A stretch of 56,178 bases of DNA from a virus (lineage: Duplodnaviria > Caudoviricetes): positions 1 to 56,178 of IMG/VR virus record IMGVR_UViG_3300043398_000200; one strand, given 5' to 3'. Shown here piece after piece: positions 1 through 56,178 of this stretch (positions within the stretch are counted from its first letter, which is position 1; each line of letters opens with the position of its first letter). The position numbers and the translations under genes were made by a program. The notes beneath the pieces are model-generated. The model did not search any database. It was not told where the DNA came from and saw only the letters and a program-made list of their open reading frames with translations.

Positions 1-115
1 TGCAGTTCGTCTATGTTCACCCCGATGCCACGCCGGCAACGCGGGCGCACTGGAACACCACACGGTGGAACGCAGCATGGTTCGCTGCCGACATTATCAA
101 CCGCAGGAGCAAAAC

Positions 116-343
116 ATGATAGCGCCCGAACGCATCCGCGCCGCCATCCAGAACTGCCACCACCACAGCCTGCTCGGTGTAGCCACCCTCATCGAAGAAC
201 TGGCGCGCGAGGCCAGCAACTACAATGAGTACACCATCCTGGGTGAGTGGTGCATGCGGCACGCAGAGATCATCGGCAAGGGCATGGCGGCGGTGAACGC
301 CGACGCAGCCATGCAGGACATGCTTGGGCTGATGAAGAAATGA
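116..343 (+). CDS. Hypothetical protein
   Basis: AGGAG RBS before ATG at 116; ATGA overlap with next gene. Confidence 0.6.
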   Translation: MIAPERIRAAIQNCHHHSLLGVATLIEELAREASNYNEYTILGEWCMRHAEIIGKGMAAVNADAAMQDMLGLMKK

Positions 344-546
344 ACACCCACGGCGTGCCTAAAGAGCAACGTCCGCTGGCTGCGGTAGCACTTGCAGCTG
401 GCTGGAGTATCACCAAAACCAAACGCAACCATTTCCGCTGGCAGGCGCCAACGGGAGAAGTCACGTTCTCATCCTGCACGACAGGCGACCAACGATCTGC
501 ACTGAACCTACGCAGTGTTCTACGACGAAAGGGGCTACCAGTATGA
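340..546 (+). CDS. HicA-like small protein (68 aa)
   Basis: GWSITKTKRNHFRWQAPTG...TTGDQRSALNLRSVLRRKG fits the phage HicA-like pattern; ATGA coupling on both sides. Confidence 0.6.
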   Translation: MNTHGVPKEQRPLAAVALAAGWSITKTKRNHFRWQAPTGEVTFSSCTTGDQRSALNLRSVLRRKGLPV

Positions 547-1331
547 ATGACACAGATGCAGCGGCACGCGAGGAATGGTTCCATGCTCATGGAGTACGTA
601 TAGCACGCGAGATGCCGGCGAGGGAAATCCGAGAGTTTCTCATGTCCCGGCACACAGCCAATGTATGTGTGCTGAATGAAATACAGGACCGCTTCAATCT
701 GCAGATCTGTCCTAGCTGTGCCCGCCATGCCGACTCAACTGTTGAGTTCTCGTTTCGTGCTGCAGACCTGGACTCCAACCCACTGGGGCCTGAAGGCATC
801 ATGTGGCATAACCAGTGCTACCACTGCGGCTTCGAGGAATATTACGTGCCGAAGCCGGGGACGCAAGTTCCGCCCATGTCGGTCACGGCGCTCATGATGC
901 GGAGCGATCTGACCGACGACGAGAAGCAGCGGATCGTCAATGCGCGATGGCTGGGCGGCGACTTGACTACTTTCGTTGCCGAGATCGAGAAAGAGCGCGA
1001 ATATCGAGGCATACTGCAGGGGAGGGTGGCAGCAATGGCTGCAGGGCGAGTACAAATGGGGACCCCCGCCCCCCCGCCGGCCCACGTGGCGCAGCAGAGC
1101 TATGCACAGGCAACGGCGACACAGATACGGATGGACGCCCTCGCGCAAGCGCGCAATGCACTTGCGAATACTATCAGTAGCCTCACTCCGCCGCCGGGAG
1201 CCGGTATGGCGCGGGCTGTATCAAACCCGTACATAGGTAATTCAATCGAGCAGCGACTCATACAAAAATACGCGGACAGCAAGACCGCACCGAGTTCGTT
1301 GCTGGAGAAGTTCAGGAAGTACCTGAAGTGA
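543..1331 (+). CDS. Hypothetical protein with zinc-ribbon-like CxxC pairs
   Basis: CPSC and CYHC motifs; coupled to flanking genes. Confidence 0.6.
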   Translation: MNDTDAAAREEWFHAHGVRIAREMPAREIREFLMSRHTANVCVLNEIQDRFNLQICPSCARHADSTVEFSFRAADLDSNPLGPEGIMWHNQCYHCGFEEYYVPKPGTQVPPMSVTALMMRSDLTDDEKQRIVNARWLGGDLTTFVAEIEKEREYRGILQGRVAAMAAGRVQMGTPAPPPAHVAQQSYAQATATQIRMDALAQARNALANTISSLTPPPGAGMARAVSNPYIGNSIEQRLIQKYADSKTAPSSLLEKFRKYLK

Positions 1332-3178
1332 GTCTGTTCACGATTGACTTCGAGACGTACTACGACAAAGAGTACAGCCTCAAGGAAATGTCCACCGAGG
1401 ATTACATTGCTGATCCACGGTTCGAAGTTATCCTTGTCGGCATCAAGAAAGACAACGCCGCGCCCTACTACATCCACGGCAAGCGGCAGCTGATCGAGCA
1501 GCACCTGAAAGATCTGCGGATCGAAGATCATGCAGTACTGGCTCACAACATGTCGTTCGACGGGATGATCCTGTCGGAAATTTTCGGCATCGTGCCGAAG
1601 ATGTACATGGACACCCGGCTGATGGCACAGGCCAGGATCAAGCCGTATTCCCGTTCGGTTTCTCTGGATGCGTGCCTTAAGCACTTCGAAGGCATGAACC
1701 TGGGTGTCAAGGGTGATGAAGTCAAGAACATGCTGGGGCGCACTGCTGCGTCGCTATCACGAACCGAGATGCAGGGGTATGCCGCCTACTGTATGAACGA
1801 TTGTGAGACGACGTACCAGCTGTTCCGACAGATGGCGGCAGGGTACCCGCGCAGCGAGCTTGAGATCATCGACATGACGCTGCGGATGTATCTCGCGCCG
1901 CGGCTGCGGCTGGACGAGACATTGCTGGCCGAGATTCTCCACGAAGCAAGGGCAAAGAAAGAGCAGCTGCTTGCTCAGCTGCCCGCCAACGTCACCAAGG
2001 CTGACCTCATGTCCAACCCCAAGTTTGCAGCGTTGCTGCAGGCACGGGGGGTTGAGGTTCCGCAGAAGACCAGCCCAACCACTGGACAGATCACATGGGC
2101 ACTGGCCAAGACAGACACTGGATGGAAGCAGCTGGAAGAAGACTACGGGGATGATCCCGAGGTTGCGCCGCTATTGCTGGCGCGCATCTCAGCCAAGTCC
2201 ACCATCGAGGAAACGCGGCTGGAGCGGCTGCTGGAGATCGCGCTCCATAAGAGATACTTCCGCATCCCCCTGCTGTACTACGCTGCCCACACTGGGCGCT
2301 ATGGCGGCACGGATGGCATCAACGTCCAGAACTTCCCCCGCGTGGACAAGTCACGCATGCGCTACGCCGTGGTTGCCCCGAAAGACCACAAGATGGTCGC
2401 TGCCGACCTGGCGCAGATCGAGGCGCGCATCACGGCATGGCTGGCCGGCGAGACCAAGCTGGTGCTGGGCTTCAGGAATGCTGAAGACGTGTACTCAAAC
2501 TTTGCCGCCACTGCATTCAGAGTCTCTACCCAAAAAGGCCGTTCGAAGGAAGACGACCGCCGGCGCTTCATCGGCAAGACCTGCATCCTGGGGCTTGGCT
2601 TCGGCATGTCGGATGTCCGGCTGCGCGCCACGTTGAGAGCAGCTGGCGTGAAGATGGAACTCAACGAGTGCATGAATCTGGTGAACGTATACCGGACCAT
2701 GTACTCGGCCATCCCGAGGCTCTGGCGCAAGCTCGACGAGATGATCCCGTTGCTGGCAGGTGCTGGAACGGCGACGCTTGGGCCGGTGGTGTTCTCACCT
2801 GGCAAGGTCTCGCTGCCCAATGGTATGGAACTCGTGTATCCAAATCTCCGGTACGTGCAGTCAGAAGACTACGCCGGCTGGATGTACGACTTCGCTGGCG
2901 AGGCGCGGACTCTTTGGGGCGGCAAGTTGTGCGAGAATATCGTGCAGGCTCTGGCCCGCATCATTGTTATGGAGCACATGCTGACAATTAAGCACACGCT
3001 TAAATTATCGCCTTCACTTCAGGTGCATGATGAACTTGATTATGTGGTGCCCGAGCAGTACGCTGACAAGGTAGCAAGGGCCATCGGCAAGATGATGGCG
3101 GTGTCCCCTGCTTGGGCGCTGGATCTGCCCGTGGCGGTCGAAGTCAATGTCGGTGACACCTTTGGAGATTGCAAGTAA
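1328..3178 (+). CDS. Phage DNA polymerase, family A, with 3'-5' exonuclease
   Basis: ExoI IDFETY, motif A ADLAQIEAR, motif B RFIGKTCILGLGFG, motif C QVHDEL. Confidence 0.95.
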   Translation: MSLFTIDFETYYDKEYSLKEMSTEDYIADPRFEVILVGIKKDNAAPYYIHGKRQLIEQHLKDLRIEDHAVLAHNMSFDGMILSEIFGIVPKMYMDTRLMAQARIKPYSRSVSLDACLKHFEGMNLGVKGDEVKNMLGRTAASLSRTEMQGYAAYCMNDCETTYQLFRQMAAGYPRSELEIIDMTLRMYLAPRLRLDETLLAEILHEARAKKEQLLAQLPANVTKADLMSNPKFAALLQARGVEVPQKTSPTTGQITWALAKTDTGWKQLEEDYGDDPEVAPLLLARISAKSTIEETRLERLLEIALHKRYFRIPLLYYAAHTGRYGGTDGINVQNFPRVDKSRMRYAVVAPKDHKMVAADLAQIEARITAWLAGETKLVLGFRNAEDVYSNFAATAFRVSTQKGRSKEDDRRRFIGKTCILGLGFGMSDVRLRATLRAAGVKMELNECMNLVNVYRTMYSAIPRLWRKLDEMIPLLAGAGTATLGPVVFSPGKVSLPNGMELVYPNLRYVQSEDYAGWMYDFAGEARTLWGGKLCENIVQALARIIVMEHMLTIKHTLKLSPSLQVHDELDYVVPEQYADKVARAIGKMMAVSPAWALDLPVAVEVNVGDTFGDCK

Positions 3179-3435
3179 TGGTTAAGCTTAAATTCAAGGG
3201 GTGCCTCACGCTGGGCATCACGCGCCGCGAGTTGCAGGAGTTCACGGCGGGGCGGCCGATCATCGTGGAGCTTGAAGACGTGGGCCTCAAGGGCCAACGC
3301 ATCCTGCTGATCCCCGGTGAGGATGACCAGCAGCTGTACCGGATCATGTCCGAGGCTGCAACCGTCATCGAGCAGAATGGCAACGTGATCGAGATCGCGC
3401 AGACGCTGGAACACCTGAAGCGGACAAAGAACTGA
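3178..3435 (+). CDS. Hypothetical protein
   Basis: TAATG and TGATG coupling to neighbours. Confidence 0.65.
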   Translation: MVKLKFKGCLTLGITRRELQEFTAGRPIIVELEDVGLKGQRILLIPGEDDQQLYRIMSEAATVIEQNGNVIEIAQTLEHLKRTKN

Positions 3436-4097
3436 TGGCTAAGCCGTTCGCATGGAGCTACTCCGCACTGACGATGTTCGAGCAGTGCCCGAAGAAGCAC
3501 TACCACCTGCAAGTCGTCAAGGACTTCAAGGACGCCGACTCGTCATGGTCCGCGGACGGCAAGGTTGTTCACGACGCCATGAAGAAGCGCGTCATCGACG
3601 GGGTTCCGTTCCCATTGCCGATGCGGCACTACGAAGCCGTGGCAGCCAAGTTCGCCGGAGCCAAGGGTGAGAAGCACGGCGAGATGAAGCTGGCACTAAC
3701 CTCACACTTCAAGCCGTGCGACTACTTCGCGCCGGACGTGTGGGTGCGTGTCATCATTGACCTTGCCATTGTCCAGGGGACGACTGCAATTGTTGCAGAC
3801 TGGAAAACCGGCAAGATCAAGGATGACCCAACACAGAACGGGCTGTGCGCGGCGGTGCTGGCACAGTGGATGCCTGAGCTGACCGACTTCACGACGCTGT
3901 TCGTGTGGCTGCAGTCGGGCAAGCTGACGAAGGCCACCTACACCCGCGAGTCCATCAAGACCGTGTGGGCAGAGTTGCTTCCACGCGTGCAGAAGATGGA
4001 GCTTGCACGCAAGTACACCGACTTCCCTGCGCAGCAGAGCGGGTTGTGCGGGTACTGCCCGGTCCACACCTGCCCGCACTACAAACCCCGTGGCTAG
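3435..4097 (+). CDS. PD-(D/E)XK Cas4/RecB-like exonuclease
   Basis: WSYSAL..FEQCP, G..VH, IDL..DWKTGK, C-terminal CGYCPVHTC (Fe-S-type Cys cluster). Confidence 0.88.
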   Translation: MAKPFAWSYSALTMFEQCPKKHYHLQVVKDFKDADSSWSADGKVVHDAMKKRVIDGVPFPLPMRHYEAVAAKFAGAKGEKHGEMKLALTSHFKPCDYFAPDVWVRVIIDLAIVQGTTAIVADWKTGKIKDDPTQNGLCAAVLAQWMPELTDFTTLFVWLQSGKLTKATYTRESIKTVWAELLPRVQKMELARKYTDFPAQQSGLCGYCPVHTCPHYKPRG

Positions 4098-4614
4098 TCT
4101 CCCTAAAGACTTGTTCGGGATCGATGGGCGGCATCCGCATCCGAACCTGTGCGTACTACTCTCTAATGCTGTGAGCAGAGCCATCGCTCAATGCCCAAAG
4201 CCCGAACGTGAGGCATGGGAGCATACACGGCATCAGATGAATGTAGTTGCTGATACCGACCCGTTCTCCCGCAAGGTGTATGTCCACATCCTACTCAAGC
4301 ACCGCGAGCTACTGGGGTTAAAGCTTCCGATGGACATGTTCGAAGGCTCTGATAGGGAGGCCACATTGCAGGAGCTAACCAAAGTGGTGCTGAAATATGC
4401 AGACCAGATCAGGACAGAACTGTTCTGCATCCGTGCGCAGCTGCCACCCGTGAAGCTGGTGAACTACATAACCAACGATGAAAGGCGGACAACGACCGTC
4501 GAGGTCATCTGCCGCAACGGCTTCACCGTGACGGATGAATTTGATTTCGGACCTGACAGCGACTTCTCGGATCTGCGTGCCAAGGTCATCATGGTGTACG
4601 ACCTGCTTCCATGA
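4090..4614 (+). CDS. Hypothetical protein
   Basis: GTG start overlapping the upstream stop; ATGA coupling to VRR-NUC. Confidence 0.6.
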   Translation: MASLPKDLFGIDGRHPHPNLCVLLSNAVSRAIAQCPKPEREAWEHTRHQMNVVADTDPFSRKVYVHILLKHRELLGLKLPMDMFEGSDREATLQELTKVVLKYADQIRTELFCIRAQLPPVKLVNYITNDERRTTTVEVICRNGFTVTDEFDFGPDSDFSDLRAKVIMVYDLLP

Positions 4615-4931
4615 GCACGACTCCAGAAGGCAAGGTCAAGGCGCAAGTGAAGAAGGTGCTGAACCATTACGGCTGCTACCACGAGTGGCCAGTGCCATAT
4701 GGCTACGGCAAGTCGGGGCTGGACTGCACGGGACTGCTCAATGGAGTGCCGTTCTACATCGAGACGAAGGCACCGGGGCAACATCTGACGGCACGACAGG
4801 AAGCAACCAGGGCTGATATCCAAGCTGCTGGCGGTACGGTATTCGTCATCGGTGAGCGAATGATCAAGGGACGGCCGACCGGATTGAAGGACCTCGTGGA
4901 GTTTCTGGAATGCATCCGCCAGCTGCCATAA
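4611..4931 (+). CDS. VRR-NUC domain nuclease (Holliday junction resolvase-like)
   Basis: TPEGKVK..GYGKSGLD...IETKAPG..LTARQ..AAGG signature. Confidence 0.88.
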   Translation: MSTTPEGKVKAQVKKVLNHYGCYHEWPVPYGYGKSGLDCTGLLNGVPFYIETKAPGQHLTARQEATRADIQAAGGTVFVIGERMIKGRPTGLKDLVEFLECIRQLP

Positions 4932-6472
4932 TCAGTCCAAAGCATCGCGCCTTCGCTCTGCCGTACGACGCCGGGCTGGCGAGCCTTGTGCCACAGGCCA
5001 AGGAGTTCATGCACCCCGAGCGCGGCCGGATGATTCTTTTGCCACACGAACAGGCAACAACGCGGTTGGCCCGCAATATGGGGTTCACCGTGCCGGCCCC
5101 GATCCTGGCGCAGTACGACTGGGTGGGCAGCACGCCGTTCCGTACACAACAGGTGACGGCAGCGATGCTGACCATGCAGCCGCGGGCGTTTGTACTCAAT
5201 GAAATGGGTACGGGCAAGACCCGAGCAACGCTGTTCGCGCTCGACTGGCTGATCCGCATTGGCGAAGTTCGTCGCGTGCTGGTGGTTGCTCCGCTGTCCA
5301 CATTGAGCATCGTGTGGGACCGGGAGATCTTCCAGTACTTCCCGCATCTCACCACAGCTGTCCTGCACGGCACGAGGGCAAAGCGGCACGACATGCTGGC
5401 CAGTGACAAGCACATCTACATCGTGAACCACGATGGTGTGGAACTGATCCTCAAAGAAGTTCTGGAGCGCGGCGATATCGACTGCGTGGTGATTGACGAG
5501 CTTGCGGTGTATCGCAATGCGCGTACGGCCCGCTGGAAGGCGCTCAACCCCATCGTCAGCAAGGCCAAGTTTGCGTGGGGCCTCACCGGCAGCCCGACTC
5601 CCGGCGAGCCGACTGATGCGTGGGGGCAGGTGAAGATGCTGCGGCCGACGCAGGTGCCGAAGTACTTCAAGGAATTCCAGCGGGACACCATGATCCAGGT
5701 GTCGCCATTCCGGTGGGTGCCCAAGAAGGAAGCCAACGAGAAGGTGTTCTCGGTGATGCAGCCTTGTGTGAGGTTCACCAGGGACGACTGCGTGGAGCTT
5801 CCCGACACGAGTTATCAGACCCGCGAGACGCCGCTGTCCACACAGCAGCAGAAGATCCACGACGAGATGATCAAGAAGCTGAGGCTGGAGTTTGCCCAGG
5901 GGCGCGTGACCGCTGCCAACGAGGGCGTGCTGGTCTCGAAGCTGCTGCAGATCTGTGCCGGCTGGGTCTACACACAGGACCGTCGCGTGATAGCGCTCGA
6001 TAACAAGCCACGGCTGCAGGCCCTGCAGGACTTCCTCGACGAAGCCGAGGGTAAGGTGATCGTGTTCGGAAGTTATATACATGTTGTTGAGAATCTTTTC
6101 GACATCATCAAGAAGTCCGGCAGGACCTGCTCGATGGTCCATGGCGGCACGCCGGGCGGGCAGCGTAATGCGATCTTCTCGGCTTTCAATCAGGACCCGG
6201 ACCCGCGTATTCTCGTGGCCCACCCCGGCTGTATGGCACACGGTCTGACCCTTACTTCGGCATCGGTCACGGTGTGGTTTACCCCGGCACCTAGCCTGGA
6301 GATATACGAACAGGCCAATGCTCGCATGACTCGTCCTGGGCAGGAAAAAAAGACCGTGATTGCTCACTTGACAGGATCAAAAACCGAGAGTAAGTTGTAT
6401 CAGAGGTTGAGGCAGCGCGCTTCGGTGCAGGGAGCACTGCTGGAGATGTTCGAAAACCAGGAGGTCGGGTGA
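4910..6472 (+). CDS. SNF2-family (SF2) helicase
   Basis: EMGTGKT, VIDE, LTGSP, HGLTLT, YEQANARMTRPGQ motifs. Confidence 0.93.
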   Translation: MHPPAAIISPKHRAFALPYDAGLASLVPQAKEFMHPERGRMILLPHEQATTRLARNMGFTVPAPILAQYDWVGSTPFRTQQVTAAMLTMQPRAFVLNEMGTGKTRATLFALDWLIRIGEVRRVLVVAPLSTLSIVWDREIFQYFPHLTTAVLHGTRAKRHDMLASDKHIYIVNHDGVELILKEVLERGDIDCVVIDELAVYRNARTARWKALNPIVSKAKFAWGLTGSPTPGEPTDAWGQVKMLRPTQVPKYFKEFQRDTMIQVSPFRWVPKKEANEKVFSVMQPCVRFTRDDCVELPDTSYQTRETPLSTQQQKIHDEMIKKLRLEFAQGRVTAANEGVLVSKLLQICAGWVYTQDRRVIALDNKPRLQALQDFLDEAEGKVIVFGSYIHVVENLFDIIKKSGRTCSMVHGGTPGGQRNAIFSAFNQDPDPRILVAHPGCMAHGLTLTSASVTVWFTPAPSLEIYEQANARMTRPGQEKKTVIAHLTGSKTESKLYQRLRQRASVQGALLEMFENQEVG

Positions 6473-6936
6473 TCAAGGCGTTGATAGAAGAACGCAAGGC
6501 TAAGCGCCGTGCTTCGGCACTGCGCTGGTACCATACACACAAGAAGCAGGCCAGAGCCAAGAGTGCTGAGTGGTTCGCGGCCAACAAGCCGCACGTTTAT
6601 GCGCAGATGGCTAAGCGGCGAGCCGCGCGACCATACATGTACCTCGTTTCGTGTGCGCGTACTCGATCTAAGAAGCGGGGCGTCAAGTGTGATCTAACGG
6701 TAGAATGGGCGGTCAGCCGTTGGACCGGCAGGTGTGAAGTCACAGGGCTACCGTTTAAGGTTGGATCTGCAGGCGCGGGTCCCTTCTCCCCTTCAATCGA
6801 CAAGATTGATCCGAAGGGTGGTTATACGGTGCGGAATTGTAGGTTTGTACTCCACGCACTCAACTGCATGAAGGGGATTGGCACGGACAAGGACATGCTG
6901 CGAGTTGCAAAGGCAGTCGTCGCGGCATACAAATAA
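6469..6936 (+). CDS. HNH-like (homing) endonuclease
   Basis: CEVTGLPF...SPSIDKIDPKGGYTVRNCRFV...NCMKG; more AT-rich codon usage than neighbours. Confidence 0.75.
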   Translation: MIKALIEERKAKRRASALRWYHTHKKQARAKSAEWFAANKPHVYAQMAKRRAARPYMYLVSCARTRSKKRGVKCDLTVEWAVSRWTGRCEVTGLPFKVGSAGAGPFSPSIDKIDPKGGYTVRNCRFVLHALNCMKGIGTDKDMLRVAKAVVAAYK

Positions 6937-6951
6937 TGGAGGTCGGTTAAG

Positions 6952-7344
6952 ATGGCAACCAACATGACTTCCGCCCAAAAGGTGGAAGCGTATATCAAGC
7001 TCCGCGACTACAAGAAGGCGGCCAAGGCCGAGTTCGAGAAGGGCATGGAGCGCACCAGTCAGGCGATGGACAAGCTGGAGATCGAGCTACTTGCAGACCT
7101 GCAGGCATCCGGTGCAAAGTCCATTGCCTGCGACGCCGGCACGGTCTACCGTTCGGAGCAGCTGTCGGCCACGGTCGAGGATCGCAGCGAGTTTCTCAGT
7201 TTCGTCAAGAAGCACGGGGTGTGGGATGCCTTGGATGTGAAGGCCAACAAGACCGCTGTGCGTGATTACATGGAAGAACACGGCATGCCGATCCCCGGCG
7301 TGAAGGTGTCCATCCACCACACAATCGGAGTTCAGAGGAAGTAA
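6952..7344 (+). CDS. Phage replication-module protein of unknown function
   Basis: GGAGG RBS; coiled-coil N-terminus, GTVY and PGV motifs typical of this gene slot. Confidence 0.7.
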   Translation: MATNMTSAQKVEAYIKLRDYKKAAKAEFEKGMERTSQAMDKLEIELLADLQASGAKSIACDAGTVYRSEQLSATVEDRSEFLSFVKKHGVWDALDVKANKTAVRDYMEEHGMPIPGVKVSIHHTIGVQRK

Positions 7345-7345
7345 C

Positions 7346-8512
7346 ATGAATCAAGTCGCAACAGTCGATCCGCGCCTGCCAGCATCCGTCCGCAAGCTGA
7401 TGGGTCTGGTGACGCCCGAGGCATCCAACGAACTGACTGGTGGTGTTACCAGCGGTTTCCCCATCATCAGCTACAAGGGCAAGATCTGGCGCATCCGCAA
7501 GGGCGGTGAGGAAACGATGCACCTGGATGCCAACCAGCAGCCTGTGCCGTTCATTGACGTGGTGCTGATCAAGGCCAACCCGCACCCGTCCAAGATCTTC
7601 TACGACAAGCAGTACAGCGAGGGCAGCAACGAGGCCCCGCGCTGCTACTCCAACGATGGCATCCGCCCCGATGCCAACGTGCAGAACCCGATTGCACAGG
7701 TCTGCGCCGGCTGCCCCAACAATGCGTGGGGTTCGCGTATCACCGACCAGGGCAAGAAGTCGCGGGCCTGCAGCGACGCGCGCCGCATGGCGGTGGTGTT
7801 CGCTGACGACCTGGCTCATGGCGCGAATGATTGCGCGAAATATCTGCTCCGCGTGCCGCCGGCGTCCCTGAACCCGCTGAAGGACTATGCCGAGAAGGTG
7901 CTCAACCCCAAGGGCATCCCGTTCTTCGCTGTCGTCACGCGCATCTCGTTCGACGTGATGGCAACGCACCCGCAGTTCGCGCTGCGCGCGGCGCGGTTCC
8001 TGACCGATGCGGAAGCCGACATCGTGGCCGAGTTGCGTGATCACGCTGACGTGACCCGCATCTTGGCCGAAGCACAGGACTTCCCGGCTGTGGATGGGAC
8101 TGCTGGCAACGTGGCCCAGCCCTCCGTCGCAACCACGGCAACACCCCCCGCGGCCGGGAAGCCCTCTCCTGCCAAGCCCGCCATGCGGGCAGCATCAGAC
8201 GAGGAAGCAGGGGCCGACCTGCTGGCCAACATCCAGCCGGCCCCGGCTCCTGCCGCCGCCCCTGCGGCAGCGCCAAAGCCGCGCAAGCCGCGCGCCGCGG
8301 CGTCTGTCCCGGCCCCGGCTCCCGTGCCGTTGCAGGCAGCTGTTGAGAGTGAGGAAGAAGATGACATGGGCGGCCTGCTGGCCTCGACCCCCAGCCCCGC
8401 CCCTGTCGCCGCGGCACCCGCGCCGCGCCGTGCTGCTCCTGTCCCCGCGCCGGCTCCCGCCGTCTCCGGTGGTGGGGACTTCGACGCGCTCCTGGACACC
8501 ATCCTGGGGTGA
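7346..8512 (+). CDS. Putative ssDNA-binding/annealing protein
   Basis: Cys motifs (PRCYS, CAGCP, RACS), long Pro/Ala linker and acidic C-terminal tail; position in replication module. Confidence 0.6.
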   Translation: MNQVATVDPRLPASVRKLMGLVTPEASNELTGGVTSGFPIISYKGKIWRIRKGGEETMHLDANQQPVPFIDVVLIKANPHPSKIFYDKQYSEGSNEAPRCYSNDGIRPDANVQNPIAQVCAGCPNNAWGSRITDQGKKSRACSDARRMAVVFADDLAHGANDCAKYLLRVPPASLNPLKDYAEKVLNPKGIPFFAVVTRISFDVMATHPQFALRAARFLTDAEADIVAELRDHADVTRILAEAQDFPAVDGTAGNVAQPSVATTATPPAAGKPSPAKPAMRAASDEEAGADLLANIQPAPAPAAAPAAAPKPRKPRAAASVPAPAPVPLQAAVESEEEDDMGGLLASTPSPAPVAAAPAPRRAAPVPAPAPAVSGGGDFDALLDTILG

Positions 8513-8530
8513 TCGAAAGCAGCATGGAAG

Positions 8531-8579
8531 CGCCGGGGGAAGGCTCATTACCTGACCCCCCGGCGACGCGGGGTCTTTA
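8531..8579 (+). promoter_or_regulatory. Overlapping alternative stem-loops just upstream of the primase start
   Basis: CGCCGGGGG(8531-39)/CCCCCGGCG(8557-65) versus GACCCC(8554-59)/GGGGTC(8570-75) followed by TTT. Confidence 0.4.
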
Positions 8580-8581
8580 TC

Positions 8582-11479
8582 GTGCAACTGCTTGAATTCT
8601 TTGATCTGGTGCTCCCGGCCGCCGGGAAGGTTGTGCTTGCCCAGCGCGTGACCCGGACTGACCCCGTGGGCAGCCCGTACAACACGTTCCTGCACACCGT
8701 GGTGCCCCAGCATGCCGCTGCCCTGCCGGTCATCGACTCCTGGTCGGTGGGGCAGCGGGATGTCTATTATGCCCTGGCAGCCTACAGGCAGGGCTTACAT
8801 CTCGACGCCAAGGGCAAGAGGGTGGTGCGCGTCAGGGACAACGTGGAGGCCCTACGGGCGCTCTGGTTCGACATCGACTTCAAGGGCAACTACCCCGACA
8901 TCAAGACCGCTGCGCTGGCGCTGCGCGCGTTCTCGCAGGCCACCGGCATGCCGGCCCCGAGCATCCTGGTAGGCTCAGGGAACGGGATCCACACGTACTG
9001 GCCCTTGGATGCCGACCTGCCGCTGGACCGCTGGCAGCCCCTCGCAGACGCCCTGAAGGCGTGTGCCAAGGACAAGGGGCTGGACATCGATCCGGTGTGC
9101 ACCGCCGACGCCTGCCGCGTGCTGCGCCCGCCGGGCACCGTCAACTGGAAAGACCCGAACAGCCCGAAGCCGGTCAAGATTCTGTACAGCACTGCCAAAC
9201 AGCACACCTATGCGGACCTCGAAGCAGTGCTGCTTCCCTGGTTCGGTACCCCCAAGACTTATAACAGCACTGCCAAACAGAGGTTGGCTGTCAACGACGA
9301 GCTTTCGGCCAATGTCGGCGCCGCGGCCGCGCCCTCGAAATTTGCCAACATCGTGGTCCACTGTGGCGTCGCCCAGCACATCCTCAACACGCGCGGCAAG
9401 GACTGCACGGAGCCGGAATGGGTGGCAATGCTCCAGCTGCTCAGGCACTGCACAGACGGCGAAGACTTCGTGCACGTCGTCAGCGACGGCCACCCCGGCT
9501 ACCAGCCAGGGGCGACCGATGCAAAGTGGCAGCAGCGATCAGTGACGGCAGGGCCGACCCTGTGCTCGACGTTCGACCAGTACGAAAGCTCGATCTGCGC
9601 CAAGTGCCCGCACCGGGGGGCGATCAAGTCTCCGATCATGGTGGGCATGGATGACACCATGCCGGTGATCGGCGGCATGCCACCGACCTATCGTGTCGCG
9701 CCGGACGGCCGCGGCACCGAGCGCCTGTTCCTCGACGCCAACAACCAGAAGCAGTGGGTCAAGATTCTGCGCCACACGGTCAGCAACTTGCGCGTGATGC
9801 GCTCCATTGCGACCGGCGAGCACCAGCTGACCTTCGATGTGAAGGTGCAGGACTCGAAGCCCTACACCCTGCAGCTGCCATCGTCAGCACTCGGCAACAG
9901 CCGTATGCTCACCGAGACGCTGGCCAAATACGCCTTCGTGCTGAAGGACAAGGAAGCAATCGCATTCAAGGACCTTATGGCTACCTGGCTCGAACGACTG
10001 CAGACCAACCGCCGCGTTGCCGACGTGACCGACCAGCTGGGATGGCTGATCGAGAAGAAAGACGAAGGTGAAGTCATCACCGGCTTCGCTGCCGGCCCGG
10101 CGGTGTTCTATGCAGATGGCAGAGTGCGCGAGGACGTGAAGCCTGCGCGCGAGTTCGCCAGCGTGGCGGTCCACTACGAACCAAAGGGGAGTCTCGACGC
10201 ATGGAAGACAGTATCGAGCTTTCTTACGGACCAGGACAACCCTGCATTTACTGCGGCAATAGCCGCGGCGTTTGCTGCACCACTGCTGAGATTTACGGGT
10301 CACAATGGAGCCATACTCTCACTAGTCTCTACTGCGAGCGGTGTCGGCAAGTCATCTGCCTTGAAGTGCGCCCAGGGTGTGTGGGGGAGTCCGAAACACG
10401 GTATCAATGCTGTGGACGACACGCCCAAGAGCGTTGCCCGCAAAGTGGCCTTCCTCAACAACTTGCCAGCATTTTGGGACGAGCTTCGCGGCAGAAAAAC
10501 CCTGGAGGATTTCCTTACCTTGGCGTTCCAGATTACACAGGGAAAAGACCGTACGAGATTAGACTCATCTGCCCAGCTGAGGGAAGTCCACACCTGGGAG
10601 ACGATGATGGTTGTAGCTTCGAACGAGTCGATCTTTGAAGCCATGTCTCGCCACTCCGCAGGGTCTGACGCCGGCGCAGTGCGCGTATTCGAGATGACCA
10701 TCGACCCGGTTGCATCAGACCGCAACCGTGCCGAGCTTGCAATCATGTTTGAGTCACTCAACAGCAACTACGGGCATGCGGGGCGCATCTACTCGCAGTA
10801 CCTGGCCCAGCACGCCGGGGATGTGGAAGCCAAGGTCAAGGACATATACACGAAGATCGCCAAGCAGGGCACGATGGCGGCACAGGAGCGGTTCTGGTTC
10901 GCCATCGCCGCGGCCCTGATGACCGGCGCAATCGTCGCCAACCAGCTGCAGCTGACGAAGATCAACCTCTCGACGCTGCTCAACTACCTGATGAAAAACA
11001 TCGACCGGCTGCGCGGCCGCACGACGAACGCAATGGACTCGTCGGACCCCTCGACGCTGGTGGCTGGATATCTTGCCGCACACCAGGACCGCGGGCTTGT
11101 GGTGCAGACGTTCCCAGCAACCAGGCAGAACACCAAGGGGTACCTGCCGACGTTCCCTACTGGTGTTCCGAAGTCCAACAAGATCTCGTACCACCTGGAA
11201 CTGGACAGCAACACCGTCAGGCTCCCGAAGGCAGAGTTCGAACGCTGGCTGGAGTTCCGGCAGATGCCGGTCTACTCGACGATGCAGAAGCTGCGCAACG
11301 ACTACGGAATGATCCAGCGCAGGTCAGTGCTGGGCATTGGCACGAGCTACGCGCTCACTTCACAGATCGTGTTGGAACTGCAGCTGAACAACATGCAGGC
11401 CGACCGGGCTAGATCGGATGATTCTTTGAATCCCGCCGATAGCCCCGATTCGCTGCCACTGAGCGTACCCGAAGGTTAG
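8582..11479 (+). CDS. Primase (RepB/AEP-like) fused to DUF927-type helicase
   Basis: LWFDID, SGNGIHTYW, LRPPGTVNWK primase motifs; CAKCPH; Walker A SGVGKSS; Walker B AFWDE. Confidence 0.85.
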   Translation: MQLLEFFDLVLPAAGKVVLAQRVTRTDPVGSPYNTFLHTVVPQHAAALPVIDSWSVGQRDVYYALAAYRQGLHLDAKGKRVVRVRDNVEALRALWFDIDFKGNYPDIKTAALALRAFSQATGMPAPSILVGSGNGIHTYWPLDADLPLDRWQPLADALKACAKDKGLDIDPVCTADACRVLRPPGTVNWKDPNSPKPVKILYSTAKQHTYADLEAVLLPWFGTPKTYNSTAKQRLAVNDELSANVGAAAAPSKFANIVVHCGVAQHILNTRGKDCTEPEWVAMLQLLRHCTDGEDFVHVVSDGHPGYQPGATDAKWQQRSVTAGPTLCSTFDQYESSICAKCPHRGAIKSPIMVGMDDTMPVIGGMPPTYRVAPDGRGTERLFLDANNQKQWVKILRHTVSNLRVMRSIATGEHQLTFDVKVQDSKPYTLQLPSSALGNSRMLTETLAKYAFVLKDKEAIAFKDLMATWLERLQTNRRVADVTDQLGWLIEKKDEGEVITGFAAGPAVFYADGRVREDVKPAREFASVAVHYEPKGSLDAWKTVSSFLTDQDNPAFTAAIAAAFAAPLLRFTGHNGAILSLVSTASGVGKSSALKCAQGVWGSPKHGINAVDDTPKSVARKVAFLNNLPAFWDELRGRKTLEDFLTLAFQITQGKDRTRLDSSAQLREVHTWETMMVVASNESIFEAMSRHSAGSDAGAVRVFEMTIDPVASDRNRAELAIMFESLNSNYGHAGRIYSQYLAQHAGDVEAKVKDIYTKIAKQGTMAAQERFWFAIAAALMTGAIVANQLQLTKINLSTLLNYLMKNIDRLRGRTTNAMDSSDPSTLVAGYLAAHQDRGLVVQTFPATRQNTKGYLPTFPTGVPKSNKISYHLELDSNTVRLPKAEFERWLEFRQMPVYSTMQKLRNDYGMIQRRSVLGIGTSYALTSQIVLELQLNNMQADRARSDDSLNPADSPDSLPLSVPEG
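9186..9280. repeat. 17-bp direct repeat ACAGCACTGCCAAACAG x2 with an inverted core copy between
   Basis: Copies at 9186-9202 and 9264-9280; GAAGCAGTGCTGCTTC hairpin at 9221-9236 contains the reverse complement of the core CAGCACTGC. Confidence 0.85.
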
Positions 11480-11663
11480 ACCTGGCGTTGCTGCCACCGC
11501 TGTCCAGCGGGCGCTTGTGGTCCACGTCCTTGCCGTCGCCCTTGTGCGCGAGGCCAGCCTTGATCATGGCCGCCCGTGCACGGTTGCGTGCCATGCGGTG
11601 GCGCACCTGCTCAGGGCTGTTTTCGTACTCGGTGGCCCGTGTGTAATCCCGTGGTTTATTCAT
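11409..11663 (-). CDS. Small HNH endonuclease-like protein (84 aa)
   Basis: DGKDVDHKRPLDSGGSNARSNLRV...NR; starts at MNKPRDY, overlapping the end of the giant gene. Confidence 0.8.
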   Translation of the reverse strand: MNKPRDYTRATEYENSPEQVRHRMARNRARAAMIKAGLAHKGDGKDVDHKRPLDSGGSNARSNLRVRSVAANRGYRRDSKNHPI

Positions 11664-14600
11664 CGTTGTAGCCCTCGAAGTCTTCGGCCAGCTGGCGCTC
11701 GCTAGGCCGCAAGTTTGCCGTGTACCGGAGGTTGCTGGCCTCAGTCTTGCGCATGGCCTGTCGCGCCCTGATAAGCGCCGATGCAGTGATGCGGTGGATC
11801 GGCCGCTTGCTATTGAAGGCGTCGATCTTCGCGCGGACTTCCTGTCTGTCTTCCATGTCGGCCAATGCCCACCGCCGAAGCAGCGCCGCCCGCTGGTCGG
11901 CCTCATACGCCTTCTGCGTGTTGATAGCCCCACGCTTTTCGTACAGCTGCTCGATACGTGCCGGCTGTACACCGAGCGACTGCCAGAACAGATCAATAGG
12001 ATGCAGGTTTTCAGGACTCTCGATCATCGCCCCGCGCGTATCGACAATGCCGGTCTGACTGTAGCGCAGGGCCTTCGACACATCTGAGAACATCTTTGGC
12101 AGGAGCATCTCCGTGCCGCGCCAGGGCTGTCCTTCCATCATGTACTTCATGCCGCTGTGAAACCGCATGCCAAGGTTCAGCGTAGGACCGCCAAGCCCCT
12201 TAACCAGGCTGCCCAGCAGCGACTCGGTAGTGTCCGCCTTCAGGTCCAGCATATACAGAGACCCCAGCGACAAGCTGGTAGCGTAGTCCTGCCCCAAAGC
12301 AGTCGGCAGGCCGCGAGCGAGTACCTGACCGAGGTCGGTCCCCAGGGCAGCGTTGGCTGCATCGTGGACCCACTTGTCATAGATGTCTCCAGACATTGCA
12401 TTGGTCCAGGTGTACGGCTCCTTCTGGTCTGCGCCGCCGCCCAAAAGGACTGCCGCAGCGCCCAGCGCCCACTTGATAGGCTGAAGCATCACACCCGTCA
12501 TGCCTCCCACGACGGCATGCGACATCAACAACCCTGCGATGGTTTTTGCCCCCTCCCTGCGTTCCTGCTGGCTTGCGCCTCGCCGGGCACGATAGAAGTT
12601 GTCAATCAGGAGCGCATACATGCCCTGCGGGTATTTCATGAACTGAAACACCAATGGGCTGGCACGGCCAAGCGGGCCACCACGACCAAACAGACGCGGG
12701 GCGTTGGATGCGCTGTAGTTCATGTGCGTCTTGGATACGGCAGATCTGGCATACGCGGCGGCGGCTTCCTGCGTCATCTGTCGCGGGCCTGGCTCACGGG
12801 CCAGGTCGTAGGCCGCGATGGCAGAAACAACGCGGTTATTCACTTCAGTCAGGTGCGACATGATGCGCGTAGCATCCAGAAGACGCTGAGCCTGACTGTT
12901 ACCCTTGCCCTCCGACATATTACGCAGCTCGGTGGCAGTGGTGATCTCCAGTGCACCCTGCTGCTTCAGCTTGTCCAACAGCTTCATGTATTCGGCGGCC
13001 TGCGCAGGCGGGCTGCGCTGCCTGATCCAGCCCTCAATCTGCTCCAGTACTTCAAACGCGTCCTCACCCGTAGAAGCAGAAATAGCTGCCTTGGCTCCAA
13101 GCCATGAGCGTCCCGTCTGGGTCAGGAGGGGATGCGCAATCAGCTTCTGCGCCCGCAGCAGCGCACCGACCGCTTTCGCCGTGCCATGCCGTGCCGCCAG
13201 CCAGGGCAGCATGACCATTGGTACCTGCATGCTGTTACGGAACCAGTAGGCCGGCGACAGCAGCATGAACAGCTGCGACAGCTGCGTGCCTTTCTGGATC
13301 AGCGGGATCACCTTGCTCGGTGTAGCCGCAAGAGTATCGCGTGCCTTCAGTTCACGATAAATATGCCCAAGCTTTACGCTGTCGAGCGGGCTTTTAATTT
13401 TATGTTCTGCGACCTTCTTGATGAACTGATCCATGCGGTACAGCGCATCACTCATGACGTGGCCATAACGCAGCTGCGCAATATGGTAGGCAGCACCTTC
13501 AGTGTAACGGGCCATCGCCTGCTGCGCGTTGTCTGCCTCGGCACCGAGGATGTTCTCGCGGCGGCGCTGATGCTGACGGAAAGATGCGTCAGCCAGCTGC
13601 TCCATGTACAGTTCCTTGATTGCGTTCTGTGCTGCCGGATTGCCGGTGAGCTTGTCCATCACACGGCTAAGCCGGTCGTCGGACTTGAGCAGCGTCGGGC
13701 CGTTGAGGAACTCATTTTTCAGTTCCACATCGCTGGTACCAGTTTCGCCATATTCCTGCACCAGCACCTGGCGTACGGCTTCAGCCTCGGCACGGGTCTT
13801 GCGGTACTGCACTTCAAACTGCACGACACTCCCGGTCCACGACCCGTCGGGGTTGCGCTCTACCCGCGCCGAACGAGTGACTTCCTTGGCCGCCTCGGTA
13901 TTGGCCCAGGTACGCGCCTCCTTCTTGTCCTGGAAAGTCTTATGGTCGAGTATCAGGTTGGCGTGGACAACGTAGTCGCCTTCACGGAACAGCGGCGCAT
14001 ACGGCCCCTGCTGCATCTTCGGAATGCGAGCAATGGCGGCGACAGTAGATGCCATATCGTCTGACAGAACACTGACTGTGGCCTCAAACTGCCCTGTTTT
14101 TTTATCCTTGCTGATTTCAGTGAACTGCATCGACGGGTTGTCCGCCTGCTCGTTGGCAGCCCACTGCTCAGCTTCTTCCCGCGTGCCGAAAGTCTGCTGC
14201 TTGCCGAACTCCTTCTGGATGCCGCTTACAGTATCAAGTCCGAGCCGCTGGACGCTGCCTTCATCGTACTTGGCGTTGAACTGCTTCTTGGTCATGACGA
14301 CGGTATCCCCACCTGTCAGGGCGGGGCGCAAAGCATTCAACGCGCGCAGGCTCGCAAGCTGCTGAATCGTGCGGCCATACATGTCGCGCAACCTGCCATA
14401 CAAGCGAGTCCATTCCGGGTCAATGGCCTGCAGGCGGGCACGCAGCTCGGCGTGTACCTTCTTCATTTCGTCAGACTTGACGTGCTCATTGCCAGGCGCG
14501 TCCAGGTCACGATCAGGGAACACCCGCTCCAGGGATGATTCTGCTTCGATACGCGCGAACTCAATCGCCTGATCGTCGTATTTCTCCGCCAGCTGGGTCC

Positions 14601-17600
14601 ATTCGCGGTTGATCGCCTTGCCGCCAGGGCGGGCCTCAGTACCCTGCTTGACGGCAGAGATGTTGGCGTCACGCTCGGATGCGGCGACATGATAGTCACT
14701 CAGTCCACTGCTTCCTTCGTCGGTGTCGTAGAACGCCCTGTGGTACTGGTCGGCAATCTGCTCCTGCGACATTGCCGACAACAACATGCGGTCGCCAACA
14801 TCACCAAGGTTCAGTTTCTTGTCACGGGCGCGCTTATAGATGTCGTTGGTAACACGGTTGGACCGCAACAAGCGGTCCATTGCGGCACCAACGTGTTCCC
14901 GTATAGCGTTGTCGGGCACGTTCTCCAGCGCCCACTTCATGCCGTTGGTAGCTTCTGACCGCTCACCAGTCAGGAGCGACTCGCTCAGCTGCATGATGGC
15001 ATCCAGGGCGTTGTCGGCCTGGTATCCATCCAGATGCAGGGCACGCCTGACAAACTTGACAAACTTACTCCAACCGGACTCCTGCATATCAATCTGCACG
15101 CCACGCAGGAAGTCCTGAAACTCGGGGTTAGAGAACGCCTCGGCAACAAACTCAGCCTCGACATTGGTCTTGGCCGTCAAACCGTAATGCTTGCTATAGT
15201 CCATGCCCTGCTTCGTTGCAGCTGTACGAACCATATCTACAAGGCTGCGCAGTTGTGCACGAAGCGCACCGTTAGCCTCAAGCTGTCCAACCGTGGCAGC
15301 GTGAACTGTCTCATGCGTGACGGCATGAATGAATGCCGCCATCGGATCAATGCCCTTCTCTCGGGCGGCATTCAGGAGCGCCCGGTTGAGCTTGATGGTG
15401 CGGTTGCCGTTTGCATCGACTGCAAACTGGCCCGTACGGCCCCCACGTCCTATACGGTCATCCCACGACAGATGCACATCATCGAGGTTCAGCTTACCCA
15501 GCTGGTCAAGCAGCTGCCGCTGCAGTCCTGACTTGACGTAGGTGCTGAACAGCCTGACCACATCCCCGGCACTGATCTTGTTGTTGGTTTCGAGGTTATC
15601 CGCGAGTGCCTGAGCAGCTTCGGTGAGCGACTTTACGAAAGCATACGGGTTAAGTGGAGCATCAGGGGCCTTCTTGATGCGCTTGGCCAGCTGGGCATTG
15701 ATGGCGGCTTCGCGGACCACCTGGGTCTTTTTGTCGGTCACCAGCCGGGCTTCACGCGCAAGCTCGATCTCCGTAGCCGGCCGACGGGCCGACACGACAT
15801 TACGCTCAGCCAGGAACATTTCATTCAGCCGTGCATCGTCCAGCTGCCCCGTTGGAGTGGTAGGGACGATCAGCATGCCGTTCTCATCAAAGCGAAATCC
15901 GAAAGCCTTGAACAACTTGACGAACGGCTCGACAACCTTTGTCTTGTAGTTAGCCCCACGCTCACTGTTTACAGCCGCAGGACTCAATGCTGCACGCAGC
16001 ATCTGCAGGTCCTGCAAAGTCAGCGGCTCGATCCATCGACGTTCCAGTTTGTCGGAGCCACCCTGCCTGGCAATGAACCCGGAAATCTTCGTGATGACTG
16101 GCGCAATGGCAGCCTCGTACATCGGGTTGCCCTTCATTGCTTCATGGAGCACGCCCCCCAACTCAAACCTACCGGCAAGGCGTTTCAGGTTGATGGCGTT
16201 CTGCACCAACCGCCCTTTTGCGGTATGTGCAAACTGCAGTACAACAGGCTCCATACGAGCAGCGGCCTGTGCTTGTGCAAGCGACTCGGCACGCATGAGC
16301 TTCGACAGAGCATAAACAATGCCGTCAGGAGTCTTGCGGTCGGTGATGTACTTGACGGAGGCATTGTACTTGTCAGCCTCCTTGAGGACGTTGAAAGATG
16401 CACCGTGCATCTGCGAAAGTATCTTGCCGTAGGCAAGCAGCACCTTCAGGTATGCATCGGCCAGGGCCACTCGTGTGCGCTTGGCGGCGCTGTCGGCGGC
16501 TTTCATCTCGTCGCGGATGAACCTGACTGATGCCTCGCCACTCTCAGTCAGCAGCTTCACCGACTGGTCTACTTCCTCATACGTACGCTTTACACGCGCT
16601 GCATGCTCCGCACGTTTTGCGTCCCCGCCCTCACGTACCTTGCGCGGGACGTTGAGGTCAAACAGCTGCCGGACGCCAAGCACGGCGCTTTTCATCGTCC
16701 TGGCGTTACCCTCACGATCTTTGCGCTGGCGGCGGCTGACCAGGGTCTCCGTAGGCTGTCCTTCCTTTTGCACGACGGCGGCATGCTCGGTAGCCCGGCC
16801 GGTGATGCCCTGGGAAGACACGCCCGAACCCATTTCACGGTTTGTTACGCGGTCGAACGCACGGCCGATCAGTTCCTTTTTCTCGGATGGGCGAGTGTGT
16901 GCAGCCATAAGCTCGCGCGCACTACGTCCCGCCGGCGACTCGATGCCTGTCGCTCCAGCAGCGATGCGTTCCTGCATCGGCCTGTCACTGGCAACCGCCG
17001 ACGCATTGACCCTGGCAGTCAGCTTGACATCAGTTGGCCGCTCTACTTCCTCTTTCTCCTTGCTCTTTTCAGCGGCGGCCATCACATCCACTGCGTTCAG
17101 GAACATGTGCTCGAACTCGACAGAATCTTCTGGCGGTATTTCGCGCGTCTTGGCTGCCTCGACCAGTTCTGCGTGTGCGTACGGGTTAGCCAGATCGCCA
17201 TGCCCGATCGTGAACGCGTTATCTTCTTCCTCATGTGACTGCGGGGCAGGGGATATTCCACGAAACCCTTTCGGGTTCACCTTATGGCCGACAGCCATAA
17301 TGCGCTCGGCTGCCGTAGTCGGCTTCGTGGAGGCCAGATGGACCCCCAGCTGCCGGGAGATCATACGTGCAGCTTTCTCGTCCTTATTCTCGATTGCTGT
17401 TTTCAGAAGTTCAAACAGCTTCGAGTAACGGTCGGCCTGTGCCACCTTGCTGAACGTGTACGAGCCAGGTGGCAGGAACCCACCAACCTCGCCCACCTTC
17501 TCCAGCGTGCGGGTATCGGTGGCTACCCGCCCTAGTCTCTGCAGAACTTCGTCGGGGGTCTTAACGTCGCGCGTGGCACTCAGTGCAAGGTCGCGCGCAT

Positions 17601-20376
17601 TGGCCCGGTCCCGCAATGTCTGCTCGATGGTTGTGCGAGTGCGACGCTGAAGCGCGGGAATATTGCCCGCCTGCTTCTCCTGCGCGATGAGTTCGTTGCG
17701 CCGCTGGATGGACTGCTCAGCAGTCATCACATGGGTAGTGCGGTCCGGGAACTCGCGGTCCCACGCCGATGCACGGCGCAGCGCGTCCAGGTTGGTGGCA
17801 ACCAATGCAGAACGCGTTACAGCGCCATTCTTGTCACGCTGCTCGACTGCAATGTTGGCCCCAGCAGGCTTACCAGTACCGGAACCGGTGACTGCGCCGA
17901 GGATCTCCTGCATCGAGTGGCCACCGGCCTTCATGCCGATCACTTCGTCGGCCACCTGGCGGTTCTTGGCAATCAGCGTGCCGCCCTTGTCATCGAAGTT
18001 GGCCAGCGGGACACCCACGCCACGAAGCTCATCGAAGCGACCTGTTTCCCGCAGGTGCTGAATATTCGCCGCCGACAGGTACACACCTTCGCGCATGTTG
18101 TCGGGGTTAGCCAGATCACGCATCTGTGCATCGAGATACAGGAATGGCTCGGCTGATGGCTCATCATCCATCTCGCCGGGGCGCTGGGTCAACGAGGCGG
18201 ACTGGCTCGTAACCGGGTCAACACGAGCGTACAGCCCTTCCGACAGCTGCCCTGAATCGTACAGGGCCGCCGCGGCCTGGTTGGCTTCCTCGGACGTAGC
18301 AAACACCTGCTGCTGAAGCACGTCACCGTTGCCACCGAAAACACTCAACTGAAAGCCCTGCTTCAATACGCCAGGTGCGGTGGGTGGCGCACTCTGTGAA
18401 GGCAGTGGAGCAGTGCCTGGGCCGAGCGGGGCCGCCGGCGCTGGATTGAACATGTCCAGCTGGTTCTCATCGGCAGCAGTGCCAAGGTACGTGCCTGGGG
18501 CACCGGACTCGTTGCCGCGGAAACCCTCGGGCTGCGACAGGTCCGGGGCCTGCGGTTCCGGTATCGGAGCCACATAGTCGGGGCCACGCCCCCGCACAAT
18601 ATCCGTTCGCCCCAGCCCTCGCTGGCGGTAGCGGCCGCCCTGGCGGATGTCAGCCCCCTGCGTCAGCGGGAGTTCCTGCTGCGTGTTACGAACGTAGGTG
18701 CTTGGCAGTGAGCGGGCGAACCGCTCCTGATCCTCATCGAACTGCGGCAGCATGGATTCCTGCTGCACGGGGTACAGCCCCTGCCCAGGGGCAAAGTTCT
18801 GCGCAAGCCCACGCCGAGGGCCAGGTTGGCGCAGCTGCTCCTGCAGGGTGTTGTACCCAGCCACTTCCTCCTGTGCGGTGCTGGAAGGCTGATCGAACAG
18901 GTCCCCCATCATGCCGTCGCGTCGAATGTTCCCTGCTACCTCACCCCCAGCAACAATCGCCTGCTGAATGTCCAAAGGAACAGGGCCAAGATCGAGCGCC
19001 CGCTGCCTTGGGGCACGTAGACCGATGTCCGGCGCAATGGGGTACATTGACCCTTCACGGCGATGCGCCAGCAACGCAACAGCACTGTCTTCCGTCGGGT
19101 CGCGCAGCGGGTCAAAGTTTGATCCAAACTCACCCGTAGAATCGTAGCCCGCGGGCTGCCCCGTGTACCCTCCAGGCGGCGGCTCCTGCTGCTTGAACAC
19201 ATCATCGAACGATGCAGGACCAGAAGGCGGCGGGGGTGTTTCTTCTCCTGCTCCCGGCGTGGCGTTGGGGGCGATTGGGACACGCTGGCCAGGACCCACC
19301 AGGCCCGTAGTCACACCACCCAACAAGCCACCAACGACTGCACCAGCCGTTGACTGCTCGGCCACGCCCTGGAACAAGGGGCGGCTATTGTCGTAGACCT
19401 TGGCAGCGAAGTTCTGTGCGGCCTGCTCGTTGCCCGACTGCAGTGCTTCCTGTCCGGCCTCAATGCCGCCACCCGCCACCGCCAGTGCCATGCGACCGCT
19501 GGCGGACTCGAATACGGGCTTCAAGTAGCGCCCCGCCATCGCACCGATGGCACCGGTGATCAGGCCACCCACCAACGGCGCATAGCCCTGTGCCTCAGTG
19601 ATCAGCGTCTGCCGTGCCGTGGTGTCATCCGCACCCTGCGCGATCAGGTCCCGATACCGTTGTGAGCCGGCCTGCAGTTCTTCCGGCTTGGCCTGCTCAA
19701 CTTCGTGCGCGACGTTGGACGCAATCTGCCCAACTGACAGGATGCCTTCGGATGCACCGAGGTACTTGATGGCGTTGGCCGCCATCGCCGCACCCTGCGC
19801 CCCCTTGATGCCGGCAGCAGCCTTCAACCAGATTGCACCGGGGAGTATCGTAACCAGGGTTGACGGTGCGTTCTGCGCGAGCGCGAGGCCGAGCGTGGCC
19901 ATCGTCTCTGTGATGCCACCACGCCACACACTGTTCTGCGGATCGAGTGACAGGAACTGCCGTGCGGCACGCTCCTGCGATTCGGGCGACATGCTGGTGT
20001 ACCAGTTGTCTGCAAACTGCTCTGTTGACTGACGAGCACTGGTCAGTCCTTCCGTGACTGCATTATCGCTTCCCAGCAGCTGTCTGGAGCCATACTCCAA
20101 TGCACCGACGCCCATAGCGCCGACCTGGCCAACGCCCGACATGAATGCCTTGCCATAATCAGCCAGGCCAGGCTCTGCAGGCGCGGGTCCAGCCGGCTGC
20201 AGCGAGCGCAGGCGTGAAAGCAGGTCAGATCCCGGAGGCTGCCCAGGCGTCGGAATAGCCGAGCGCGCACGCACAGCAATCTTTGCAAGATGCTGCTTGG
20301 TGTTCTCCGGTATGTCGGAGTCCGGCCCCAGGTCCGGCATCGGTGCATACGGGAAGATGGCGCTGTAGTTGCTCAC
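11656..20376 (-). CDS. Giant internal virion/ejection protein (2906 aa), PLxRFG-type, with HExxH motif
   Basis: GPYAPLFREGDY (PLxRFG-like), HAVTHETVHAAT, C-terminal FQFMKYPQGM region; last large gene of the structural operon. Confidence 0.8.
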   Translation of the reverse strand: MSNYSAIFPYAPMPDLGPDSDIPENTKQHLAKIAVRARSAIPTPGQPPGSDLLSRLRSLQPAGPAPAEPGLADYGKAFMSGVGQVGAMGVGALEYGSRQLLGSDNAVTEGLTSARQSTEQFADNWYTSMSPESQERAARQFLSLDPQNSVWRGGITETMATLGLALAQNAPSTLVTILPGAIWLKAAAGIKGAQGAAMAANAIKYLGASEGILSVGQIASNVAHEVEQAKPEELQAGSQRYRDLIAQGADDTTARQTLITEAQGYAPLVGGLITGAIGAMAGRYLKPVFESASGRMALAVAGGGIEAGQEALQSGNEQAAQNFAAKVYDNSRPLFQGVAEQSTAGAVVGGLLGGVTTGLVGPGQRVPIAPNATPGAGEETPPPPSGPASFDDVFKQQEPPPGGYTGQPAGYDSTGEFGSNFDPLRDPTEDSAVALLAHRREGSMYPIAPDIGLRAPRQRALDLGPVPLDIQQAIVAGGEVAGNIRRDGMMGDLFDQPSSTAQEEVAGYNTLQEQLRQPGPRRGLAQNFAPGQGLYPVQQESMLPQFDEDQERFARSLPSTYVRNTQQELPLTQGADIRQGGRYRQRGLGRTDIVRGRGPDYVAPIPEPQAPDLSQPEGFRGNESGAPGTYLGTAADENQLDMFNPAPAAPLGPGTAPLPSQSAPPTAPGVLKQGFQLSVFGGNGDVLQQQVFATSEEANQAAAALYDSGQLSEGLYARVDPVTSQSASLTQRPGEMDDEPSAEPFLYLDAQMRDLANPDNMREGVYLSAANIQHLRETGRFDELRGVGVPLANFDDKGGTLIAKNRQVADEVIGMKAGGHSMQEILGAVTGSGTGKPAGANIAVEQRDKNGAVTRSALVATNLDALRRASAWDREFPDRTTHVMTAEQSIQRRNELIAQEKQAGNIPALQRRTRTTIEQTLRDRANARDLALSATRDVKTPDEVLQRLGRVATDTRTLEKVGEVGGFLPPGSYTFSKVAQADRYSKLFELLKTAIENKDEKAARMISRQLGVHLASTKPTTAAERIMAVGHKVNPKGFRGISPAPQSHEEEDNAFTIGHGDLANPYAHAELVEAAKTREIPPEDSVEFEHMFLNAVDVMAAAEKSKEKEEVERPTDVKLTARVNASAVASDRPMQERIAAGATGIESPAGRSARELMAAHTRPSEKKELIGRAFDRVTNREMGSGVSSQGITGRATEHAAVVQKEGQPTETLVSRRQRKDREGNARTMKSAVLGVRQLFDLNVPRKVREGGDAKRAEHAARVKRTYEEVDQSVKLLTESGEASVRFIRDEMKAADSAAKRTRVALADAYLKVLLAYGKILSQMHGASFNVLKEADKYNASVKYITDRKTPDGIVYALSKLMRAESLAQAQAAARMEPVVLQFAHTAKGRLVQNAINLKRLAGRFELGGVLHEAMKGNPMYEAAIAPVITKISGFIARQGGSDKLERRWIEPLTLQDLQMLRAALSPAAVNSERGANYKTKVVEPFVKLFKAFGFRFDENGMLIVPTTPTGQLDDARLNEMFLAERNVVSARRPATEIELAREARLVTDKKTQVVREAAINAQLAKRIKKAPDAPLNPYAFVKSLTEAAQALADNLETNNKISAGDVVRLFSTYVKSGLQRQLLDQLGKLNLDDVHLSWDDRIGRGGRTGQFAVDANGNRTIKLNRALLNAAREKGIDPMAAFIHAVTHETVHAATVGQLEANGALRAQLRSLVDMVRTAATKQGMDYSKHYGLTAKTNVEAEFVAEAFSNPEFQDFLRGVQIDMQESGWSKFVKFVRRALHLDGYQADNALDAIMQLSESLLTGERSEATNGMKWALENVPDNAIREHVGAAMDRLLRSNRVTNDIYKRARDKKLNLGDVGDRMLLSAMSQEQIADQYHRAFYDTDEGSSGLSDYHVAASERDANISAVKQGTEARPGGKAINREWTQLAEKYDDQAIEFARIEAESSLERVFPDRDLDAPGNEHVKSDEMKKVHAELRARLQAIDPEWTRLYGRLRDMYGRTIQQLASLRALNALRPALTGGDTVVMTKKQFNAKYDEGSVQRLGLDTVSGIQKEFGKQQTFGTREEAEQWAANEQADNPSMQFTEISKDKKTGQFEATVSVLSDDMASTVAAIARIPKMQQGPYAPLFREGDYVVHANLILDHKTFQDKKEARTWANTEAAKEVTRSARVERNPDGSWTGSVVQFEVQYRKTRAEAEAVRQVLVQEYGETGTSDVELKNEFLNGPTLLKSDDRLSRVMDKLTGNPAAQNAIKELYMEQLADASFRQHQRRRENILGAEADNAQQAMARYTEGAAYHIAQLRYGHVMSDALYRMDQFIKKVAEHKIKSPLDSVKLGHIYRELKARDTLAATPSKVIPLIQKGTQLSQLFMLLSPAYWFRNSMQVPMVMLPWLAARHGTAKAVGALLRAQKLIAHPLLTQTGRSWLGAKAAISASTGEDAFEVLEQIEGWIRQRSPPAQAAEYMKLLDKLKQQGALEITTATELRNMSEGKGNSQAQRLLDATRIMSHLTEVNNRVVSAIAAYDLAREPGPRQMTQEAAAAYARSAVSKTHMNYSASNAPRLFGRGGPLGRASPLVFQFMKYPQGMYALLIDNFYRARRGASQQERREGAKTIAGLLMSHAVVGGMTGVMLQPIKWALGAAAVLLGGGADQKEPYTWTNAMSGDIYDKWVHDAANAALGTDLGQVLARGLPTALGQDYATSLSLGSLYMLDLKADTTESLLGSLVKGLGGPTLNLGMRFHSGMKYMMEGQPWRGTEMLLPKMFSDVSKALRYSQTGIVDTRGAMIESPENLHPIDLFWQSLGVQPARIEQLYEKRGAINTQKAYEADQRAALLRRWALADMEDRQEVRAKIDAFNSKRPIHRITASALIRARQAMRKTEASNLRYTANLRPSERQLAEDFEGYNDE

Positions 20377-22112
20377 TTCTTCGGTCGCTGCGCCTGTGGC
20401 AGGTCGGCAGCCTCAAGTGCTGCCTGAAGCTGCCCTATAGAAGCTACTCGCTTGGCTTCAGCCAGTGCTCGCTCTGCGCTGATGGCCCCCTGGTACCTCT
20501 GCTTGATCTCGGCAGCGAGAAGCGCAATGTCGGGTATGTCAGCAGGATCGACAATCCCACTCTCGTCCTCTTGCAGGTTCTTGCGGAACGCAGCCTCGGC
20601 CGCGCGGAACGCGGTGCTATCCACATAAGCGCCAGCACCGCCACGCGCCTTTTCCGCCGCCAGCTCCACGCGCAGGGCGTCAGTTTCCTGGTTGGATCGT
20701 GCGTTGATCATTGCTGCCCAGCCCGCACGATCCTTGTACGTGGAGTCGGTCCTCACCTTCTGGTTCTCGCGTTCCTCGTCGCGCATCGACTTGGCGTACA
20801 GCCCCCACTTGGCCGGGTCCGCAGCTGCCTCAGCCAGATGCATTGCTGTTTCAGGGTCGATGGCCTTCACGGTATTGGGGATTGGCTTACCAGTCTTCTC
20901 ATTGACTTCGAAGCCGACAATGTGCTGACCCTGAACACCGAACTGCATGCTGGTGCCGGACGGCAGGTAGTGCCATGCGGTCTTGTAGGCCGCCATCGCT
21001 CCCTTGTTGTTACCACCCTGCTGGAGCAGTGCACCCTGACGCGCGTAGTGCGCGAAGCCTTCCTGCTGCTTCTGCTTGATGATGGCATCGACCTGATCAT
21101 CAACCAGTTCCGGGTTGCCTTCTCCACCCTCCAGCATGGCATTGAGCAGTGCGCGACGATACTTCGTCCAGTCAGCGCGCGAAAAGTCCGGGATGTCGGT
21201 CTGATCGACATCAGTGATATCCACCATTGCAGCAACTGGTGCGGCTGCAGCAGTCGGCGCTGCGCTGCGCCCACTGGTGCGCTTACTCAAAGCCGTGACG
21301 GCGGCCGACGTGCTCCCTGGGTTTGACGGCGCAACCCAGTCCGAGTTGTGCTGCCGCGCCACCATTGCGCCACTACGCCCTGGTGCCGCTGGTGCAGCGG
21401 GGGTTGGAGCAGGAGCGGGTGCTACTTGTCTTCCGGCAAACGGAGGGGTCTGCCCACGAGCAAGGGCGGCGGCGCGGGCATTGTTTACCCAATCAGCACC
21501 GTAAGCCAATGGCTGACGCTTATCCGAAGCAGTATCGAACTGCTGCGCCTGCACAGCATCAGCGTTGTAGTCGATGGCCGATTGCCTATCCCTGATGCTC
21601 TGAACGTAGGCGGCCTCTTTTGCATTACGCTGAGCTACGACCTCCAGTGCGCGCTTCTTCGCCATCTCCAGGGCGTTGTCTGGAGTACCATCGGCAAACC
21701 CCTCTGGTTCATCTCCAATCAGAGTCTGCTCCAGTCCGGTACTAGGGTCGTCCCCCTGCGTACCGCCGACATCGTAGTCAGCACCGTAAGAAGGTGCCGC
21801 AGCAAAACCAGCAGCAGGAATGGCGGCTTTCGGGCGGCGGAACAAGCCCCGTAACCGGGAAAAAGACTGACGCATGCGGTCCTGAATCGGATCACTCAGC
21901 CCTGATGGGTCAACCATGTACGGGGACGTATCGAGCGAACTCTCCCCCAACGCCGACGAAATGCGGTCACTGCGATGCCGTTTCTGCGCAACCCCCAACG
22001 CACCAGTCTCGATGGCCTGCTGCCGCAGCTTGCGGAACTGCTTGTTTTCTTCCCAACGGTCGCGGGCATCACGGCCGGCGGCGAAACTTGCGGGTACGTC
22101 TTCCCAACCCAT
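20373..22112 (-). CDS. Internal virion (ejection) protein
   Basis: GAGGT RBS before MGWEDV; Ala/Gln-rich helical; lies between ejection genes. Confidence 0.7.
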   Translation of the reverse strand: MGWEDVPASFAAGRDARDRWEENKQFRKLRQQAIETGALGVAQKRHRSDRISSALGESSLDTSPYMVDPSGLSDPIQDRMRQSFSRLRGLFRRPKAAIPAAGFAAAPSYGADYDVGGTQGDDPSTGLEQTLIGDEPEGFADGTPDNALEMAKKRALEVVAQRNAKEAAYVQSIRDRQSAIDYNADAVQAQQFDTASDKRQPLAYGADWVNNARAAALARGQTPPFAGRQVAPAPAPTPAAPAAPGRSGAMVARQHNSDWVAPSNPGSTSAAVTALSKRTSGRSAAPTAAAAPVAAMVDITDVDQTDIPDFSRADWTKYRRALLNAMLEGGEGNPELVDDQVDAIIKQKQQEGFAHYARQGALLQQGGNNKGAMAAYKTAWHYLPSGTSMQFGVQGQHIVGFEVNEKTGKPIPNTVKAIDPETAMHLAEAAADPAKWGLYAKSMRDEERENQKVRTDSTYKDRAGWAAMINARSNQETDALRVELAAEKARGGAGAYVDSTAFRAAEAAFRKNLQEDESGIVDPADIPDIALLAAEIKQRYQGAISAERALAEAKRVASIGQLQAALEAADLPQAQRPKK

Positions 22113-22122
22113 TGTCGTTACC

Positions 22123-23142
22123 TCACGCCATCGCAGCGCGCTGCTGGGCCGCAGGAGTATGGTACTTCTGCAGCAGCTTGTCGAAGAACTCCCGTCCCTT
22201 GGCCTGCACCACATCGGCGGGGATCACGTACTCCTTGACCGACAGCATGGCAGGCACCTGATCATCGATGCCACTGCCGTCTCCAGGCCCCTGGACCGGC
22301 CCCACCTGCTGCATGGGGATAGCCTGCCGCGGCTCGCCGCCATCAGCCATGAACATGCCTGCAATGCCGGCCACGCCACTGATGGCCCCGGTGATCGAGT
22401 CGCTGTTCTGCTTGGCGGCCGCCGAGGCATTCTGGAAGCCCTGGGTCGAGATGTTGGACGCGGAGTTGTACCCCTGCAGGGCTGTGTTCAGCCCCTGCCC
22501 GGCCGCGCCGAAGGATGCCGCCCCGCCGGCGGTGGTCGCATTTGCATTGCCCACCTGCGAGTTGCCAGCGTTGAGTACCTGACCGTACGCACCGGCCACG
22601 TTGGATGGGTACCCCTTGCCGATGTTCAGCGCCTCGGCACGGAGCGAACGGCCAACGGCTTCAGTGTTACGGGCCGCGTTGGTGCCCGCCGCAGCCTGGG
22701 CCTGGGCCTGGGCCGTGCGGACGCCAACATCGAGGGCCTGGTTGCGCACCATGCTCGGGTCAACGCCGTAGCCCTCCAGCCTCTGCAGAGCGTTGGTACG
22801 CTGTGCGTCGAACGACTGGTTGACATCGGCAATGGCCCGACTGCGGTCCGCCGCCCGTCGGGTGGGCGAGTCGTAGTTCTGGAAGTCCTTGACCAGGTTG
22901 TCTTCGAGTGGCTGGTAGATCTGCTGGTAACGGCTGCGGTCGAGCCTGGCATTGGCCAGCTGCTCGTCCTGCACGGCGTTCTGCTTGCCCAGCACCTGCT
23001 GGAGCGTTTCGCGGTTCTTCGCGTCCTGCTCTTTGGCCCACGCAAGCTGGTCGGCAGAATTCTGCCGCGCAATGTCCGCCGTCTCCTTGGATGAGTCAGC
23101 CAGCGGCTGCAAGTTTGGCGGGTCGGGTGCTTTCTTTGACAT
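22123..23142 (-). CDS. Internal virion (ejection/pilot) protein
   Basis: MSKKAPDPP N-terminus, Ala/Gln/Gly-rich, C-terminal GPGDG..DDQVPAMLS..EYVIPADVV motif. Confidence 0.75.
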   Translation of the reverse strand: MSKKAPDPPNLQPLADSSKETADIARQNSADQLAWAKEQDAKNRETLQQVLGKQNAVQDEQLANARLDRSRYQQIYQPLEDNLVKDFQNYDSPTRRAADRSRAIADVNQSFDAQRTNALQRLEGYGVDPSMVRNQALDVGVRTAQAQAQAAAGTNAARNTEAVGRSLRAEALNIGKGYPSNVAGAYGQVLNAGNSQVGNANATTAGGAASFGAAGQGLNTALQGYNSASNISTQGFQNASAAAKQNSDSITGAISGVAGIAGMFMADGGEPRQAIPMQQVGPVQGPGDGSGIDDQVPAMLSVKEYVIPADVVQAKGREFFDKLLQKYHTPAAQQRAAMA

Positions 23143-23551
23143 AGTACTTGGACCTCATCCAGTCATCGCGCGTGAAGCGAAGGAAGTGAAGCCCCCCATC
23201 GGGGTGCGCGCCTTCCGCAAAGAATACTTCCTTGAATCCGAGCCGGCGGTCGATGTCGAGGGCAAGGGTGTTGCCAGAAGGCACAACGCCGAAGACCATT
23301 GCAAGGTCGAGGACTTCGAAGGGGTACCGGAACGCGCGTCGAATAAAATCGCGCGTGATCCAGGGACCTTCCCCGGCCATATGCATACGACAGCACGTCC
23401 CTGTAAACCCTTCATATCCAACGACGGCGATGATGTGGTCATCGACGACTCGCGCGAGTGCGCGGAAGTCAGAAGACCAAGGCAGGCCAATACGCTGACG
23501 AAGCCAGTCATGAATGACGAAGGGCGGTGTTGACGTATAGAAGTCACTCAC
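23096..23551 (-). CDS. GNAT-fold acetyltransferase-like virion morphogenesis protein
   Basis: AFRYPF..L...VPSGNTLAL....RLGFKE pattern; GTG start at 23551 overlapping upstream TAG (alternative TTG at 23566). Confidence 0.75.
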   Translation of the reverse strand: MSDFYTSTPPFVIHDWLRQRIGLPWSSDFRALARVVDDHIIAVVGYEGFTGTCCRMHMAGEGPWITRDFIRRAFRYPFEVLDLAMVFGVVPSGNTLALDIDRRLGFKEVFFAEGAHPDGGLHFLRFTRDDWMRSKYYVKESTRPAKLAAAG

Positions 23552-23946
23552 TAGAACTCTTTGCAATCAGGAAGCGGGAATGTGACCTTCGAAAGCTTGT
23601 GATACTCGAAGATCGTTTTCTGCAGGGTCTCCAGGTACAACTGCTTCAGGGTGGGGTTGTCGGTCCTGCAGTGCATGGCCCTCATGGCGAGGATGCGACC
23701 CTCCAGGTCTACCGCCCTGGCCTGCACCAGCTGCTGGCGGATTTCCTGCGTATCAGCGGCTGAGGCAAACCCCGGATAGATCGACGGGATAAAGCCGCAG
23801 GCCAGTGCGATGTGTGTTGCGAGTCCCATACCAATAACTCCTGTAGTGATTGCCATAAACCATCTCCACGCAACAACATCTTCCGCGTCCGCGTCGTGGC
23901 CAGGGGGGCGCAGTCGTCCTGCCATACTGAGTACTTCCTCGATCAT
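23551..23946 (-). CDS. Membrane protein of the lysis cassette (antiholin/spanin-like candidate)
   Basis: One hydrophobic segment, then a helical domain with two Cys; ATGA-coupled to the holin. Confidence 0.55.
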   Translation of the reverse strand: MIEEVLSMAGRLRPPGHDADAEDVVAWRWFMAITTGVIGMGLATHIALACGFIPSIYPGFASAADTQEIRQQLVQARAVDLEGRILAMRAMHCRTDNPTLKQLYLETLQKTIFEYHKLSKVTFPLPDCKEF

Positions 23947-24368
23947 GGTGTGTCGCTTTGCGTCCTGCGCCAGTAGCGAATGCCGACAGTTGCAAAAAAG
24001 AGCGACACCAGCATGATCTGGTACCACACCGGTGTCTTGGCGAGGGCGGCGAACCCCTTCAGGACGTAAATGTCCAGCCCTGGGATGAAGGCCATCACCG
24101 CCGGCATGCTGACAACAATCAGTGTATACTCATCCTTCCATGACGAGGCGGCCTGCCGGGCGAACTCCATCTCCCAGTTCGCATCGGCCGTCAGGCCCTG
24201 CGATACCAGTTCAATCTGCCGGGTCTTCTGCGCAAGCAGCAGTTCGTGGTCCTTGATCCGTGCCTCGGATTCGAACTTCGCCTGTTCGACTTTCAGCTCC
24301 GCCCGACGCTTGAAATAATCTGCGACAGGGCCGGTGAGGCCGGTAATGGCATCTGTGAGCAGACTCAT
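23943..24368 (-). CDS. Holin (GTA 3TM-holin-like)
   Basis: SSWKDEY motif followed by two hydrophobic segments; directly after the endolysin. Confidence 0.75.
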   Translation of the reverse strand: MSLLTDAITGLTGPVADYFKRRAELKVEQAKFESEARIKDHELLLAQKTRQIELVSQGLTADANWEMEFARQAASSWKDEYTLIVVSMPAVMAFIPGLDIYVLKGFAALAKTPVWYQIMLVSLFFATVGIRYWRRTQSDTP

Positions 24369-24799
24369 GGAGTACCTCCGATACCAGCGATATCCCGCCA
24401 GTTCTTCTGCTGCAAGTGCGCCAGTTCCGAGAATCTTGGCTCGTTCGCCAGCGACTGTAAACCAACCTTCTCTGCCAATGCAATAGCCCGCCCATACAAC
24501 GACTTATCGTTCCACTGGGGCTTGCCAAGCAGCATCGGCACGAAGTCCAGGGCCAGGCCGAAATTGTGCGCCGACTGCCCCCCACGGGCGTTGGTGACGG
24601 TGCGGCCCATCGGCCGGCGCGTCGTCACGTCCTTGCCTTTGACCGTGCGGCCAACCTTGTACAGTTCGTCCTGCTCCGCACTCGTCCGCAGGGTGCAGTA
24701 GATCAGCACTGTCAGGCCGGCGGTGCGGCACTCCGCCTGCCACTTGTAGGCCAGTGCGGCAAACTCCGGTCGGCAGTCATTGAGGCTGGTGGAGGGCAT
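24365..24799 (-). CDS. Endolysin, M15 family peptidase
   Basis: TLRTSAEQDELY..GRT..VTNARGGQSAHNFGLALDF...ELAHLQ. Confidence 0.92.
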   Translation of the reverse strand: MPSTSLNDCRPEFAALAYKWQAECRTAGLTVLIYCTLRTSAEQDELYKVGRTVKGKDVTTRRPMGRTVTNARGGQSAHNFGLALDFVPMLLGKPQWNDKSLYGRAIALAEKVGLQSLANEPRFSELAHLQQKNWRDIAGIGGTP

Positions 24800-26316
24800 T
24801 ACAGCGCCGCCATGATGTAGAGGATCAGTTCGGTGTAGATCAAGCTATACCGGCCATTCTCCTTGGAGAGGAACGCCAGCTTGTCCGGGTCGATGCCTGC
24901 TTCGCGCGCAGCCTGTTCGACTTCCTGCGCGTACAGGCCGATGTGAATCTTGCCGTCAGGCTCCGACTTCCACCGGTACTTGCGGATCATCCGCTTCAGC
25001 GTCCATGCAAAGGTTTCATCCCTGGACGAGAACGGGCCAGCATCTTCCTTGAGGGTCTGATCGGACGTGACATGCAGTGCATTCACGCTCCAGATGTCTG
25101 CCCACGGCTTGCCTGATGATCCCAATGCACGAGTGCCATTCGTGTCAGGCTCCGTGTTCCCCTGACCGAGTACAATCGTCGATCCGTAAATATTAAGCGG
25201 GATGTATGTAGTAGTGCTGTTCCTATACGCCTGAACGAATCCTGCGGATGCGCCAGCCGAGTATCCGACCTGGACTGCGTTGTCTATCGCACCATCCAGC
25301 TCGTCCCCCCACTGCCCGTTGCCCTGGATCTCCATGCCGAAGCCAGTGACCATGCCGACGCCATCGGACACTTCCAGCAGATCGGGACCGGCCTTGATGC
25401 CTGACCTCGCCCACAAATAAGTGTAGACCTCTGCACAGTTGCGCGGCGGCACCTGATTCCACGGCTCGGGGCTGGCCGAAATAGCTGGGCCACATATGCG
25501 TACGGAGTTGTTGCCCCACACGCCCAGCTGCATCCAGTCCTCGGAAGAATTGGATACGTGCACACCCCAAACTGACCTGATGCTCCCGGCTGTGTCGTCG
25601 CTATCCACGAACCGCGAGAAAAACCCGCAGTGCTGTACGTCGCTACCGTTACTGTCAACGCCCTCGAAACTAATGGCATTCTCGTCGTCGGCCTTGACGT
25701 TGCGCATGACCAGGAAGGTGTGGCTGCCAACACCTGTCCGGTTCATCAGGATCAGCTGTGCGGCTTCACGCGTTACACCAACCGCCCCCACCTGCCCGGC
25801 GAGGACCATACCGCCATCAACCGAAACTATAGGTGCCCCACCATGATCCAGCTGCGACAGGGCATGCGACATCGACGAGTACCGCGCCGTCCAGCCCCAG
25901 GGGTAGGACAGATCCACTGGAGTAACGCCAGCGGCAATTTCTGCAGCGGATATCGGGAACGAACCTGTAATCGCCACCCACGCGCCACCCTGGCGGACTT
26001 CATGCTGCGAAGTGGTGCTGTTGTAGATGATCGTGCCGTCTTGCGGGTTCTTGAGATCATCCCGCATGGCCGTGGTCATCGTCGGCGGGTCCTGGCCGAG
26101 CGTCACCAGCCGGTCCGCACCTTGTACCTGCGCCAGCCCCAAAGCCACGAGGTCGCTCACACGGACGTAGGAGTCCATCAAGTTGCGGGTCCGCCTGGCA
26201 CCGATCTCGGTGTTCTCACGCAACAAGTTGATGGCCTTGGTGTGCGACTGCGGGTCGTCCGAAACCTCCGGTACTGTCGGGGTCTGACTATTAGGGCGGA
26301 GCCACAACGTCTTCAT
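24799..26316 (-). CDS. Tail fibre/spike with C-terminal intramolecular chaperone (peptidase S74-like)
   Basis: TSDQTLKE...YRWK...HIGLYAQEVE...YTEL. Confidence 0.8.
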   Translation of the reverse strand: MKTLWLRPNSQTPTVPEVSDDPQSHTKAINLLRENTEIGARRTRNLMDSYVRVSDLVALGLAQVQGADRLVTLGQDPPTMTTAMRDDLKNPQDGTIIYNSTTSQHEVRQGGAWVAITGSFPISAAEIAAGVTPVDLSYPWGWTARYSSMSHALSQLDHGGAPIVSVDGGMVLAGQVGAVGVTREAAQLILMNRTGVGSHTFLVMRNVKADDENAISFEGVDSNGSDVQHCGFFSRFVDSDDTAGSIRSVWGVHVSNSSEDWMQLGVWGNNSVRICGPAISASPEPWNQVPPRNCAEVYTYLWARSGIKAGPDLLEVSDGVGMVTGFGMEIQGNGQWGDELDGAIDNAVQVGYSAGASAGFVQAYRNSTTTYIPLNIYGSTIVLGQGNTEPDTNGTRALGSSGKPWADIWSVNALHVTSDQTLKEDAGPFSSRDETFAWTLKRMIRKYRWKSEPDGKIHIGLYAQEVEQAAREAGIDPDKLAFLSKENGRYSLIYTELILYIMAAL

Positions 26317-28124
26317 ATACGGTCCAGCGCCTTGGCAGTCTCAGCGATCTGCACGTTGCGCATGGTTGTGTTGCCATACATCTCGAACTGCCACTCGTCG
26401 CTCTTGTAACCGGACGGCAGGCGGTGGATGTCGCCGTCATGGATGAAGTGGTCGTACCGCACAATGCCGTCGGCGTACACAATGAATCGCACGTATGGCA
26501 GGACCTCATCGACCAGATCCAGCATGTAAAGCTCGCTGCCCCCGATGGGATGTCGCCCGTTCACCGTGGCTGAATGCGCCTGGATTCGTCCGCCTACGCA
26601 GCCCATTGAGCCGATAGACGCCAACCGCCCGGCGGCGAAGCGCGTGTTGTTGAATGTGGCGTGCCCCGTAATGATGCTCTCACCAAGAACGGGAGCCTCA
26701 GTGTCAAAGTTCAGGCGAAACGCGCCGTAGTTGAACGGTTTGTCCATCTGAAAGATTTTCGACTTCCACCGCCACGACACCGGCTTCGTCCCTATCGGGT
26801 TCCACTCCATTGCAAAATTGTTGGCCAGGATCGAGACGTTGCCGGTATACGGGTCGGTCTCGATGCCGACCACGTTCCTGAACGACGTGAGGTCGATGAA
26901 CTTTGCGGCCTGTTCCGTGGGGTCGATGATGAACCCTTTGGACGAGCTGTAGAAGGCAATGTACTGTGCCCCAAGCTGCGCAGCGAAAATCGTGGAAGGG
27001 CTGTACTCCGCCCACTCCTTCTTGGTGAACAGGCTCTGCGTGAGCGGAATGACACCCGACGTGTTGACCAGCTTCAAACCATCAATGGACGGATACACCG
27101 CGCCGGCGATAGTCCCCACCATGCCGCGCCGTGAAAGACAGGGGGCAACCGTGCCCAGCTTCTGCATGGTGAACGCGGCGGGAGACACACCGGAGCCGGC
27201 ATATGGAACCGATGCCGTGCCAATGACCAGCGTCGTCCCCCACACAGCCAGGCCAACGATGTCAAACTCTGTTGCAAGTTCGTATTCAACAGGCCAGGCG
27301 TGAGGCCGGTAAGGCTCGCTGAACAGCAAGCGACGGCCAACCCAGCCAACGAGATATCCGCCAGGCATCACCACCCAGCCGACCATATCCGATGGCGGCA
27401 TCGCCCAGGTCGTGGAGGCCAGAATGCTGTTCAACACCACCACGTCGTCCGCAATGGTGTCGTTGTAACTGGTAGTGGCAAGATCGATCTCAGCCACGAA
27501 ATAGAACAGCGCACTGCTCTGACCCGGCACAGTGCGGTAGATACGCTTCTTCGTGATGTTGCGGTTGGCCGCGTCCGCCACAGTCGTCGAGATGGCGGTT
27601 ATCGCCCATGTGCCAGCATCACCGGTGGCGAGGGTCGGAGGGGAAGGCTGCCCTTCTTCCCCGTACGCGCTCACAAAGGTGCAGACATACGCCCGCGTGT
27701 AATCTGAACCACCGGGCGGCGTCACGGTCATCGCAGTCGGCACGATGGGGACACCCAGGTAGAACGGCGCGCTGGCCGCTACGATGCGTGCCTTCGTGTT
27801 GTATGACGGGCGGTCGCTGTCTCCTACCCAGTAGTAACGCTCATACGAATCATTGACTACGGGCGAGCGCACCACATCCGTGTTGTAGGAGTCGAACGTC
27901 AGCCATGCTGCTGGGTCGGTGCCATATACGCGCACGGCCCGTTTGACGGCGTAGCCGGCGGCTGTGAAATCAGCCAGTTCCGCAAGCTCGTTGAACCCTT
28001 GTAGCTCACCACTGAGCAGGCTCGCATTCTCGGCTATGGTCGCGGCTTTGTCGGGTAGCAGACGATCAGCGCGTCGCGGGATGCGACCCTGAAAGTCGTC
28101 CAATACCCTACCGTTCTCTGCCAC
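26313..28124 (-). CDS. Tail nozzle/stabilisation protein
   Basis: RAYVCTFVSAYGEEGQPSPP, LLFSEPYRPHAWP, WRWKSK; beta-propeller-like podovirus tail slot. Confidence 0.75.
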   Translation of the reverse strand: MAENGRVLDDFQGRIPRRADRLLPDKAATIAENASLLSGELQGFNELAELADFTAAGYAVKRAVRVYGTDPAAWLTFDSYNTDVVRSPVVNDSYERYYWVGDSDRPSYNTKARIVAASAPFYLGVPIVPTAMTVTPPGGSDYTRAYVCTFVSAYGEEGQPSPPTLATGDAGTWAITAISTTVADAANRNITKKRIYRTVPGQSSALFYFVAEIDLATTSYNDTIADDVVVLNSILASTTWAMPPSDMVGWVVMPGGYLVGWVGRRLLFSEPYRPHAWPVEYELATEFDIVGLAVWGTTLVIGTASVPYAGSGVSPAAFTMQKLGTVAPCLSRRGMVGTIAGAVYPSIDGLKLVNTSGVIPLTQSLFTKKEWAEYSPSTIFAAQLGAQYIAFYSSSKGFIIDPTEQAAKFIDLTSFRNVVGIETDPYTGNVSILANNFAMEWNPIGTKPVSWRWKSKIFQMDKPFNYGAFRLNFDTEAPVLGESIITGHATFNNTRFAAGRLASIGSMGCVGGRIQAHSATVNGRHPIGGSELYMLDLVDEVLPYVRFIVYADGIVRYDHFIHDGDIHRLPSGYKSDEWQFEMYGNTTMRNVQIAETAKALDRI

Positions 28125-28127
28125 GAA

Positions 28128-29219
28128 TCACCATACCGCCTGGAAGTCGCAACGCTCAGGATCGACCAGTGAATCTGTACTGTCCACGACAAGGATGCGG
28201 AAGCCCGATCCCGTGATTGGAGTCGCCTCATCGAGGAATGCCTTCAGGACCCCAATGGATGAGTGGTTCATGACCGTCACATTGATTGACTGACCAGTTC
28301 CAGCCCCTGCGGTGTACGTGACATCGAACACGCCCTGTGCGCTTCGTACCACCGTGCAGTTGCCAAAGGTGCCACTGGCCGCTGCATCGAAAGTGCCCCA
28401 TGCACGCACGCCATACACCGGAGCAGCCCCACCAGAAGTTGCCAGCTTCGTGGCCGTCGTGGCCGTCGTGGCCGCCGTGGCCGTGGGGACTGTACCAGTT
28501 ACCTGACTGGCCCCGTCGATAGATATCAGCCCCTGCATCTGAGTCACGAAGTACGACAGGGTGCACTTGCGGAAAAAGTTGTCCCCACCACCCAGCGTCA
28601 CCATGACCTGCGTGAATCCGGCAGTCAGAGCAGGATTCTCGGCGTCAGTGCTGGCCTGACTGAAGTGATTAGCGAAGACATGCCCGCTGGCGCTGTAGCG
28701 CACGAGCTTGCCTGCTTCATAAGTCGTACCACTACCAGGCAGCAACCCCTGCAGAGTGTCAGCATCCAGCCCACTGCCGATGCCATCGTTACCTGCGTGC
28801 CATACCGTACTGCCGGCAATGGTGGAGCCAGAAGCCAGTGCCGCGGCGGCCGCGAAAGTGATTGCGTCATCGAAGGTGTAGTTACCCTTCACATGCCCGC
28901 CCTCAACCTGAATCATGCGTTCAAGGGTGCCGCGAGTCAGGCGGACCTCTATGCGATCACCAGTGAGCCAGTTAAGCGCGGTCGAGCCTTCCTGTGCGCG
29001 CACGACGGTCAACACATCAGTTGAGCGCCCCGTGCACTTCACATACTCAATATGCCCGGCCGCATCCTCCAGGGCGAGTATGGCGTGCTGGTTTGCACCA
29101 GGAGAAGGGAACAGTGCCCCGTAGCCACTCTCGACCTGGATCGAAGTAGCTACAGAATTGATGCCAGCAGCCAGCAGTGCGCTGGCGTTGTTGGTGAAAA
29201 TCTGTGTGCTGACGGGCAT
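28128..29219 (-). CDS. Tail fibre protein
   Basis: FTNNAS..LAAGI..RAQEGS N-terminal fibre anchor; VWHAGNDGIGSGLDADTL; Thr/Ala run. Confidence 0.75.
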   Translation of the reverse strand: MPVSTQIFTNNASALLAAGINSVATSIQVESGYGALFPSPGANQHAILALEDAAGHIEYVKCTGRSTDVLTVVRAQEGSTALNWLTGDRIEVRLTRGTLERMIQVEGGHVKGNYTFDDAITFAAAAALASGSTIAGSTVWHAGNDGIGSGLDADTLQGLLPGSGTTYEAGKLVRYSASGHVFANHFSQASTDAENPALTAGFTQVMVTLGGGDNFFRKCTLSYFVTQMQGLISIDGASQVTGTVPTATAATTATTATKLATSGGAAPVYGVRAWGTFDAAASGTFGNCTVVRSAQGVFDVTYTAGAGTGQSINVTVMNHSSIGVLKAFLDEATPITGSGFRILVVDSTDSLVDPERCDFQAVW

Positions 29220-29227
29220 GCTCGCTC

Positions 29228-29863
29228 CTACTTAGCGAAGGGTGGGAACCGCCACGCCTGCGCTCCATTGTTGCCCTGCTTGGCAATGGCGGCATACTTG
29301 CCGATGGCCGCGCGGAAACGCTTCATGTGGTATGCCGCACGCGTTGGATCTGAGTATGGCTTCGCAGGCTGCGCGTACAAGCGCCCCAGCGTGCCATCGA
29401 GGATGGCCATGTAGTGATCCTGCGTCGCAATGTTGTGCAGGGAAGTCGCCGCCGATGCAGGTATTACTGCCGCCCACATCCGCATTTTTCCAGTGAGTGT
29501 ATTGCGTGGCTTGGGGTACAGGCCAATCGAGGTCGGATATCCAGTCTGCACAAAAAAGGCAGCAGGTACTTCCGCAGAAGCAGTGTCACTGTCCACCGGT
29601 TCCGCCGCAAGCGGATTGATTGGCAGGCCGTTGATGAATACCCCCAGTACCTGATAGACCTCGTATACGCTCGGCTCCACCGCATTGGCCGTGTGGTAGA
29701 TGGTGTTGGCAGTGACGTTCTGCGCCGGCAGGAGGATCCGCCACGCCTTGCTCTCACGGTAGAACTCGCGCATTGCCAGCTGGAGTTCCCGCTTCACGGT
29801 CGGGCGCGATGCGCTCGGTGTGTAGGCCAGGAGGTCTTTCAACCATGCAGTGTAGACAGCCAT
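29228..29863 (-). CDS. Head-tail adaptor / tail tubular protein
   Basis: Size, position after capsid, adaptor-like pattern. Confidence 0.65.
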   Translation of the reverse strand: MAVYTAWLKDLLAYTPSASRPTVKRELQLAMREFYRESKAWRILLPAQNVTANTIYHTANAVEPSVYEVYQVLGVFINGLPINPLAAEPVDSDTASAEVPAAFFVQTGYPTSIGLYPKPRNTLTGKMRMWAAVIPASAATSLHNIATQDHYMAILDGTLGRLYAQPAKPYSDPTRAAYHMKRFRAAIGKYAAIAKQGNNGAQAWRFPPFAK

Positions 29864-30225
29864 TACAGTCCAACCACCTGTTGCTTGAACTGTGAAAGAA
29901 GGGTCATGGCACGGTTGTCCACGGCGAACTCGTCGTCGAGGAACTCAGTCGAGCCGGTAACAAAATAGATCATCGAACCGAAAAACATCATCGGCAGGTC
30001 GAACTCATTGCCGAGGTCAGAACTGGTGATTTCGGGGACGATCACATCGTCTGCGTCGTCATCATACTGATCACGGAACACTTCGGGGCGCAGACGCGCA
30101 ATCTCCTGCAGGCCCCTGTTCAGGGCGCGCAGGAGCGTCGTATTGTCGTACCTGTAACGCTCAGAGTCAGTGTCCTGCAGGATGATCCGTGCATCATCGA
30201 GCAGTTCCTGGTAGGTCCGTGCCAT
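29863..30225 (-). CDS. Head-tail adaptor protein
   Basis: ARIILQD....RY....LLRALNRGLQEIARLRP pattern; AGGAGG RBS. Confidence 0.65.
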   Translation of the reverse strand: MARTYQELLDDARIILQDTDSERYRYDNTTLLRALNRGLQEIARLRPEVFRDQYDDDADDVIVPEITSSDLGNEFDLPMMFFGSMIYFVTGSTEFLDDEFAVDNRAMTLLSQFKQQVVGL

Positions 30226-30231
30226 CTCAAC

Positions 30232-30266
30232 CTCCTGGGACCCCTGGGGGTGTTACCCCCCAGGAG
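30232..30266 (-). promoter_or_regulatory. Stem-loop downstream of the capsid gene with an alternative pairing that hides the next RBS
   Basis: Minus strand CTCCTGGGGGGTAACACCCCCAGGGGTCCCAGGAGG: the 5' arm can pair with CCCCAGGGG or with CCCAGGAG (SD). Confidence 0.5.
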
Positions 30267-30282
30267 TATTCACAGGCTGGGA

Positions 30283-31266
30283 TCAGCCCCTGGCGATGAC
30301 CGCCCGGCCGATTGCCACGCCGTTCACGACGCGGTAACCGTACACCTGCAGGCCGCGCACGAGATTGGAGAAGCTGCGCTCGCTGCGCAGGGTCTCCATC
30401 TTGGTGAACTGCGACGCGAAGGTCAGAGCGGCCTTCGTGCCGAAGTACATCGTGCTCGTATCGACGGCGCTGTCCAGAGCGGGCAGCAGGTTCGACTGGT
30501 ACAGCGTGAACCGGTCGATCATGCCGAGCCGACCATTGCGCAGGATCGAGGAACCGTCACCCGTGAGGGAGGCGTTCTTCAGATCCGACTTCTTGATCAG
30601 CGCGCTGACCCACGGCGGAATGATCATCCACCGACCATTTTCCGGCAGGTTCTGCTCGTCGAGCACCTGGCCGGCATCCACGATGAAGTCCAGGACGGAC
30701 ATGTCGTTCGACGTGCTGTCGCCCGCTTCCGTGCCCTGGCCCACCTTGCTGATGTACAGCGGCGAGGCCGCCGTGCCCAGGCGGATCGTGGCGGACAGTG
30801 CACCGGCCGAGTTGCCACGGTTGGCGCTGTTCACGTCCGAGGTTGTACCCAGGTACGACAGGACCGCGGTATCGACCGCGATCTTCATCTGCTCGGCCGC
30901 ATCCTCGGCCCACATCGACATCATGTCGATGTCGGACTGGACATCCATCACATCGTCGAGTGCCAGGTTGAAGTACTTGGCCTGGTCGATCGTGAGATCG
31001 ATCTTCGTGCTCGACGGACGCTGAATGCTCAGGTCCTGGTCGGTGGTGTAGTCCGAGATCGTGATCGTCGGACGGACGCGGATGTGAACCGTGTCGCCCT
31101 TGTTCTTGATCTCACCCTCGTAGTCCGTGTTGGCAATGGCCGCGAGGACCGTCGCCGCGTAGAACTTTTCGAGCAGCTTCCCGGACCAGATCTCCGGGAT
31201 GAACTGGCCGGCGTAAGCCGGGCTGGGCGTTGAACCTGCCCACGGTGTACCAACTGGAAATGCCAT
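30283..31266 (-). CDS. Major capsid protein
   Basis: FIPEIWSGKLLEKFY..NTDYEGEI..GDTVHIR...RGLQVYG; strong codon bias; follows the scaffold gene. Confidence 0.92.
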   Translation of the reverse strand: MAFPVGTPWAGSTPSPAYAGQFIPEIWSGKLLEKFYAATVLAAIANTDYEGEIKNKGDTVHIRVRPTITISDYTTDQDLSIQRPSSTKIDLTIDQAKYFNLALDDVMDVQSDIDMMSMWAEDAAEQMKIAVDTAVLSYLGTTSDVNSANRGNSAGALSATIRLGTAASPLYISKVGQGTEAGDSTSNDMSVLDFIVDAGQVLDEQNLPENGRWMIIPPWVSALIKKSDLKNASLTGDGSSILRNGRLGMIDRFTLYQSNLLPALDSAVDTSTMYFGTKAALTFASQFTKMETLRSERSFSNLVRGLQVYGYRVVNGVAIGRAVIARG

Positions 31267-31298
31267 GACTGATGCTCCTGAAGTGAATTGAGAAACGG

Positions 31299-32396
31299 TT
31301 AGCGAACGCGTCCTTCACGCTGAGCCGCGAAGATGTCAGCTTCGAGCCGCTTGGCCTCGGTGCTGCCGGCCTTGATCTGCCCCGTGCGAACAGCGGAGTA
31401 GAACTGACCGATTTCCCCGCGGGTCCATACCCGCTTACCGGACCCTTCCTGAGCGCCAGCCGGGCCAGGCTTTGCGGTGCCTGGCGCGATGAAGCCTTCC
31501 AGCGTCTTCCCAGCAGCCGGCGCAGGGGCCGATGCGGGAGCGGGAGGGGGCGTCACTGCTGCGTGTTCGTTCTGGTATCCAAGAAAAAACGCCACGACGC
31601 GGGATGCTTCGTGGGCCTGATACGCTTCGGTCAGCAGGTCACCGCGCACCCTTCCGGTGTACGGGTCCCTCTGATCAAGCCACTGCAGGAACCCCTGATC
31701 AGTGTTCTGCTGCTGCCAGTTTGGGACAGCCTCAGAAAGCTCATCAAAGAAACGTCCTGCCGTATTGCGCTGCATTTCTTCCTTCGCCGCCTTAGCGTCG
31801 TTGGATGTCTGTGCAAGCTGCTTTGCCACCGGCTGCAGGCGACGATCAACCTCGCTCAGCACGCTGCCGTTTTCCTCACGGGCAACGCGACGAACTACGT
31901 CAATGAGGTCTGCTCCGAACTCCTGAACTTCCTCGTCCTTGACGAGGCGCTGCCCCTGTGGCGCGGGGGCGGGCTGTGCCGGTGCAGCGGGCTGCTGTGT
32001 ACCGAGCGAGGCCAGGAGTGCCTGGGTCGAGGTCAGCTGGCTCGTAAGCTGGCGGACCTGATCGATCAACTGGTTGGTCTGCGCCTGAAGGCGTGGAACT
32101 TCGGCGTTATATTTGCCCTGCAGAACCTTGTACCGCTGCTCGAAGTCGGGCGCGGGTGCCGGGGTAACATTCGCCGGCGGCGCGGGCGTCGGTTCTGGCG
32201 AAGGGGCGGGTGTCTCGGCGGGCGCGGGAGCGGCGGCGACAGGCTGCTCAACCGGTGTCTCGGCAGGCGCAGGAGCGGCGGCGACGGGCGCGTGCGGGTC
32301 CGGCTCAGGCGGTGTCGGGTCTTTCCCGTAGACCTCCTTGCTCAACTGGTTGGCCCGGTCAATCTGTGCCTGTACGGCTTTCGGCAATGCGCTCAT
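31299..32396 (-). CDS. Capsid scaffolding protein
   Basis: Pro/Ala-rich N-terminus, YKVLQGKYNAEVPRL coiled coil, C-terminal AQREGRVR; directly upstream of MCP. Confidence 0.8.
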   Translation of the reverse strand: MSALPKAVQAQIDRANQLSKEVYGKDPTPPEPDPHAPVAAAPAPAETPVEQPVAAAPAPAETPAPSPEPTPAPPANVTPAPAPDFEQRYKVLQGKYNAEVPRLQAQTNQLIDQVRQLTSQLTSTQALLASLGTQQPAAPAQPAPAPQGQRLVKDEEVQEFGADLIDVVRRVAREENGSVLSEVDRRLQPVAKQLAQTSNDAKAAKEEMQRNTAGRFFDELSEAVPNWQQQNTDQGFLQWLDQRDPYTGRVRGDLLTEAYQAHEASRVVAFFLGYQNEHAAVTPPPAPASAPAPAAGKTLEGFIAPGTAKPGPAGAQEGSGKRVWTRGEIGQFYSAVRTGQIKAGSTEAKRLEADIFAAQREGRVR

Positions 32397-32403
32397 GCGT
32401 ATA

Positions 32404-32655
32404 TCACCTTGGTTGTGGAACTGCTTTGTTCAAACGCTTCTCGAGAGTGTCACGCGCCGTACTGGCGGCGACGACGAAATCACGGATCGTAACGACTGCA
32501 CCAGCTGCGCGAAGCCGCTGTTCCTCGTTCCCACTGATGCATCGTTCAATCTCATCACGCTCTGCTTCTTTCAGCATCGCAACGACAACTTCAAAGTCCT
32601 GGTTCCCATGAAGGCTGGCCAGGGCCTGGAGTTGTCGTTGCGACAGCGGCTTCAT
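32404..32655 (-). CDS. Hypothetical head-module protein
   Basis: ATGA-coupled; helical. Confidence 0.6.
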   Translation of the reverse strand: MKPLSQRQLQALASLHGNQDFEVVVAMLKEAERDEIERCISGNEEQRLRAAGAVVTIRDFVVAASTARDTLEKRLNKAVPQPR

Positions 32656-32852
32656 GCGAAGGGGCGCAACCAACGCTGCTTGCGGGCCTTCACGTCGTCA
32701 GCGTCGTTGTCATCCACGACCGGTGCCGACTTGCCGTGATGCCCCGCCATGCGGTGCTCCACGGCTGCATGCCCCACCTGCACGTCTGCCACTCCAGCTG
32801 GGTTGGACAGCTTGTGCGACTTGACGACCTTGTTCCCCTTGCTGAGCATCAC
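32652..32852 (-). CDS. Hypothetical small protein
   Basis: Coupled to both neighbours. Confidence 0.5.
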   Translation of the reverse strand: MMLSKGNKVVKSHKLSNPAGVADVQVGHAAVEHRMAGHHGKSAPVVDDNDADDVKARKQRWLRPFA

Positions 32853-33073
32853 GCACCCGGTGCCGTGACATCGGCCGAGCGGCCGCCGTGGCCACCACTC
32901 ACGCCGCTGGTGCGGTTGGGCGGGATGTTGGTGTTGCCCTTGGTCGAGCCGAGAAACTTGCCACTGGGGCTGCCGCCGTGGCTCTCACCGCTGCCGCCGC
33001 CACCCTGGGACACGTTGGTGTTGCGGTCGGTGTTGCCCTTGGTTGGGCCGAGAAACTTGCCTGAAATACCCAT
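32849..33073 (-). CDS. Small Gly/Ser-rich protein with duplicated SGKFLGxTKGNT motif
   Basis: AGGAG RBS; 33-bp repeat at 32930-32962 and 33029-33061 (2 mismatches). Confidence 0.65.
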   Translation of the reverse strand: MGISGKFLGPTKGNTDRNTNVSQGGGGSGESHGGSPSGKFLGSTKGNTNIPPNRTSGVSGGHGGRSADVTAPGA

Positions 33074-33115
33074 GTTCGAACTCCTGTTTGGAATGCTCCA
33101 CACACGGTGGGGGTG

Positions 33116-33144
33116 AATATACTCGCGCTGTTTACAGTTTACAA
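33116..33144 (-). promoter_or_regulatory. Sigma70-like promoter for the scaffold/capsid operon
   Basis: TTGTAA-N17-TATATT on the minus strand. Confidence 0.55.
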
Positions 33145-33513
33145 ACCCATGCCGAGGCCAAAACTAGTCCGGTACCGGTCCACATAGCCGCCGGGGGGCT
33201 GCGAAGTGATCGTGAAGGCGTTGGAATCGGTATCCCCCGACCCGTTCGTGCCGGTCACAACGATACCTCCAAACACGCCAGTACTGGTCGGCGTACCCGA
33301 CAGAACGCCCGTACCAGTGTCAAAAGACACCCCTGTCGGCAGAGTGCCAGCAATCGAGTAGCTGGAGGCACTGGTGAAGTAGGCGCTGAAGTCTATCGGC
33401 GTCATGGCGACGTTGTAGGTCAGCGGCTGGTCCGGGATGGGGCCAGTAAAAGTCGGTGGTCCTACAACCGCCTCGCCGCCGGCGAACCCCAGGTTCATCA
33501 GAAAGGCGAGCAT
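33139..33513 (-). CDS. Putative Ig (He_PIG-like) domain protein ending in FGLGMGL
   Basis: YSIAGTLPTGVSFDTGTGVLSGTPT; TGATG coupling. Confidence 0.75.
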   Translation of the reverse strand: MLAFLMNLGFAGGEAVVGPPTFTGPIPDQPLTYNVAMTPIDFSAYFTSASSYSIAGTLPTGVSFDTGTGVLSGTPTSTGVFGGIVVTGTNGSGDTDSNAFTITSQPPGGYVDRYRTSFGLGMGL

Positions 33514-34214
33514 CAGGCACCGGCCCCGCACGCACCAGCTACGAACTCAGGGATGTAGATCGAAGGCTCTGCTTCGATCGTCGGAGAGCCATTGACGGTG
33601 AAGTCACGCCCGTTCCCGCTGTAGTCCGTGGCGGCCTGCGCTGCCGTCGTTGCGCCGCGGCCGCGCGCGTACACGTTGAGGCTGGCCCCTTTTACAATGC
33701 GCCGGCGGTACCGCTGCGCGTCGATCTCCGCGGCAGTCCAGACAGCATCGGAGACAATGATGTCCTGGTACCGGGCATCTGCCCACCACGAGTTGAGCGC
33801 TGAGATACTGCCGATATAGATGGCGGTCATGGATGTATCGCCAGCCTGCAGTGTGGTCTGCGCAGTGACAACGGACGAGGCGTCGTCACAATACGCCCAG
33901 CCCGCTGTAAGCTGGTTGGCTCCACTACCTGCGCACTGCAGATACCACTGAAACCATCGGCTGGTCGCTGGGCGGGACGCAAAATTTCCACTGGAGCCAG
34001 AACTCAGCAGCACCATCGTGCTACTGAAATCGCCATACGCTATGCGGGCACCGTAATCAACCGCATTGCTGGCTATATCGACCAACTGCTGCGACTCGCC
34101 AGTGCCACGATCCGAGACAATGTAGCTCTTGCCCAGGATCGTGAACGACGTAATGCTGGGCAGGTTGGCGGACCTGCTCAGATACTGGCCGTTGGCTGAA
34201 ACTCGAAGGCTCAC
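33513..34214 (-). CDS. ConA/LamG-like lectin domain virion protein
   Basis: Beta-rich; YIGS..WADARYQD..VWTAAEI and DYSGNGRD motifs. Confidence 0.7.
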   Translation of the reverse strand: MSLRVSANGQYLSRSANLPSITSFTILGKSYIVSDRGTGESQQLVDIASNAVDYGARIAYGDFSSTMVLLSSGSSGNFASRPATSRWFQWYLQCAGSGANQLTAGWAYCDDASSVVTAQTTLQAGDTSMTAIYIGSISALNSWWADARYQDIIVSDAVWTAAEIDAQRYRRRIVKGASLNVYARGRGATTAAQAATDYSGNGRDFTVNGSPTIEAEPSIYIPEFVAGACGAGA

Positions 34215-35975
34215 TCAGGCTCCGGTGTATCCCTGCAGGTTAATCAGCACGCCGGTAGACGCAGTTGTCGAAGACTCCTTGATATACAGCGCCGTGTTGG
34301 CGGTGGACTTCAGCGGGACGGGGAAAACAATGGTGGCTGCACCCAGTGGGCCGACGAAGCCACGGAACAGCGCCGTGCCGCCCGAACCGTCCGTAACAAG
34401 AAACTCCGTACCCGTCGTCGGGTGAGAGTTGAACACCTGCATGCTGGTAAGGTAGTTACGGATACCGGCACCAGCCGCGCCCTTGGCTGAGACTTCCGTC
34501 GTAGTGACGAGGCCAGCAGCAGGAGCCGCATAATTCCAGCTGTTGGCTTCCGATTCATAGGGCTGCGTGATCTGTTTACGGTTCAGCGTCATGCGCGCTG
34601 CGCCAGCATCTCCCTCGTCCACCGAGTCAGTCGAAGTATCGTCGGCAAGATACCCGACTACTGCAATCTTGCTGGTGGCTGGGGTGAATGCCGCATCATC
34701 AACCTGCACCCAGGTCCCGTTCTCCTGGACGACAAACGTGCCAGCATTGGTAACGGCGTGCGACGCGACAGTGACCGTGCCAGTGATGGCTACCTGACCA
34801 GTCGAGTCGTTGGCAATGGTGACACGCTGGACACCCGTACCTGACGCACCGTTGCCCATCGACGGAGCGACACCGTTGATCTGTGCAACATTGACCGCGC
34901 TGTTGGCAGTGATGGACACTGTACCGCTGACTGGCTGGGTGACGGCGGAACCGTCCACCTTTACAGCCGTCATTGATGCAATACCCTGGATGGTGATCAC
35001 ATCCGAGGATGCCGTGCCGGCCACACCGAGGGCGGGCTGCTTGGCAGCGGTGGACGCACCAGAGGGCAGGTCGGGCGTCGTCAGCAGCTTGTTGGTCAGG
35101 GCTGGCTGGTCCGTAGCCAGGACGACACGCAGTGTGCCAGCTGACTTGGTGCCTGAGTTGGTATCAACCGTAGTACCGTTGAGCTTGTCGATCTGTGCCG
35201 TGGTCCACAACCGACCAGCCGACATCTGCAGCATCGAGTAGTCAAGATCAGACCCCGCCGTGTCGGCCGGCGACGCACGCTGGACGGCCATCGCCGGGAC
35301 ACCCACGTCAGCGTCGGCGCTGGCCACATCCTCGGCCTTGGCAATGCTGGTCGCACCCGAAGCAATGGTGGCCTGCACGGCGAACGTGCCGGCGTTGGTG
35401 ACGGCGTGAGAGGGGACCGAGGCCAGGGACACAGGCTGTGTCACCGCCGACCCATCGACCTTCAGGGCGGTCATGGAGGCCGTACCCTGAACGGTGATCA
35501 CATCGGCTGAAGGGGTCCCCGCCACTCCAAGCGCCGGCTGCTTTGCTGCGGTGGCTGCACCAGATGGAAGTGGCAGGGACGCCACGCTCACAGGCTGAGT
35601 GACGGCGGAGCCATCCACCAGCACCGCCGTCATCGAGGCGATACCCTGGATGGTGATCACGTCAGCTGAAGCAGTACCAGCCACCCCCAGGGCGGGCTGC
35701 TTGGCGGCCGTGGACGCGCCCGAAGGAAGGGGCAGGGACACCACGCTGACTGGGTGCGTGACGGCAGAGCCATCAACCTTCACAGCCGTCGCATTGGCCC
35801 CAGTATTGGCCAGCGTGACCTGGAGCGGCGCGGCGGAACTGATGTCCGTGGCAGAACCGTCGGCACCCTGCTGGATCTTGACGCGCTGGACTTTTACCCC
35901 GCCACCGATGTCGTCCGTGGAAAGAACGTCCCCACTGCCGACCGTTACGCCGTTCAAAATCGTATTGTCAGACAT
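34215..35975 (-). CDS. Repetitive fibre protein (586 aa) with beta-sandwich tip
   Basis: 53-aa repeats (VDGSAVTQPVS..LPSGASTAAKQPALGVAGT..DVITIQG); Ser/Thr/Ala-rich. Confidence 0.75.
   Translation of the reverse strand: MSDNTILNGVTVGSGDVLSTDDIGGGVKVQRVKIQQGADGSATDISSAAPLQVTLANTGANATAVKVDGSAVTHPVSVVSLPLPSGASTAAKQPALGVAGTASADVITIQGIASMTAVLVDGSAVTQPVSVASLPLPSGAATAAKQPALGVAGTPSADVITVQGTASMTALKVDGSAVTQPVSLASVPSHAVTNAGTFAVQATIASGATSIAKAEDVASADADVGVPAMAVQRASPADTAGSDLDYSMLQMSAGRLWTTAQIDKLNGTTVDTNSGTKSAGTLRVVLATDQPALTNKLLTTPDLPSGASTAAKQPALGVAGTASSDVITIQGIASMTAVKVDGSAVTQPVSGTVSITANSAVNVAQINGVAPSMGNGASGTGVQRVTIANDSTGQVAITGTVTVASHAVTNAGTFVVQENGTWVQVDDAAFTPATSKIAVVGYLADDTSTDSVDEGDAGAARMTLNRKQITQPYESEANSWNYAAPAAGLVTTTEVSAKGAAGAGIRNYLTSMQVFNSHPTTGTEFLVTDGSGGTALFRGFVGPLGAATIVFPVPLKSTANTALYIKESSTTASTGVLINLQGYTGA
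35430..35790 (-). repeat. 159-bp period coding tandem repeat, with a further copy near 34930-35070
   Basis: Homologous positions at 35760, 35601 and 35442. Confidence 0.85.
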
Positions 35976-35991
35976 TTCAGATCCCCTATGC

Positions 35992-36330
35992 TCAGGCGTT
36001 CAGCCAGGCCAGCTCGTTGTTCCAGTAGGTGGTGTCTTCTTCCACACCACCGTCAACATCCGTGACATAGATGAACCCGCACCCCGCACCAAGGAAAAAA
36101 TCCATCACGTCGTGAAGGTTCGCCGCACTGACGCCGTTCACCAGGGCAGAGAACTTGCTGTTGGCGAAGTTGCTCATCCAGGCAGGCAACGTGGGGTATG
36201 TAGGTGAGCCATGCCCGTTGGGGATGTACTGCTCGTACATGACCATGATGTCCACGACATTGGCTATCTGCTGGTGATCGGACGCGGTGTCATACGTCCC
36301 GCCCTGATGGATTGCTACGATGGCTGCCAT
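35992..36330 (-). CDS. C-terminal half of a spherulin-4/GH135-like domain
   Basis: DIMVMYE, PAWM...KFSALV, GCGFIYVTD, YWNNEL match the spherulin-4 C-terminal pattern. Confidence 0.65.
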   Translation of the reverse strand: MAAIVAIHQGGTYDTASDHQQIANVVDIMVMYEQYIPNGHGSPTYPTLPAWMSNFANSKFSALVNGVSAANLHDVMDFFLGAGCGFIYVTDVDGGVEEDTTYWNNELAWLNA

Positions 36331-36334
36331 ATGC

Positions 36335-39300
36335 TTACCCGTTGAATACTTTCACGACTACATGGCCACGCATTGAGCCAATCAGAATTGACTGTCCTGC
36401 GGGGACCAGGGTGCCAGGACCGACAATGCGAACATCAATCGGATAGGTGACATGCCGCGCCGGATTGCCCTCCGGGTTCCACCGTGCAAAGCCATAGTCA
36501 AACTCACGCATGTAGGTCCCATCCGCCTGCGGCGAGGAATGCTGCGACTCGGTACGCGCCTTACCGAGGTAATGCCGGCCTGCGTCCACGTTCGGATATG
36601 TATAGGGGATGCCAGTAGCGCGGTTAACTGAGAACTCCGGGTGCCACACGAAATCATCGGGCTTGTAGTTCTCGAAACCTCCAATGGGGCCAGCATAGCC
36701 TTCCTGGTACCCATAACCAGGGCGTGACATGTGGACACAGCCACCACGCTTACTGGCGAAGCACAGATATGCCGCGAACCAGTACATGCTGCCTTCCCCA
36801 GGGGGGCTATACTGGCCAGTGTAACCGTTCACGTCCATGAGCGCCTGGCGCCCATCAGCCATGATCGTGTTGAACGAGGCCAGCATGTACGGTCCGTGCG
36901 TCTGGTCGTTGAAGCACTTGAATGAACTCGGCGCACCTATCCAGTTGCCGCCGCGACAGGAAATGTCGATGCGCTCCGCGTAGGTTCCATCAGAAGCACC
37001 AGACAGGCGCGGCGGGTTGGTGTACCAGTCAATAGTTCCGAAGTTGCCAGTCCAGCTGGTGCCATTGTTCCACGCCATCTTCCCGGTGATGGCGCGAGTC
37101 TGTGCAAGCAGATCCCTACAGCCGCTCGACAGCGTGTCATTCACCTTGACGTTGATGTCCCCCTGAGCCACATCCGCAGGCCAGCCACCATGATGGTCGG
37201 CATACTCCTGCTGGCTATACCCACTGCGCAGATTCGCCTGCAGGTCGTCATAGAACGTGGCGTCGTACACGTCCATGAAGTTAACGCCCATATTGGAGTT
37301 AGGGGCCTTGCCAGTGGAGTTGAGATCCAGTACCCCCTTCTGCCACTTTGCAATGAACGTGCTGGCGGTTTCTCCAACCCCCGCGCCGCTGGTCCCAGTC
37401 GTTCCGCCTGGAAATGGCGGGTATACATAGACAGTATAAGCTGGATTGCCATTCTCCAACTCAAGGACATAGTTAGAACCGTTGGTCGTCGCAAGCCAGT
37501 GGTTATTACTGAGAACCCTCAACACATCCGTCTCGAACTGGTTGCCGCCAGCCGTGTTGTACCGGGGGAAGCTGAAGTCCCAAGTGTAGTGGGCAAGCTT
37601 CAGTGAGGGGTTCACTGCCTTCACTGCAAGGAAGTCCGCGTGAATATCATTGTTGCTGAAGTCCGTCGCAAAACTCGACACAACTGCCATGTCGATGTGC
37701 TTCAGGAACTCGAAGAAGGTGCCGTTGTTAGGCCCCAACTGCCAGTGGTTCCGACCGTAGGTGCCTTCATACAGACCGATGGCCATTGCGCCGATGCGCG
37801 GGAATAACTCAGTGGTGTCACCACTGCCGGAAACCCTCAACGCAACCAGACCGTCACCTTCGGGTAGCGTGTAGCTCCCACCAATGGCCCCGTTATTGAT
37901 GGCCGCATCACCAATGAGCGCACTGTTGTGTGTCAACCGCTGGAAATCGGTGAGGTCGATTACCTTCGCCCCATTCCCCCTCGGGTTCAGCCACGCACGT
38001 CCGCTCACAAAGTCACGGTGCAGCACTCCATTACCAAGTCGTGAAGCAGTCTGGAACCCTTCCAGCGCACTACCAAGCCATCCAGCGCGGTTGATCGCAC
38101 CACCGTACATCTCATCGTAAAACTGGTTGGCGGGTGGGCCAGCACTTGTCGTCGTGCCAAAATACCCAGGCCCCATCAACACAACACACTGCGCATAACG
38201 TGCTTCACGCAGGTTTCCAGATGTCGGCAAGTCGCGGGCATCGACTTTCAATGGGCGATCCGCGGCGGTCAGCGAAGCGTCTACCGCCCACTTGTAGCGC
38301 GCCAGGAAAGTCAGCGTACCGTCAGTCGCCTCCGACCCGTTTGGCCCAAGGCCGTTTTCGAGCATGGCGAAGTCAGCCATGTTCATCAGGTGTGTCCAGT
38401 TATTCGGGTCCGGCGCACCGTTGTTCCAGGTCGCGTACCCGTTGCAGCCCCAGCCCTTGTTGGGGTTGATCGTCCGGCCGTAAGTAAACCAATCGGACTC
38501 TCCTGCCCTGAAGTCGGCCTGAGTCCACGCCCCTCCAGTCGGGTTGTAGTCATAAGTCTGACTGTAGTAAGTACCAGGGTTGGTGTACGAGAACACGTTG
38601 TCGCAGAGAAAGTAATCTATCGACGTTGCTTTCGAGGCGGCGGGGTCTGCGCCGCCGCCGGTGATGTAGCAACGATTGGTTGCAAAGGCCGCGTACTGGT
38701 ACGGCCACAGCCCACCATACTGCCCTACGAAATGCGTCGGGTTGATCAGCCAAAAGTTTGGAATATCCCACCCGGATATTACATGGGTACCACTGCGCCC
38801 CACCTGCCACAGGTCCCAGTTGGCCGCGACGACAGCGTTCTTCCAGTCCTGAACATAGGCCCCACCATCGGCCCGCCGCTCGTTGAAGTTCCCGTACTGA
38901 ACGATCTTGGTACCAACGAGAGATCGAGACTTGATATCGTCGTAAGCCTGCTGGCGCGTCATCCCCTCGCCGTTGGGGTATGCAGCAGGGTAGTTCCCTC
39001 CAATCTCAATGATGTGAAACTTCGCCGCAATCGCCCGCTGCGTGGCGTCCGGGACCTGGTTTGTCCCAGTAAAGCCGCCAGCGATGCGCGGATATGGGTG
39101 GTTGAGGCCGGGGAAAGTGGTCGAGGTCGGCGGCGGCGTAGGCGACGGAGTCGTGCCACCCTGCTTGGAGCGCACGTAGGCCGTCATCTCGGTCCAGTGC
39201 TGCACCCAGGTCAGGTCCTCTGGCATGTTGGGGCGGCCCTGGCCGCCCTGACCAAAGAAAATGCCGTCGATGTTTGGAAACGCGTTGTACCACGCATCGA

Positions 39301-41917
39301 TTCGCGTCTTCAGCTGCGCGCGGGTCAGCATCTGATATGGGATTGTCCCGGTCACATCCAGTGACGTGACGTGCCCAAGGACCTTGATACCCCGTATATG
39401 GCACTGGTCAATATGTGCCTGCAGCTGCGGGTTGGGGTTGGAGTAGCTGTCGTAGTAGTAGTTGTCCGCATCGAAAATGCAAAACACCACACTTCCAGCT
39501 GGCATCTGGTAGATCTGCGCCCACTGCGCAGCATTGTTCGTGGGGAAGCGGAAGATGATCTTGTTGGACGGCTGTGAGATAGGTGGGTCGAGGGTCACAC
39601 CTGTCACTGCTGCACTCTGCGCAGACTCGTTCACCGGGTCGGCCTGGTCAAATGCCGACACCCGATAACTGTGCACTTCACCCGCCGCCATGCCTGTCAC
39701 ATCGTAAGTGGTACTGGTTGTCGTGGCGAGGTAAGAACCATCCTTGAACACCTTGTATCCACCCACCCCAGTGCCTGCATCCGACGAAGCACTCCACTGC
39801 AGTCGAGTCGCAGACTGGCTCAGGGCCTGTGCAGACAGGTTGGTGGGTACCGTGGGGGCCGTCAGGTCGGCAGTCTCACCACCCTGAATGATTTCCAGGG
39901 CACACAGCAGGCCATTATCCGAAGTACCAATGAGCCGCAGGTGCAGGCTGCCAGTACTGATGTGGTGGGTGTACGACTTCTTGAGTGTCGCATTGCTGCC
40001 GACCACCCCGCCAATATCAACACCCGTCTCCTTGACGGTGCCGTTCATCTCAACATTAAACACGCGATGCCCAGCAGTCCCAAACACCGGGTCGGCAAAG
40101 TACAGATTGATGGTGTAGGTGTCGTCAGCAGGCACCGCTGCATCGACAACCAGCGTAGGGATGTCCCATCGACTGGTCTGATAGAGCGGCTGCCTGGCGG
40201 CGTCCGAGCCGGTAATCGTTGCACCACTGTCATTGACGTAGGATGTGGGGGAGAGAACCCCCGTATCCGCCAACCAATTCAAACCGCCTGGGTCAGTGTA
40301 AGTCGGGCCACCAATGTTCACCCTGAAGGTGAACGGATCGCCGCTACTGGTCAAGGCCGGCAGGGTGAACGTACGGACGGCACTTTCATCCGACGAAAAT
40401 CCTGCGTGGTCGGTAGCTACGGTCGTGATGCTGAAGTTCTCTCGCTCCGCCCCGACATCGTAGTAGGACACGTCGGTGGCCAGTGTGAGCGCATACCCAG
40501 TGTAGGTACCCTGACCGTTGTAGGCCATGCGACAGGCCAGCACGTCCGTACTGAAAGGAAGCTCGGCCGTGGCACACGACACCCATGTCGGAGAACTTGG
40601 ATTGGTGGCGTAAAAGACCTCGAACCGGGTCAATGCCACGCGCACGATCTTGAGCGCACAGGCTACAGCAACGGACAAATCCGCAAGCAGCTGCGGGGTA
40701 CTGTTGTTGGTCAGGCGGGCATAGACCCGCAGCTTATTGATGCTGCCTGCGGTCGTCGTATGCAGGGCTGCAATGAAGGCCGCACCACGATCCGCCGAAT
40801 TACGGACCTCAATGCCAATAGCCCCATTGTTGGCGTCGATGCTGGACGTAACCGCAGTGACGTTGATCTGCTGCGAAAAATCTCCGCGGACAAAGCGGCC
40901 GCGCAAGTACACAGTATCCTGCGTGCCGAAATGACTCCCGCCAGTGGTCATGGCGATTGTCGAACCACTGTCCGACCCCTGCGCGCCGCCGAGGTTGTAG
41001 TCTGCCTCCGCAGTCAGTACCACCGGCTCGGGCATATCCCCAAGAGCCGCGCCGAAATTGCGGAAGGCGTAGGAACTGGTCCCCGACACCGCTTCTCCAC
41101 CACCCGGAGTAGCATCTGCGACGCGCGGCTGCTGCACGAGCCAGCCAAGGGGGCTGCCCCAGGTAGCGACCTTTATCAGCCCTGTAGGCTGCGGTGGCGC
41201 ATGCTGATCGACCGTACCGGTCCCAGGAACGGTCACAGCAATAGCGGCGGTCCTGTCAGAGCGCAATCCTACAGCGTCAACAGCATATGCCTGATAGAGG
41301 ACGGCGTGGTCCGTAGTCTGCACTGCCCCCGGATCGTCAAGCGGAAACCCAGGCGTCGAAAGCTCAGCAAGAACAGACGAGTCGCTGGGATTGATCCGCT
41401 CAACGACATAACCAACCACCGAAACATTGTCGATGGACCCACGCGACGTGATGTGCGGAACCCCTCCAACGATGGCGACAGCAAAATCAGCCGGCTTGGT
41501 TGGTTTCTCCGTGTCTGTAGGAACAGGTGGAGTGTCGTCTGCACCTGGGCCATACAGGTAGGTGTAGTAATTAGCAATGCTTGCGGGAATGAACCCGCAG
41601 GCCACAGTAACCTGCGCATCATCTGCCGGCGTCATGTATCGCGCCAGGCGCGTGCGACGCGAATAGTTGTCTGCGATTGCACGAATGCTGGCCAGCCCCA
41701 GTGTCACTGTGCTGCCAATGGCCTCACCATCCGGCCCAAAAATCAGCCGCATCTGCTCGGTCACATCTGAAAGGCCAAGCTTTGCATCCTGCGCACGCAG
41801 GTAATCCCGATCCTCGTCGGTCAGAAACCGCTTCAGTCGGCCACGGGCGGCCAACCCAAGCATGTACGTACGAAGTTCCTCGTACGCTACAACGATTGGA
41901 TCATCTGCGTGTGCCAT
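36335..41917 (-). CDS. Giant multidomain carbohydrate-binding/hydrolase virion protein (~1860 aa): FN3, lectin, malectin, FN3, spherulin-4 N-half, two GHL15-like glycoside hydrolase modules
   Basis: Start at MAHADD by TGATG coupling; malectin FRVNIGG..LYQTSRW..LYFAD..RVFNV; FN3 APTVPTNL..LQWSAS..GYKVF; GIKVLGHV..IDGIFF; two R(D/E)F..G....NP.GN ends. Confidence 0.8.
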   Translation of the reverse strand: MAHADDPIVVAYEELRTYMLGLAARGRLKRFLTDEDRDYLRAQDAKLGLSDVTEQMRLIFGPDGEAIGSTVTLGLASIRAIADNYSRRTRLARYMTPADDAQVTVACGFIPASIANYYTYLYGPGADDTPPVPTDTEKPTKPADFAVAIVGGVPHITSRGSIDNVSVVGYVVERINPSDSSVLAELSTPGFPLDDPGAVQTTDHAVLYQAYAVDAVGLRSDRTAAIAVTVPGTGTVDQHAPPQPTGLIKVATWGSPLGWLVQQPRVADATPGGGEAVSGTSSYAFRNFGAALGDMPEPVVLTAEADYNLGGAQGSDSGSTIAMTTGGSHFGTQDTVYLRGRFVRGDFSQQINVTAVTSSIDANNGAIGIEVRNSADRGAAFIAALHTTTAGSINKLRVYARLTNNSTPQLLADLSVAVACALKIVRVALTRFEVFYATNPSSPTWVSCATAELPFSTDVLACRMAYNGQGTYTGYALTLATDVSYYDVGAERENFSITTVATDHAGFSSDESAVRTFTLPALTSSGDPFTFRVNIGGPTYTDPGGLNWLADTGVLSPTSYVNDSGATITGSDAARQPLYQTSRWDIPTLVVDAAVPADDTYTINLYFADPVFGTAGHRVFNVEMNGTVKETGVDIGGVVGSNATLKKSYTHHISTGSLHLRLIGTSDNGLLCALEIIQGGETADLTAPTVPTNLSAQALSQSATRLQWSASSDAGTGVGGYKVFKDGSYLATTTSTTYDVTGMAAGEVHSYRVSAFDQADPVNESAQSAAVTGVTLDPPISQPSNKIIFRFPTNNAAQWAQIYQMPAGSVVFCIFDADNYYYDSYSNPNPQLQAHIDQCHIRGIKVLGHVTSLDVTGTIPYQMLTRAQLKTRIDAWYNAFPNIDGIFFGQGGQGRPNMPEDLTWVQHWTEMTAYVRSKQGGTTPSPTPPPTSTTFPGLNHPYPRIAGGFTGTNQVPDATQRAIAAKFHIIEIGGNYPAAYPNGEGMTRQQAYDDIKSRSLVGTKIVQYGNFNERRADGGAYVQDWKNAVVAANWDLWQVGRSGTHVISGWDIPNFWLINPTHFVGQYGGLWPYQYAAFATNRCYITGGGADPAASKATSIDYFLCDNVFSYTNPGTYYSQTYDYNPTGGAWTQADFRAGESDWFTYGRTINPNKGWGCNGYATWNNGAPDPNNWTHLMNMADFAMLENGLGPNGSEATDGTLTFLARYKWAVDASLTAADRPLKVDARDLPTSGNLREARYAQCVVLMGPGYFGTTTSAGPPANQFYDEMYGGAINRAGWLGSALEGFQTASRLGNGVLHRDFVSGRAWLNPRGNGAKVIDLTDFQRLTHNSALIGDAAINNGAIGGSYTLPEGDGLVALRVSGSGDTTELFPRIGAMAIGLYEGTYGRNHWQLGPNNGTFFEFLKHIDMAVVSSFATDFSNNDIHADFLAVKAVNPSLKLAHYTWDFSFPRYNTAGGNQFETDVLRVLSNNHWLATTNGSNYVLELENGNPAYTVYVYPPFPGGTTGTSGAGVGETASTFIAKWQKGVLDLNSTGKAPNSNMGVNFMDVYDATFYDDLQANLRSGYSQQEYADHHGGWPADVAQGDINVKVNDTLSSGCRDLLAQTRAITGKMAWNNGTSWTGNFGTIDWYTNPPRLSGASDGTYAERIDISCRGGNWIGAPSSFKCFNDQTHGPYMLASFNTIMADGRQALMDVNGYTGQYSPPGEGSMYWFAAYLCFASKRGGCVHMSRPGYGYQEGYAGPIGGFENYKPDDFVWHPEFSVNRATGIPYTYPNVDAGRHYLGKARTESQHSSPQADGTYMREFDYGFARWNPEGNPARHVTYPIDVRIVGPGTLVPAGQSILIGSMRGHVVVKVFNG

Positions 41918-42207
41918 CAGAACAACCCGATCATGTTGACTGCCGTCGTGACCGAACTCCACACCCGCCGCACACGGCAGGGGACGAAGCCGCCGGTGGG
42001 GATGATGAAGGTCACAGGCTCGGCGTCGTCATTGCCCGCAGGAGTCACCTTGACGTTCCCCCCCGTGCCGACGAACACAAACTGATCCTTGTTCTCACCG
42101 TTGTTGTTGGTGAGATCCACCGAGTCGCTCGGGCTGATCGCCTTTGCGCACATGGGGAACCCCGTGACGAAGAAGGGTCCTGGGGTCTCGTTTGCTTCTA
42201 TCGCCAT
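41917..42207 (-). CDS. Head-spike base protein (RcGTA Rcc01079-like)
   Basis: AISPSDSVDL..VFVGTGGNVKV..VTF..PTGGFVPCRVRRVWSSVTTA..IGL pattern. Confidence 0.7.
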   Translation of the reverse strand: MAIEANETPGPFFVTGFPMCAKAISPSDSVDLTNNNGENKDQFVFVGTGGNVKVTPAGNDDAEPVTFIIPTGGFVPCRVRRVWSSVTTAVNMIGLF

Positions 42208-42212
42208 GCGCC

Positions 42213-42380
42213 CTACTCCGTTTTCCTGGCGAAGCGCACCGATGCCGCCCGCGCCCTCAAGATGTTTTCCTGGACCTGCCTGACACGCGTCGGCTCATCG
42301 ATTGCCTTCTGCGCCGCGTCTACCGCCTCACGCTGGTCAATGGCCTGTCGCCGCTGACTGACTGTTGACTCAAATTTCAT
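42213..42380 (-). CDS. Small hypothetical protein (55 aa, not in ORF track)
   Basis: MKFESTVSQRRQAIDQRE...; ATGA overlap with the upstream stop; fills the gap. Confidence 0.6.
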   Translation of the reverse strand: MKFESTVSQRRQAIDQREAVDAAQKAIDEPTRVRQVQENILRARAASVRFARKTE

Positions 42381-42637
42381 CGCCGCCTCGTGGCCGCGTT
42401 GGTTGCCGGGTTGTAGTCGAAGTCGGCGGGCTTTCTGCGAGTCGCCCGCGCCGCGCGGTCCTTCGCCCGTTCCGCCGCCGTCATCCGATCCCGTGCCCGA
42501 CCAGTGGCCGTCAACTCACCTTTGGCGTTCATATGGCCACGCTTCTTCAGGAGGGCAATGGCCTCATCCCGTGACCCAACCTGGGCAGTGAGCCGGCTCA
42601 CCAGCTGGTGCCGCCCCATGAACTGCTGGGTCGTCAT
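42377..42637 (-). CDS. Small basic hypothetical protein
   Basis: ATGA coupling to portal. Confidence 0.65.
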   Translation of the reverse strand: MTTQQFMGRHQLVSRLTAQVGSRDEAIALLKKRGHMNAKGELTATGRARDRMTAAERAKDRAARATRRKPADFDYNPATNAATRRR

Positions 42638-44844
42638 CCCCCGGCCCTCATGCCTGGCCGCCCAGTAGCATTATTGGACATCTGCCCTTCCTGCGACTGG
42701 CGAACCTGCTCCGCAGGTGCACGCGCGTTCTGCGGAGAAGGCACCTGACTGCCCTGCTGGCCGGGGGGCATCGGCCCGCCCGGACCACCTGGGATCCCGC
42801 CCTGAGCCTGCAGCAAAGCCAACTGCTGCTGTTGTGCCTGCAACGCCTTCAGCTGCTCGTCGTCCGGCACGATCTGCTCGTGGTCGAGACCGAGGTTGGT
42901 CGCCACGCTGCGCAGGACGTTGGCCCGCCCCTCCATACCGACGATCTGCATATCGATTGGGTTACCGGTCAGCTGCAGGAATTCCAGCTGGCGCATGCGG
43001 TCCTGCTCGCGCTTCACGGCGTAGTTCACACCCTTGACGACGATGTTCTCATCACCGCGGAACATGCCGGGCATGGTCAGCATCACCATGTTGTACAACT
43101 GCTGCAGCAGCGGCCGCCACACGTCACGGTCAATGCTGGCCGCTACGTTCTGCAGCGACTTGGACGCGTTGCCCATCAGCATCGCCAGGCCGGACGCAGT
43201 ACGCCCCGCACCGCCCACACGCTCGTTGCCAGTCATGTAGCGAGGGATGGCGCTCACTTCATCAGCCATCAACGAGAACTTCTCGTAGATGCCAAGCAGC
43301 TCCGCCGCATTGGAGTTGGGCTGGAAGAAATCAATCGGTTTGGCTGTGCCGGTGAGCATCGGATCGAAGCTGACGTGCCACCGCTTCCACGGGTACATGT
43401 CATCACCCATACCAGGGTCGGCCAGGACCTGATCGTTGATCACTACCTGCGGGCCGGACGAAATCGAGATGTTGTTCACCAGTGCACGGACAGTCGCATT
43501 GCTTACCGACTGCACGTCATCGAGCAGGTCATACAGGCCGTAACCCGCAAGGCCGCCGGGGACCTTCTCGAAATTGCTGATGTAGTACGGAACGCGCTGG
43601 TCAGGGGACGGGTTGACCTGAACCTTGATGACGAAGCGGTCAATCAACCATGCCTGAACCTTGTACTCCTGCAGGGGGTCGGGAACTTCCTCTGCCGTCA
43701 TGCCCCACTGCAGGAGCATGGACCCCTGCACAGAGCCGTGGAACTCCGCGGTGTCAATCAGGTTGGACGACGTGCTGGGCCACTGCTCGCGCATCTCCAG
43801 ACGGGACCGCTCGGTGTCGGTCGTATCCCACCAGTCGCGGAAGCCGTTGTCGGGGAACCGCTCCAGTACCTGATCAATCTGGTCGTCGCGGTAGCCAGGC
43901 AGGCCCTTGACCGCCAGCAGGTCCGCGCGCGAAAGGCGCAGACGCTCAACAATCTCGGCCTCATGGATGTTGGCTGCAGACGGCGACCAGTACAGATCGA
44001 ACGGTGACACGCGGTACCAGAACATGGTCGGTATCTGCGCCATCACCGGCTGCTGGTTCTGCCACGTCAGCTGGTTCTTCTTGCGGACGACCGGCCCCTT
44101 GATGCATGCAAAAGGGAAGATCGGCAGGTCGATGAGGAACTCCGCGAACGCGTCATACGCGCCGCCCTGGACCAGGATGTCGTCGAGCTTGTCGCCCGAC
44201 CGTACCGCTTCCTGGACCGCCTTGTCCTTCGCCGCGCGCTCGGCTGCCTTGCGCAGCCCGTTCACACGGTCCTGGATCATCTGCGGGTCGATCTGTTGCC
44301 CCGCCTGCTGGAGCGTGGCGATCTCGGTTTTCACCAAGTCGTCCACGCTTTTCATCACGTCATCAGGAATGTCGGGAACAGGCGTTGGGTCGATGTCCCA
44401 CGGGCGCTCGGCCGAGAGATATACGTCACGCAGCAATGCCGTCGCGCCGCGGCACTTCGTCGCCGTCACGCGGGCGTAGACCTCGGAGCCACCGAACTGT
44501 TTGATGGCCTGCAGCTGCGTGGCTGAATACTGGCCCTTGTAGGTGCGGAGTGCATCGAGCAACCGCTGGGCTATGCCCTGCGTGTTCCGAAAATTCCGCA
44601 TTTCCTCCATGCGCCGGCGGATGTGCGCCGCAAGCTCGGAAGCCACGGCATCTTGCCGCTGAGCCTCGTTATCGGCTTCAATGCGCGCAGCATCCTCAGC
44701 ATCCAGCTGGTCATTCCCGACAACGCGGAGCAGCCCTCTGTCGGGTGGCGGACCAGGGGGGGCGGCTGTTGCGGGAGACGGGGAAGCTGGGGGCGGAGGA
44801 AGCCCTGAATTCGGATCAGGTGGCAGGGCGGCAGGGATTGCCAA
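42634..44844 (-). CDS. Portal protein
   Basis: 736 aa; RVSPFDLYW, RALVNN..SSGPQ, RTASGLAMLM, Gln/Pro-rich tail; TTG start with AGGAGA RBS. Confidence 0.88.
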   Translation of the reverse strand: MAIPAALPPDPNSGLPPPPASPSPATAAPPGPPPDRGLLRVVGNDQLDAEDAARIEADNEAQRQDAVASELAAHIRRRMEEMRNFRNTQGIAQRLLDALRTYKGQYSATQLQAIKQFGGSEVYARVTATKCRGATALLRDVYLSAERPWDIDPTPVPDIPDDVMKSVDDLVKTEIATLQQAGQQIDPQMIQDRVNGLRKAAERAAKDKAVQEAVRSGDKLDDILVQGGAYDAFAEFLIDLPIFPFACIKGPVVRKKNQLTWQNQQPVMAQIPTMFWYRVSPFDLYWSPSAANIHEAEIVERLRLSRADLLAVKGLPGYRDDQIDQVLERFPDNGFRDWWDTTDTERSRLEMREQWPSTSSNLIDTAEFHGSVQGSMLLQWGMTAEEVPDPLQEYKVQAWLIDRFVIKVQVNPSPDQRVPYYISNFEKVPGGLAGYGLYDLLDDVQSVSNATVRALVNNISISSGPQVVINDQVLADPGMGDDMYPWKRWHVSFDPMLTGTAKPIDFFQPNSNAAELLGIYEKFSLMADEVSAIPRYMTGNERVGGAGRTASGLAMLMGNASKSLQNVAASIDRDVWRPLLQQLYNMVMLTMPGMFRGDENIVVKGVNYAVKREQDRMRQLEFLQLTGNPIDMQIVGMEGRANVLRSVATNLGLDHEQIVPDDEQLKALQAQQQQLALLQAQGGIPGGPGGPMPPGQQGSQVPSPQNARAPAEQVRQSQEGQMSNNATGRPGMRAGG

Positions 44845-44873
44845 CGCGGTCTCCTAGCCTAAAACACGCGCAA

Positions 44874-44903
44874 TGGTATATTACTCTCCACTGTAGCTGT
44901 CAA
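44874..44903. promoter_or_regulatory. Overlapping divergent promoters for portal (-) and terminase (+)
   Basis: Minus: TTGACA(44903-44898)-N17-TATACC; plus: extended -10 TGGTATATT at 44874-44882. Confidence 0.5.
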
Positions 44904-44924
44904 CTTACGTAACAGGATCGCCAA

Positions 44925-45425
44925 ATGAGTGCTCAGGGAACCCTGAAGACTTCATCCGATCAGGCCATCGCCCCCCTGGGGGTAGACCTGCAAATATCCG
45001 CGCTCAGCGCCCATATTGCAACCGAACTGGCAGCGGGGCTGTCAGACGTTCCCGCCATCCGTGAGCGGTATGGAATCACCGAAATCCAGTGGGACTCCCT
45101 CAAGAAAAACCCGGTGTTCCGCCAGATGGTGGCCGAGGCGATCAAGTCCCTGCGGGGCGACCTGAACGCCGGTGCCCGCATCCAGAAAAAGGCCGACATC
45201 ATTCTGGAAGATGCCCTGCCGGCCTACGACCGCATGGTCCACGACCCCACCATCCCCGCCCAGTCCCGCATCGACGCCGGCAAGCTGCTGGCCCAGCTGG
45301 CCGGGCGCGCAGCCAAGAATGACGGTATCGCGGTACCCGGTAGCGGCTTCGTCCTCAACATCAACCTGGGTGGTGCCAACAAGGGCGTCACCATCGAGAA
45401 CGCAGCCATCACGGACGTACCGTGA
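44925..45425 (+). CDS. Terminase small subunit (putative)
   Basis: Helical protein with C-terminal FVLNINLG strand; GTGA-coupled to TerL. Confidence 0.75.
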   Translation: MSAQGTLKTSSDQAIAPLGVDLQISALSAHIATELAAGLSDVPAIRERYGITEIQWDSLKKNPVFRQMVAEAIKSLRGDLNAGARIQKKADIILEDALPAYDRMVHDPTIPAQSRIDAGKLLAQLAGRAAKNDGIAVPGSGFVLNINLGGANKGVTIENAAITDVP

Positions 45426-46822
45426 GCGAGATCACATACGACGCGCCGGCCACGGTCGCGGCGATGATGATGAGCGACGCGCTGGTGCGCGTACTCACCG
45501 GCCCGGTGGGCAGTGGCAAGACAACCGGCATGGTCATGGAGTGCGCGCGGCGCATGGCCCAGGAGAAGCCGGACCACAACAAGATCCGCAAGACCCGCGT
45601 CGCCATCGTCCGCAACACGAACCAGCAGCTGCGCCAGACCGTCATGCCTGAAATCGAAAAATGGCTGATGCCTGCTTTTCGCTACAAGGTCACGGACAGC
45701 ACGCTGCAGTTCGACTTCCCGCTGCCTGACGGCACGCGCGTGCAGAGCGACTGGATGTTGATCCCGCTGGACACGCCCCGCGACGTGCAGCGCCTGCTGT
45801 CGCTGAACCTGAGCTTCGCATGGGTTTCGGAATTCCGCGAAGTACCAATCGAGATCATCGAAGCTCTGCTCGGCCGCGTTGGCAGGTACCGCTCACTGGG
45901 GGTGGATGAGTCCACCTTCTACGGCGTGATGATGGAATCCAACATGCCGGACGAGGACTCGGCCTGGTACCAGAAGCTGGAAGTTGAACTGCCGAAGGAC
46001 TGGCGCATGTTCAAGCAGCCCAGCGGTCTGGACCCACTGGCCGAGAACGTGGAGAACCTGCGCAAGGGCTACTACCAGGACCTGATTGCAAACAACACTG
46101 AGGACTGGTCCGACGTGTATGTCCGCGCGCAGTACGGCAAGAGCCTTGCTGGCCAGGCCGTGTTCCGCACCAGCTTCAAGCCTGATTACCACGTCGTACA
46201 CGAAACGCTGAAGCCCAACCCGCACCTGCCGTTGATGGTGGGTCAGGACTTTGGCCGCACGCCGGCCAGCCTCATTGGACAGATCGACTCCCGCGGCAGG
46301 CTGGTGGTCTTCCGCGAGATCACATCCGTTGGAACAGGCATCGAGCAATTTGCGATCACGCAGCTGCGCCCGGTAATGTTCAACACCTACGCCGGAATGT
46401 CGTCATTCATGATCGGTGATCCCGCCGGCCGCGAAAAATCACAGGTCGGTGAGGAGTCCCCGTTTGACTGCCTCAAGCGCCTGGGCTTCATGATCTATCC
46501 CGCGCCCACCAACGACATCGAGCCGCGCCTGCGTGCCGTCGAGCAGATGTTGCTGCGTCAGTCAGACGGTGGACCGATGGTGCTGATCGACGCCGCCAAT
46601 TGCCCCACACTCGTGACGGCAATGAAGTCGAAGTACCGCTACAAGCGCAAGCTCAACGACGAACTGGACGAGAAGCCTGACAAGGCACACCCGTGGTCAG
46701 ATGTCGCGGACTGCCTGCAGTACATGTGCCTGGGTGTTACCGGCAACTACATGGCCAAGGTGATGCGGGACTCACGGGCGCGCGTACGCAGACCCCCAGT
46801 GCCCGTGGCGGGATGGACCTAA
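45422..46822 (+). CDS. terL: Terminase large subunit
   Basis: Walker A GPVGSGKT, AIVRNT, Walker B AWVSE, nuclease GQDFG, DPAG, SDVADCLQY. Confidence 0.92.
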   Translation: MSEITYDAPATVAAMMMSDALVRVLTGPVGSGKTTGMVMECARRMAQEKPDHNKIRKTRVAIVRNTNQQLRQTVMPEIEKWLMPAFRYKVTDSTLQFDFPLPDGTRVQSDWMLIPLDTPRDVQRLLSLNLSFAWVSEFREVPIEIIEALLGRVGRYRSLGVDESTFYGVMMESNMPDEDSAWYQKLEVELPKDWRMFKQPSGLDPLAENVENLRKGYYQDLIANNTEDWSDVYVRAQYGKSLAGQAVFRTSFKPDYHVVHETLKPNPHLPLMVGQDFGRTPASLIGQIDSRGRLVVFREITSVGTGIEQFAITQLRPVMFNTYAGMSSFMIGDPAGREKSQVGEESPFDCLKRLGFMIYPAPTNDIEPRLRAVEQMLLRQSDGGPMVLIDAANCPTLVTAMKSKYRYKRKLNDELDEKPDKAHPWSDVADCLQYMCLGVTGNYMAKVMRDSRARVRRPPVPVAGWT

Positions 46823-47532
46823 CGGTAGTGCTTGTCGATCCAGGGGATCGTTTCACTGAGTGTATCTGGAAAATATTTTCCATTGAAGAAGACGATACGC
46901 GCCGCTTCCGGCAGCTGGTACTCGGTGTGCTTCAGGTGTTCACGGAATGAGTAGACCCCATCCTTCCAGGTCCAACGCTTCTCGTTGCGCTCGCCCAGCA
47001 GGTAGCTGATCCACGCCTGGTCCGTGCCGTAGTATCCCGCCTGCAGTGCGCGTGACATGGCAAACCCTGGGTCCTTCACGAACCGGTCCCACACTTCTGC
47101 GCGAGCACCGGAATTCATCATCCACATGCTGCCGTTGAACGGCGTGCGCCGGCCGTCCTCACCCCAAATCACAAAGTCTTCTTTCCGGTTCCACACCGGC
47201 GACATGTCGCCCGTGATCACTGCATCGAGGTCGAGTGACACGAACCGCTCCCCGATCAGGGTCTTCATCTCGGCAGAGAAGGCGCGCAGCCGACGGTAGC
47301 AACTGGGGCTGCCTGCGCCGTATATCGACTCGGTGGTGGAGAAGTCCTCCCACAACGGGATGACATTCACGTCCTTGCCGAAGCCGCGGGTCATGTCGGT
47401 GATGACGTGGAACTGATGCGGATGCGGGTAATGCCGCTTCACCATCCGCTGCAGGATGTTTACGTGCCGGGGAGTGAATTGCGAATGGTAGTCCTTCGGC
47501 GGCCGCCAGAGCCAGGTGACGACGTGAAGCAT
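46819..47532 (-). CDS. GT-A fold glycosyltransferase
   Basis: HVITD, SLDLDAVITG (DxD), FNGSMW, GTDQAWI, IVFFNG. Confidence 0.8.
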   Translation of the reverse strand: MLHVVTWLWRPPKDYHSQFTPRHVNILQRMVKRHYPHPHQFHVITDMTRGFGKDVNVIPLWEDFSTTESIYGAGSPSCYRRLRAFSAEMKTLIGERFVSLDLDAVITGDMSPVWNRKEDFVIWGEDGRRTPFNGSMWMMNSGARAEVWDRFVKDPGFAMSRALQAGYYGTDQAWISYLLGERNEKRWTWKDGVYSFREHLKHTEYQLPEAARIVFFNGKYFPDTLSETIPWIDKHYR

Positions 47533-48270
47533 TCAGAGCACCCTGACATACGCTGAACGGATCGGCTGCTTCGACTGAAAGTCTTCGGCCTCCCGTTTCG
47601 CCTGGAGCCTGGCCACGTATTTTTTATGGTGTTCGTCGCGGCTGAGAGAAGTGGTATCGGCATCAGCAATGACGGGCTGTCCTTCTCGGGTTCGCCGTCC
47701 AAACCCCAGGGAAACCACATCACCCCAGTGGAACTCAGGAACCACCCCCCGCAGCTGTCGTAAGAACTGGTTATCCCCTCCGTAGCCTCCGCCTCCATGA
47801 ACCGTAAGATCGAGATCATATCCTCCGACCCGCCAAAAAGCAGAATTTCGTACAAGGAAGGTATTGATGTGAATTTTCCTGAACCCATCGGGAAATTCCC
47901 TCTCAATCGTGTAGTGCTTGCGCGGGTCCCAGTCCTTCATGAGCATGCGCGCCATCGCCTCCATCGGCATGACTATATCGATGTCGCTCATGAACATCCA
48001 CGGATCTTCCCCGTCCGCCTTCGCCTGCTGCGCGCCGATATTGCGCGCCTCATGCATGTTGAACGGCAGATCGACGGGTATGCGGTACAGCTGCAGCCGC
48101 AGGTCACACTGGCGCAAAATGCTGGTGGGTGGCTCGGCACTGCCATCGTCCACGACAATCAGCCGCACCCGGTCCCGCACCGCGGCCGGATACATGTTCC
48201 AGTGAGTCACCTGGAGCCGCAGCATCTCCGGGTTGTTGTAGTAGGGGTAGATCATCACCAACTCGTTCAT
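47533..48270 (-). CDS. GT2-like glycosyltransferase
   Basis: IYPYYN, IVVDDGS, ARNIGA, FMSDID, FWRVGGYD, YGGD. Confidence 0.88.
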   Translation of the reverse strand: MNELVMIYPYYNNPEMLRLQVTHWNMYPAAVRDRVRLIVVDDGSAEPPTSILRQCDLRLQLYRIPVDLPFNMHEARNIGAQQAKADGEDPWMFMSDIDIVMPMEAMARMLMKDWDPRKHYTIEREFPDGFRKIHINTFLVRNSAFWRVGGYDLDLTVHGGGGYGGDNQFLRQLRGVVPEFHWGDVVSLGFGRRTREGQPVIADADTTSLSRDEHHKKYVARLQAKREAEDFQSKQPIRSAYVRVL

Positions 48271-48911
48271 GTGTGAGTCATCTCCTTGAACTTCTTGTAG
48301 TCGATGACCGGGAATGCATCGATCAGGGACCGGTGATTCACGTTGAAGACTTCAATGCGCCGCTTGGCAAACTGCTGCGCAATGTCGGGAAAGTGTGTGG
48401 CCCACCGCTTGAGCCTCGCGTTGTGGGACCCACCGTCCGCATTCCACGGATTCGCACCGTGCCAGTACGGCTGCCCCTCGGGTCCGCGCTGCATGTCAAA
48501 CCCCAGCAGGAACACCCGTTTTGGCTCCAGCTGATAGGCGTAGTTGAGCGCGCACACACCGGAGTTCTCGCCATTGAGGTTGAGCCGGTCGGGGCACATA
48601 TAGCTCGGGTCGCCAGGGCTGTTGTGAAACAGATACGTATACGGCAACCCCACCGGTGTCGCCTTGGGCGGCCGCGCATTGAAGTTCTTGAGAATCGAGT
48701 CCCGCAGCCAGATCTCCCTGATGTGCCCCTGACCGCACCAAATGGGGTAGCAGTGCTCGGCAGCGAGCCGGTCCATCGTGAGCGCAATGTGCGGCTTGCT
48801 GTGAAGCGCCGCGCCATTGACGCCGATAAGCAGGCCGCGGTTCTCCAGGCCGGTAAGCCGGTACTTGATGCAGGACCAGCCACTGGCCAGGACGATCACG
48901 GTGTCAAACAT
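48267..48911 (-). CDS. Maf/DUF115 (GT42/CstII-like fold) putative glycosyltransferase
   Basis: IVLASGWS, IGVN, NSGVCALNYAYQL..KRVFLLGFDM, YWHG. Confidence 0.65.
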   Translation of the reverse strand: MFDTVIVLASGWSCIKYRLTGLENRGLLIGVNGAALHSKPHIALTMDRLAAEHCYPIWCGQGHIREIWLRDSILKNFNARPPKATPVGLPYTYLFHNSPGDPSYMCPDRLNLNGENSGVCALNYAYQLEPKRVFLLGFDMQRGPEGQPYWHGANPWNADGGSHNARLKRWATHFPDIAQQFAKRRIEVFNVNHRSLIDAFPVIDYKKFKEMTHT

Positions 48912-49509
48912 GGAATGCCAACCTCACGTATTTTTCTGCCTGAGCCAACACATCCGGCTTGCCGAACGCAACAACCATTTCTTCGAGCCAGCCCCGCTTC
49001 GTGCGGCGCACGTCGCAGACGATCATACTGCCGGCTTTCATGCATGCCTTCACTGCCGCAATGTAGTCGCTTGGCGGGATGTGGAACGGCCACGCCGCAA
49101 AACTCCACACCAGATCGAAGCAGCCCTGCTCCGCGCGCACGAACTCCCCGGTGCTGATGTGCCTGAACTTCGTCACGCCGTTGGCCTTGAGGAAGTCGGC
49201 ACTCACTGCCGCATTGCTGAACGTATGCGCGTGTGCCATGACCTCGGGCGGATCGTCAATACCATCTACGAGTGTGAAGTCAGCCAGAGGATGGTCGGCA
49301 GCAAGACGTACCTCCATGTGGCCCATCCCAGGGCCAATCCCACACACGCGGTGTAAATCACGGCCCCCAAGAACAGCAGCCACCGATCCGTACGTCGATT
49401 CCACAGAGGCTTCGAATTCTGGCTGCCATTTGTTGAAGTTGTGTCGTGCATTGGATACCTCCCCACGTTGGATGGACAGATACTGGAATGCCTCGGGGCT
49501 GATGATCAT
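48904..49509 (-). CDS. Class I SAM-dependent methyltransferase-like protein
   Basis: GIGPGMG motif I, TLVD, FDLVWSF, MKAGSMIV; ATGA-coupled start MIISPE. Confidence 0.7.
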   Translation of the reverse strand: MIISPEAFQYLSIQRGEVSNARHNFNKWQPEFEASVESTYGSVAAVLGGRDLHRVCGIGPGMGHMEVRLAADHPLADFTLVDGIDDPPEVMAHAHTFSNAAVSADFLKANGVTKFRHISTGEFVRAEQGCFDLVWSFAAWPFHIPPSDYIAAVKACMKAGSMIVCDVRRTKRGWLEEMVVAFGKPDVLAQAEKYVRLAFHV

Positions 49510-50180
49510 AGCTTCCCCTTGTTCAGGTACATGCCGACATGCCCCAGGTCCAGGGCCTGCCTCCCTGCCGATGCAATGCGGTCGGCAAGGCAAGTAGCCG
49601 TGGGGCCGGCACAGAGAATCACCCGATGGCTGCGCGTGTCCATCACCTTCTCGAACAGTTCATCGATCTGCTCGTAGGAATGTGCGTAGCTGCACTCTAC
49701 GAACTCCACGTCGGTGGATCCTGTGTCGAGAAGAAACTGCGGGGTGAGGCTGCGTACTCCGTTGGCGACCAGCGCAACACGTTTGCCGGCCCACAGGGAC
49801 ACGACCGACCGCCAGTAGTCCACCGTGTCGATGTCCGGGGCTGAGTCAGGGCGGGAGATGAATGCGGAGTAGTAGGTCGCCGTCTCGTGGAGGAACGGCA
49901 GGAACTTCGCTGCATATCGAAGCCAGATCGGGTTCTTCGGCGCACCGTCACAGATCCTCGGTATACCGACCAGGCAGTGCCTGCCGGCGTTGTAGATCAC
50001 GTCCTGCAGTTCTTCCATGATGCCCGGCACGGCCTTCTGCGAAACGCACCGGCGGCCGTACATCAGCTTCAATTCTCCATCCCCGAACCGCGCGATGGAA
50101 GCCCCGTCATGCAGGGCCTTGAGAGTCTCACGTTCTGAGACCACGGTAGGGTATTGCCGCCGCCCATCCCCCTGTGCCAT
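49506..50180 (-). CDS. GT-D fold (DUF1792-like) glycosyltransferase
   Basis: ETL...GASIARFGDGEL, SAFISRPD, ILCAGPTATCLA, QALDLGHVG. Confidence 0.85.
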   Translation of the reverse strand: MAQGDGRRQYPTVVSERETLKALHDGASIARFGDGELKLMYGRRCVSQKAVPGIMEELQDVIYNAGRHCLVGIPRICDGAPKNPIWLRYAAKFLPFLHETATYYSAFISRPDSAPDIDTVDYWRSVVSLWAGKRVALVANGVRSLTPQFLLDTGSTDVEFVECSYAHSYEQIDELFEKVMDTRSHRVILCAGPTATCLADRIASAGRQALDLGHVGMYLNKGKL

Positions 50181-50244
50181 AGTTGCCTCGCCTCTTGGTT
50201 GTCCGACAAGGCCGCCCGTGGTGATCCACGCACCGGCCTCCTAC

Positions 50245-50287
50245 AGACCCGGCCCCTGCATGTTCAGCGGCCGGGTCTTTTTCGTTT
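50245..50287 (+). terminator. Intrinsic terminator-like hairpin, + orientation
   Basis: AGACCCGGCC...GGCCGGGTCT followed by TTTTCGTTT. Confidence 0.6.
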
Positions 50288-50697
50288 CAGGCCGGCCGGG
50301 TGTTGGCCGTCAGGGCGCGCGTCGCCTCCAGGTCCATGATCTTGGCCCCCAGGGCCATCTGATCGACCCGCAAGGGGGTGCTGACCGGCATGATCCGCCC
50401 GTCCTTGCCGAAGACCGCCGCCATCAGGCCGGAAACCTCTCCCGCCCCGTGGAGCCTCACCAGATGCTCCAGGACCTGCGTGACGATCTGCGCCGGGTCA
50501 GGGCGCGGGGGTGGGGCCTGCTCCGCCCTGGCAGCCCCCGCGGCAGCCCCCGCGGCGGCCTGCATGGCCTCGGCAAGGACGGGAGAGGCCGAGCCAATGG
50601 GCTGGGGGGAGGTCGCCCCGCGGTGCACCGGGTTGGCCGGCTGGGGCTGCTCGTCGAGGGGCAGGTCCATCTGAGGGCCGCCATTCACCTGATCCAT
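50287..50697 (-). CDS. Hypothetical protein
   Basis: AGGAG RBS before MDQVNGG. Confidence 0.6.
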   Translation of the reverse strand: MDQVNGGPQMDLPLDEQPQPANPVHRGATSPQPIGSASPVLAEAMQAAAGAAAGAARAEQAPPPRPDPAQIVTQVLEHLVRLHGAGEVSGLMAAVFGKDGRIMPVSTPLRVDQMALGAKIMDLEATRALTANTRPA

Positions 50698-50722
50698 GAA
50701 ATTCTCCTGGTTGTCGGCTGCG

Positions 50723-50905
50723 CTAGCGCGTGCCTGGGTTGCGTAAAGCGGCCACATCGAGCAGCCGGAAATAACTGTCCACGGCACGGCGCAGATGCTC
50801 CGAGACGGTCATGCCCGTTTTGTTGGCCAGGGCATCGAGGCGGGCATCCTGCTGTGCCGTGAGCATGACGTGCCGGCGGACACCGCCAATTTTGGCGCGG
50901 GCCAT
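50723..50905 (-). CDS. Ribbon-helix-helix (CopG-like) DNA-binding protein
   Basis: RRHVMLTAQQDARLDALANKTGMTVSEHLRRAVDSY; ATG at 50905 right after the upstream stop. Confidence 0.8.
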   Translation of the reverse strand: MARAKIGGVRRHVMLTAQQDARLDALANKTGMTVSEHLRRAVDSYFRLLDVAALRNPGTR

Positions 50906-50906
50906 G

Positions 50907-51158
50907 TTATGCGCCACCTGTTTTTGTGCCGCCTGCGCTCGCTGCGCTCGCGTGGCGGGCCGGCTTGGGGGCCTTGCCGGGATGCTTGCGGTACAGCCAG
51001 CTGATGTACTGGCTGCGCAGGTTGATGGCATGGTGCGTGCTGCTCGGCTCGTTGAAGTGAGAGTTGGCAAAGGTATGGAATTCTTCCAGGGTGGGGAAGC
51101 TCTCGAACTTCAGGAAGCAGGCCGCAAAGAAGGTTTCGAGTTGTGCTGGTGTGCTCAT
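50907..51158 (-). CDS. Hypothetical protein
   Basis: Has its own promoter; adjacent to the RHH gene. Confidence 0.55.
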   Translation of the reverse strand: MSTPAQLETFFAACFLKFESFPTLEEFHTFANSHFNEPSSTHHAINLRSQYISWLYRKHPGKAPKPARHASAASAGGTKTGGA

Positions 51159-51166
51159 GGGTTGCG

Positions 51167-51195
51167 AATGTGCCTCATTGGATGGTGGATGTCAA
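51167..51195 (-). promoter_or_regulatory. Sigma70-like promoter
   Basis: TTGACA-N17-CACATT, 8 nt before ATG 51158. Confidence 0.5.
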
Positions 51196-51206
51196 GGGCC
51201 GGAATT

Positions 51207-51431
51207 TCAGGAGCGTTGCAGCCAGGTGATGTATTGGATCAGGAGGATGATGGCGTCGTGTTCTGTCCTGGCTGCTTCGGGGAGATGCTCGCGGGCGAAG
51301 TCATGGAACTGCTTGGGGATGTTGATGGTGGATTCGTTTGCGCCGAAGTGCAGCAGTGCCGCCATGTAGAACGCTTCACGGTCGGCACGAGGCTCGAACT
51401 GTGGGTTGTAGTCGTTCCAGATGTCATCCAT
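51207..51431 (-). CDS. Hypothetical protein (MDDIWNDY...)
   Basis: ATG 6 nt after a consensus -10 box. Confidence 0.55.
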   Translation of the reverse strand: MDDIWNDYNPQFEPRADREAFYMAALLHFGANESTINIPKQFHDFAREHLPEAARTEHDAIILLIQYITWLQRS

Positions 51432-51437
51432 GAAGGG

Positions 51438-51466
51438 ATGGTAGGGGTAGTGGTGGGGTGTGTCAA
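51438..51466 (-). promoter_or_regulatory. Sigma70-like promoter
   Basis: TTGACA-N17-TACCAT. Confidence 0.7.
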
Positions 51467-51586
51467 GAGTGGGCTGCTTCAATGGTGGGAGGATCGTGTG
51501 CCGTAATGCCTGGTGAAAACGTACAGCCGTAGGCCCTAAACAAACCATAAAAAGCCGGGGGGTATGTGGTCCGATACCCCGGTGGC

Positions 51587-51604
51587 GTCACACAATTGTG
51601 TGAC
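51587..51604. promoter_or_regulatory. 18-bp perfect palindrome GTCACACAATTGTGTGAC (operator-like, copy 1)
   Basis: Perfect palindrome in the divergent intergenic region. Confidence 0.75.
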
Positions 51605-51682
51605 CGCATGCCGATGCGTGCCCCCACCCGCGTATTGTGAGGAGAGGCACAACGCACCTCCCACTACAGCGAGGTTCACAAC

Positions 51683-52213
51683 ATGTCCGATTCAAAGTTT
51701 GTCGCTACGGTTGTCTCAACAATCGTTGGCGTCGTTCGCGGTTCAATATTCAGCGGCTCCGGTGTCACACAATTGTGCGACATGCTCCGAAAGAAATTCG
51801 ATGGCAAGCCGGTTCCAAAGGATACCAGCGATGCGATCCTGTCCGGTGTCGGCTCGCAATTCGGCTGGGAGGGCCGTAGCGGCTCCACTCGCAAAAGCGA
51901 GTATGGTGCGGTGCTGGCCGCCTACGCGCAGCTACCCGATGCAGTCGCGGTCGTCACCGCTTCCGACAGCAAGGCCAAGCGGCTGTACTGGGGTGATGTG
52001 GTGCAGGCAGCGCGGCTCATCACCAATGCCGACAAGCCGATGAGCGGCAAGGCGGCAGGCGCGGCGCTCATCGAGCGGCAGAACAAGGTGCCGGCCCCGA
52101 CCGACGAAGCCAAGATCATTGCGCGGCTCAAGAAACAGTTGATGGAGATCAGCGACAAGTCCGACAACTCCGACAAAAAGGTTGCGATCGCTACCTGCAT
52201 CGCATTCCTGTGA
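51683..52213 (+). CDS. Hypothetical early protein
   Basis: GAGG RBS; good codon usage. Confidence 0.7.
   Translation: MSDSKFVATVVSTIVGVVRGSIFSGSGVTQLCDMLRKKFDGKPVPKDTSDAILSGVGSQFGWEGRSGSTRKSEYGAVLAAYAQLPDAVAVVTASDSKAKRLYWGDVVQAARLITNADKPMSGKAAGAALIERQNKVPAPTDEAKIIARLKKQLMEISDKSDNSDKKVAIATCIAFL
51764..51781. promoter_or_regulatory. Operator-like palindrome copy 2 (GTCACACAATTGTGCGAC)
   Basis: 1 mismatch to copy 1; inside a CDS. Confidence 0.7.
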
Positions 52214-52389
52214 TGCGCGCCCGGTTTGTCTACACGCCGGGCAAGCTTTGGCACGTCGCGAGGGTGAATCACGGCGTGCCAAAGTTTCCCAGCGCGGTGA
52301 TCGAAGACGCGGTTTTCCTGTTTGCCAAGGCGCAAGCCCGCGGCACACGGGCACGCCGTCGCGTTCTCAACGCGGCCCATAAGCGTTGA
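52213..52389 (+). CDS. Small basic protein (58 aa, not in ORF track)
   Basis: TGATG coupling; ends just before the terminator. Confidence 0.5.
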   Translation: MRARFVYTPGKLWHVARVNHGVPKFPSAVIEDAVFLFAKAQARGTRARRRVLNAAHKR

Positions 52390-52397
52390 GCCAACTG

Positions 52398-52430
52398 ATC
52401 CCCCGGTTCCGAAAGGGCCGGGGGATTTTT
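52398..52430 (+). terminator. Rho-independent terminator
   Basis: ATCCCCCGGTTCC-GAAA-GGGCCGGGGGAT then T-tract. Confidence 0.85.
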
Positions 52431-52515
52431 CGTGCGCGCGTGTACGGATTCTGGCCCGTCATGCTGGAAAACTACGGCCAAACGTGTCTGGAAACTTGAG
52501 TGTTTGGATCATCAC

Positions 52516-52533
52516 GTCACACAATTGTGTAAC
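52516..52533. promoter_or_regulatory. Operator-like palindrome copy 3 (GTCACACAATTGTGTAAC)
   Basis: 1 mismatch to copy 1; intergenic. Confidence 0.7.
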
Positions 52534-52679
52534 ACCGCCGGGCCGCTGTGCTGGGGCATCGTGATAGCGCCTACAGCACATAGGGGGCGCGCTGTGAAGG
52601 GCAAACGCTTGAAACGAACCCAAACTTACTTGGCGTAATGGCGACGATCAACTTGGCAATGAGTCGGCAAGTGGAGAGA

Positions 52680-52910
52680 GTAGTTTATATATTCATACTT
52701 ATCATATCATTAGTAAGGGTACAGAGGAGCCTAAGGAGATTTGCAGTAAGAGCCTACATGGTGTAAGCCCTAGTAGTAGGGTAGCGCCTGTTTAAAAAGG
52801 CATCCTATGATAAGCATGACGGCATAAGGGCATGATCTACATAGCAGGATGCTAAACAACAACCCTGTTATGATAACTTTTAAAAGTGCTAAACCGTGTT
52901 ATGATAAGGG
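52680..52910. promoter_or_regulatory. AT-rich non-coding control region with repeated TATGATAA and extended -10 boxes
   Basis: TATGATAA at 52806, 52869 and 52900 and inverted near 52699; TGCTAAAC...TGTTATGATAA twice. Confidence 0.55.
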
Positions 52911-52948
52911 TGCCTCGCTTCCTTTCACTTCGAATATGAGGGTTTCAC

Positions 52949-53737
52949 ATGCCAAAAGTACCGCTTTCCTCGTTAACTTCACGCGATGTGCTCGCAATCA
53001 ATGCGGCGCTTCGGCTCACACGTAAGCAATTCGCTGGTTACTTGGGCGTTTCGCAGACACTGATCAGCAACATCATCAACAACGGCTGGCCTGTCACGGC
53101 CAGACTCGCTGCCGACATGCGCGGGTTGCTGGACGAGCATCTTGCCGAAATCGGCATTCAGCAGGCTGCGATCAGTCAGCACGGCAACGAGGCTGCGCTG
53201 CTGGACCACACGATCGAGCTGGTCAAGGCGCACTCACCTCGGCGCAAACCCGAGTACAACCGCAAGCGACTCAAGATCCGCACGCCCAGCGCCATCGCTG
53301 GACATATGTGTGTCAAAGTCGAGCAGCTGGATCGGCCTGTGCCGGGTGCGTTCAGGCTCAAGTACAGTGAGGTAGGACTGTTTATCACAGCACTGGCAAA
53401 GTATAGGAAACACATCACCGAGCAGGCGGCACTGGACCCTGAGTATCAAGGCTGGCACCTCGAGCTTGCCGACGTGAAGCACATGGCCAATGAGATGCGA
53501 GGTGTGTTGGCACGGGGCACTCCTTACGATGTGTGGTTTCTGGTGGGCCAGAAGCCGGTGATGTGGCGCGTGCTCAAGCATGAGTACGACGCGCCGGTGG
53601 GTGATCGGCATGCACTGGCCCTGGCCATGCGGTGGCGGAACGTATGGATGTGGGGCAACGTCCGGCGCGACAAACTTACAACTGGTTGTAAGAAGGAGGG
53701 CGAGCGATCAAGGCAGAGGATGGTGGTGTGGCCATGA
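52949..53737 (+). CDS. XRE-family HTH domain protein
   Basis: LRLTRKQFAGYLGVSQTLISNIING-type HTH at the N-terminus; GAGG RBS. Confidence 0.7.
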   Translation: MPKVPLSSLTSRDVLAINAALRLTRKQFAGYLGVSQTLISNIINNGWPVTARLAADMRGLLDEHLAEIGIQQAAISQHGNEAALLDHTIELVKAHSPRRKPEYNRKRLKIRTPSAIAGHMCVKVEQLDRPVPGAFRLKYSEVGLFITALAKYRKHITEQAALDPEYQGWHLELADVKHMANEMRGVLARGTPYDVWFLVGQKPVMWRVLKHEYDAPVGDRHALALAMRWRNVWMWGNVRRDKLTTGCKKEGERSRQRMVVWP

Positions 53738-53964
53738 AGGCGCTATCACGAATTGAGTGGGTGGATGCAGTGGCCGAGGCAGGTCGGCACGGCGACACAT
53801 TCCAATGGAGCAGCAAGGAGTTGGTGTGGGCTACTTATGGAGGCAATAGGAGACTGAGAGCATTGACAGGTGCGGCGACTCATGGCGTGCCGACTGTCGA
53901 AGGTTCTGGATCTGTGAACAGGATTGTGCTGGTTGTGTTTATAAATGAAGGAGGATCAACATGA
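53734..53964 (+). CDS. Hypothetical protein
   Basis: ATGA coupling at both ends. Confidence 0.5.
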   Translation: MKALSRIEWVDAVAEAGRHGDTFQWSSKELVWATYGGNRRLRALTGAATHGVPTVEGSGSVNRIVLVVFINEGGST

Positions 53965-54443
53965 AGATCGTACTGAGCAAAGGCGAGAAGGTTGACGTGA
54001 CACACACCGATGGCAGTCTCATATGCACGGCGGCAGTGCCGCCTGCGTATGCGGACAAGCCCCTACGTATGGAGGACTATGTGCAACCCGGTGAGGCTCC
54101 GGCGTCGAACGTCGAGTATCTCAACCAGCACATCATGCGGCTCACCGAGGAAATGTGTGCGCGTGACCTGCGCATCGAGGAACTGCAGCGGGATTACAAC
54201 CAGGTGTGCCGGAAGTATGCCCGCGACACCGACACCATGCTGGACAAGTACATGCAGCTGCAGAAGGAGCATGCCAGGGTGTGCAAGGAGCGCGACGCGG
54301 CTGTCAGCAGGAACTATGACCTGTCTGATCAGCTGAAATTGGCGTGCATCGAGCGTGACGGTGCGCGGAAGCTGATCAGGGACGGCAAGGTGCTGAAGCT
54401 GGGCACCAAGATGCGGACGGTGCGTATCAGGAAGGGGAAGTAA
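53961..54443 (+). CDS. Hypothetical coiled-coil protein
   Basis: AGGAGG RBS; heptad pattern. Confidence 0.65.
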   Translation: MKIVLSKGEKVDVTHTDGSLICTAAVPPAYADKPLRMEDYVQPGEAPASNVEYLNQHIMRLTEEMCARDLRIEELQRDYNQVCRKYARDTDTMLDKYMQLQKEHARVCKERDAAVSRNYDLSDQLKLACIERDGARKLIRDGKVLKLGTKMRTVRIRKGK

Positions 54444-54444
54444 C

Positions 54445-54603
54445 ATGAGCAGCATCCGTGACTATTACTCCACCCGCATGTCGGCCTTCAACAATTACCG
54501 TTACAGGAGGGTGTCCCGGTTTGCAACCTACATGGGTGAGAGGCAATGGGAAGCGGCAACGCGCTATCACGCTATATGCCGCTACACCATGAGGCACCTG
54601 TGA
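54445..54603 (+). CDS. Small hypothetical protein (52 aa, not in ORF track)
   Basis: ATG 1 nt after the upstream stop; GTGA overlap with the next gene. Confidence 0.45.
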   Translation: MSSIRDYYSTRMSAFNNYRYRRVSRFATYMGERQWEAATRYHAICRYTMRHL

Positions 54604-54842
54604 AGTTCTATGCCATCCATGCCCTGCCGAGTGGGCTGCCGGCAGGGTGTGAAGTCAGGCTTGAGTCAGCCAAGGCTGTGGCCCGTGTACTGTTCCCAGG
54701 TGGTGGGTATTATATTGATCAGGTGATCGTGCCCGTTGAACTGGAGACAGTGCGCAGGCTGCTGGGTGGGATGACGTGCGAGACTGAGCGCACCAGACAC
54801 ACGACTATAGAGTTACACAATTGTGTGAAGGAGGACAGATGA
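54600..54842 (+). CDS. Hypothetical protein
   Basis: GTG start within GTGA overlap; ATGA coupling downstream. Confidence 0.5.
   Translation: MKFYAIHALPSGLPAGCEVRLESAKAVARVLFPGGGYYIDQVIVPVELETVRRLLGGMTCETERTRHTTIELHNCVKEDR
54812..54829. promoter_or_regulatory. Operator-like palindrome copy 4 (GTTACACAATTGTGTGAA)
   Basis: 2 mismatches to copy 1; abuts the GGAGGA RBS of the 54839 gene. Confidence 0.65.
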
Positions 54843-55249
54843 ACATTGACGCAATGCGAGCCGCATTAGTGTTGAGGTCGAGTCGCGGCAACTACCTCGA
54901 ACAATTCGATACCGACGAGAGCATCATCAATGCCTTTCAGGCAGAACCCAACGCACTGGACGGTGCAGCTGTACTGGTGGCATGGTATGGGCTTGGCGAC
55001 TATGAAGGCAGTGCATTCGTGCTGTTTCTGAAAGACGACACGCTGTATGAAGTGAACGGGGCACACTGTTCGTGTTACGGGCTGGAGAACCAATGGGAAC
55101 CCGAGGTCACCAGCACGGCGGCACTGCGGAAGCGCGAGTGGTACTCATCGTGCGAAGGGCACGAAGACATGCAGGCACGACTCATGGAAGTGCTGGATAT
55201 TCTGGACAATCACATCATAGGAGAATCACATGCAGATCGAATTAAGTGA
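54839..55249 (+). CDS. Phage hypothetical protein
   Basis: YEGSAFVLF...YEVNGAHCSCYG motif, recalled from other phage early regions; strong RBS. Confidence 0.7.
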   Translation: MNIDAMRAALVLRSSRGNYLEQFDTDESIINAFQAEPNALDGAAVLVAWYGLGDYEGSAFVLFLKDDTLYEVNGAHCSCYGLENQWEPEVTSTAALRKREWYSSCEGHEDMQARLMEVLDILDNHIIGESHADRIK

Positions 55250-55424
55250 GACTGAGCTGGCCAATCTTGTCGTGGCGCTGCGCTTCTGGGTGCACGAACA
55301 TGAGCAGGCCGACGACATGACGGCACTGTTCAATGTGCTGTCGGACGGCGACCCTGACATCAAGCCCCTGACCGTCGATGAGTGGAAGGTACTGGAGGCG
55401 CGGCTTGTCACTGCCACCGGATGA
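55230..55424 (+). CDS. Hypothetical protein
   Basis: AGGAG RBS. Confidence 0.6.
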   Translation: MQIELSETELANLVVALRFWVHEHEQADDMTALFNVLSDGDPDIKPLTVDEWKVLEARLVTATG

Positions 55425-55491
55425 CAACACTGCCGACGACATAACCAACCTCACTGTCGTATCAGGCGGCATCAGGACAACAATCGGGGTC

Positions 55492-55695
55492 ATGTACACC
55501 GTGTGGGTGGATGACTCCGAGCCGATGCTATTGGATGTGCAGACCGAGTGGCAAGGATTAGGCCAACTGCTGAGTGTGCCGATAGCCGGCGGCATGCCGG
55601 CATTGGTCCGTCACCTGATGGGTATGCTTGGCCCGTGGGAGATTGACATGGTTGTATTCGCTAACTTGAAGAAGGAGGAACAATCCGATGACTGA
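55492..55695 (+). CDS. Hypothetical protein (start uncertain)
   Basis: Open frame ending in overlap with the next gene. Confidence 0.4.
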   Translation: MYTVWVDDSEPMLLDVQTEWQGLGQLLSVPIAGGMPALVRHLMGMLGPWEIDMVVFANLKKEEQSDD

Positions 55696-55954
55696 TGAAC
55701 TGCATGAAGAAGATGACCTACGCAGGCTGGGGGATTGCGTACCTGAGTTATATAAGGTCGAGATTGATGATCACAACCCGAAGGCTGTACTGCTACATGC
55801 TGACTGGAACGAGTATGTAGTCCGGCGCTTTCCTTCACTCAAGCTACTGGTGAAGCATCTGCGCAGAATTGAGTTGGACTGCGACGACGCCTATGAGATC
55901 AGCTGGATTGTGTTCACAGAACTGAATGACAAGGAGGTAACCGACTATGAATAG
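55688..55954 (+). CDS. Hypothetical acidic protein
   Basis: AGGAGG RBS. Confidence 0.6.
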   Translation: MTDELHEEDDLRRLGDCVPELYKVEIDDHNPKAVLLHADWNEYVVRRFPSLKLLVKHLRRIELDCDDAYEISWIVFTELNDKEVTDYE

Positions 55955-56159
55955 TTACGACGAATGGGATCTGCTCATGATCCACTGGCTCATGCTGATG
56001 TTTGGCATCGGCGCGTGCATCGCTATCACGAGATGGGCGTGGATCAGATACTGGCGTGAGCCGTGGCACGGGACGGTACGCAGGATGCTGCGCTGGTGGC
56101 GGGTTCAGCGCGTGCCGTGGCCCGATGAAATCCCACCATCAAAGGGGTTCCGCCAATGA
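55947..56159 (+). CDS. Small membrane protein
   Basis: AGGAGG RBS; one hydrophobic Trp-rich segment. Confidence 0.55.
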   Translation: MNSYDEWDLLMIHWLMLMFGIGACIAITRWAWIRYWREPWHGTVRRMLRWWRVQRVPWPDEIPPSKGFRQ

Positions 56160-56178
56160 TCGACATTACAGGCAGTAC

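Follow-up and report, generated by a model that had tools for sequence, protein, structure and literature searches.

A gene-transfer-agent-type head-spike base and a shared C-terminal tail in an accessory gene cassette of an uncultured podovirus

Gene block between portal and scaffold

Why would a short-tailed phage with tail fibres of its own carry about 9 kb of further fibre-like and carbohydrate-related genes among those for its head? The question is raised by the window analysed here, a stretch of 56,178 nt that constitutes a 93%-complete viral record (IMGVR_UViG_3300043398_000200) and comes from an uncultured podovirus of the HMO-2011 / Rhizobium RHph_TM3-like kind. The minus strand carries all genes, and six of them (Table 1) are located between the gene for the portal (42634-44844) and those for the scaffold (31299-32396) and the capsid protein (30283-31266). 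An earlier note, made from the sequence alone, placed a mostly translationally coupled block of this size at this position and interpreted it as a modular head-spike system. The coordinates agree with that placement, and the coupling is evident from TGATG stop/start overlaps at two junctions (base/giant protein and 233-aa/Ig protein), an abutting TGAGTG at the fibre/233-aa junction and remaining cassette spacers of 4, 5 and 16 nt. The tail apparatus is encoded elsewhere in the window: besides an adaptor there are two fibres, one of 363 aa whose N-terminus is T7-like and one of 505 aa that carries a Peptidase_S74 domain (PF13884, 'Chaperone of endosialidase'); these separate tail fibre genes adjoin the adaptor and nozzle genes.

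Table 1. Features of the cassette and its borders (window coordinates)
Feature	Position	Strand	Description or basis
Two small genes	42213..42637	-	Products of 86 aa and 55 aa; upstream insertion border, on the portal side of the cassette
Spike base protein	41917..42207	-	96 aa, first cassette gene, Rcc01079 family
Giant multidomain carbohydrate-active protein	36335..41917	-	1860 aa from ATG
Malectin domain, giant protein residues about 530-669	39911..40330	-	PF11721, 64.3 bits, E 1.8e-17
Fibronectin type III domain, residues about 691-760	39638..39847	-	PF00041, E 4e-4
Candidate N-terminal Spherulin-4-like half-barrel, residues about 790-940	39098..39550	-	Our own sequence reading only
GHL15-like C-terminal region (glycoside-hydrolase-like TIM barrel)	36338..39085	-	Language-model features
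Spherulin-4-like 112-aa protein	35992..36330	-	Resembles C-terminal part of PF12138 domain
Repeat fibre	34215..35975	-	586 aa; 53-aa repeats (DNA 35430-35790) and C-terminal domain
233-aa protein	33513..34214	-	Fold without assignment; earlier label LamG-like
Ig (He_PIG) protein	33139..33513	-	124 aa, last cassette gene
N-terminal hydrophobic peptide MLAFLMNLGF	33484..33513	-	Hydrophobic at 2, 4, 6, 8, 10
Candidate C-terminal anchor module GGYVDRYRTSFGLGMGL	33142..33192	-	Last 17 residues of Ig protein
p84	32849..33073	-	Gly-rich small conserved protein; downstream insertion border

Comparison with relatives indicates that this block was inserted as an accessory unit, with the portal-proximal small genes on one side and p84/scaffold on the other. 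Complete portal-to-p84 intervals were available from 32 relatives, among which at least three pairs look like one sequence kept in two collections; 28 of these intervals are empty, measuring 73-984 bp, and 4 bear a base. The same 4 encode a protein with a YR..LGxGΦ end, so that in the co-occurrence survey proposed by the earlier note, of bases and GLGxGL-type termini, base-bearing and tail-bearing intervals coincide (4/4). Among 80 scaffold-related viral loci, a single one has a base, and in Rhizobium phage RHph_TM3_14A the gene order is portal, three small ORFs, scaffold and capsid. Both borders recur: relatives share the 86-aa protein, and p84, with its two invariant KF.G.TKGN motifs (alignment A3), was matched in 9/80 scaffold-related loci (L020-L028) and in 43/44 loci fetched with the p84 alignment.

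The spike base

The first cassette gene encodes what is, on the evidence of profile comparisons, a true head-spike base of the Rcc01079 (gene-transfer-agent-type) family, as the earlier note had supposed. The protein scores 45.4 bits against NCBIfam NF048002 (cut-off 28) and matches the 'Spike Base Protein' 8cjz_h in the PDB (E 4e-5). The profile comparison with Rcc01079 that had been proposed for 41917-42207 likewise found similarity, the base family profile (A1) matching 'Head spike base Rcc01079' (6tb9_E3) at E 1.5e-14; among solved structures, the closest to the window's base is 8cjz chain h, which the family profile matches at E 8.2e-18. The 8cjz structure may stem from the marine podovirus Carin-1, because its code adjoins 8CK1, cited in PMC13730344 as the adaptor of that phage. 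Relatives of the base in the representative library number 249 at E<=1e-3. Base homologues in phage isolates are usually annotated 'tail fiber protein'.

In RcGTA, the head spike is described as consisting of the Rcc01079 base and the Rcc01080 fibre (Bardy et al. 2020, PMC7296036; Hynes et al. 2016, PMC5026251). According to the former report, Rcc01079 is a pentamer in whose five hydrophobic pockets residues 2-10 of Rcc01080 (IALGLGLGL) lie as a five-point star; the GLGLGL-type N-terminal docking peptide that the earlier note had named is therefore correct. The window resembles RcGTA in the base family, common to both by a curated HMM and by a profile against a solved chain, in a partner with a peptide at one terminus in which hydrophobic and glycine residues alternate, and in an appendage predicted to bind carbohydrate. 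The particles differ, since the capsid protein of the window's podovirus is Phage_capsid_4 / P22-like, whereas the GTA head is HK97-type.

Elsewhere the polarity known from RcGTA is the usual one. The gene right after the base starts with a star-type peptide in 5 of the 7 isolates checked (P8625, RcapNL, immuto, ctsTn925 and elemo; the peptides include MIGLGLDLSL and MGLGLGIGLGL), and likewise in six further loci (L011, L018, L019, L106, L153 and L154). In Verrucomicrobia phage P8625 (gp23/gp24), Rhodobacter phage RcapNL (gp29/gp30) and the Flavobacterium phages elemo and immuto, the base is followed at once by a lectin-like or fibre protein. These pairs have an N-terminal peptide and adjacent genes, whereas the clade of the window has a C-terminal peptide and cargo genes between the pair.

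The Ig protein and its C-terminal tail

The candidate partner of the base in the window is the product of the last cassette gene, whose Ig label is upheld by a He_PIG match (PF05345, 37 bits, cut-off 24). Translation confirms both of the termini on which the earlier note had built its argument, MLAFLMNLGF and FGLGMGL, the final ~17 residues reading GGYVDRYR..FGLGMGL. When the termini of every ORF in the window were scanned, this was by our reading the sole coding-frame ORF with five N-terminal and four C-terminal alternating hydrophobics, other matches falling in frames that overlap annotated genes. The tail aligns with C-termini from four sister cassettes (L131, L126, L026 and L136), LG.G being invariant, and a fifth relative, L150, has the base and the same tail. 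Base and YR..LGxGΦ tail are accordingly paired in 6/6 base-bearing cassettes at this site, window included, and the carriers are otherwise unrelated: the Ig protein (124 aa), three repeat proteins (101, 105 and 281 aa) and one protein of 648 aa. The tail module sits on the last or the base-adjacent gene in the five sister cassettes, and the genes between base and anchor vary from one cassette to another.

Because all six base cassettes encode a homologous tail on differing proteins, the proposed C-terminal anchor gains support, and we lean slightly towards the view that the tail of the Ig protein docks into the spike base. As in RcGTA, each capsid penton would carry five base subunits, and a single extended peptide of alternating hydrophobic and glycine residues would span their five hydrophobic pockets. 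The docking peptide in the window cassette would be the C-terminus of the partner, in place of residues 2-10, so that the chain would run in the direction opposite to that of the GTA fibre. Two features count against docking: the window tail has four Gly-spaced hydrophobics instead of the five of the GTA peptide, and the partner gene is not adjacent to the base, four cargo genes separating the two and placing it 8 kb downstream.

Similar tails also occur in loci where no base was detected, which tempers the anchor proposal. In six relatives, a 79-84-aa ORF after p84 ends in VVGLGL[FY], with no base on either strand of the fetched DNA, and the same holds for tailed proteins of 229 aa (L006), 263 aa (MW202554) and 207 aa (L048/L099); the base may therefore not be the only receptor. 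Such loci would fit a reading that we consider unlikely, in which the ΦGΦGΦ tail is unrelated to the base and serves generally, as a short β-strand or glycine-zipper tail for another ring such as the capsid penton or the portal, for folding or for sorting, its co-occurrence with the base reflecting shared descent. Among the 8346 stop-to-stop ORFs of 80 aa or more in the loci fetched, 20 have the motif, several of them in structural modules; some tails end in F, as outer-membrane β-signals do; and the tailed proteins of the L136 and MW202554 cassettes have a signal-peptide-like start. Against this stand the joint occurrence of tail and base in all six cassettes on unrelated proteins, the absence of any signal peptide seen by eye on the 101-124-aa carriers, the coverage of the base-less records (no more than 20 kb, from contigs as long as 62 kb), and the RcGTA structure in PMC7296036, a direct precedent for a peptide of this kind in the same base family.

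The cargo genes

The repeat fibre deserves its label, with a 159-nt period in 2.3 copies (TRF) and the repeat core occurring three times, at residues 90, 143 and 310. A homologue directly follows the portal in podovirus MW202554, and in L006 a fibre homologue is followed at once by a homologue of the Ig protein that keeps the N-terminal peptide (MLLALQLNNLL). In the window this peptide has the register of the GTA peptide (I2, L4, L6, L8, L10) and lacks its glycine spacers. We tentatively suggest that the conserved N-terminal peptide of the Ig protein may hold the repeat fibre, the two being neighbours in another phage too. No tool supports the LamG-like label given to the 233-aa protein, which had no match in Pfam, PHROGs, NCBIfam or the PDB and does not resemble the ConA-like protein of MW202554; a fold attempt reached a pLDDT of 33.

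The giant protein had been described as a lectin/hydrolase with a split-barrel partner. Its lectin part is well founded, the Malectin match lying far above the cut-off of 23 bits and PDB malectins matching at E 1e-6. The fibronectin type III domain scores 20.9 bits, below the Pfam cut-off of 25, and the FnIII domain of chitinase A1 (PDB 1k85) matches at E 1.6e-8. For the hydrolase part there is a lead from language-model features, in that the C-terminal 1070 aa score 0.94 in the ESM Atlas with PF14885 (GHL15) on 29 of 30 matches, but neither Pfam (E<=5) nor NCBIfam nor the word index supports it. Model-based comparisons liken the 112-aa protein to the C-terminal half of a Spherulin-4 barrel: its ESM Atlas features score 0.96 (212/256 shared; 19 of 30 matches are Spherulin4), and in a structure search its residues 1-112 align to Spherulin4 parts with TM 0.73-0.78, although it has no Pfam and no PDB sequence match. 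Both proteins thus resemble the Spherulin-4/GHL TIM barrels (PF12138, PF14885) by language-model features, with predicted structure as a second basis for the 112-aa protein, and neither has a Pfam score for these families. One part of the putative barrel would lie inside the 1860-aa chain, in a segment for which Pfam gave no match and a single-sequence fold a pLDDT of 36, and the other part would be the separate 112-aa chain. On this weaker footing, the malectin/FN3/GH-like protein might be completed in trans by the half-barrel and might then be a polysaccharide-binding and -cutting enzyme on the same appendage.

That this enzyme is carried on the head is doubtful. A smaller spike of base and Ig protein only, with the enzyme, the 112-aa protein, the fibre and the 233-aa protein borne on the tail as receptor-binding or depolymerase proteins, or released at lysis as soluble enzymes, and merely travelling along, is possible, if not the reading we favour. 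Phages normally carry depolymerases and fibres on the tail, as with the Dpo31 tail-spike reported for Carin-1 (PMC13317679); the RcGTA base pentamer takes only one peptide (PMC7296036); the giant protein has no alternating peptide at either terminus in the ORF scan; and in MW202554, where no base was seen over 19 kb, a homologous fibre gene together with ConA-like and pectate-lyase-like genes comes after the portal. Conversely, the base stop overlaps the start of the giant gene, the tightly packed block comes and goes as a whole together with the base, separate tail fibres are encoded beside the adaptor and nozzle genes, and domain searches find no recognisable tail-fibre N-terminal anchor on the giant protein. 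It weighs against the appendage model that the giant, 112-aa and 233-aa proteins have no homologue in any sister cassette; the giant protein has none in any related locus.

The cassette as a possible head appendage

These observations suggest that the cassette mounts sugar-binding and sugar-cutting proteins on the phage head. We regard the chances as evenly balanced that a podovirus already having its own tail fibres acquired in this block an accessory cassette for capsid-vertex appendages; the Ig protein could then act as the adaptor for a branched set of appendages proposed in the earlier note, joining the base with the enzyme, the repeat fibre and the 233-aa protein.

The podophages GP4, VP1 and A1002 (PMC13730344) offer a different model, in which the fibres would be rooted at the tail or neck and merely dock on the capsid, the base being a landing pad for their far end. 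The chain-like fibres of GP4, with their Gp80 proteins, are reported to start at the tail (PMC13730344), and sister cassettes have similar components: Gp80 proteins (PF23140) in L126 and L131 (E 1e-8 and 4.9e-17) and, in the same two, tail-bearing proteins built of GG..F.G repeats, like the rope protein. We consider such an arrangement very improbable for the window, in which no Gp80-like protein was found and the tailed protein is an Ig domain with no repeat array; nor was a base found for GP4, which was absent from the search output. The ropes of the three phages are said to be rooted in the tail nozzle, and their description, in the part of PMC13730344 available, mentions neither a base nor a C-terminal LGLG tail. 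The N-terminal segment of the window's Ig protein aligns loosely with the first rope unit.

The phage and the layout of its cassette

The window, an entire viral record (56,178 bases; completeness estimated at 93%), carries its structural genes on the minus strand (Table). The capsid protein shares 52.8% identity with its counterpart in Rhizobium phage RHph_TM3_14A and about 30% with the capsid proteins of HMO-2011, Pelagibacter and Roseobacter CRP podoviruses. The large terminase gene lies on the strand opposite to the portal gene and diverges from it. In the 2906-aa virion protein the C-terminal part is DarB-like (phrog_10089, phrog_37402); there is also a weak LPD39 match and, at the N-terminus, a short match to the N4-type virion RNA polymerase PHROG 2206.

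Table. Structural genes, cassette and neighboring features of the window
Feature	Coordinates	Strand
Large terminase	45422-46822	+
SU10-type portal	42634-44844	-
Six-gene cassette	33139-42207	-
p84, small Gly-rich protein	32849-33073	-
Scaffold	31299-32396	-
Capsid	30283-31266	-
Adaptor	29228-29863	-
2906-aa DarB-like virion protein	11656-20376	-
363-aa fibre, T7-like N-terminal part		-
Internal-virion/nozzle-like protein		-
505-aa fibre with Peptidase_S74 domain (PF13884, 'Chaperone of endosialidase')		-
M15 endolysin		-

The six cassette genes, which encode a spike base, a giant protein of 1860 aa, a 112-aa protein, a fibre, a 233-aa protein and an Ig protein, occupy the interval that the earlier note described. 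The base and 1860-aa genes overlap by stop codon and ATG in TGATG, as do the 233-aa and Ig genes; the fibre gene abuts the 233-aa gene, and the remaining spacers measure 4-16 nt. A frameshift fusion was once proposed for rcc01079/80, according to PMC5026251; such a fusion of base and giant protein was set aside, the 45-nt overlap containing no obvious slippery heptamer by eye.

A spike base of the Rcc01079 family

The 96-aa protein matches the NCBIfam model NF048002 ('spike base protein, RCAP_Rcc01079 family') over residues 22-95 with 45.4 bits against a cut-off of 28 (E 7.6e-12). In a genome search with the same model the window base scored 43.9 bits and none of 14 control genomes matched. 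As a single sequence it retrieved 8cjz_h, 'Spike Base Protein', from the PDB at E 4e-5, and 6tb9 was not reached at E<=1; a profile built from the window base and 51 relatives matched the solved 'Head spike base Rcc01079' (6tb9_E3) at E 1.5e-14. The similarity to Rcc01079 that the earlier note had claimed is therefore present, and the 96-aa protein is, by these matches, a genuine spike base of that family. Of 1.84 billion representatives, 249 are relatives at E<=1e-3, the set from which the 51 in the profile come; almost all have 80-110 aa. A word-index homologue search returned only the query itself, and a locus search with the window base alone retrieved no viral locus. The predicted complex of four base copies with the Ig protein, the known spike being a pentamer, scored 0.00, which is not evidence either way.

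Many base homologues in isolates are annotated as 'tail fiber protein', and PMC5026251 likewise mentions phage homologues that carry a tail-fibre annotation. A further spike-base homologue is an 81-aa ORF, without annotation, at the record end of Ralstonia phage RSJ5 (7968-8213). The structure of a podovirus base may already exist, as 8cjz adjoins 8CK1, an entry cited for Carin-1 in PMC13730344.

The usual partner of the base

According to PMC7296036, the RcGTA particle bears eleven spikes on its pentons, each consisting of an Rcc01079 pentamer and one Rcc01080; the docking peptide that the earlier note had described is borne out there. In Rcc01080, the head fibre, this "star" peptide (I/L-x-L-G-L-G-L-G-L) occupies residues 2-10 at the N-terminus. 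The gene immediately after the base starts with an alternating hydrophobic/small peptide in five of seven isolates (P8625, MIGLGLDLSL; RcapNL, MGLGLGIGLGL; immuto, MYIGLGISL; ctsTn925, MLAGLSLGMGI; elemo, MFISIANAIGV), and has no such N-terminal peptide in RHph_Y25 and RcWhiteOak. Among the viral contigs L011-L019 the peptide follows the base in L011, L018 and L019 and is absent from L012-L017 (L015-L017 represent a single phage type); in three further loci (L106, L153, L154) the base is followed by MVMAFGWGFGF. Since N-terminal peptides recur after bases elsewhere, the usual form of the partner is, judged by these gene starts, a docking peptide at the N-terminus of the product of the adjacent gene. 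In one relative (L106/L153, about 7634-10803) the base and its N-terminal-star partner are located upstream of the terminase, not after the portal, and adjoin 475-aa and 236-aa genes.

The cassette as an insertion

In RHph_TM3_14A, the portal and scaffold genes are separated by three small ORFs. The scaffold protein retrieved 80 viral loci, of which one (L026) has a base. A metagenome scan with p84, the conserved protein at the downstream border of the cassette, added 44 loci, seven of them with a base, and a six-frame check recovered the same eight base loci overall. Of the 32 complete portal-to-p84 intervals, among which at least three pairs look like cross-collection duplicates (L020/L128, L021/L134, L119/L120), 28 span 73-984 bp and contain neither base nor tail; the remaining four (L026, L126, L131, L136) span 3.3-4.9 kb, and in all of them a base is present. 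By this comparison of gene neighborhoods, the cassette block is an insertion.

The p84 protein itself has about 74 residues and two invariant KF(L/I)GxTKGN motifs and, where relatives have it, is encoded between the portal and scaffold genes (9 of the 80 scaffold-related loci; 43 of the 44 from its own alignment). Larger portal-to-scaffold gaps in three more distant relatives (L037, L048, L074) were considered and rejected as cassettes on their contents. These gaps encode a basic protein of 450-500 aa, rich in Ala and Lys, and a zinc-ribbon protein with four cysteines.

A C-terminal tail shared by unlike proteins

The termini of the Ig protein are as the earlier note read them (MLAFLMNLGF...FGLGMGL). 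When all window ORFs were scanned and the results read by eye, this protein was the sole coding-frame ORF with alternating hydrophobic runs at both ends, the other matches being frames that overlap annotated genes. Its Ig domain belongs to He_PIG (PF05345; 37 bits against a gathering threshold of 24, residues 31-109 of the 130-aa ORF). The N-terminus is hydrophobic at positions 2, 4, 6, 8 and 10 but has A, L, N and G as spacers between them, so it fails as an Rcc01080 star peptide, and it is not conserved in the tail-bearing proteins of the sister cassettes. No Rcc01080 chain was among the matches in the PDB searches made.

Each of the four long intervals encodes a protein with a tail like that of the window (...PWYRLGLGF, ...RRWYRLGTGF, ...RLWYRLGLGV and ...KYRRLGLGVGR), and a fifth base-bearing relative, L150, has ...RLWYRLGLGV; L151 appears, from its listed gene ends, to repeat L131. 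Base and tail are thus paired in six of six cassettes, the window included. The proteins that carry the tail are unlike one another (one is the Ig protein, three are GG..F.G repeat proteins 101-281 aa long, and one has 648 aa), and their last ~17 residues align, with LG.G invariant. In five cassettes the base gene comes first and the tailed gene last; in L136 the tailed gene lies immediately before that of the base. The window therefore contains a base partner with an alternating hydrophobic/Gly terminal peptide, in a variant form that is C-terminal and non-adjacent. The anchor at the opposite terminus, proposed in the earlier note, finds its main support in the retention of the tail on unlike proteins in all six base cassettes, and the presence of such tails at loci where no base was found speaks against a simple reading; a C-terminal anchor on the Ig protein is, from these alignments, a well-supported hypothesis. 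An outer-membrane β-signal or a signal peptide was set aside by inspection as an explanation of the Ig termini: the N-terminus lacks a charged n-region, several tails end in non-aromatic residues and the small carriers have no signal peptide. In the openly available literature our searches turned up neither a docking tail at the C-terminus nor cassettes of this kind.

Cargo of the cassette

The giant protein contains an FN3 domain and a malectin domain (PF11721, 64.3 bits against a gathering threshold of 23; PDB malectins at E 1e-6 to 5e-6). Its last 1070 residues are GHL15-like in a language-model search only, and a word-index search with residues 785-1345 found no match. The neighboring 112-aa protein resembles the C-terminal part of Spherulin-4 (PF12138; ESM Atlas features 0.96), and its ESM Atlas model aligned with five Spherulin4 clusters at TM 0.73-0.78, a score for the aligned part between structures predicted on both sides, which names no family; some of the clusters matched are named phage tail proteins. 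By our own reading, residues ~790-940 of the giant protein resemble the N-terminal half of a Spherulin-4-like barrel and are a candidate for it. By its predicted model the 112-aa protein is a candidate for the split-barrel partner suggested earlier; neither half scores in Pfam (no match at E<=5 for the 112-aa protein or giant residues 780-1130). Longer proteins contained no word-index match to the 112-aa protein, and AlphaFold2 without an alignment gave pLDDT 36 for giant residues 785-945.

The fibre has 53-aa repeats, in line with its description as a repeat fibre. The 233-aa protein, labelled LamG-like, has no match in Pfam, PHROGs, NCBIfam or the PDB; the comparison with a ConA-like protein of podovirus MW202554 gave a BLASTP E of 0.11, and AlphaFold2 without an alignment gave pLDDT 33. 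The giant, 112-aa and 233-aa proteins have no homologue in any sister cassette. The Ig-protein relatives at loci L004-L007 have only the Ig domain in common with the window, L006 excepted. There the gene next after that of a fibre homologue encodes an Ig-protein homologue whose N-terminal peptide is similar; this adjacency is the only pointer, and no more than a hint, that fibre and Ig protein may act together.

What the tail may mount on the capsid

The L126 and L131 cassettes encode proteins of the family PF23140 ('Podophage GP4 fiber I protein gp80'), and their tailed proteins are repeat arrays. According to PMC13730344, such dimers are strung by β-augmentation on a rope protein, which in GP4 starts at the tail and attaches to the capsid. 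In a rival picture drawn from this, the base would be a landing pad on the capsid for chain-like fibres rooted in the tail; it does not apply directly to the window, where PF23140 has no match among the cassette proteins and there is no Gp80 gene. For the window, a branched, head-borne enzyme complex is an inference. A broader reading, which we put forward tentatively and regard as rather unlikely to hold in full, is that the G.VD..YR..LGxGΦ tail would be a portable plug that mounts interchangeable cargo on GTA-type vertex bases across this podovirus clade. In some cassettes that cargo would consist of chain fibres of the rope-and-dimer type; in the window it would be an Ig adaptor that carries the repeat fibre and an enzyme of ~200 kDa that cuts polysaccharides, with a TIM barrel to which the 112-aa chain supplies the missing part in trans. 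Such an arrangement would be a head-borne depolymerase with a docking polarity opposite to that of the only solved example.

Knowledge of GTA-type head spikes comes from a single solved particle and a few phages with annotated genes, and most of their bases still bear the label 'tail fiber protein'. An exchangeable vertex cassette whose anchor has reversed polarity, if true, would provide a simple sequence rule for recognizing head-borne host-binding proteins in metagenomic phages, and would imply that docking across a one-to-five symmetry mismatch tolerates either chain direction. It would also raise the possibility that degradation of capsule or EPS is carried on the capsid and not on the tail, which would bear on phage passage through polysaccharide layers and on the prediction of receptor-binding proteins, and it would make the C-terminal peptide a candidate tag for the display of cargo on capsids.

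Tails at loci where no base was found

Six relatives (L105, L108, L109, L112, L118, L122) encode, after p84, a 79-84-aa ORF ending in KARAERYG.D.D...VVGLGL[FY], with no base detected. The base-bearing locus L153 has a version of this protein that ends in ...KARAERYAGIFY, without the GLGLF extension. Other such tails, again with no base found, terminate a 229-aa protein in L006 (...SLGLLGVGR), in L048 and L099 a 207-aa protein whose gene follows that of the capsid, and the ConA-like and pectate-lyase-like proteins after the portal of MW202554 (...LLLGVGP and ...KGLGLF). At most 20 kb per contig was examined for these loci, so a base may lie elsewhere on the same contigs; the base is accordingly a candidate receptor of the tail, and not a settled one. 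Post-portal lectin, Ig and β-helix proteins in L136 (4975-9367) and MW202554 (7948-13448) combine LG.G-type tails with signal-peptide-like starts, which are odd for virion proteins.

Follow-up and report, generated by a model that had tools for sequence, protein, structure and literature searches.

Layout of the fibre locus

The phage record analyzed here (IMG/VR IMGVR_UViG_3300043398_000200, 56,178 nt; hereafter, the window) raises the question of how what appears to be one Spherulin-4/GH135-like barrel came to lie on two adjacent ORFs, and whether the two parts may still form one domain. The upstream ORF encodes a giant modular virion fibre, the gene-caller version of which (P0001, 1860 aa) starts, by arithmetic, at the in-frame ATG 41917, and the downstream ORF encodes 112 aa. 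On recheck, the coordinates and reading frames of both ORFs, of the two AAGCA copies, and of the DGIFFGQ motif in the original prediction were correct. The features are as follows.

36335..41962 (-): giant modular virion fibre ORF, 1875 aa from GTG
39911..40330 (-): Malectin carbohydrate-binding domain, residues 545-684 (Pfam PF11721, E 1.8e-17)
39638..39847 (-): fn3 domain, residues 706-775 (Pfam 20.9 bits, under the 25-bit cut-off, and a PHROG match)
39164..39571 (-): N-terminal half-barrel (β1-α4) of a predicted Sph3/Spherulin-4-like (β/α)8 domain, residues 798-933 (homologue alignments; boundary from the P0010 model)
39248..39268 (-): β4 motif DGIFFGQ, with Gly-Gln instead of the canonical Asp-Glu
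39162..39166 (-): left AAGCA, codons AAG CA-, at the junction
39101..39163 (-): Gly/Thr/Pro linker that opens the insert, residues 934-954 (translation)
37832..39100 (-): insert module B, residues 955-1377 (similarity to P0017)
36338..37831 (-): insert module C, residues 1378-1875 (similarity to P0019-P0023)
36335..36337 (-): giant-ORF stop codon TAA, of which the last two bases fall inside the right AAGCA
36332..36336 (-): right AAGCA, at the junction
35992..36330 (-): 112-aa ORF, the predicted C-terminal half-barrel (β5-α8), with its ATG 4 nt past the stop in the +1 frame
36232..36234 (-): Glu33 of the 112-aa ORF, YE motif, invariant in 12/12 aligned rows

Intact relatives of the split domain

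Homologue alignments confirm that residues 798-933 of the giant ORF (N-half) and the 112-aa ORF (C-half) correspond to complementary halves of one domain, which bears out the original prediction. In phmmer comparisons, the end of the N-half directly adjoins the start of the C-half in 9/9 full-length homologues (P0002, P0004-P0010, and both P0013 copies; e.g., N-half end/C-half start at 639/643 in P0004, 635/638 in P0008, and 1055/1057 in P0006). At the DNA level, the halves are adjacent and in the same frame in five of seven related loci, with one of the other two cut by a contig end and one too divergent. For example, P0002 contains a Malectin domain and a contiguous barrel spanning both halves, and locus L002 has the intact form within an ORF of 1295 aa and, next to it on the downstream side, a homologue of the 233-aa gene of the window. 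The split form occurs in none of the nine full-length homologous proteins and five evaluable related loci, which, judged from these intact homologues, shows the split to be a derived state that originated by insertion.

The N-half shares 27-44% identity with the first half of the intact homologues. Of the 8 copies matched by pattern, 5 have a 16-residue stretch from a conserved aromatic position to the H-x-G motif, and the window's two pieces sum, by count, to the same length (16 residues); no ancestral residue appears to have been lost at the junctions. The 112-aa ORF retains 22/24 columns conserved at ≥75% (N-half: 25/34), and its identity to homologues is as the N-half predicts (mean residual +0.022; pair SD 0.044); by these alignment measures, the small ORF is without decay or excess divergence. 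P0001 and P0003 are single-member clusters. Because the split was seen in one record only, a recent event would look the same as one kept under selection.

Family and fold

Searches with PF12138 (gathering score, 30.2 bits) gave no match at E ≤10 in Pfam for the giant ORF, the N-half, or the 112-aa ORF, and likewise none in six frames, whereas 5 of the 11 homologues scanned passed (P0015: 161.8, P0014: 125.5, P0016: 64.1, P0010: 44.8, P0009: 33.8 bits) and P0008 (27.8 bits) lies slightly under the gathering score. The Spherulin-4 kinship of the window is therefore transitive: the earlier Spherulin-4 label stands by way of intact homologues such as P0009 and P0010, and not by a direct Pfam match of either window half.

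The AF2 model of P0010 (pLDDT 61.5, pTM 0.64) has alternating β/α elements, and its top structural match (VIA) is Sph3 (5c5g: Z 16.1, rmsd 3.8 Å, 230/254 residues aligned, 18% identity; Foldseek E 3.9e-7), with the next-best family at Z 15.2, i.e., a margin of <1 Z unit over other GH barrels; the fold test applies to the homologue P0010, not to the window's own halves. The assignment of the domain as a divergent relative of Spherulin-4/GH135 thus holds by transitive kinship and predicted fold only. On P0010, the N-half ends at 180 and the C-half starts at 186; the modelled elements around this point are helix 167-182 and strand 186-188 (strand β2 is a 2-residue DSSP element only). According to this medium-confidence homologue model, the predicted cut is between helix α4 and strand β5, a 4+4 half-barrel split.

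Glycine occupies the β4 motif position in 12/12 subfamily domain copies (GIFFGQ), whereas the canonical P0014 has DE; the motif, being common to all 12 copies, is a subfamily trait and was not caused by the split. Catalysis is doubtful because the canonical β4 Asp is absent. Glu33 of the 112-aa ORF is a putative equivalent of the conserved catalytic Glu in β6 of Sph3, given as Glu222 in PMC12054363. Compared with Aspergillus Sph3 (GH135, PF12138; 5c5g/5d6t), the phage domain shares the (β/α)8 fold, as modelled for homologue P0010, and has intact homologues that pass Pfam, with the conserved Glu of the YE motif as a putative counterpart; it differs in that the window halves fall under the Pfam model, the β4 pair is Gly-Gln, and the context is a Malectin/fn3 phage fibre. 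Spherulin-4/GH135 activity is that of an α-1,4-N-acetylgalactosaminidase.

Predicted co-folding of the two halves

The co-fold of the N-half and the 112-aa ORF proposed in the original prediction succeeded in silico, with a score of 0.91 (runs: 0.90, 0.91, 0.91) vs. 0.17 for the best control; 58 of 80 solved complexes attain the tool's mark, as do 2 of 110 mismatched pairs. The runs share ≥96% of contacts, with a partner pLDDT of ≥90. Contacts were predicted between N-half 4-6 and C-half 85-88 and between N-half 102-106 and C-half 4-7, forming the β4:β5 and β8:β1 seams. The alignments included intact homologues, and passing is expected for two halves of one domain; the prediction shows compatibility, not binding.

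Origin of the insert

The insert comprises a Pro/Thr linker and two modules that are found as C-termini of other phage proteins. Module B is 41% identical to the C-terminal region (435-873) of P0017, which terminates where module B does and has a poly-Gly linker at the place equivalent to the insert's linker. Module C shares 32-49% identity with the modules at the C-terminal ends of P0019, P0021, P0022, and P0023 and with the N-terminal module of P0020, and its end coincides with the native C-termini of P0019 and P0021-P0023. By sequence similarity, the inserted segment corresponds to the 3' end of a different fibre gene of phage origin, including its native C-terminus and stop. The earlier "hydrolase" label for this segment is retained as a lead only: by ESM Atlas features, the clusters closest to the modules are GHL15 ones (module B: 0.96, 209 shared features; module C: 0.94, 193 shared features). 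Pfam gave no match for module B and hmmscan with GHL15 (PF14885) gave none for modules B, C, or six homologues. For P0020, PF14885 is listed as precomputed. The AF2 model of module C (pLDDT 39) was unusable. No nuclease or recombinase was found in the insert by Pfam, PHROG, or NCBIfam. With regard to an intein or intron, Pfam gave no Hint or endonuclease match, the insert carries its own stop, and its homologues are ordinary modules at the C-termini of phage structural proteins.

Junctions and start of the 112-aa ORF

Minus-strand AAGCA is present at both junctions (39166-39162 and 36336-36332), 2830 bp apart. A match of ≥5 nt at a fixed register has P = 0.0014 in this window, rising to ~0.01-0.06 with a few tens of registers; the 5-bp repeat alone is suggestive and not decisive. 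The TAA of the giant ORF (36337-36335) is followed by GCAT (4 nt) and then by the ATG of the 112-aa ORF at 36330, in the +1 frame relative to the giant ORF. This frame is open only from 36351, owing to a TGA at 36354-36352. Shine-Dalgarno pairing of the small ORF is -3.8 kcal/mol (random median, about -3; most window genes, -5 to -8). In the junction stretches of homologues, Met occupies the small-ORF start position in 0/8 copies. Neither a recombinase nor inverted repeats were found at the insert ends.

Occurrence of the split form

Both junctions are spanned, with 0 differences and an even depth of ~20, by contigs from two runs: X1 (53.8 kb) and X2 (6.7 kb), which was assembled separately; the two contigs come from one sample, possibly the record's own source. 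Identical phage fragments exist in two further studies (three in all), implying that the split form is circulating. A joint across 39162/36331 that skips the insert was absent from the contigs of 4 runs (contigs drop rare variants), in which the sole joint reported is at 33061. No close relative with either the uninterrupted or the split form was found. The whole ~9-kb fibre block is missing in 6/6 of the close relatives by portal and also in two related genomes that are complete, i.e., it is a lineage-specific acquisition, which makes it a region of recent turnover.

A proposed two-chain barrel and its alternatives

On balance, we consider it somewhat probable that a lineage-specific, non-destructive insertion gave rise to a two-chain barrel completed in trans. 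As to how the insert arrived, how the 112-aa ORF is expressed and assembles in trans, and any activity, we infer the following steps. The ancestral gene would have carried, like its intact relatives, Malectin and fn3 domains and, at its end, an uninterrupted Sph3/Spherulin-4-like (β/α)8 barrel, and a segment of ~2.83 kb would have been inserted into the α4-β5 loop in the lineage of this freshwater phage. The segment would represent the 3' end of a donor fibre gene (flexible linker, two C-terminal modules, and donor stop codon), and its AAGCA flanks would fit a microhomology-mediated template switch or a single illegitimate crossover. As an outcome, the giant protein carries β1-α4, then the two new modules and a stop, with β5-α8 placed on the 112-aa ORF. 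Ribosomes ending the giant ORF may re-initiate at the small ORF (translational coupling), and the 112-aa half-barrel may then dock on the N-half via both seams, restoring a two-chain barrel whose sugar-binding face would use residues of both chains.

Among the three options in the original prediction, the one that fits best is thus an insertion after which both halves were kept and reassemble in trans: the insertion, the exact complementarity seen in intact homologues, and the in silico co-fold agree with it, and reassembly in the cell would be its predicted further step. The added idea that the split barrel serves as a docking joint contributes nothing, because the 112-aa ORF has no cargo beyond the half-barrel. 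More tentatively, and at somewhat less than even confidence, the locus may encode a natural heterodimeric TIM barrel, in which a translationally coupled, free 112-aa (βα)4 unit completes the (βα)4 unit of a 1875-aa virion fibre. The half-barrel seam would then be a permissive graft site for two new glycan-active modules with the old domain kept, and the pair would illustrate, in a living system, the joining of half-barrels from which the fold has been proposed to originate.

The main rival is a recent relic of the same insertion, in which the barrel is dead, the new C-terminal modules took over the fibre function, the N-half is a spacer, and the 112-aa ORF, either not translated or of no use, has simply had too little time to decay. 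The restriction of the split to this record, the weak Shine-Dalgarno of the small ORF, and the recent turnover of the fibre block agree with such a relic, and the equal conservation of the two halves is also predicted by a recent event. However, it needs three independent coincidences: a cut exactly within the α4/β5 loop, which lies on the non-catalytic face; full retention of the ancestral residues; and an ATG placed 4 nt past the stop, at a distance of three codons from the junction, where none of the 8 homologue copies has Met. The identical fragments in three studies also speak against it, and we regard this explanation as rather unlikely. If it were correct, the locus would still record an illegitimate acquisition of modules in cleanly datable form, as both junctions survive.

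Far less probable is a +1 frameshift fusion, in which some ribosomes slip at GGG-UAA-G (36340-36334) and yield a single chain with the modules nested inside the barrel. A stop codon in the A site is a classical context for +1 frameshifting (e.g., prfB), and, with the small ORF in the +1 frame and open at this position, slippage at the final sense codon would fuse the two reading frames. Yet, with three frame relations possible, the +1 relation alone is a 1-in-3 chance, no stimulatory Shine-Dalgarno element is seen by eye 5' of the slip site, and just ~6 linker residues would separate β5 from the end of module C; we know of no documentation of GGG-to-GGU re-pairing as an efficient shift site. 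The RNA-level skip considered in the original prediction has no support in the coding analysis; the insert is an in-frame protein-coding stretch that closes with the native stop of its donors.

A switchable cassette, also suggested earlier, would regenerate the uninterrupted gene by excision between the AAGCA copies and give two fibre versions in the population. Because the repeats are in matching frames, removal of 2830 bp (39166 to 36336) keeps the frame, and it restores the modal junction spacing by count. This mechanism is nevertheless highly improbable and found no support in the contigs of the 4 runs, among close relatives, or at the insert ends, and 5 bp is far under the needs of homologous or site-specific systems and too short for a designed switch. 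Finally, an artefact (a chimeric contig of unrelated phages, or a sequencing error that makes the stop) might be suspected for a single metagenome-derived sequence, but it is extremely unlikely given the agreement of X1 and X2 within one sample; moreover, assemblers do not join 5-bp overlaps and a single base error cannot yield a 2.8-kb in-frame insert.

Comparison with known systems

Phage fibre genes exchange C-terminal receptor-binding or depolymerase modules, and such a swap normally replaces the old C-terminus. The present locus resembles this exchange in that the unrelated phage proteins P0017, P0019, and P0022 also end in such linker-bounded modules (B or C); unlike the usual swap, the old domain is interrupted and fully kept on both sides. 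If the two-chain reading is true, phage fibres can gain receptor-active modules by interrupting an existing domain instead of replacing it. Because each half alone escapes Pfam, split domains of this kind are missed by routine annotation, and the small ORF alone would be annotated as a hypothetical protein.

In phage Aeh1, according to Crona et al. 2011 (PMC3045599), nrdA is cut by a mobE insertion, the pieces are kept as adjacent ORFs, and non-covalent reassembly was proposed without RNA or protein splicing. As described there, the two cases share an ancestral phage gene interrupted by inserted DNA with both pieces retained as adjacent ORFs. They differ in that the insert here is not a homing endonuclease, but an in-frame 3' part of another structural gene, in that the first piece here gains two modules with no new interaction tails evident, and in that assembly here is predicted only.

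TIM-barrel fragments and half-barrels reassemble in the laboratory (PMC7008512, PMC8250049), and the engineered or proteolytic pieces described include TrpA fragments, HisF halves, and glycosidase half-barrels (PMC7008512, PMC8250049, PMC4591997). Like these (βα)4 half-barrels, the phage domain is cut at the boundary of the fourth and fifth β/α units (in the homologue model) and its halves are predicted to associate. Unlike those fragments, the 4+4 split here would be natural and genome-encoded, with one half inside a 1875-aa virion protein. If the chains assemble, the locus would be a natural counterpart of the engineered half-barrel and fragment-complementation work that underlies the theory deriving (β/α)8 barrels from (βα)4 halves.

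Two reading frames carry complementary halves of one barrel

In this single virus record (56,178 bp; estimated completeness, 93%), the barrel is divided between a giant Malectin/fn3 fibre ORF and a downstream 112-aa ORF. Every coordinate in the original prediction (the ORFs, the AAGCA copies, and the DGIFFGQ motif) was correct when the sequence was re-read.

Features of the split gene and its surroundings
41962-36335, minus: giant ORF, 1875 aa from GTG
39268-39248, minus: DGIFFGQ, after strand β4
39166-39162, minus: left AAGCA, left junction
Start of insert, minus: Gly/Thr/Pro linker (translation)
Giant-ORF residues 955-1377: module B
Giant-ORF residues 1378-1875: module C
36337-36335, minus: TAA, stop of the giant ORF
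36336-36332, minus: right AAGCA, right junction
36330 to 35992, minus: 112-aa ORF, +1 frame relative to the giant ORF
34215-35975, minus: 586-aa protein, several ~40-residue repeats (..AAKQPALGVAGT.S.DVIT.QG.ASMTA..VDGSAVTQPVS)
11656-20376, minus: 2906-aa ORF, downstream of the 327-aa gene, same strand

The gene caller's version of the giant ORF (P0001) has 1860 aa, and by its length would begin at 41917, an in-frame ATG. Four bases (GCAT) lie between the giant-ORF TAA and the ATG at 36330, and a TGA at 36354-36352 closes the ATG frame upstream, so the 112-aa ORF cannot start further upstream. The two AAGCA copies are separated by exactly 2830 bp, and the right copy takes in the final two bases of the TAA. 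In the window, the chance probability of a 5-nt match is P = 0.0014 for a fixed register, or of the order of 0.01-0.06 with realistic slack in the register. GGGT also lies directly 3' of the left copy and directly 5' of the right copy (AAGCA-GGGT ... GGGT-AAGCA; 39157-39166, 36332-36340), and these 4 nt may be chance or may have been left by the junction of a circular or tandem donor. A longer duplication upstream of the right junction was considered: the residues there include Y and GK, but the DNA agrees only in TA and AAGCA, and the likeness was taken as chance.

Alignments show that the N-half in the giant ORF (residues 798-933) and the 112-aa ORF (the C-half) are the two halves of one domain. 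Searching residues 798-934 against longer proteins returned P0002 (444 aa), which combines a signal peptide and a Malectin domain with a single contiguous barrel domain; its residues 181-323 align with giant-ORF residues 785-934 (33% identity) and its residues 358-444 with residues 26-111 of the 112-aa ORF (47% identity, E 3e-26). An exhaustive HMMER search of 1.84 billion representatives found 14 homologues of the 112-aa ORF, including itself, at E ≤0.001. When both halves were compared with the fetched proteins using phmmer, the N-half end abutted the C-half start in nine of nine full-length homologues (P0002, P0004-P0010, and both tandem copies in P0013), for example at residues 639/643 in P0004, 635/638 in P0008, 1055/1057 in P0006, and 180/186 in P0010. 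Adjacent halves in the same frame were likewise present in five of seven related DNA loci (L002, L004-L007), the others being cut by the contig end (L008) or too divergent to judge (L003); the protein and locus counts overlap, as some loci may encode the same proteins. The split form was absent from all evaluable relatives (the nine full-length homologues and these five loci). Five of eight pattern-matched copies have a 16-residue stretch running from the conserved α4 aromatic residue to the H-x-G motif that follows β5. By our own count, the pieces in the window (..AYVRSK plus KHMAAIVAIHQG in the ATG frame from 36336) sum to the same spacing if the shared Lys is taken a single time. Beyond the 5-bp repeat, ancestral residues thus seem to be neither lost nor duplicated.

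The barrel occurs as two tandem copies in P0013. Another protein, P0011 (1164 aa), has 19 weak repeated matches to approximately residues 27-73 of the 112-aa ORF, which suggest a repeat protein assembled from a barrel fragment or from something that resembles one.

Family, fold, and position of the cut

Pfam Spherulin4 matched neither the N-half, the 112-aa ORF, nor the whole giant ORF even at E ≤10, and no PF12138 match was found in a six-frame search of the window or in P0002. Five of 11 homologues scanned passed the PF12138 cut-off of 30.2 bits (P0009, 33.8; P0010, 44.8; P0014, 125.5; P0015, 161.8; P0016, 64.1 bits), and P0008 was just under it (27.8 bits). PHROGs and NCBIfam returned nothing beyond fn3/Malectin-type matches, and PDB sequence and profile searches using two alignments (A1 and A4) and P0015 gave no credible match. 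An AF2 model of P0010, the simplest intact member (pLDDT 61.5, pTM 0.64, 9-row alignment), has alternating strands and helices. Foldseek matches to this model were led by PelA (GH166) and Sph3 (GH135), and VIA-align placed Sph3 (5c5g) first (Z 16.1, rmsd 3.8 Å, 230 of 254 residues aligned, 18% identity), the runner-up family scoring Z 15.2. Profile scores and model together point to a divergent, rare subfamily related to Spherulin-4/GH135. The two spherulin-4 halves originally proposed are retained as complementary N- and C-terminal halves of one domain, abutting in all nine full-length homologues, and their kinship with the named family is indirect, as neither half matches PF12138 directly. 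The window protein is not assigned to GH135 itself: it has no direct HMM match, and Gly-Gln takes the place of the acidic pair after β4.

The DGIFFGQ motif had been read correctly and taken to suggest a binding or structural rather than a catalytic role. Its Gly is a subfamily trait, present at this position in 12 of 12 domain copies, and the canonical P0014 has Asp-Glu. Glu33 of the 112-aa ORF (YE motif) is invariant in 12 of 12 aligned rows. The excerpted description of Sph3 gives its catalytic pair as an Asp and Glu222 on the C-terminal face of the barrel (PMC12054363). By this mapping, each half would carry one of the two catalytic positions, and both chains would be required for any binding or catalysis. 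In P0010 the N-half stops at residue 180 and the C-half takes over at 186; the model shows helix 167-182 followed by strand 186-188, with four strands before the cut (52-54, a short 73-74, 107-113, 144-148) and four after it (186-188, 209-213, 256-261, 287-291). This medium-confidence model of a homologue would put the cut in the loop between α4 and β5, on the barrel face away from the active site, yielding a 4+4 half-barrel split.

The insert resembles the 3' end of another fibre gene

Module B shares 41% identity with the final 439 residues of P0017 (873 aa), which has a poly-Gly linker ahead of its B-like module and a terminus that coincides exactly with the module B end. Module C has counterparts of 32-49% identity at the C-termini of P0019, P0021, P0022 (whose source names it as an uncultured Caudovirales phage protein), and P0023, and also resembles the first module of P0020, whose second module is B-like. 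P0019 and P0021-P0023 end in ..G-L-x-x-V-K-[VA] plus zero to two residues and the giant ORF in ..RGHVVVKVFNG; the matching ends imply that the insert holds the donor's native C-terminus and stop (within a few codons). These similarities mark the insert as the 3' end of a further gene of fibre type. Of the original description of the insert, the two modules are borne out and the hydrolase label is a lead only: ESM Atlas features were nearest to GHL15 (PF14885) clusters (0.96 and 0.94 for modules B and C), PF14885 is listed as precomputed for P0020, and Pfam found no match on modules B, C, or six homologues. Modules B and C show weak mutual likeness (E 0.003 over 41 residues); an AF2 model of module C (pLDDT 39) was not used. 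P0019 residues 114-429 are distantly related to giant-ORF residues 238-543 (24% identity) and pass directly into the module C homologue, and this protein is another combination of parts seen in the giant ORF.

The insert has no nuclease, recombinase, or Hint match, no terminal inverted repeats or longer direct repeats were found at its ends, and there is no GC step (0.54-0.62 inside vs. 0.55-0.59 in windows just outside). The AAGCA pattern fits a template switch that would have used one AAGCA both to leave the ancestral gene and to return to it or, alternatively, a single illegitimate crossover with a circular donor.

A lineage-specific block between portal and putative capsid genes

In six phages with a portal 64-74% identical to that of the window, the portal is followed by 365-aa and 327-aa genes (67-84% identical across the six), which we read as scaffold and capsid from position alone. 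The gap between the portal and the 365-aa gene is 1.0-1.3 kb in these relatives vs. 10.2 kb in the window, where the block (about 33.1-42.2 kb) holds the giant ORF, the 112-aa ORF, the 586-aa and 233-aa genes, and a 130-aa Ig-like ORF. The giant ORF, the 112-aa ORF, and the 586-aa and 233-aa genes had no match in any of 22 portal-related loci, and two complete related genomes contain no giant-ORF homologue. This absence argues that the whole ~9-kb block is a lineage-specific acquisition, sited where fibre genes are not usually found. Locus L009 keeps small ORFs from the side of the block facing the 365-aa gene, and the small ORF at 32849-33103 is kept there beside the 365-aa-gene homologue. 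An unrelated 60.9-kb phage (L002) carries an intact version, with a homologue of the 233-aa gene after it, and PHROGs gave no match for eight neighbours of the L002 gene. The region is one with active turnover of modules, in which a recent event is plausible.

The last 110 residues of the 586-aa protein match L002 at 4789-5118. In sequencing runs X1 and X2, many short contigs of 80-90% identity pile up on 34500-35780, which suggests microdiverse or repeated copies. Contigs of both runs also have a joint at 33000-33061 that steps 62 bases backwards, with 37 intervening letters of other sequence; it is a difference in repeat copies within the small ORF at 32849-33103 (ISGKFLG..TKGN repeats).

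Probable completion of the barrel in trans and its alternatives

We consider it probable, on balance, that the two chains complete one barrel in trans. A cut in the α4/β5 loop, no lost residue, and a nearby start codon are expected if the barrel had to keep working; this loop tolerates fragmentation in laboratory work, according to excerpts of three studies (PMC7008512, PMC8250049, PMC4591997). The ATG of the 112-aa ORF lies three codons from the junction and 4 nt past the stop, and Met occurs there in none of eight homologue copies in the junction stretches compared. At columns at least 75% conserved, the 112-aa ORF keeps 22 of 24 and the N-half 25 of 34. C-half identity tracks N-half identity with a residual SD of 0.044 in 26 of 28 pairs of intact homologues (leaving out two with N-half identity of 60% or more), the mean residual of the window against eight homologues is +0.022, and no extra divergence of the 112-aa ORF is detectable. 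Co-folding, suggested with the original prediction, bore out the compatibility of the halves (0.90, 0.91, and 0.91; best control 0.17). For scale, 58 of 80 solved complexes and 2 of 110 mismatched pairs attain the tool's mark. Contacts agree to at least 96% between runs, partner pLDDT is at least 90, and predicted contacts pair N-half residues 4-6 with C-half 85-88 (β1:β8) and N-half 102-106 with C-half 4-7 (β4:β5). Two halves of a single domain should score in this way, and the alignments included intact homologues; the score speaks for compatibility, not binding.

The closest known natural system is the gene-in-pieces nrdA of phage Aeh1, split by mobE (PMC3045599). The logic of the split gene is the same, with three differences: the Aeh1 insert is a mobile endonuclease, its pieces assemble via new tails, and their function was demonstrated. 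Among the papers listed in full-text searches on natural split TIM barrels or half-barrels, the cases were all engineered or proteolytic, which is not proof of absence.

That the split is instead a recent relic we consider less likely. Shine-Dalgarno pairing of the 112-aa ORF is weak (-3.8 kcal/mol; random median about -3; most window genes -5 to -8), so its expression would depend on termination-reinitiation across the 4-nt gap. This weakness is in keeping with a relic, as are the singleton state of the split (P0001 and P0003 are single-member clusters) and the position of the block in a region of active module turnover, where a recent event is plausible. With the split common to no relative, selection since the split is not measurable from sequences. 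For a relic, however, a cut exactly in the fragmentation-tolerant α4/β5 loop, full retention of ancestral residues, and a start codon so near junction and stop would all be coincidence. Fusion of the two frames by a +1 frameshift at GGG-UAA-G is very improbable. Ribosomal hopping between the two AAG codons was rejected: the known hop in T4 gene 60 covers roughly 50 nt, and a 2830-nt gap is far beyond it.

An excision switch, the switchable cassette of the original prediction, is extremely unlikely. No joint skipping the insert (39162/36331) was present in contigs of the four runs X1-X4, where the sole joint reported is at 33061, a result of little weight as contigs drop rare variants. No match was found for 35900-42000 in the phage collection (blastn), and no relative for the 112-aa ORF alone in viral_contigs or for alignment A5 in genome_contigs; a metagenome scan found distant, intact relatives only. 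Equally slight is the chance of an assembly artefact, since both junctions are covered with 0 differences by one 53.8-kb contig in X1 (33000-43000) and a separately assembled 6.7-kb contig in X2 (35624-42282), these runs being one sample and possibly the source of the record. Identical fragments were also present in runs from other studies, X3 (36084-36276, 37102-37252, 37449-37599, 40378-40528, 40721-40905, 41027-41177) and X4 (37942-38194); none bridges a junction, and gaps in this cover carry little weight because only contigs were compared. A further X3 contig of 151 nt over 36615-36759 has 10 differences, six of them listed individually and spaced 6, 3, 3, 9, and 10 nt; with spacings mostly in multiples of three, it resembles a related strain whose module C carries synonymous-type changes.
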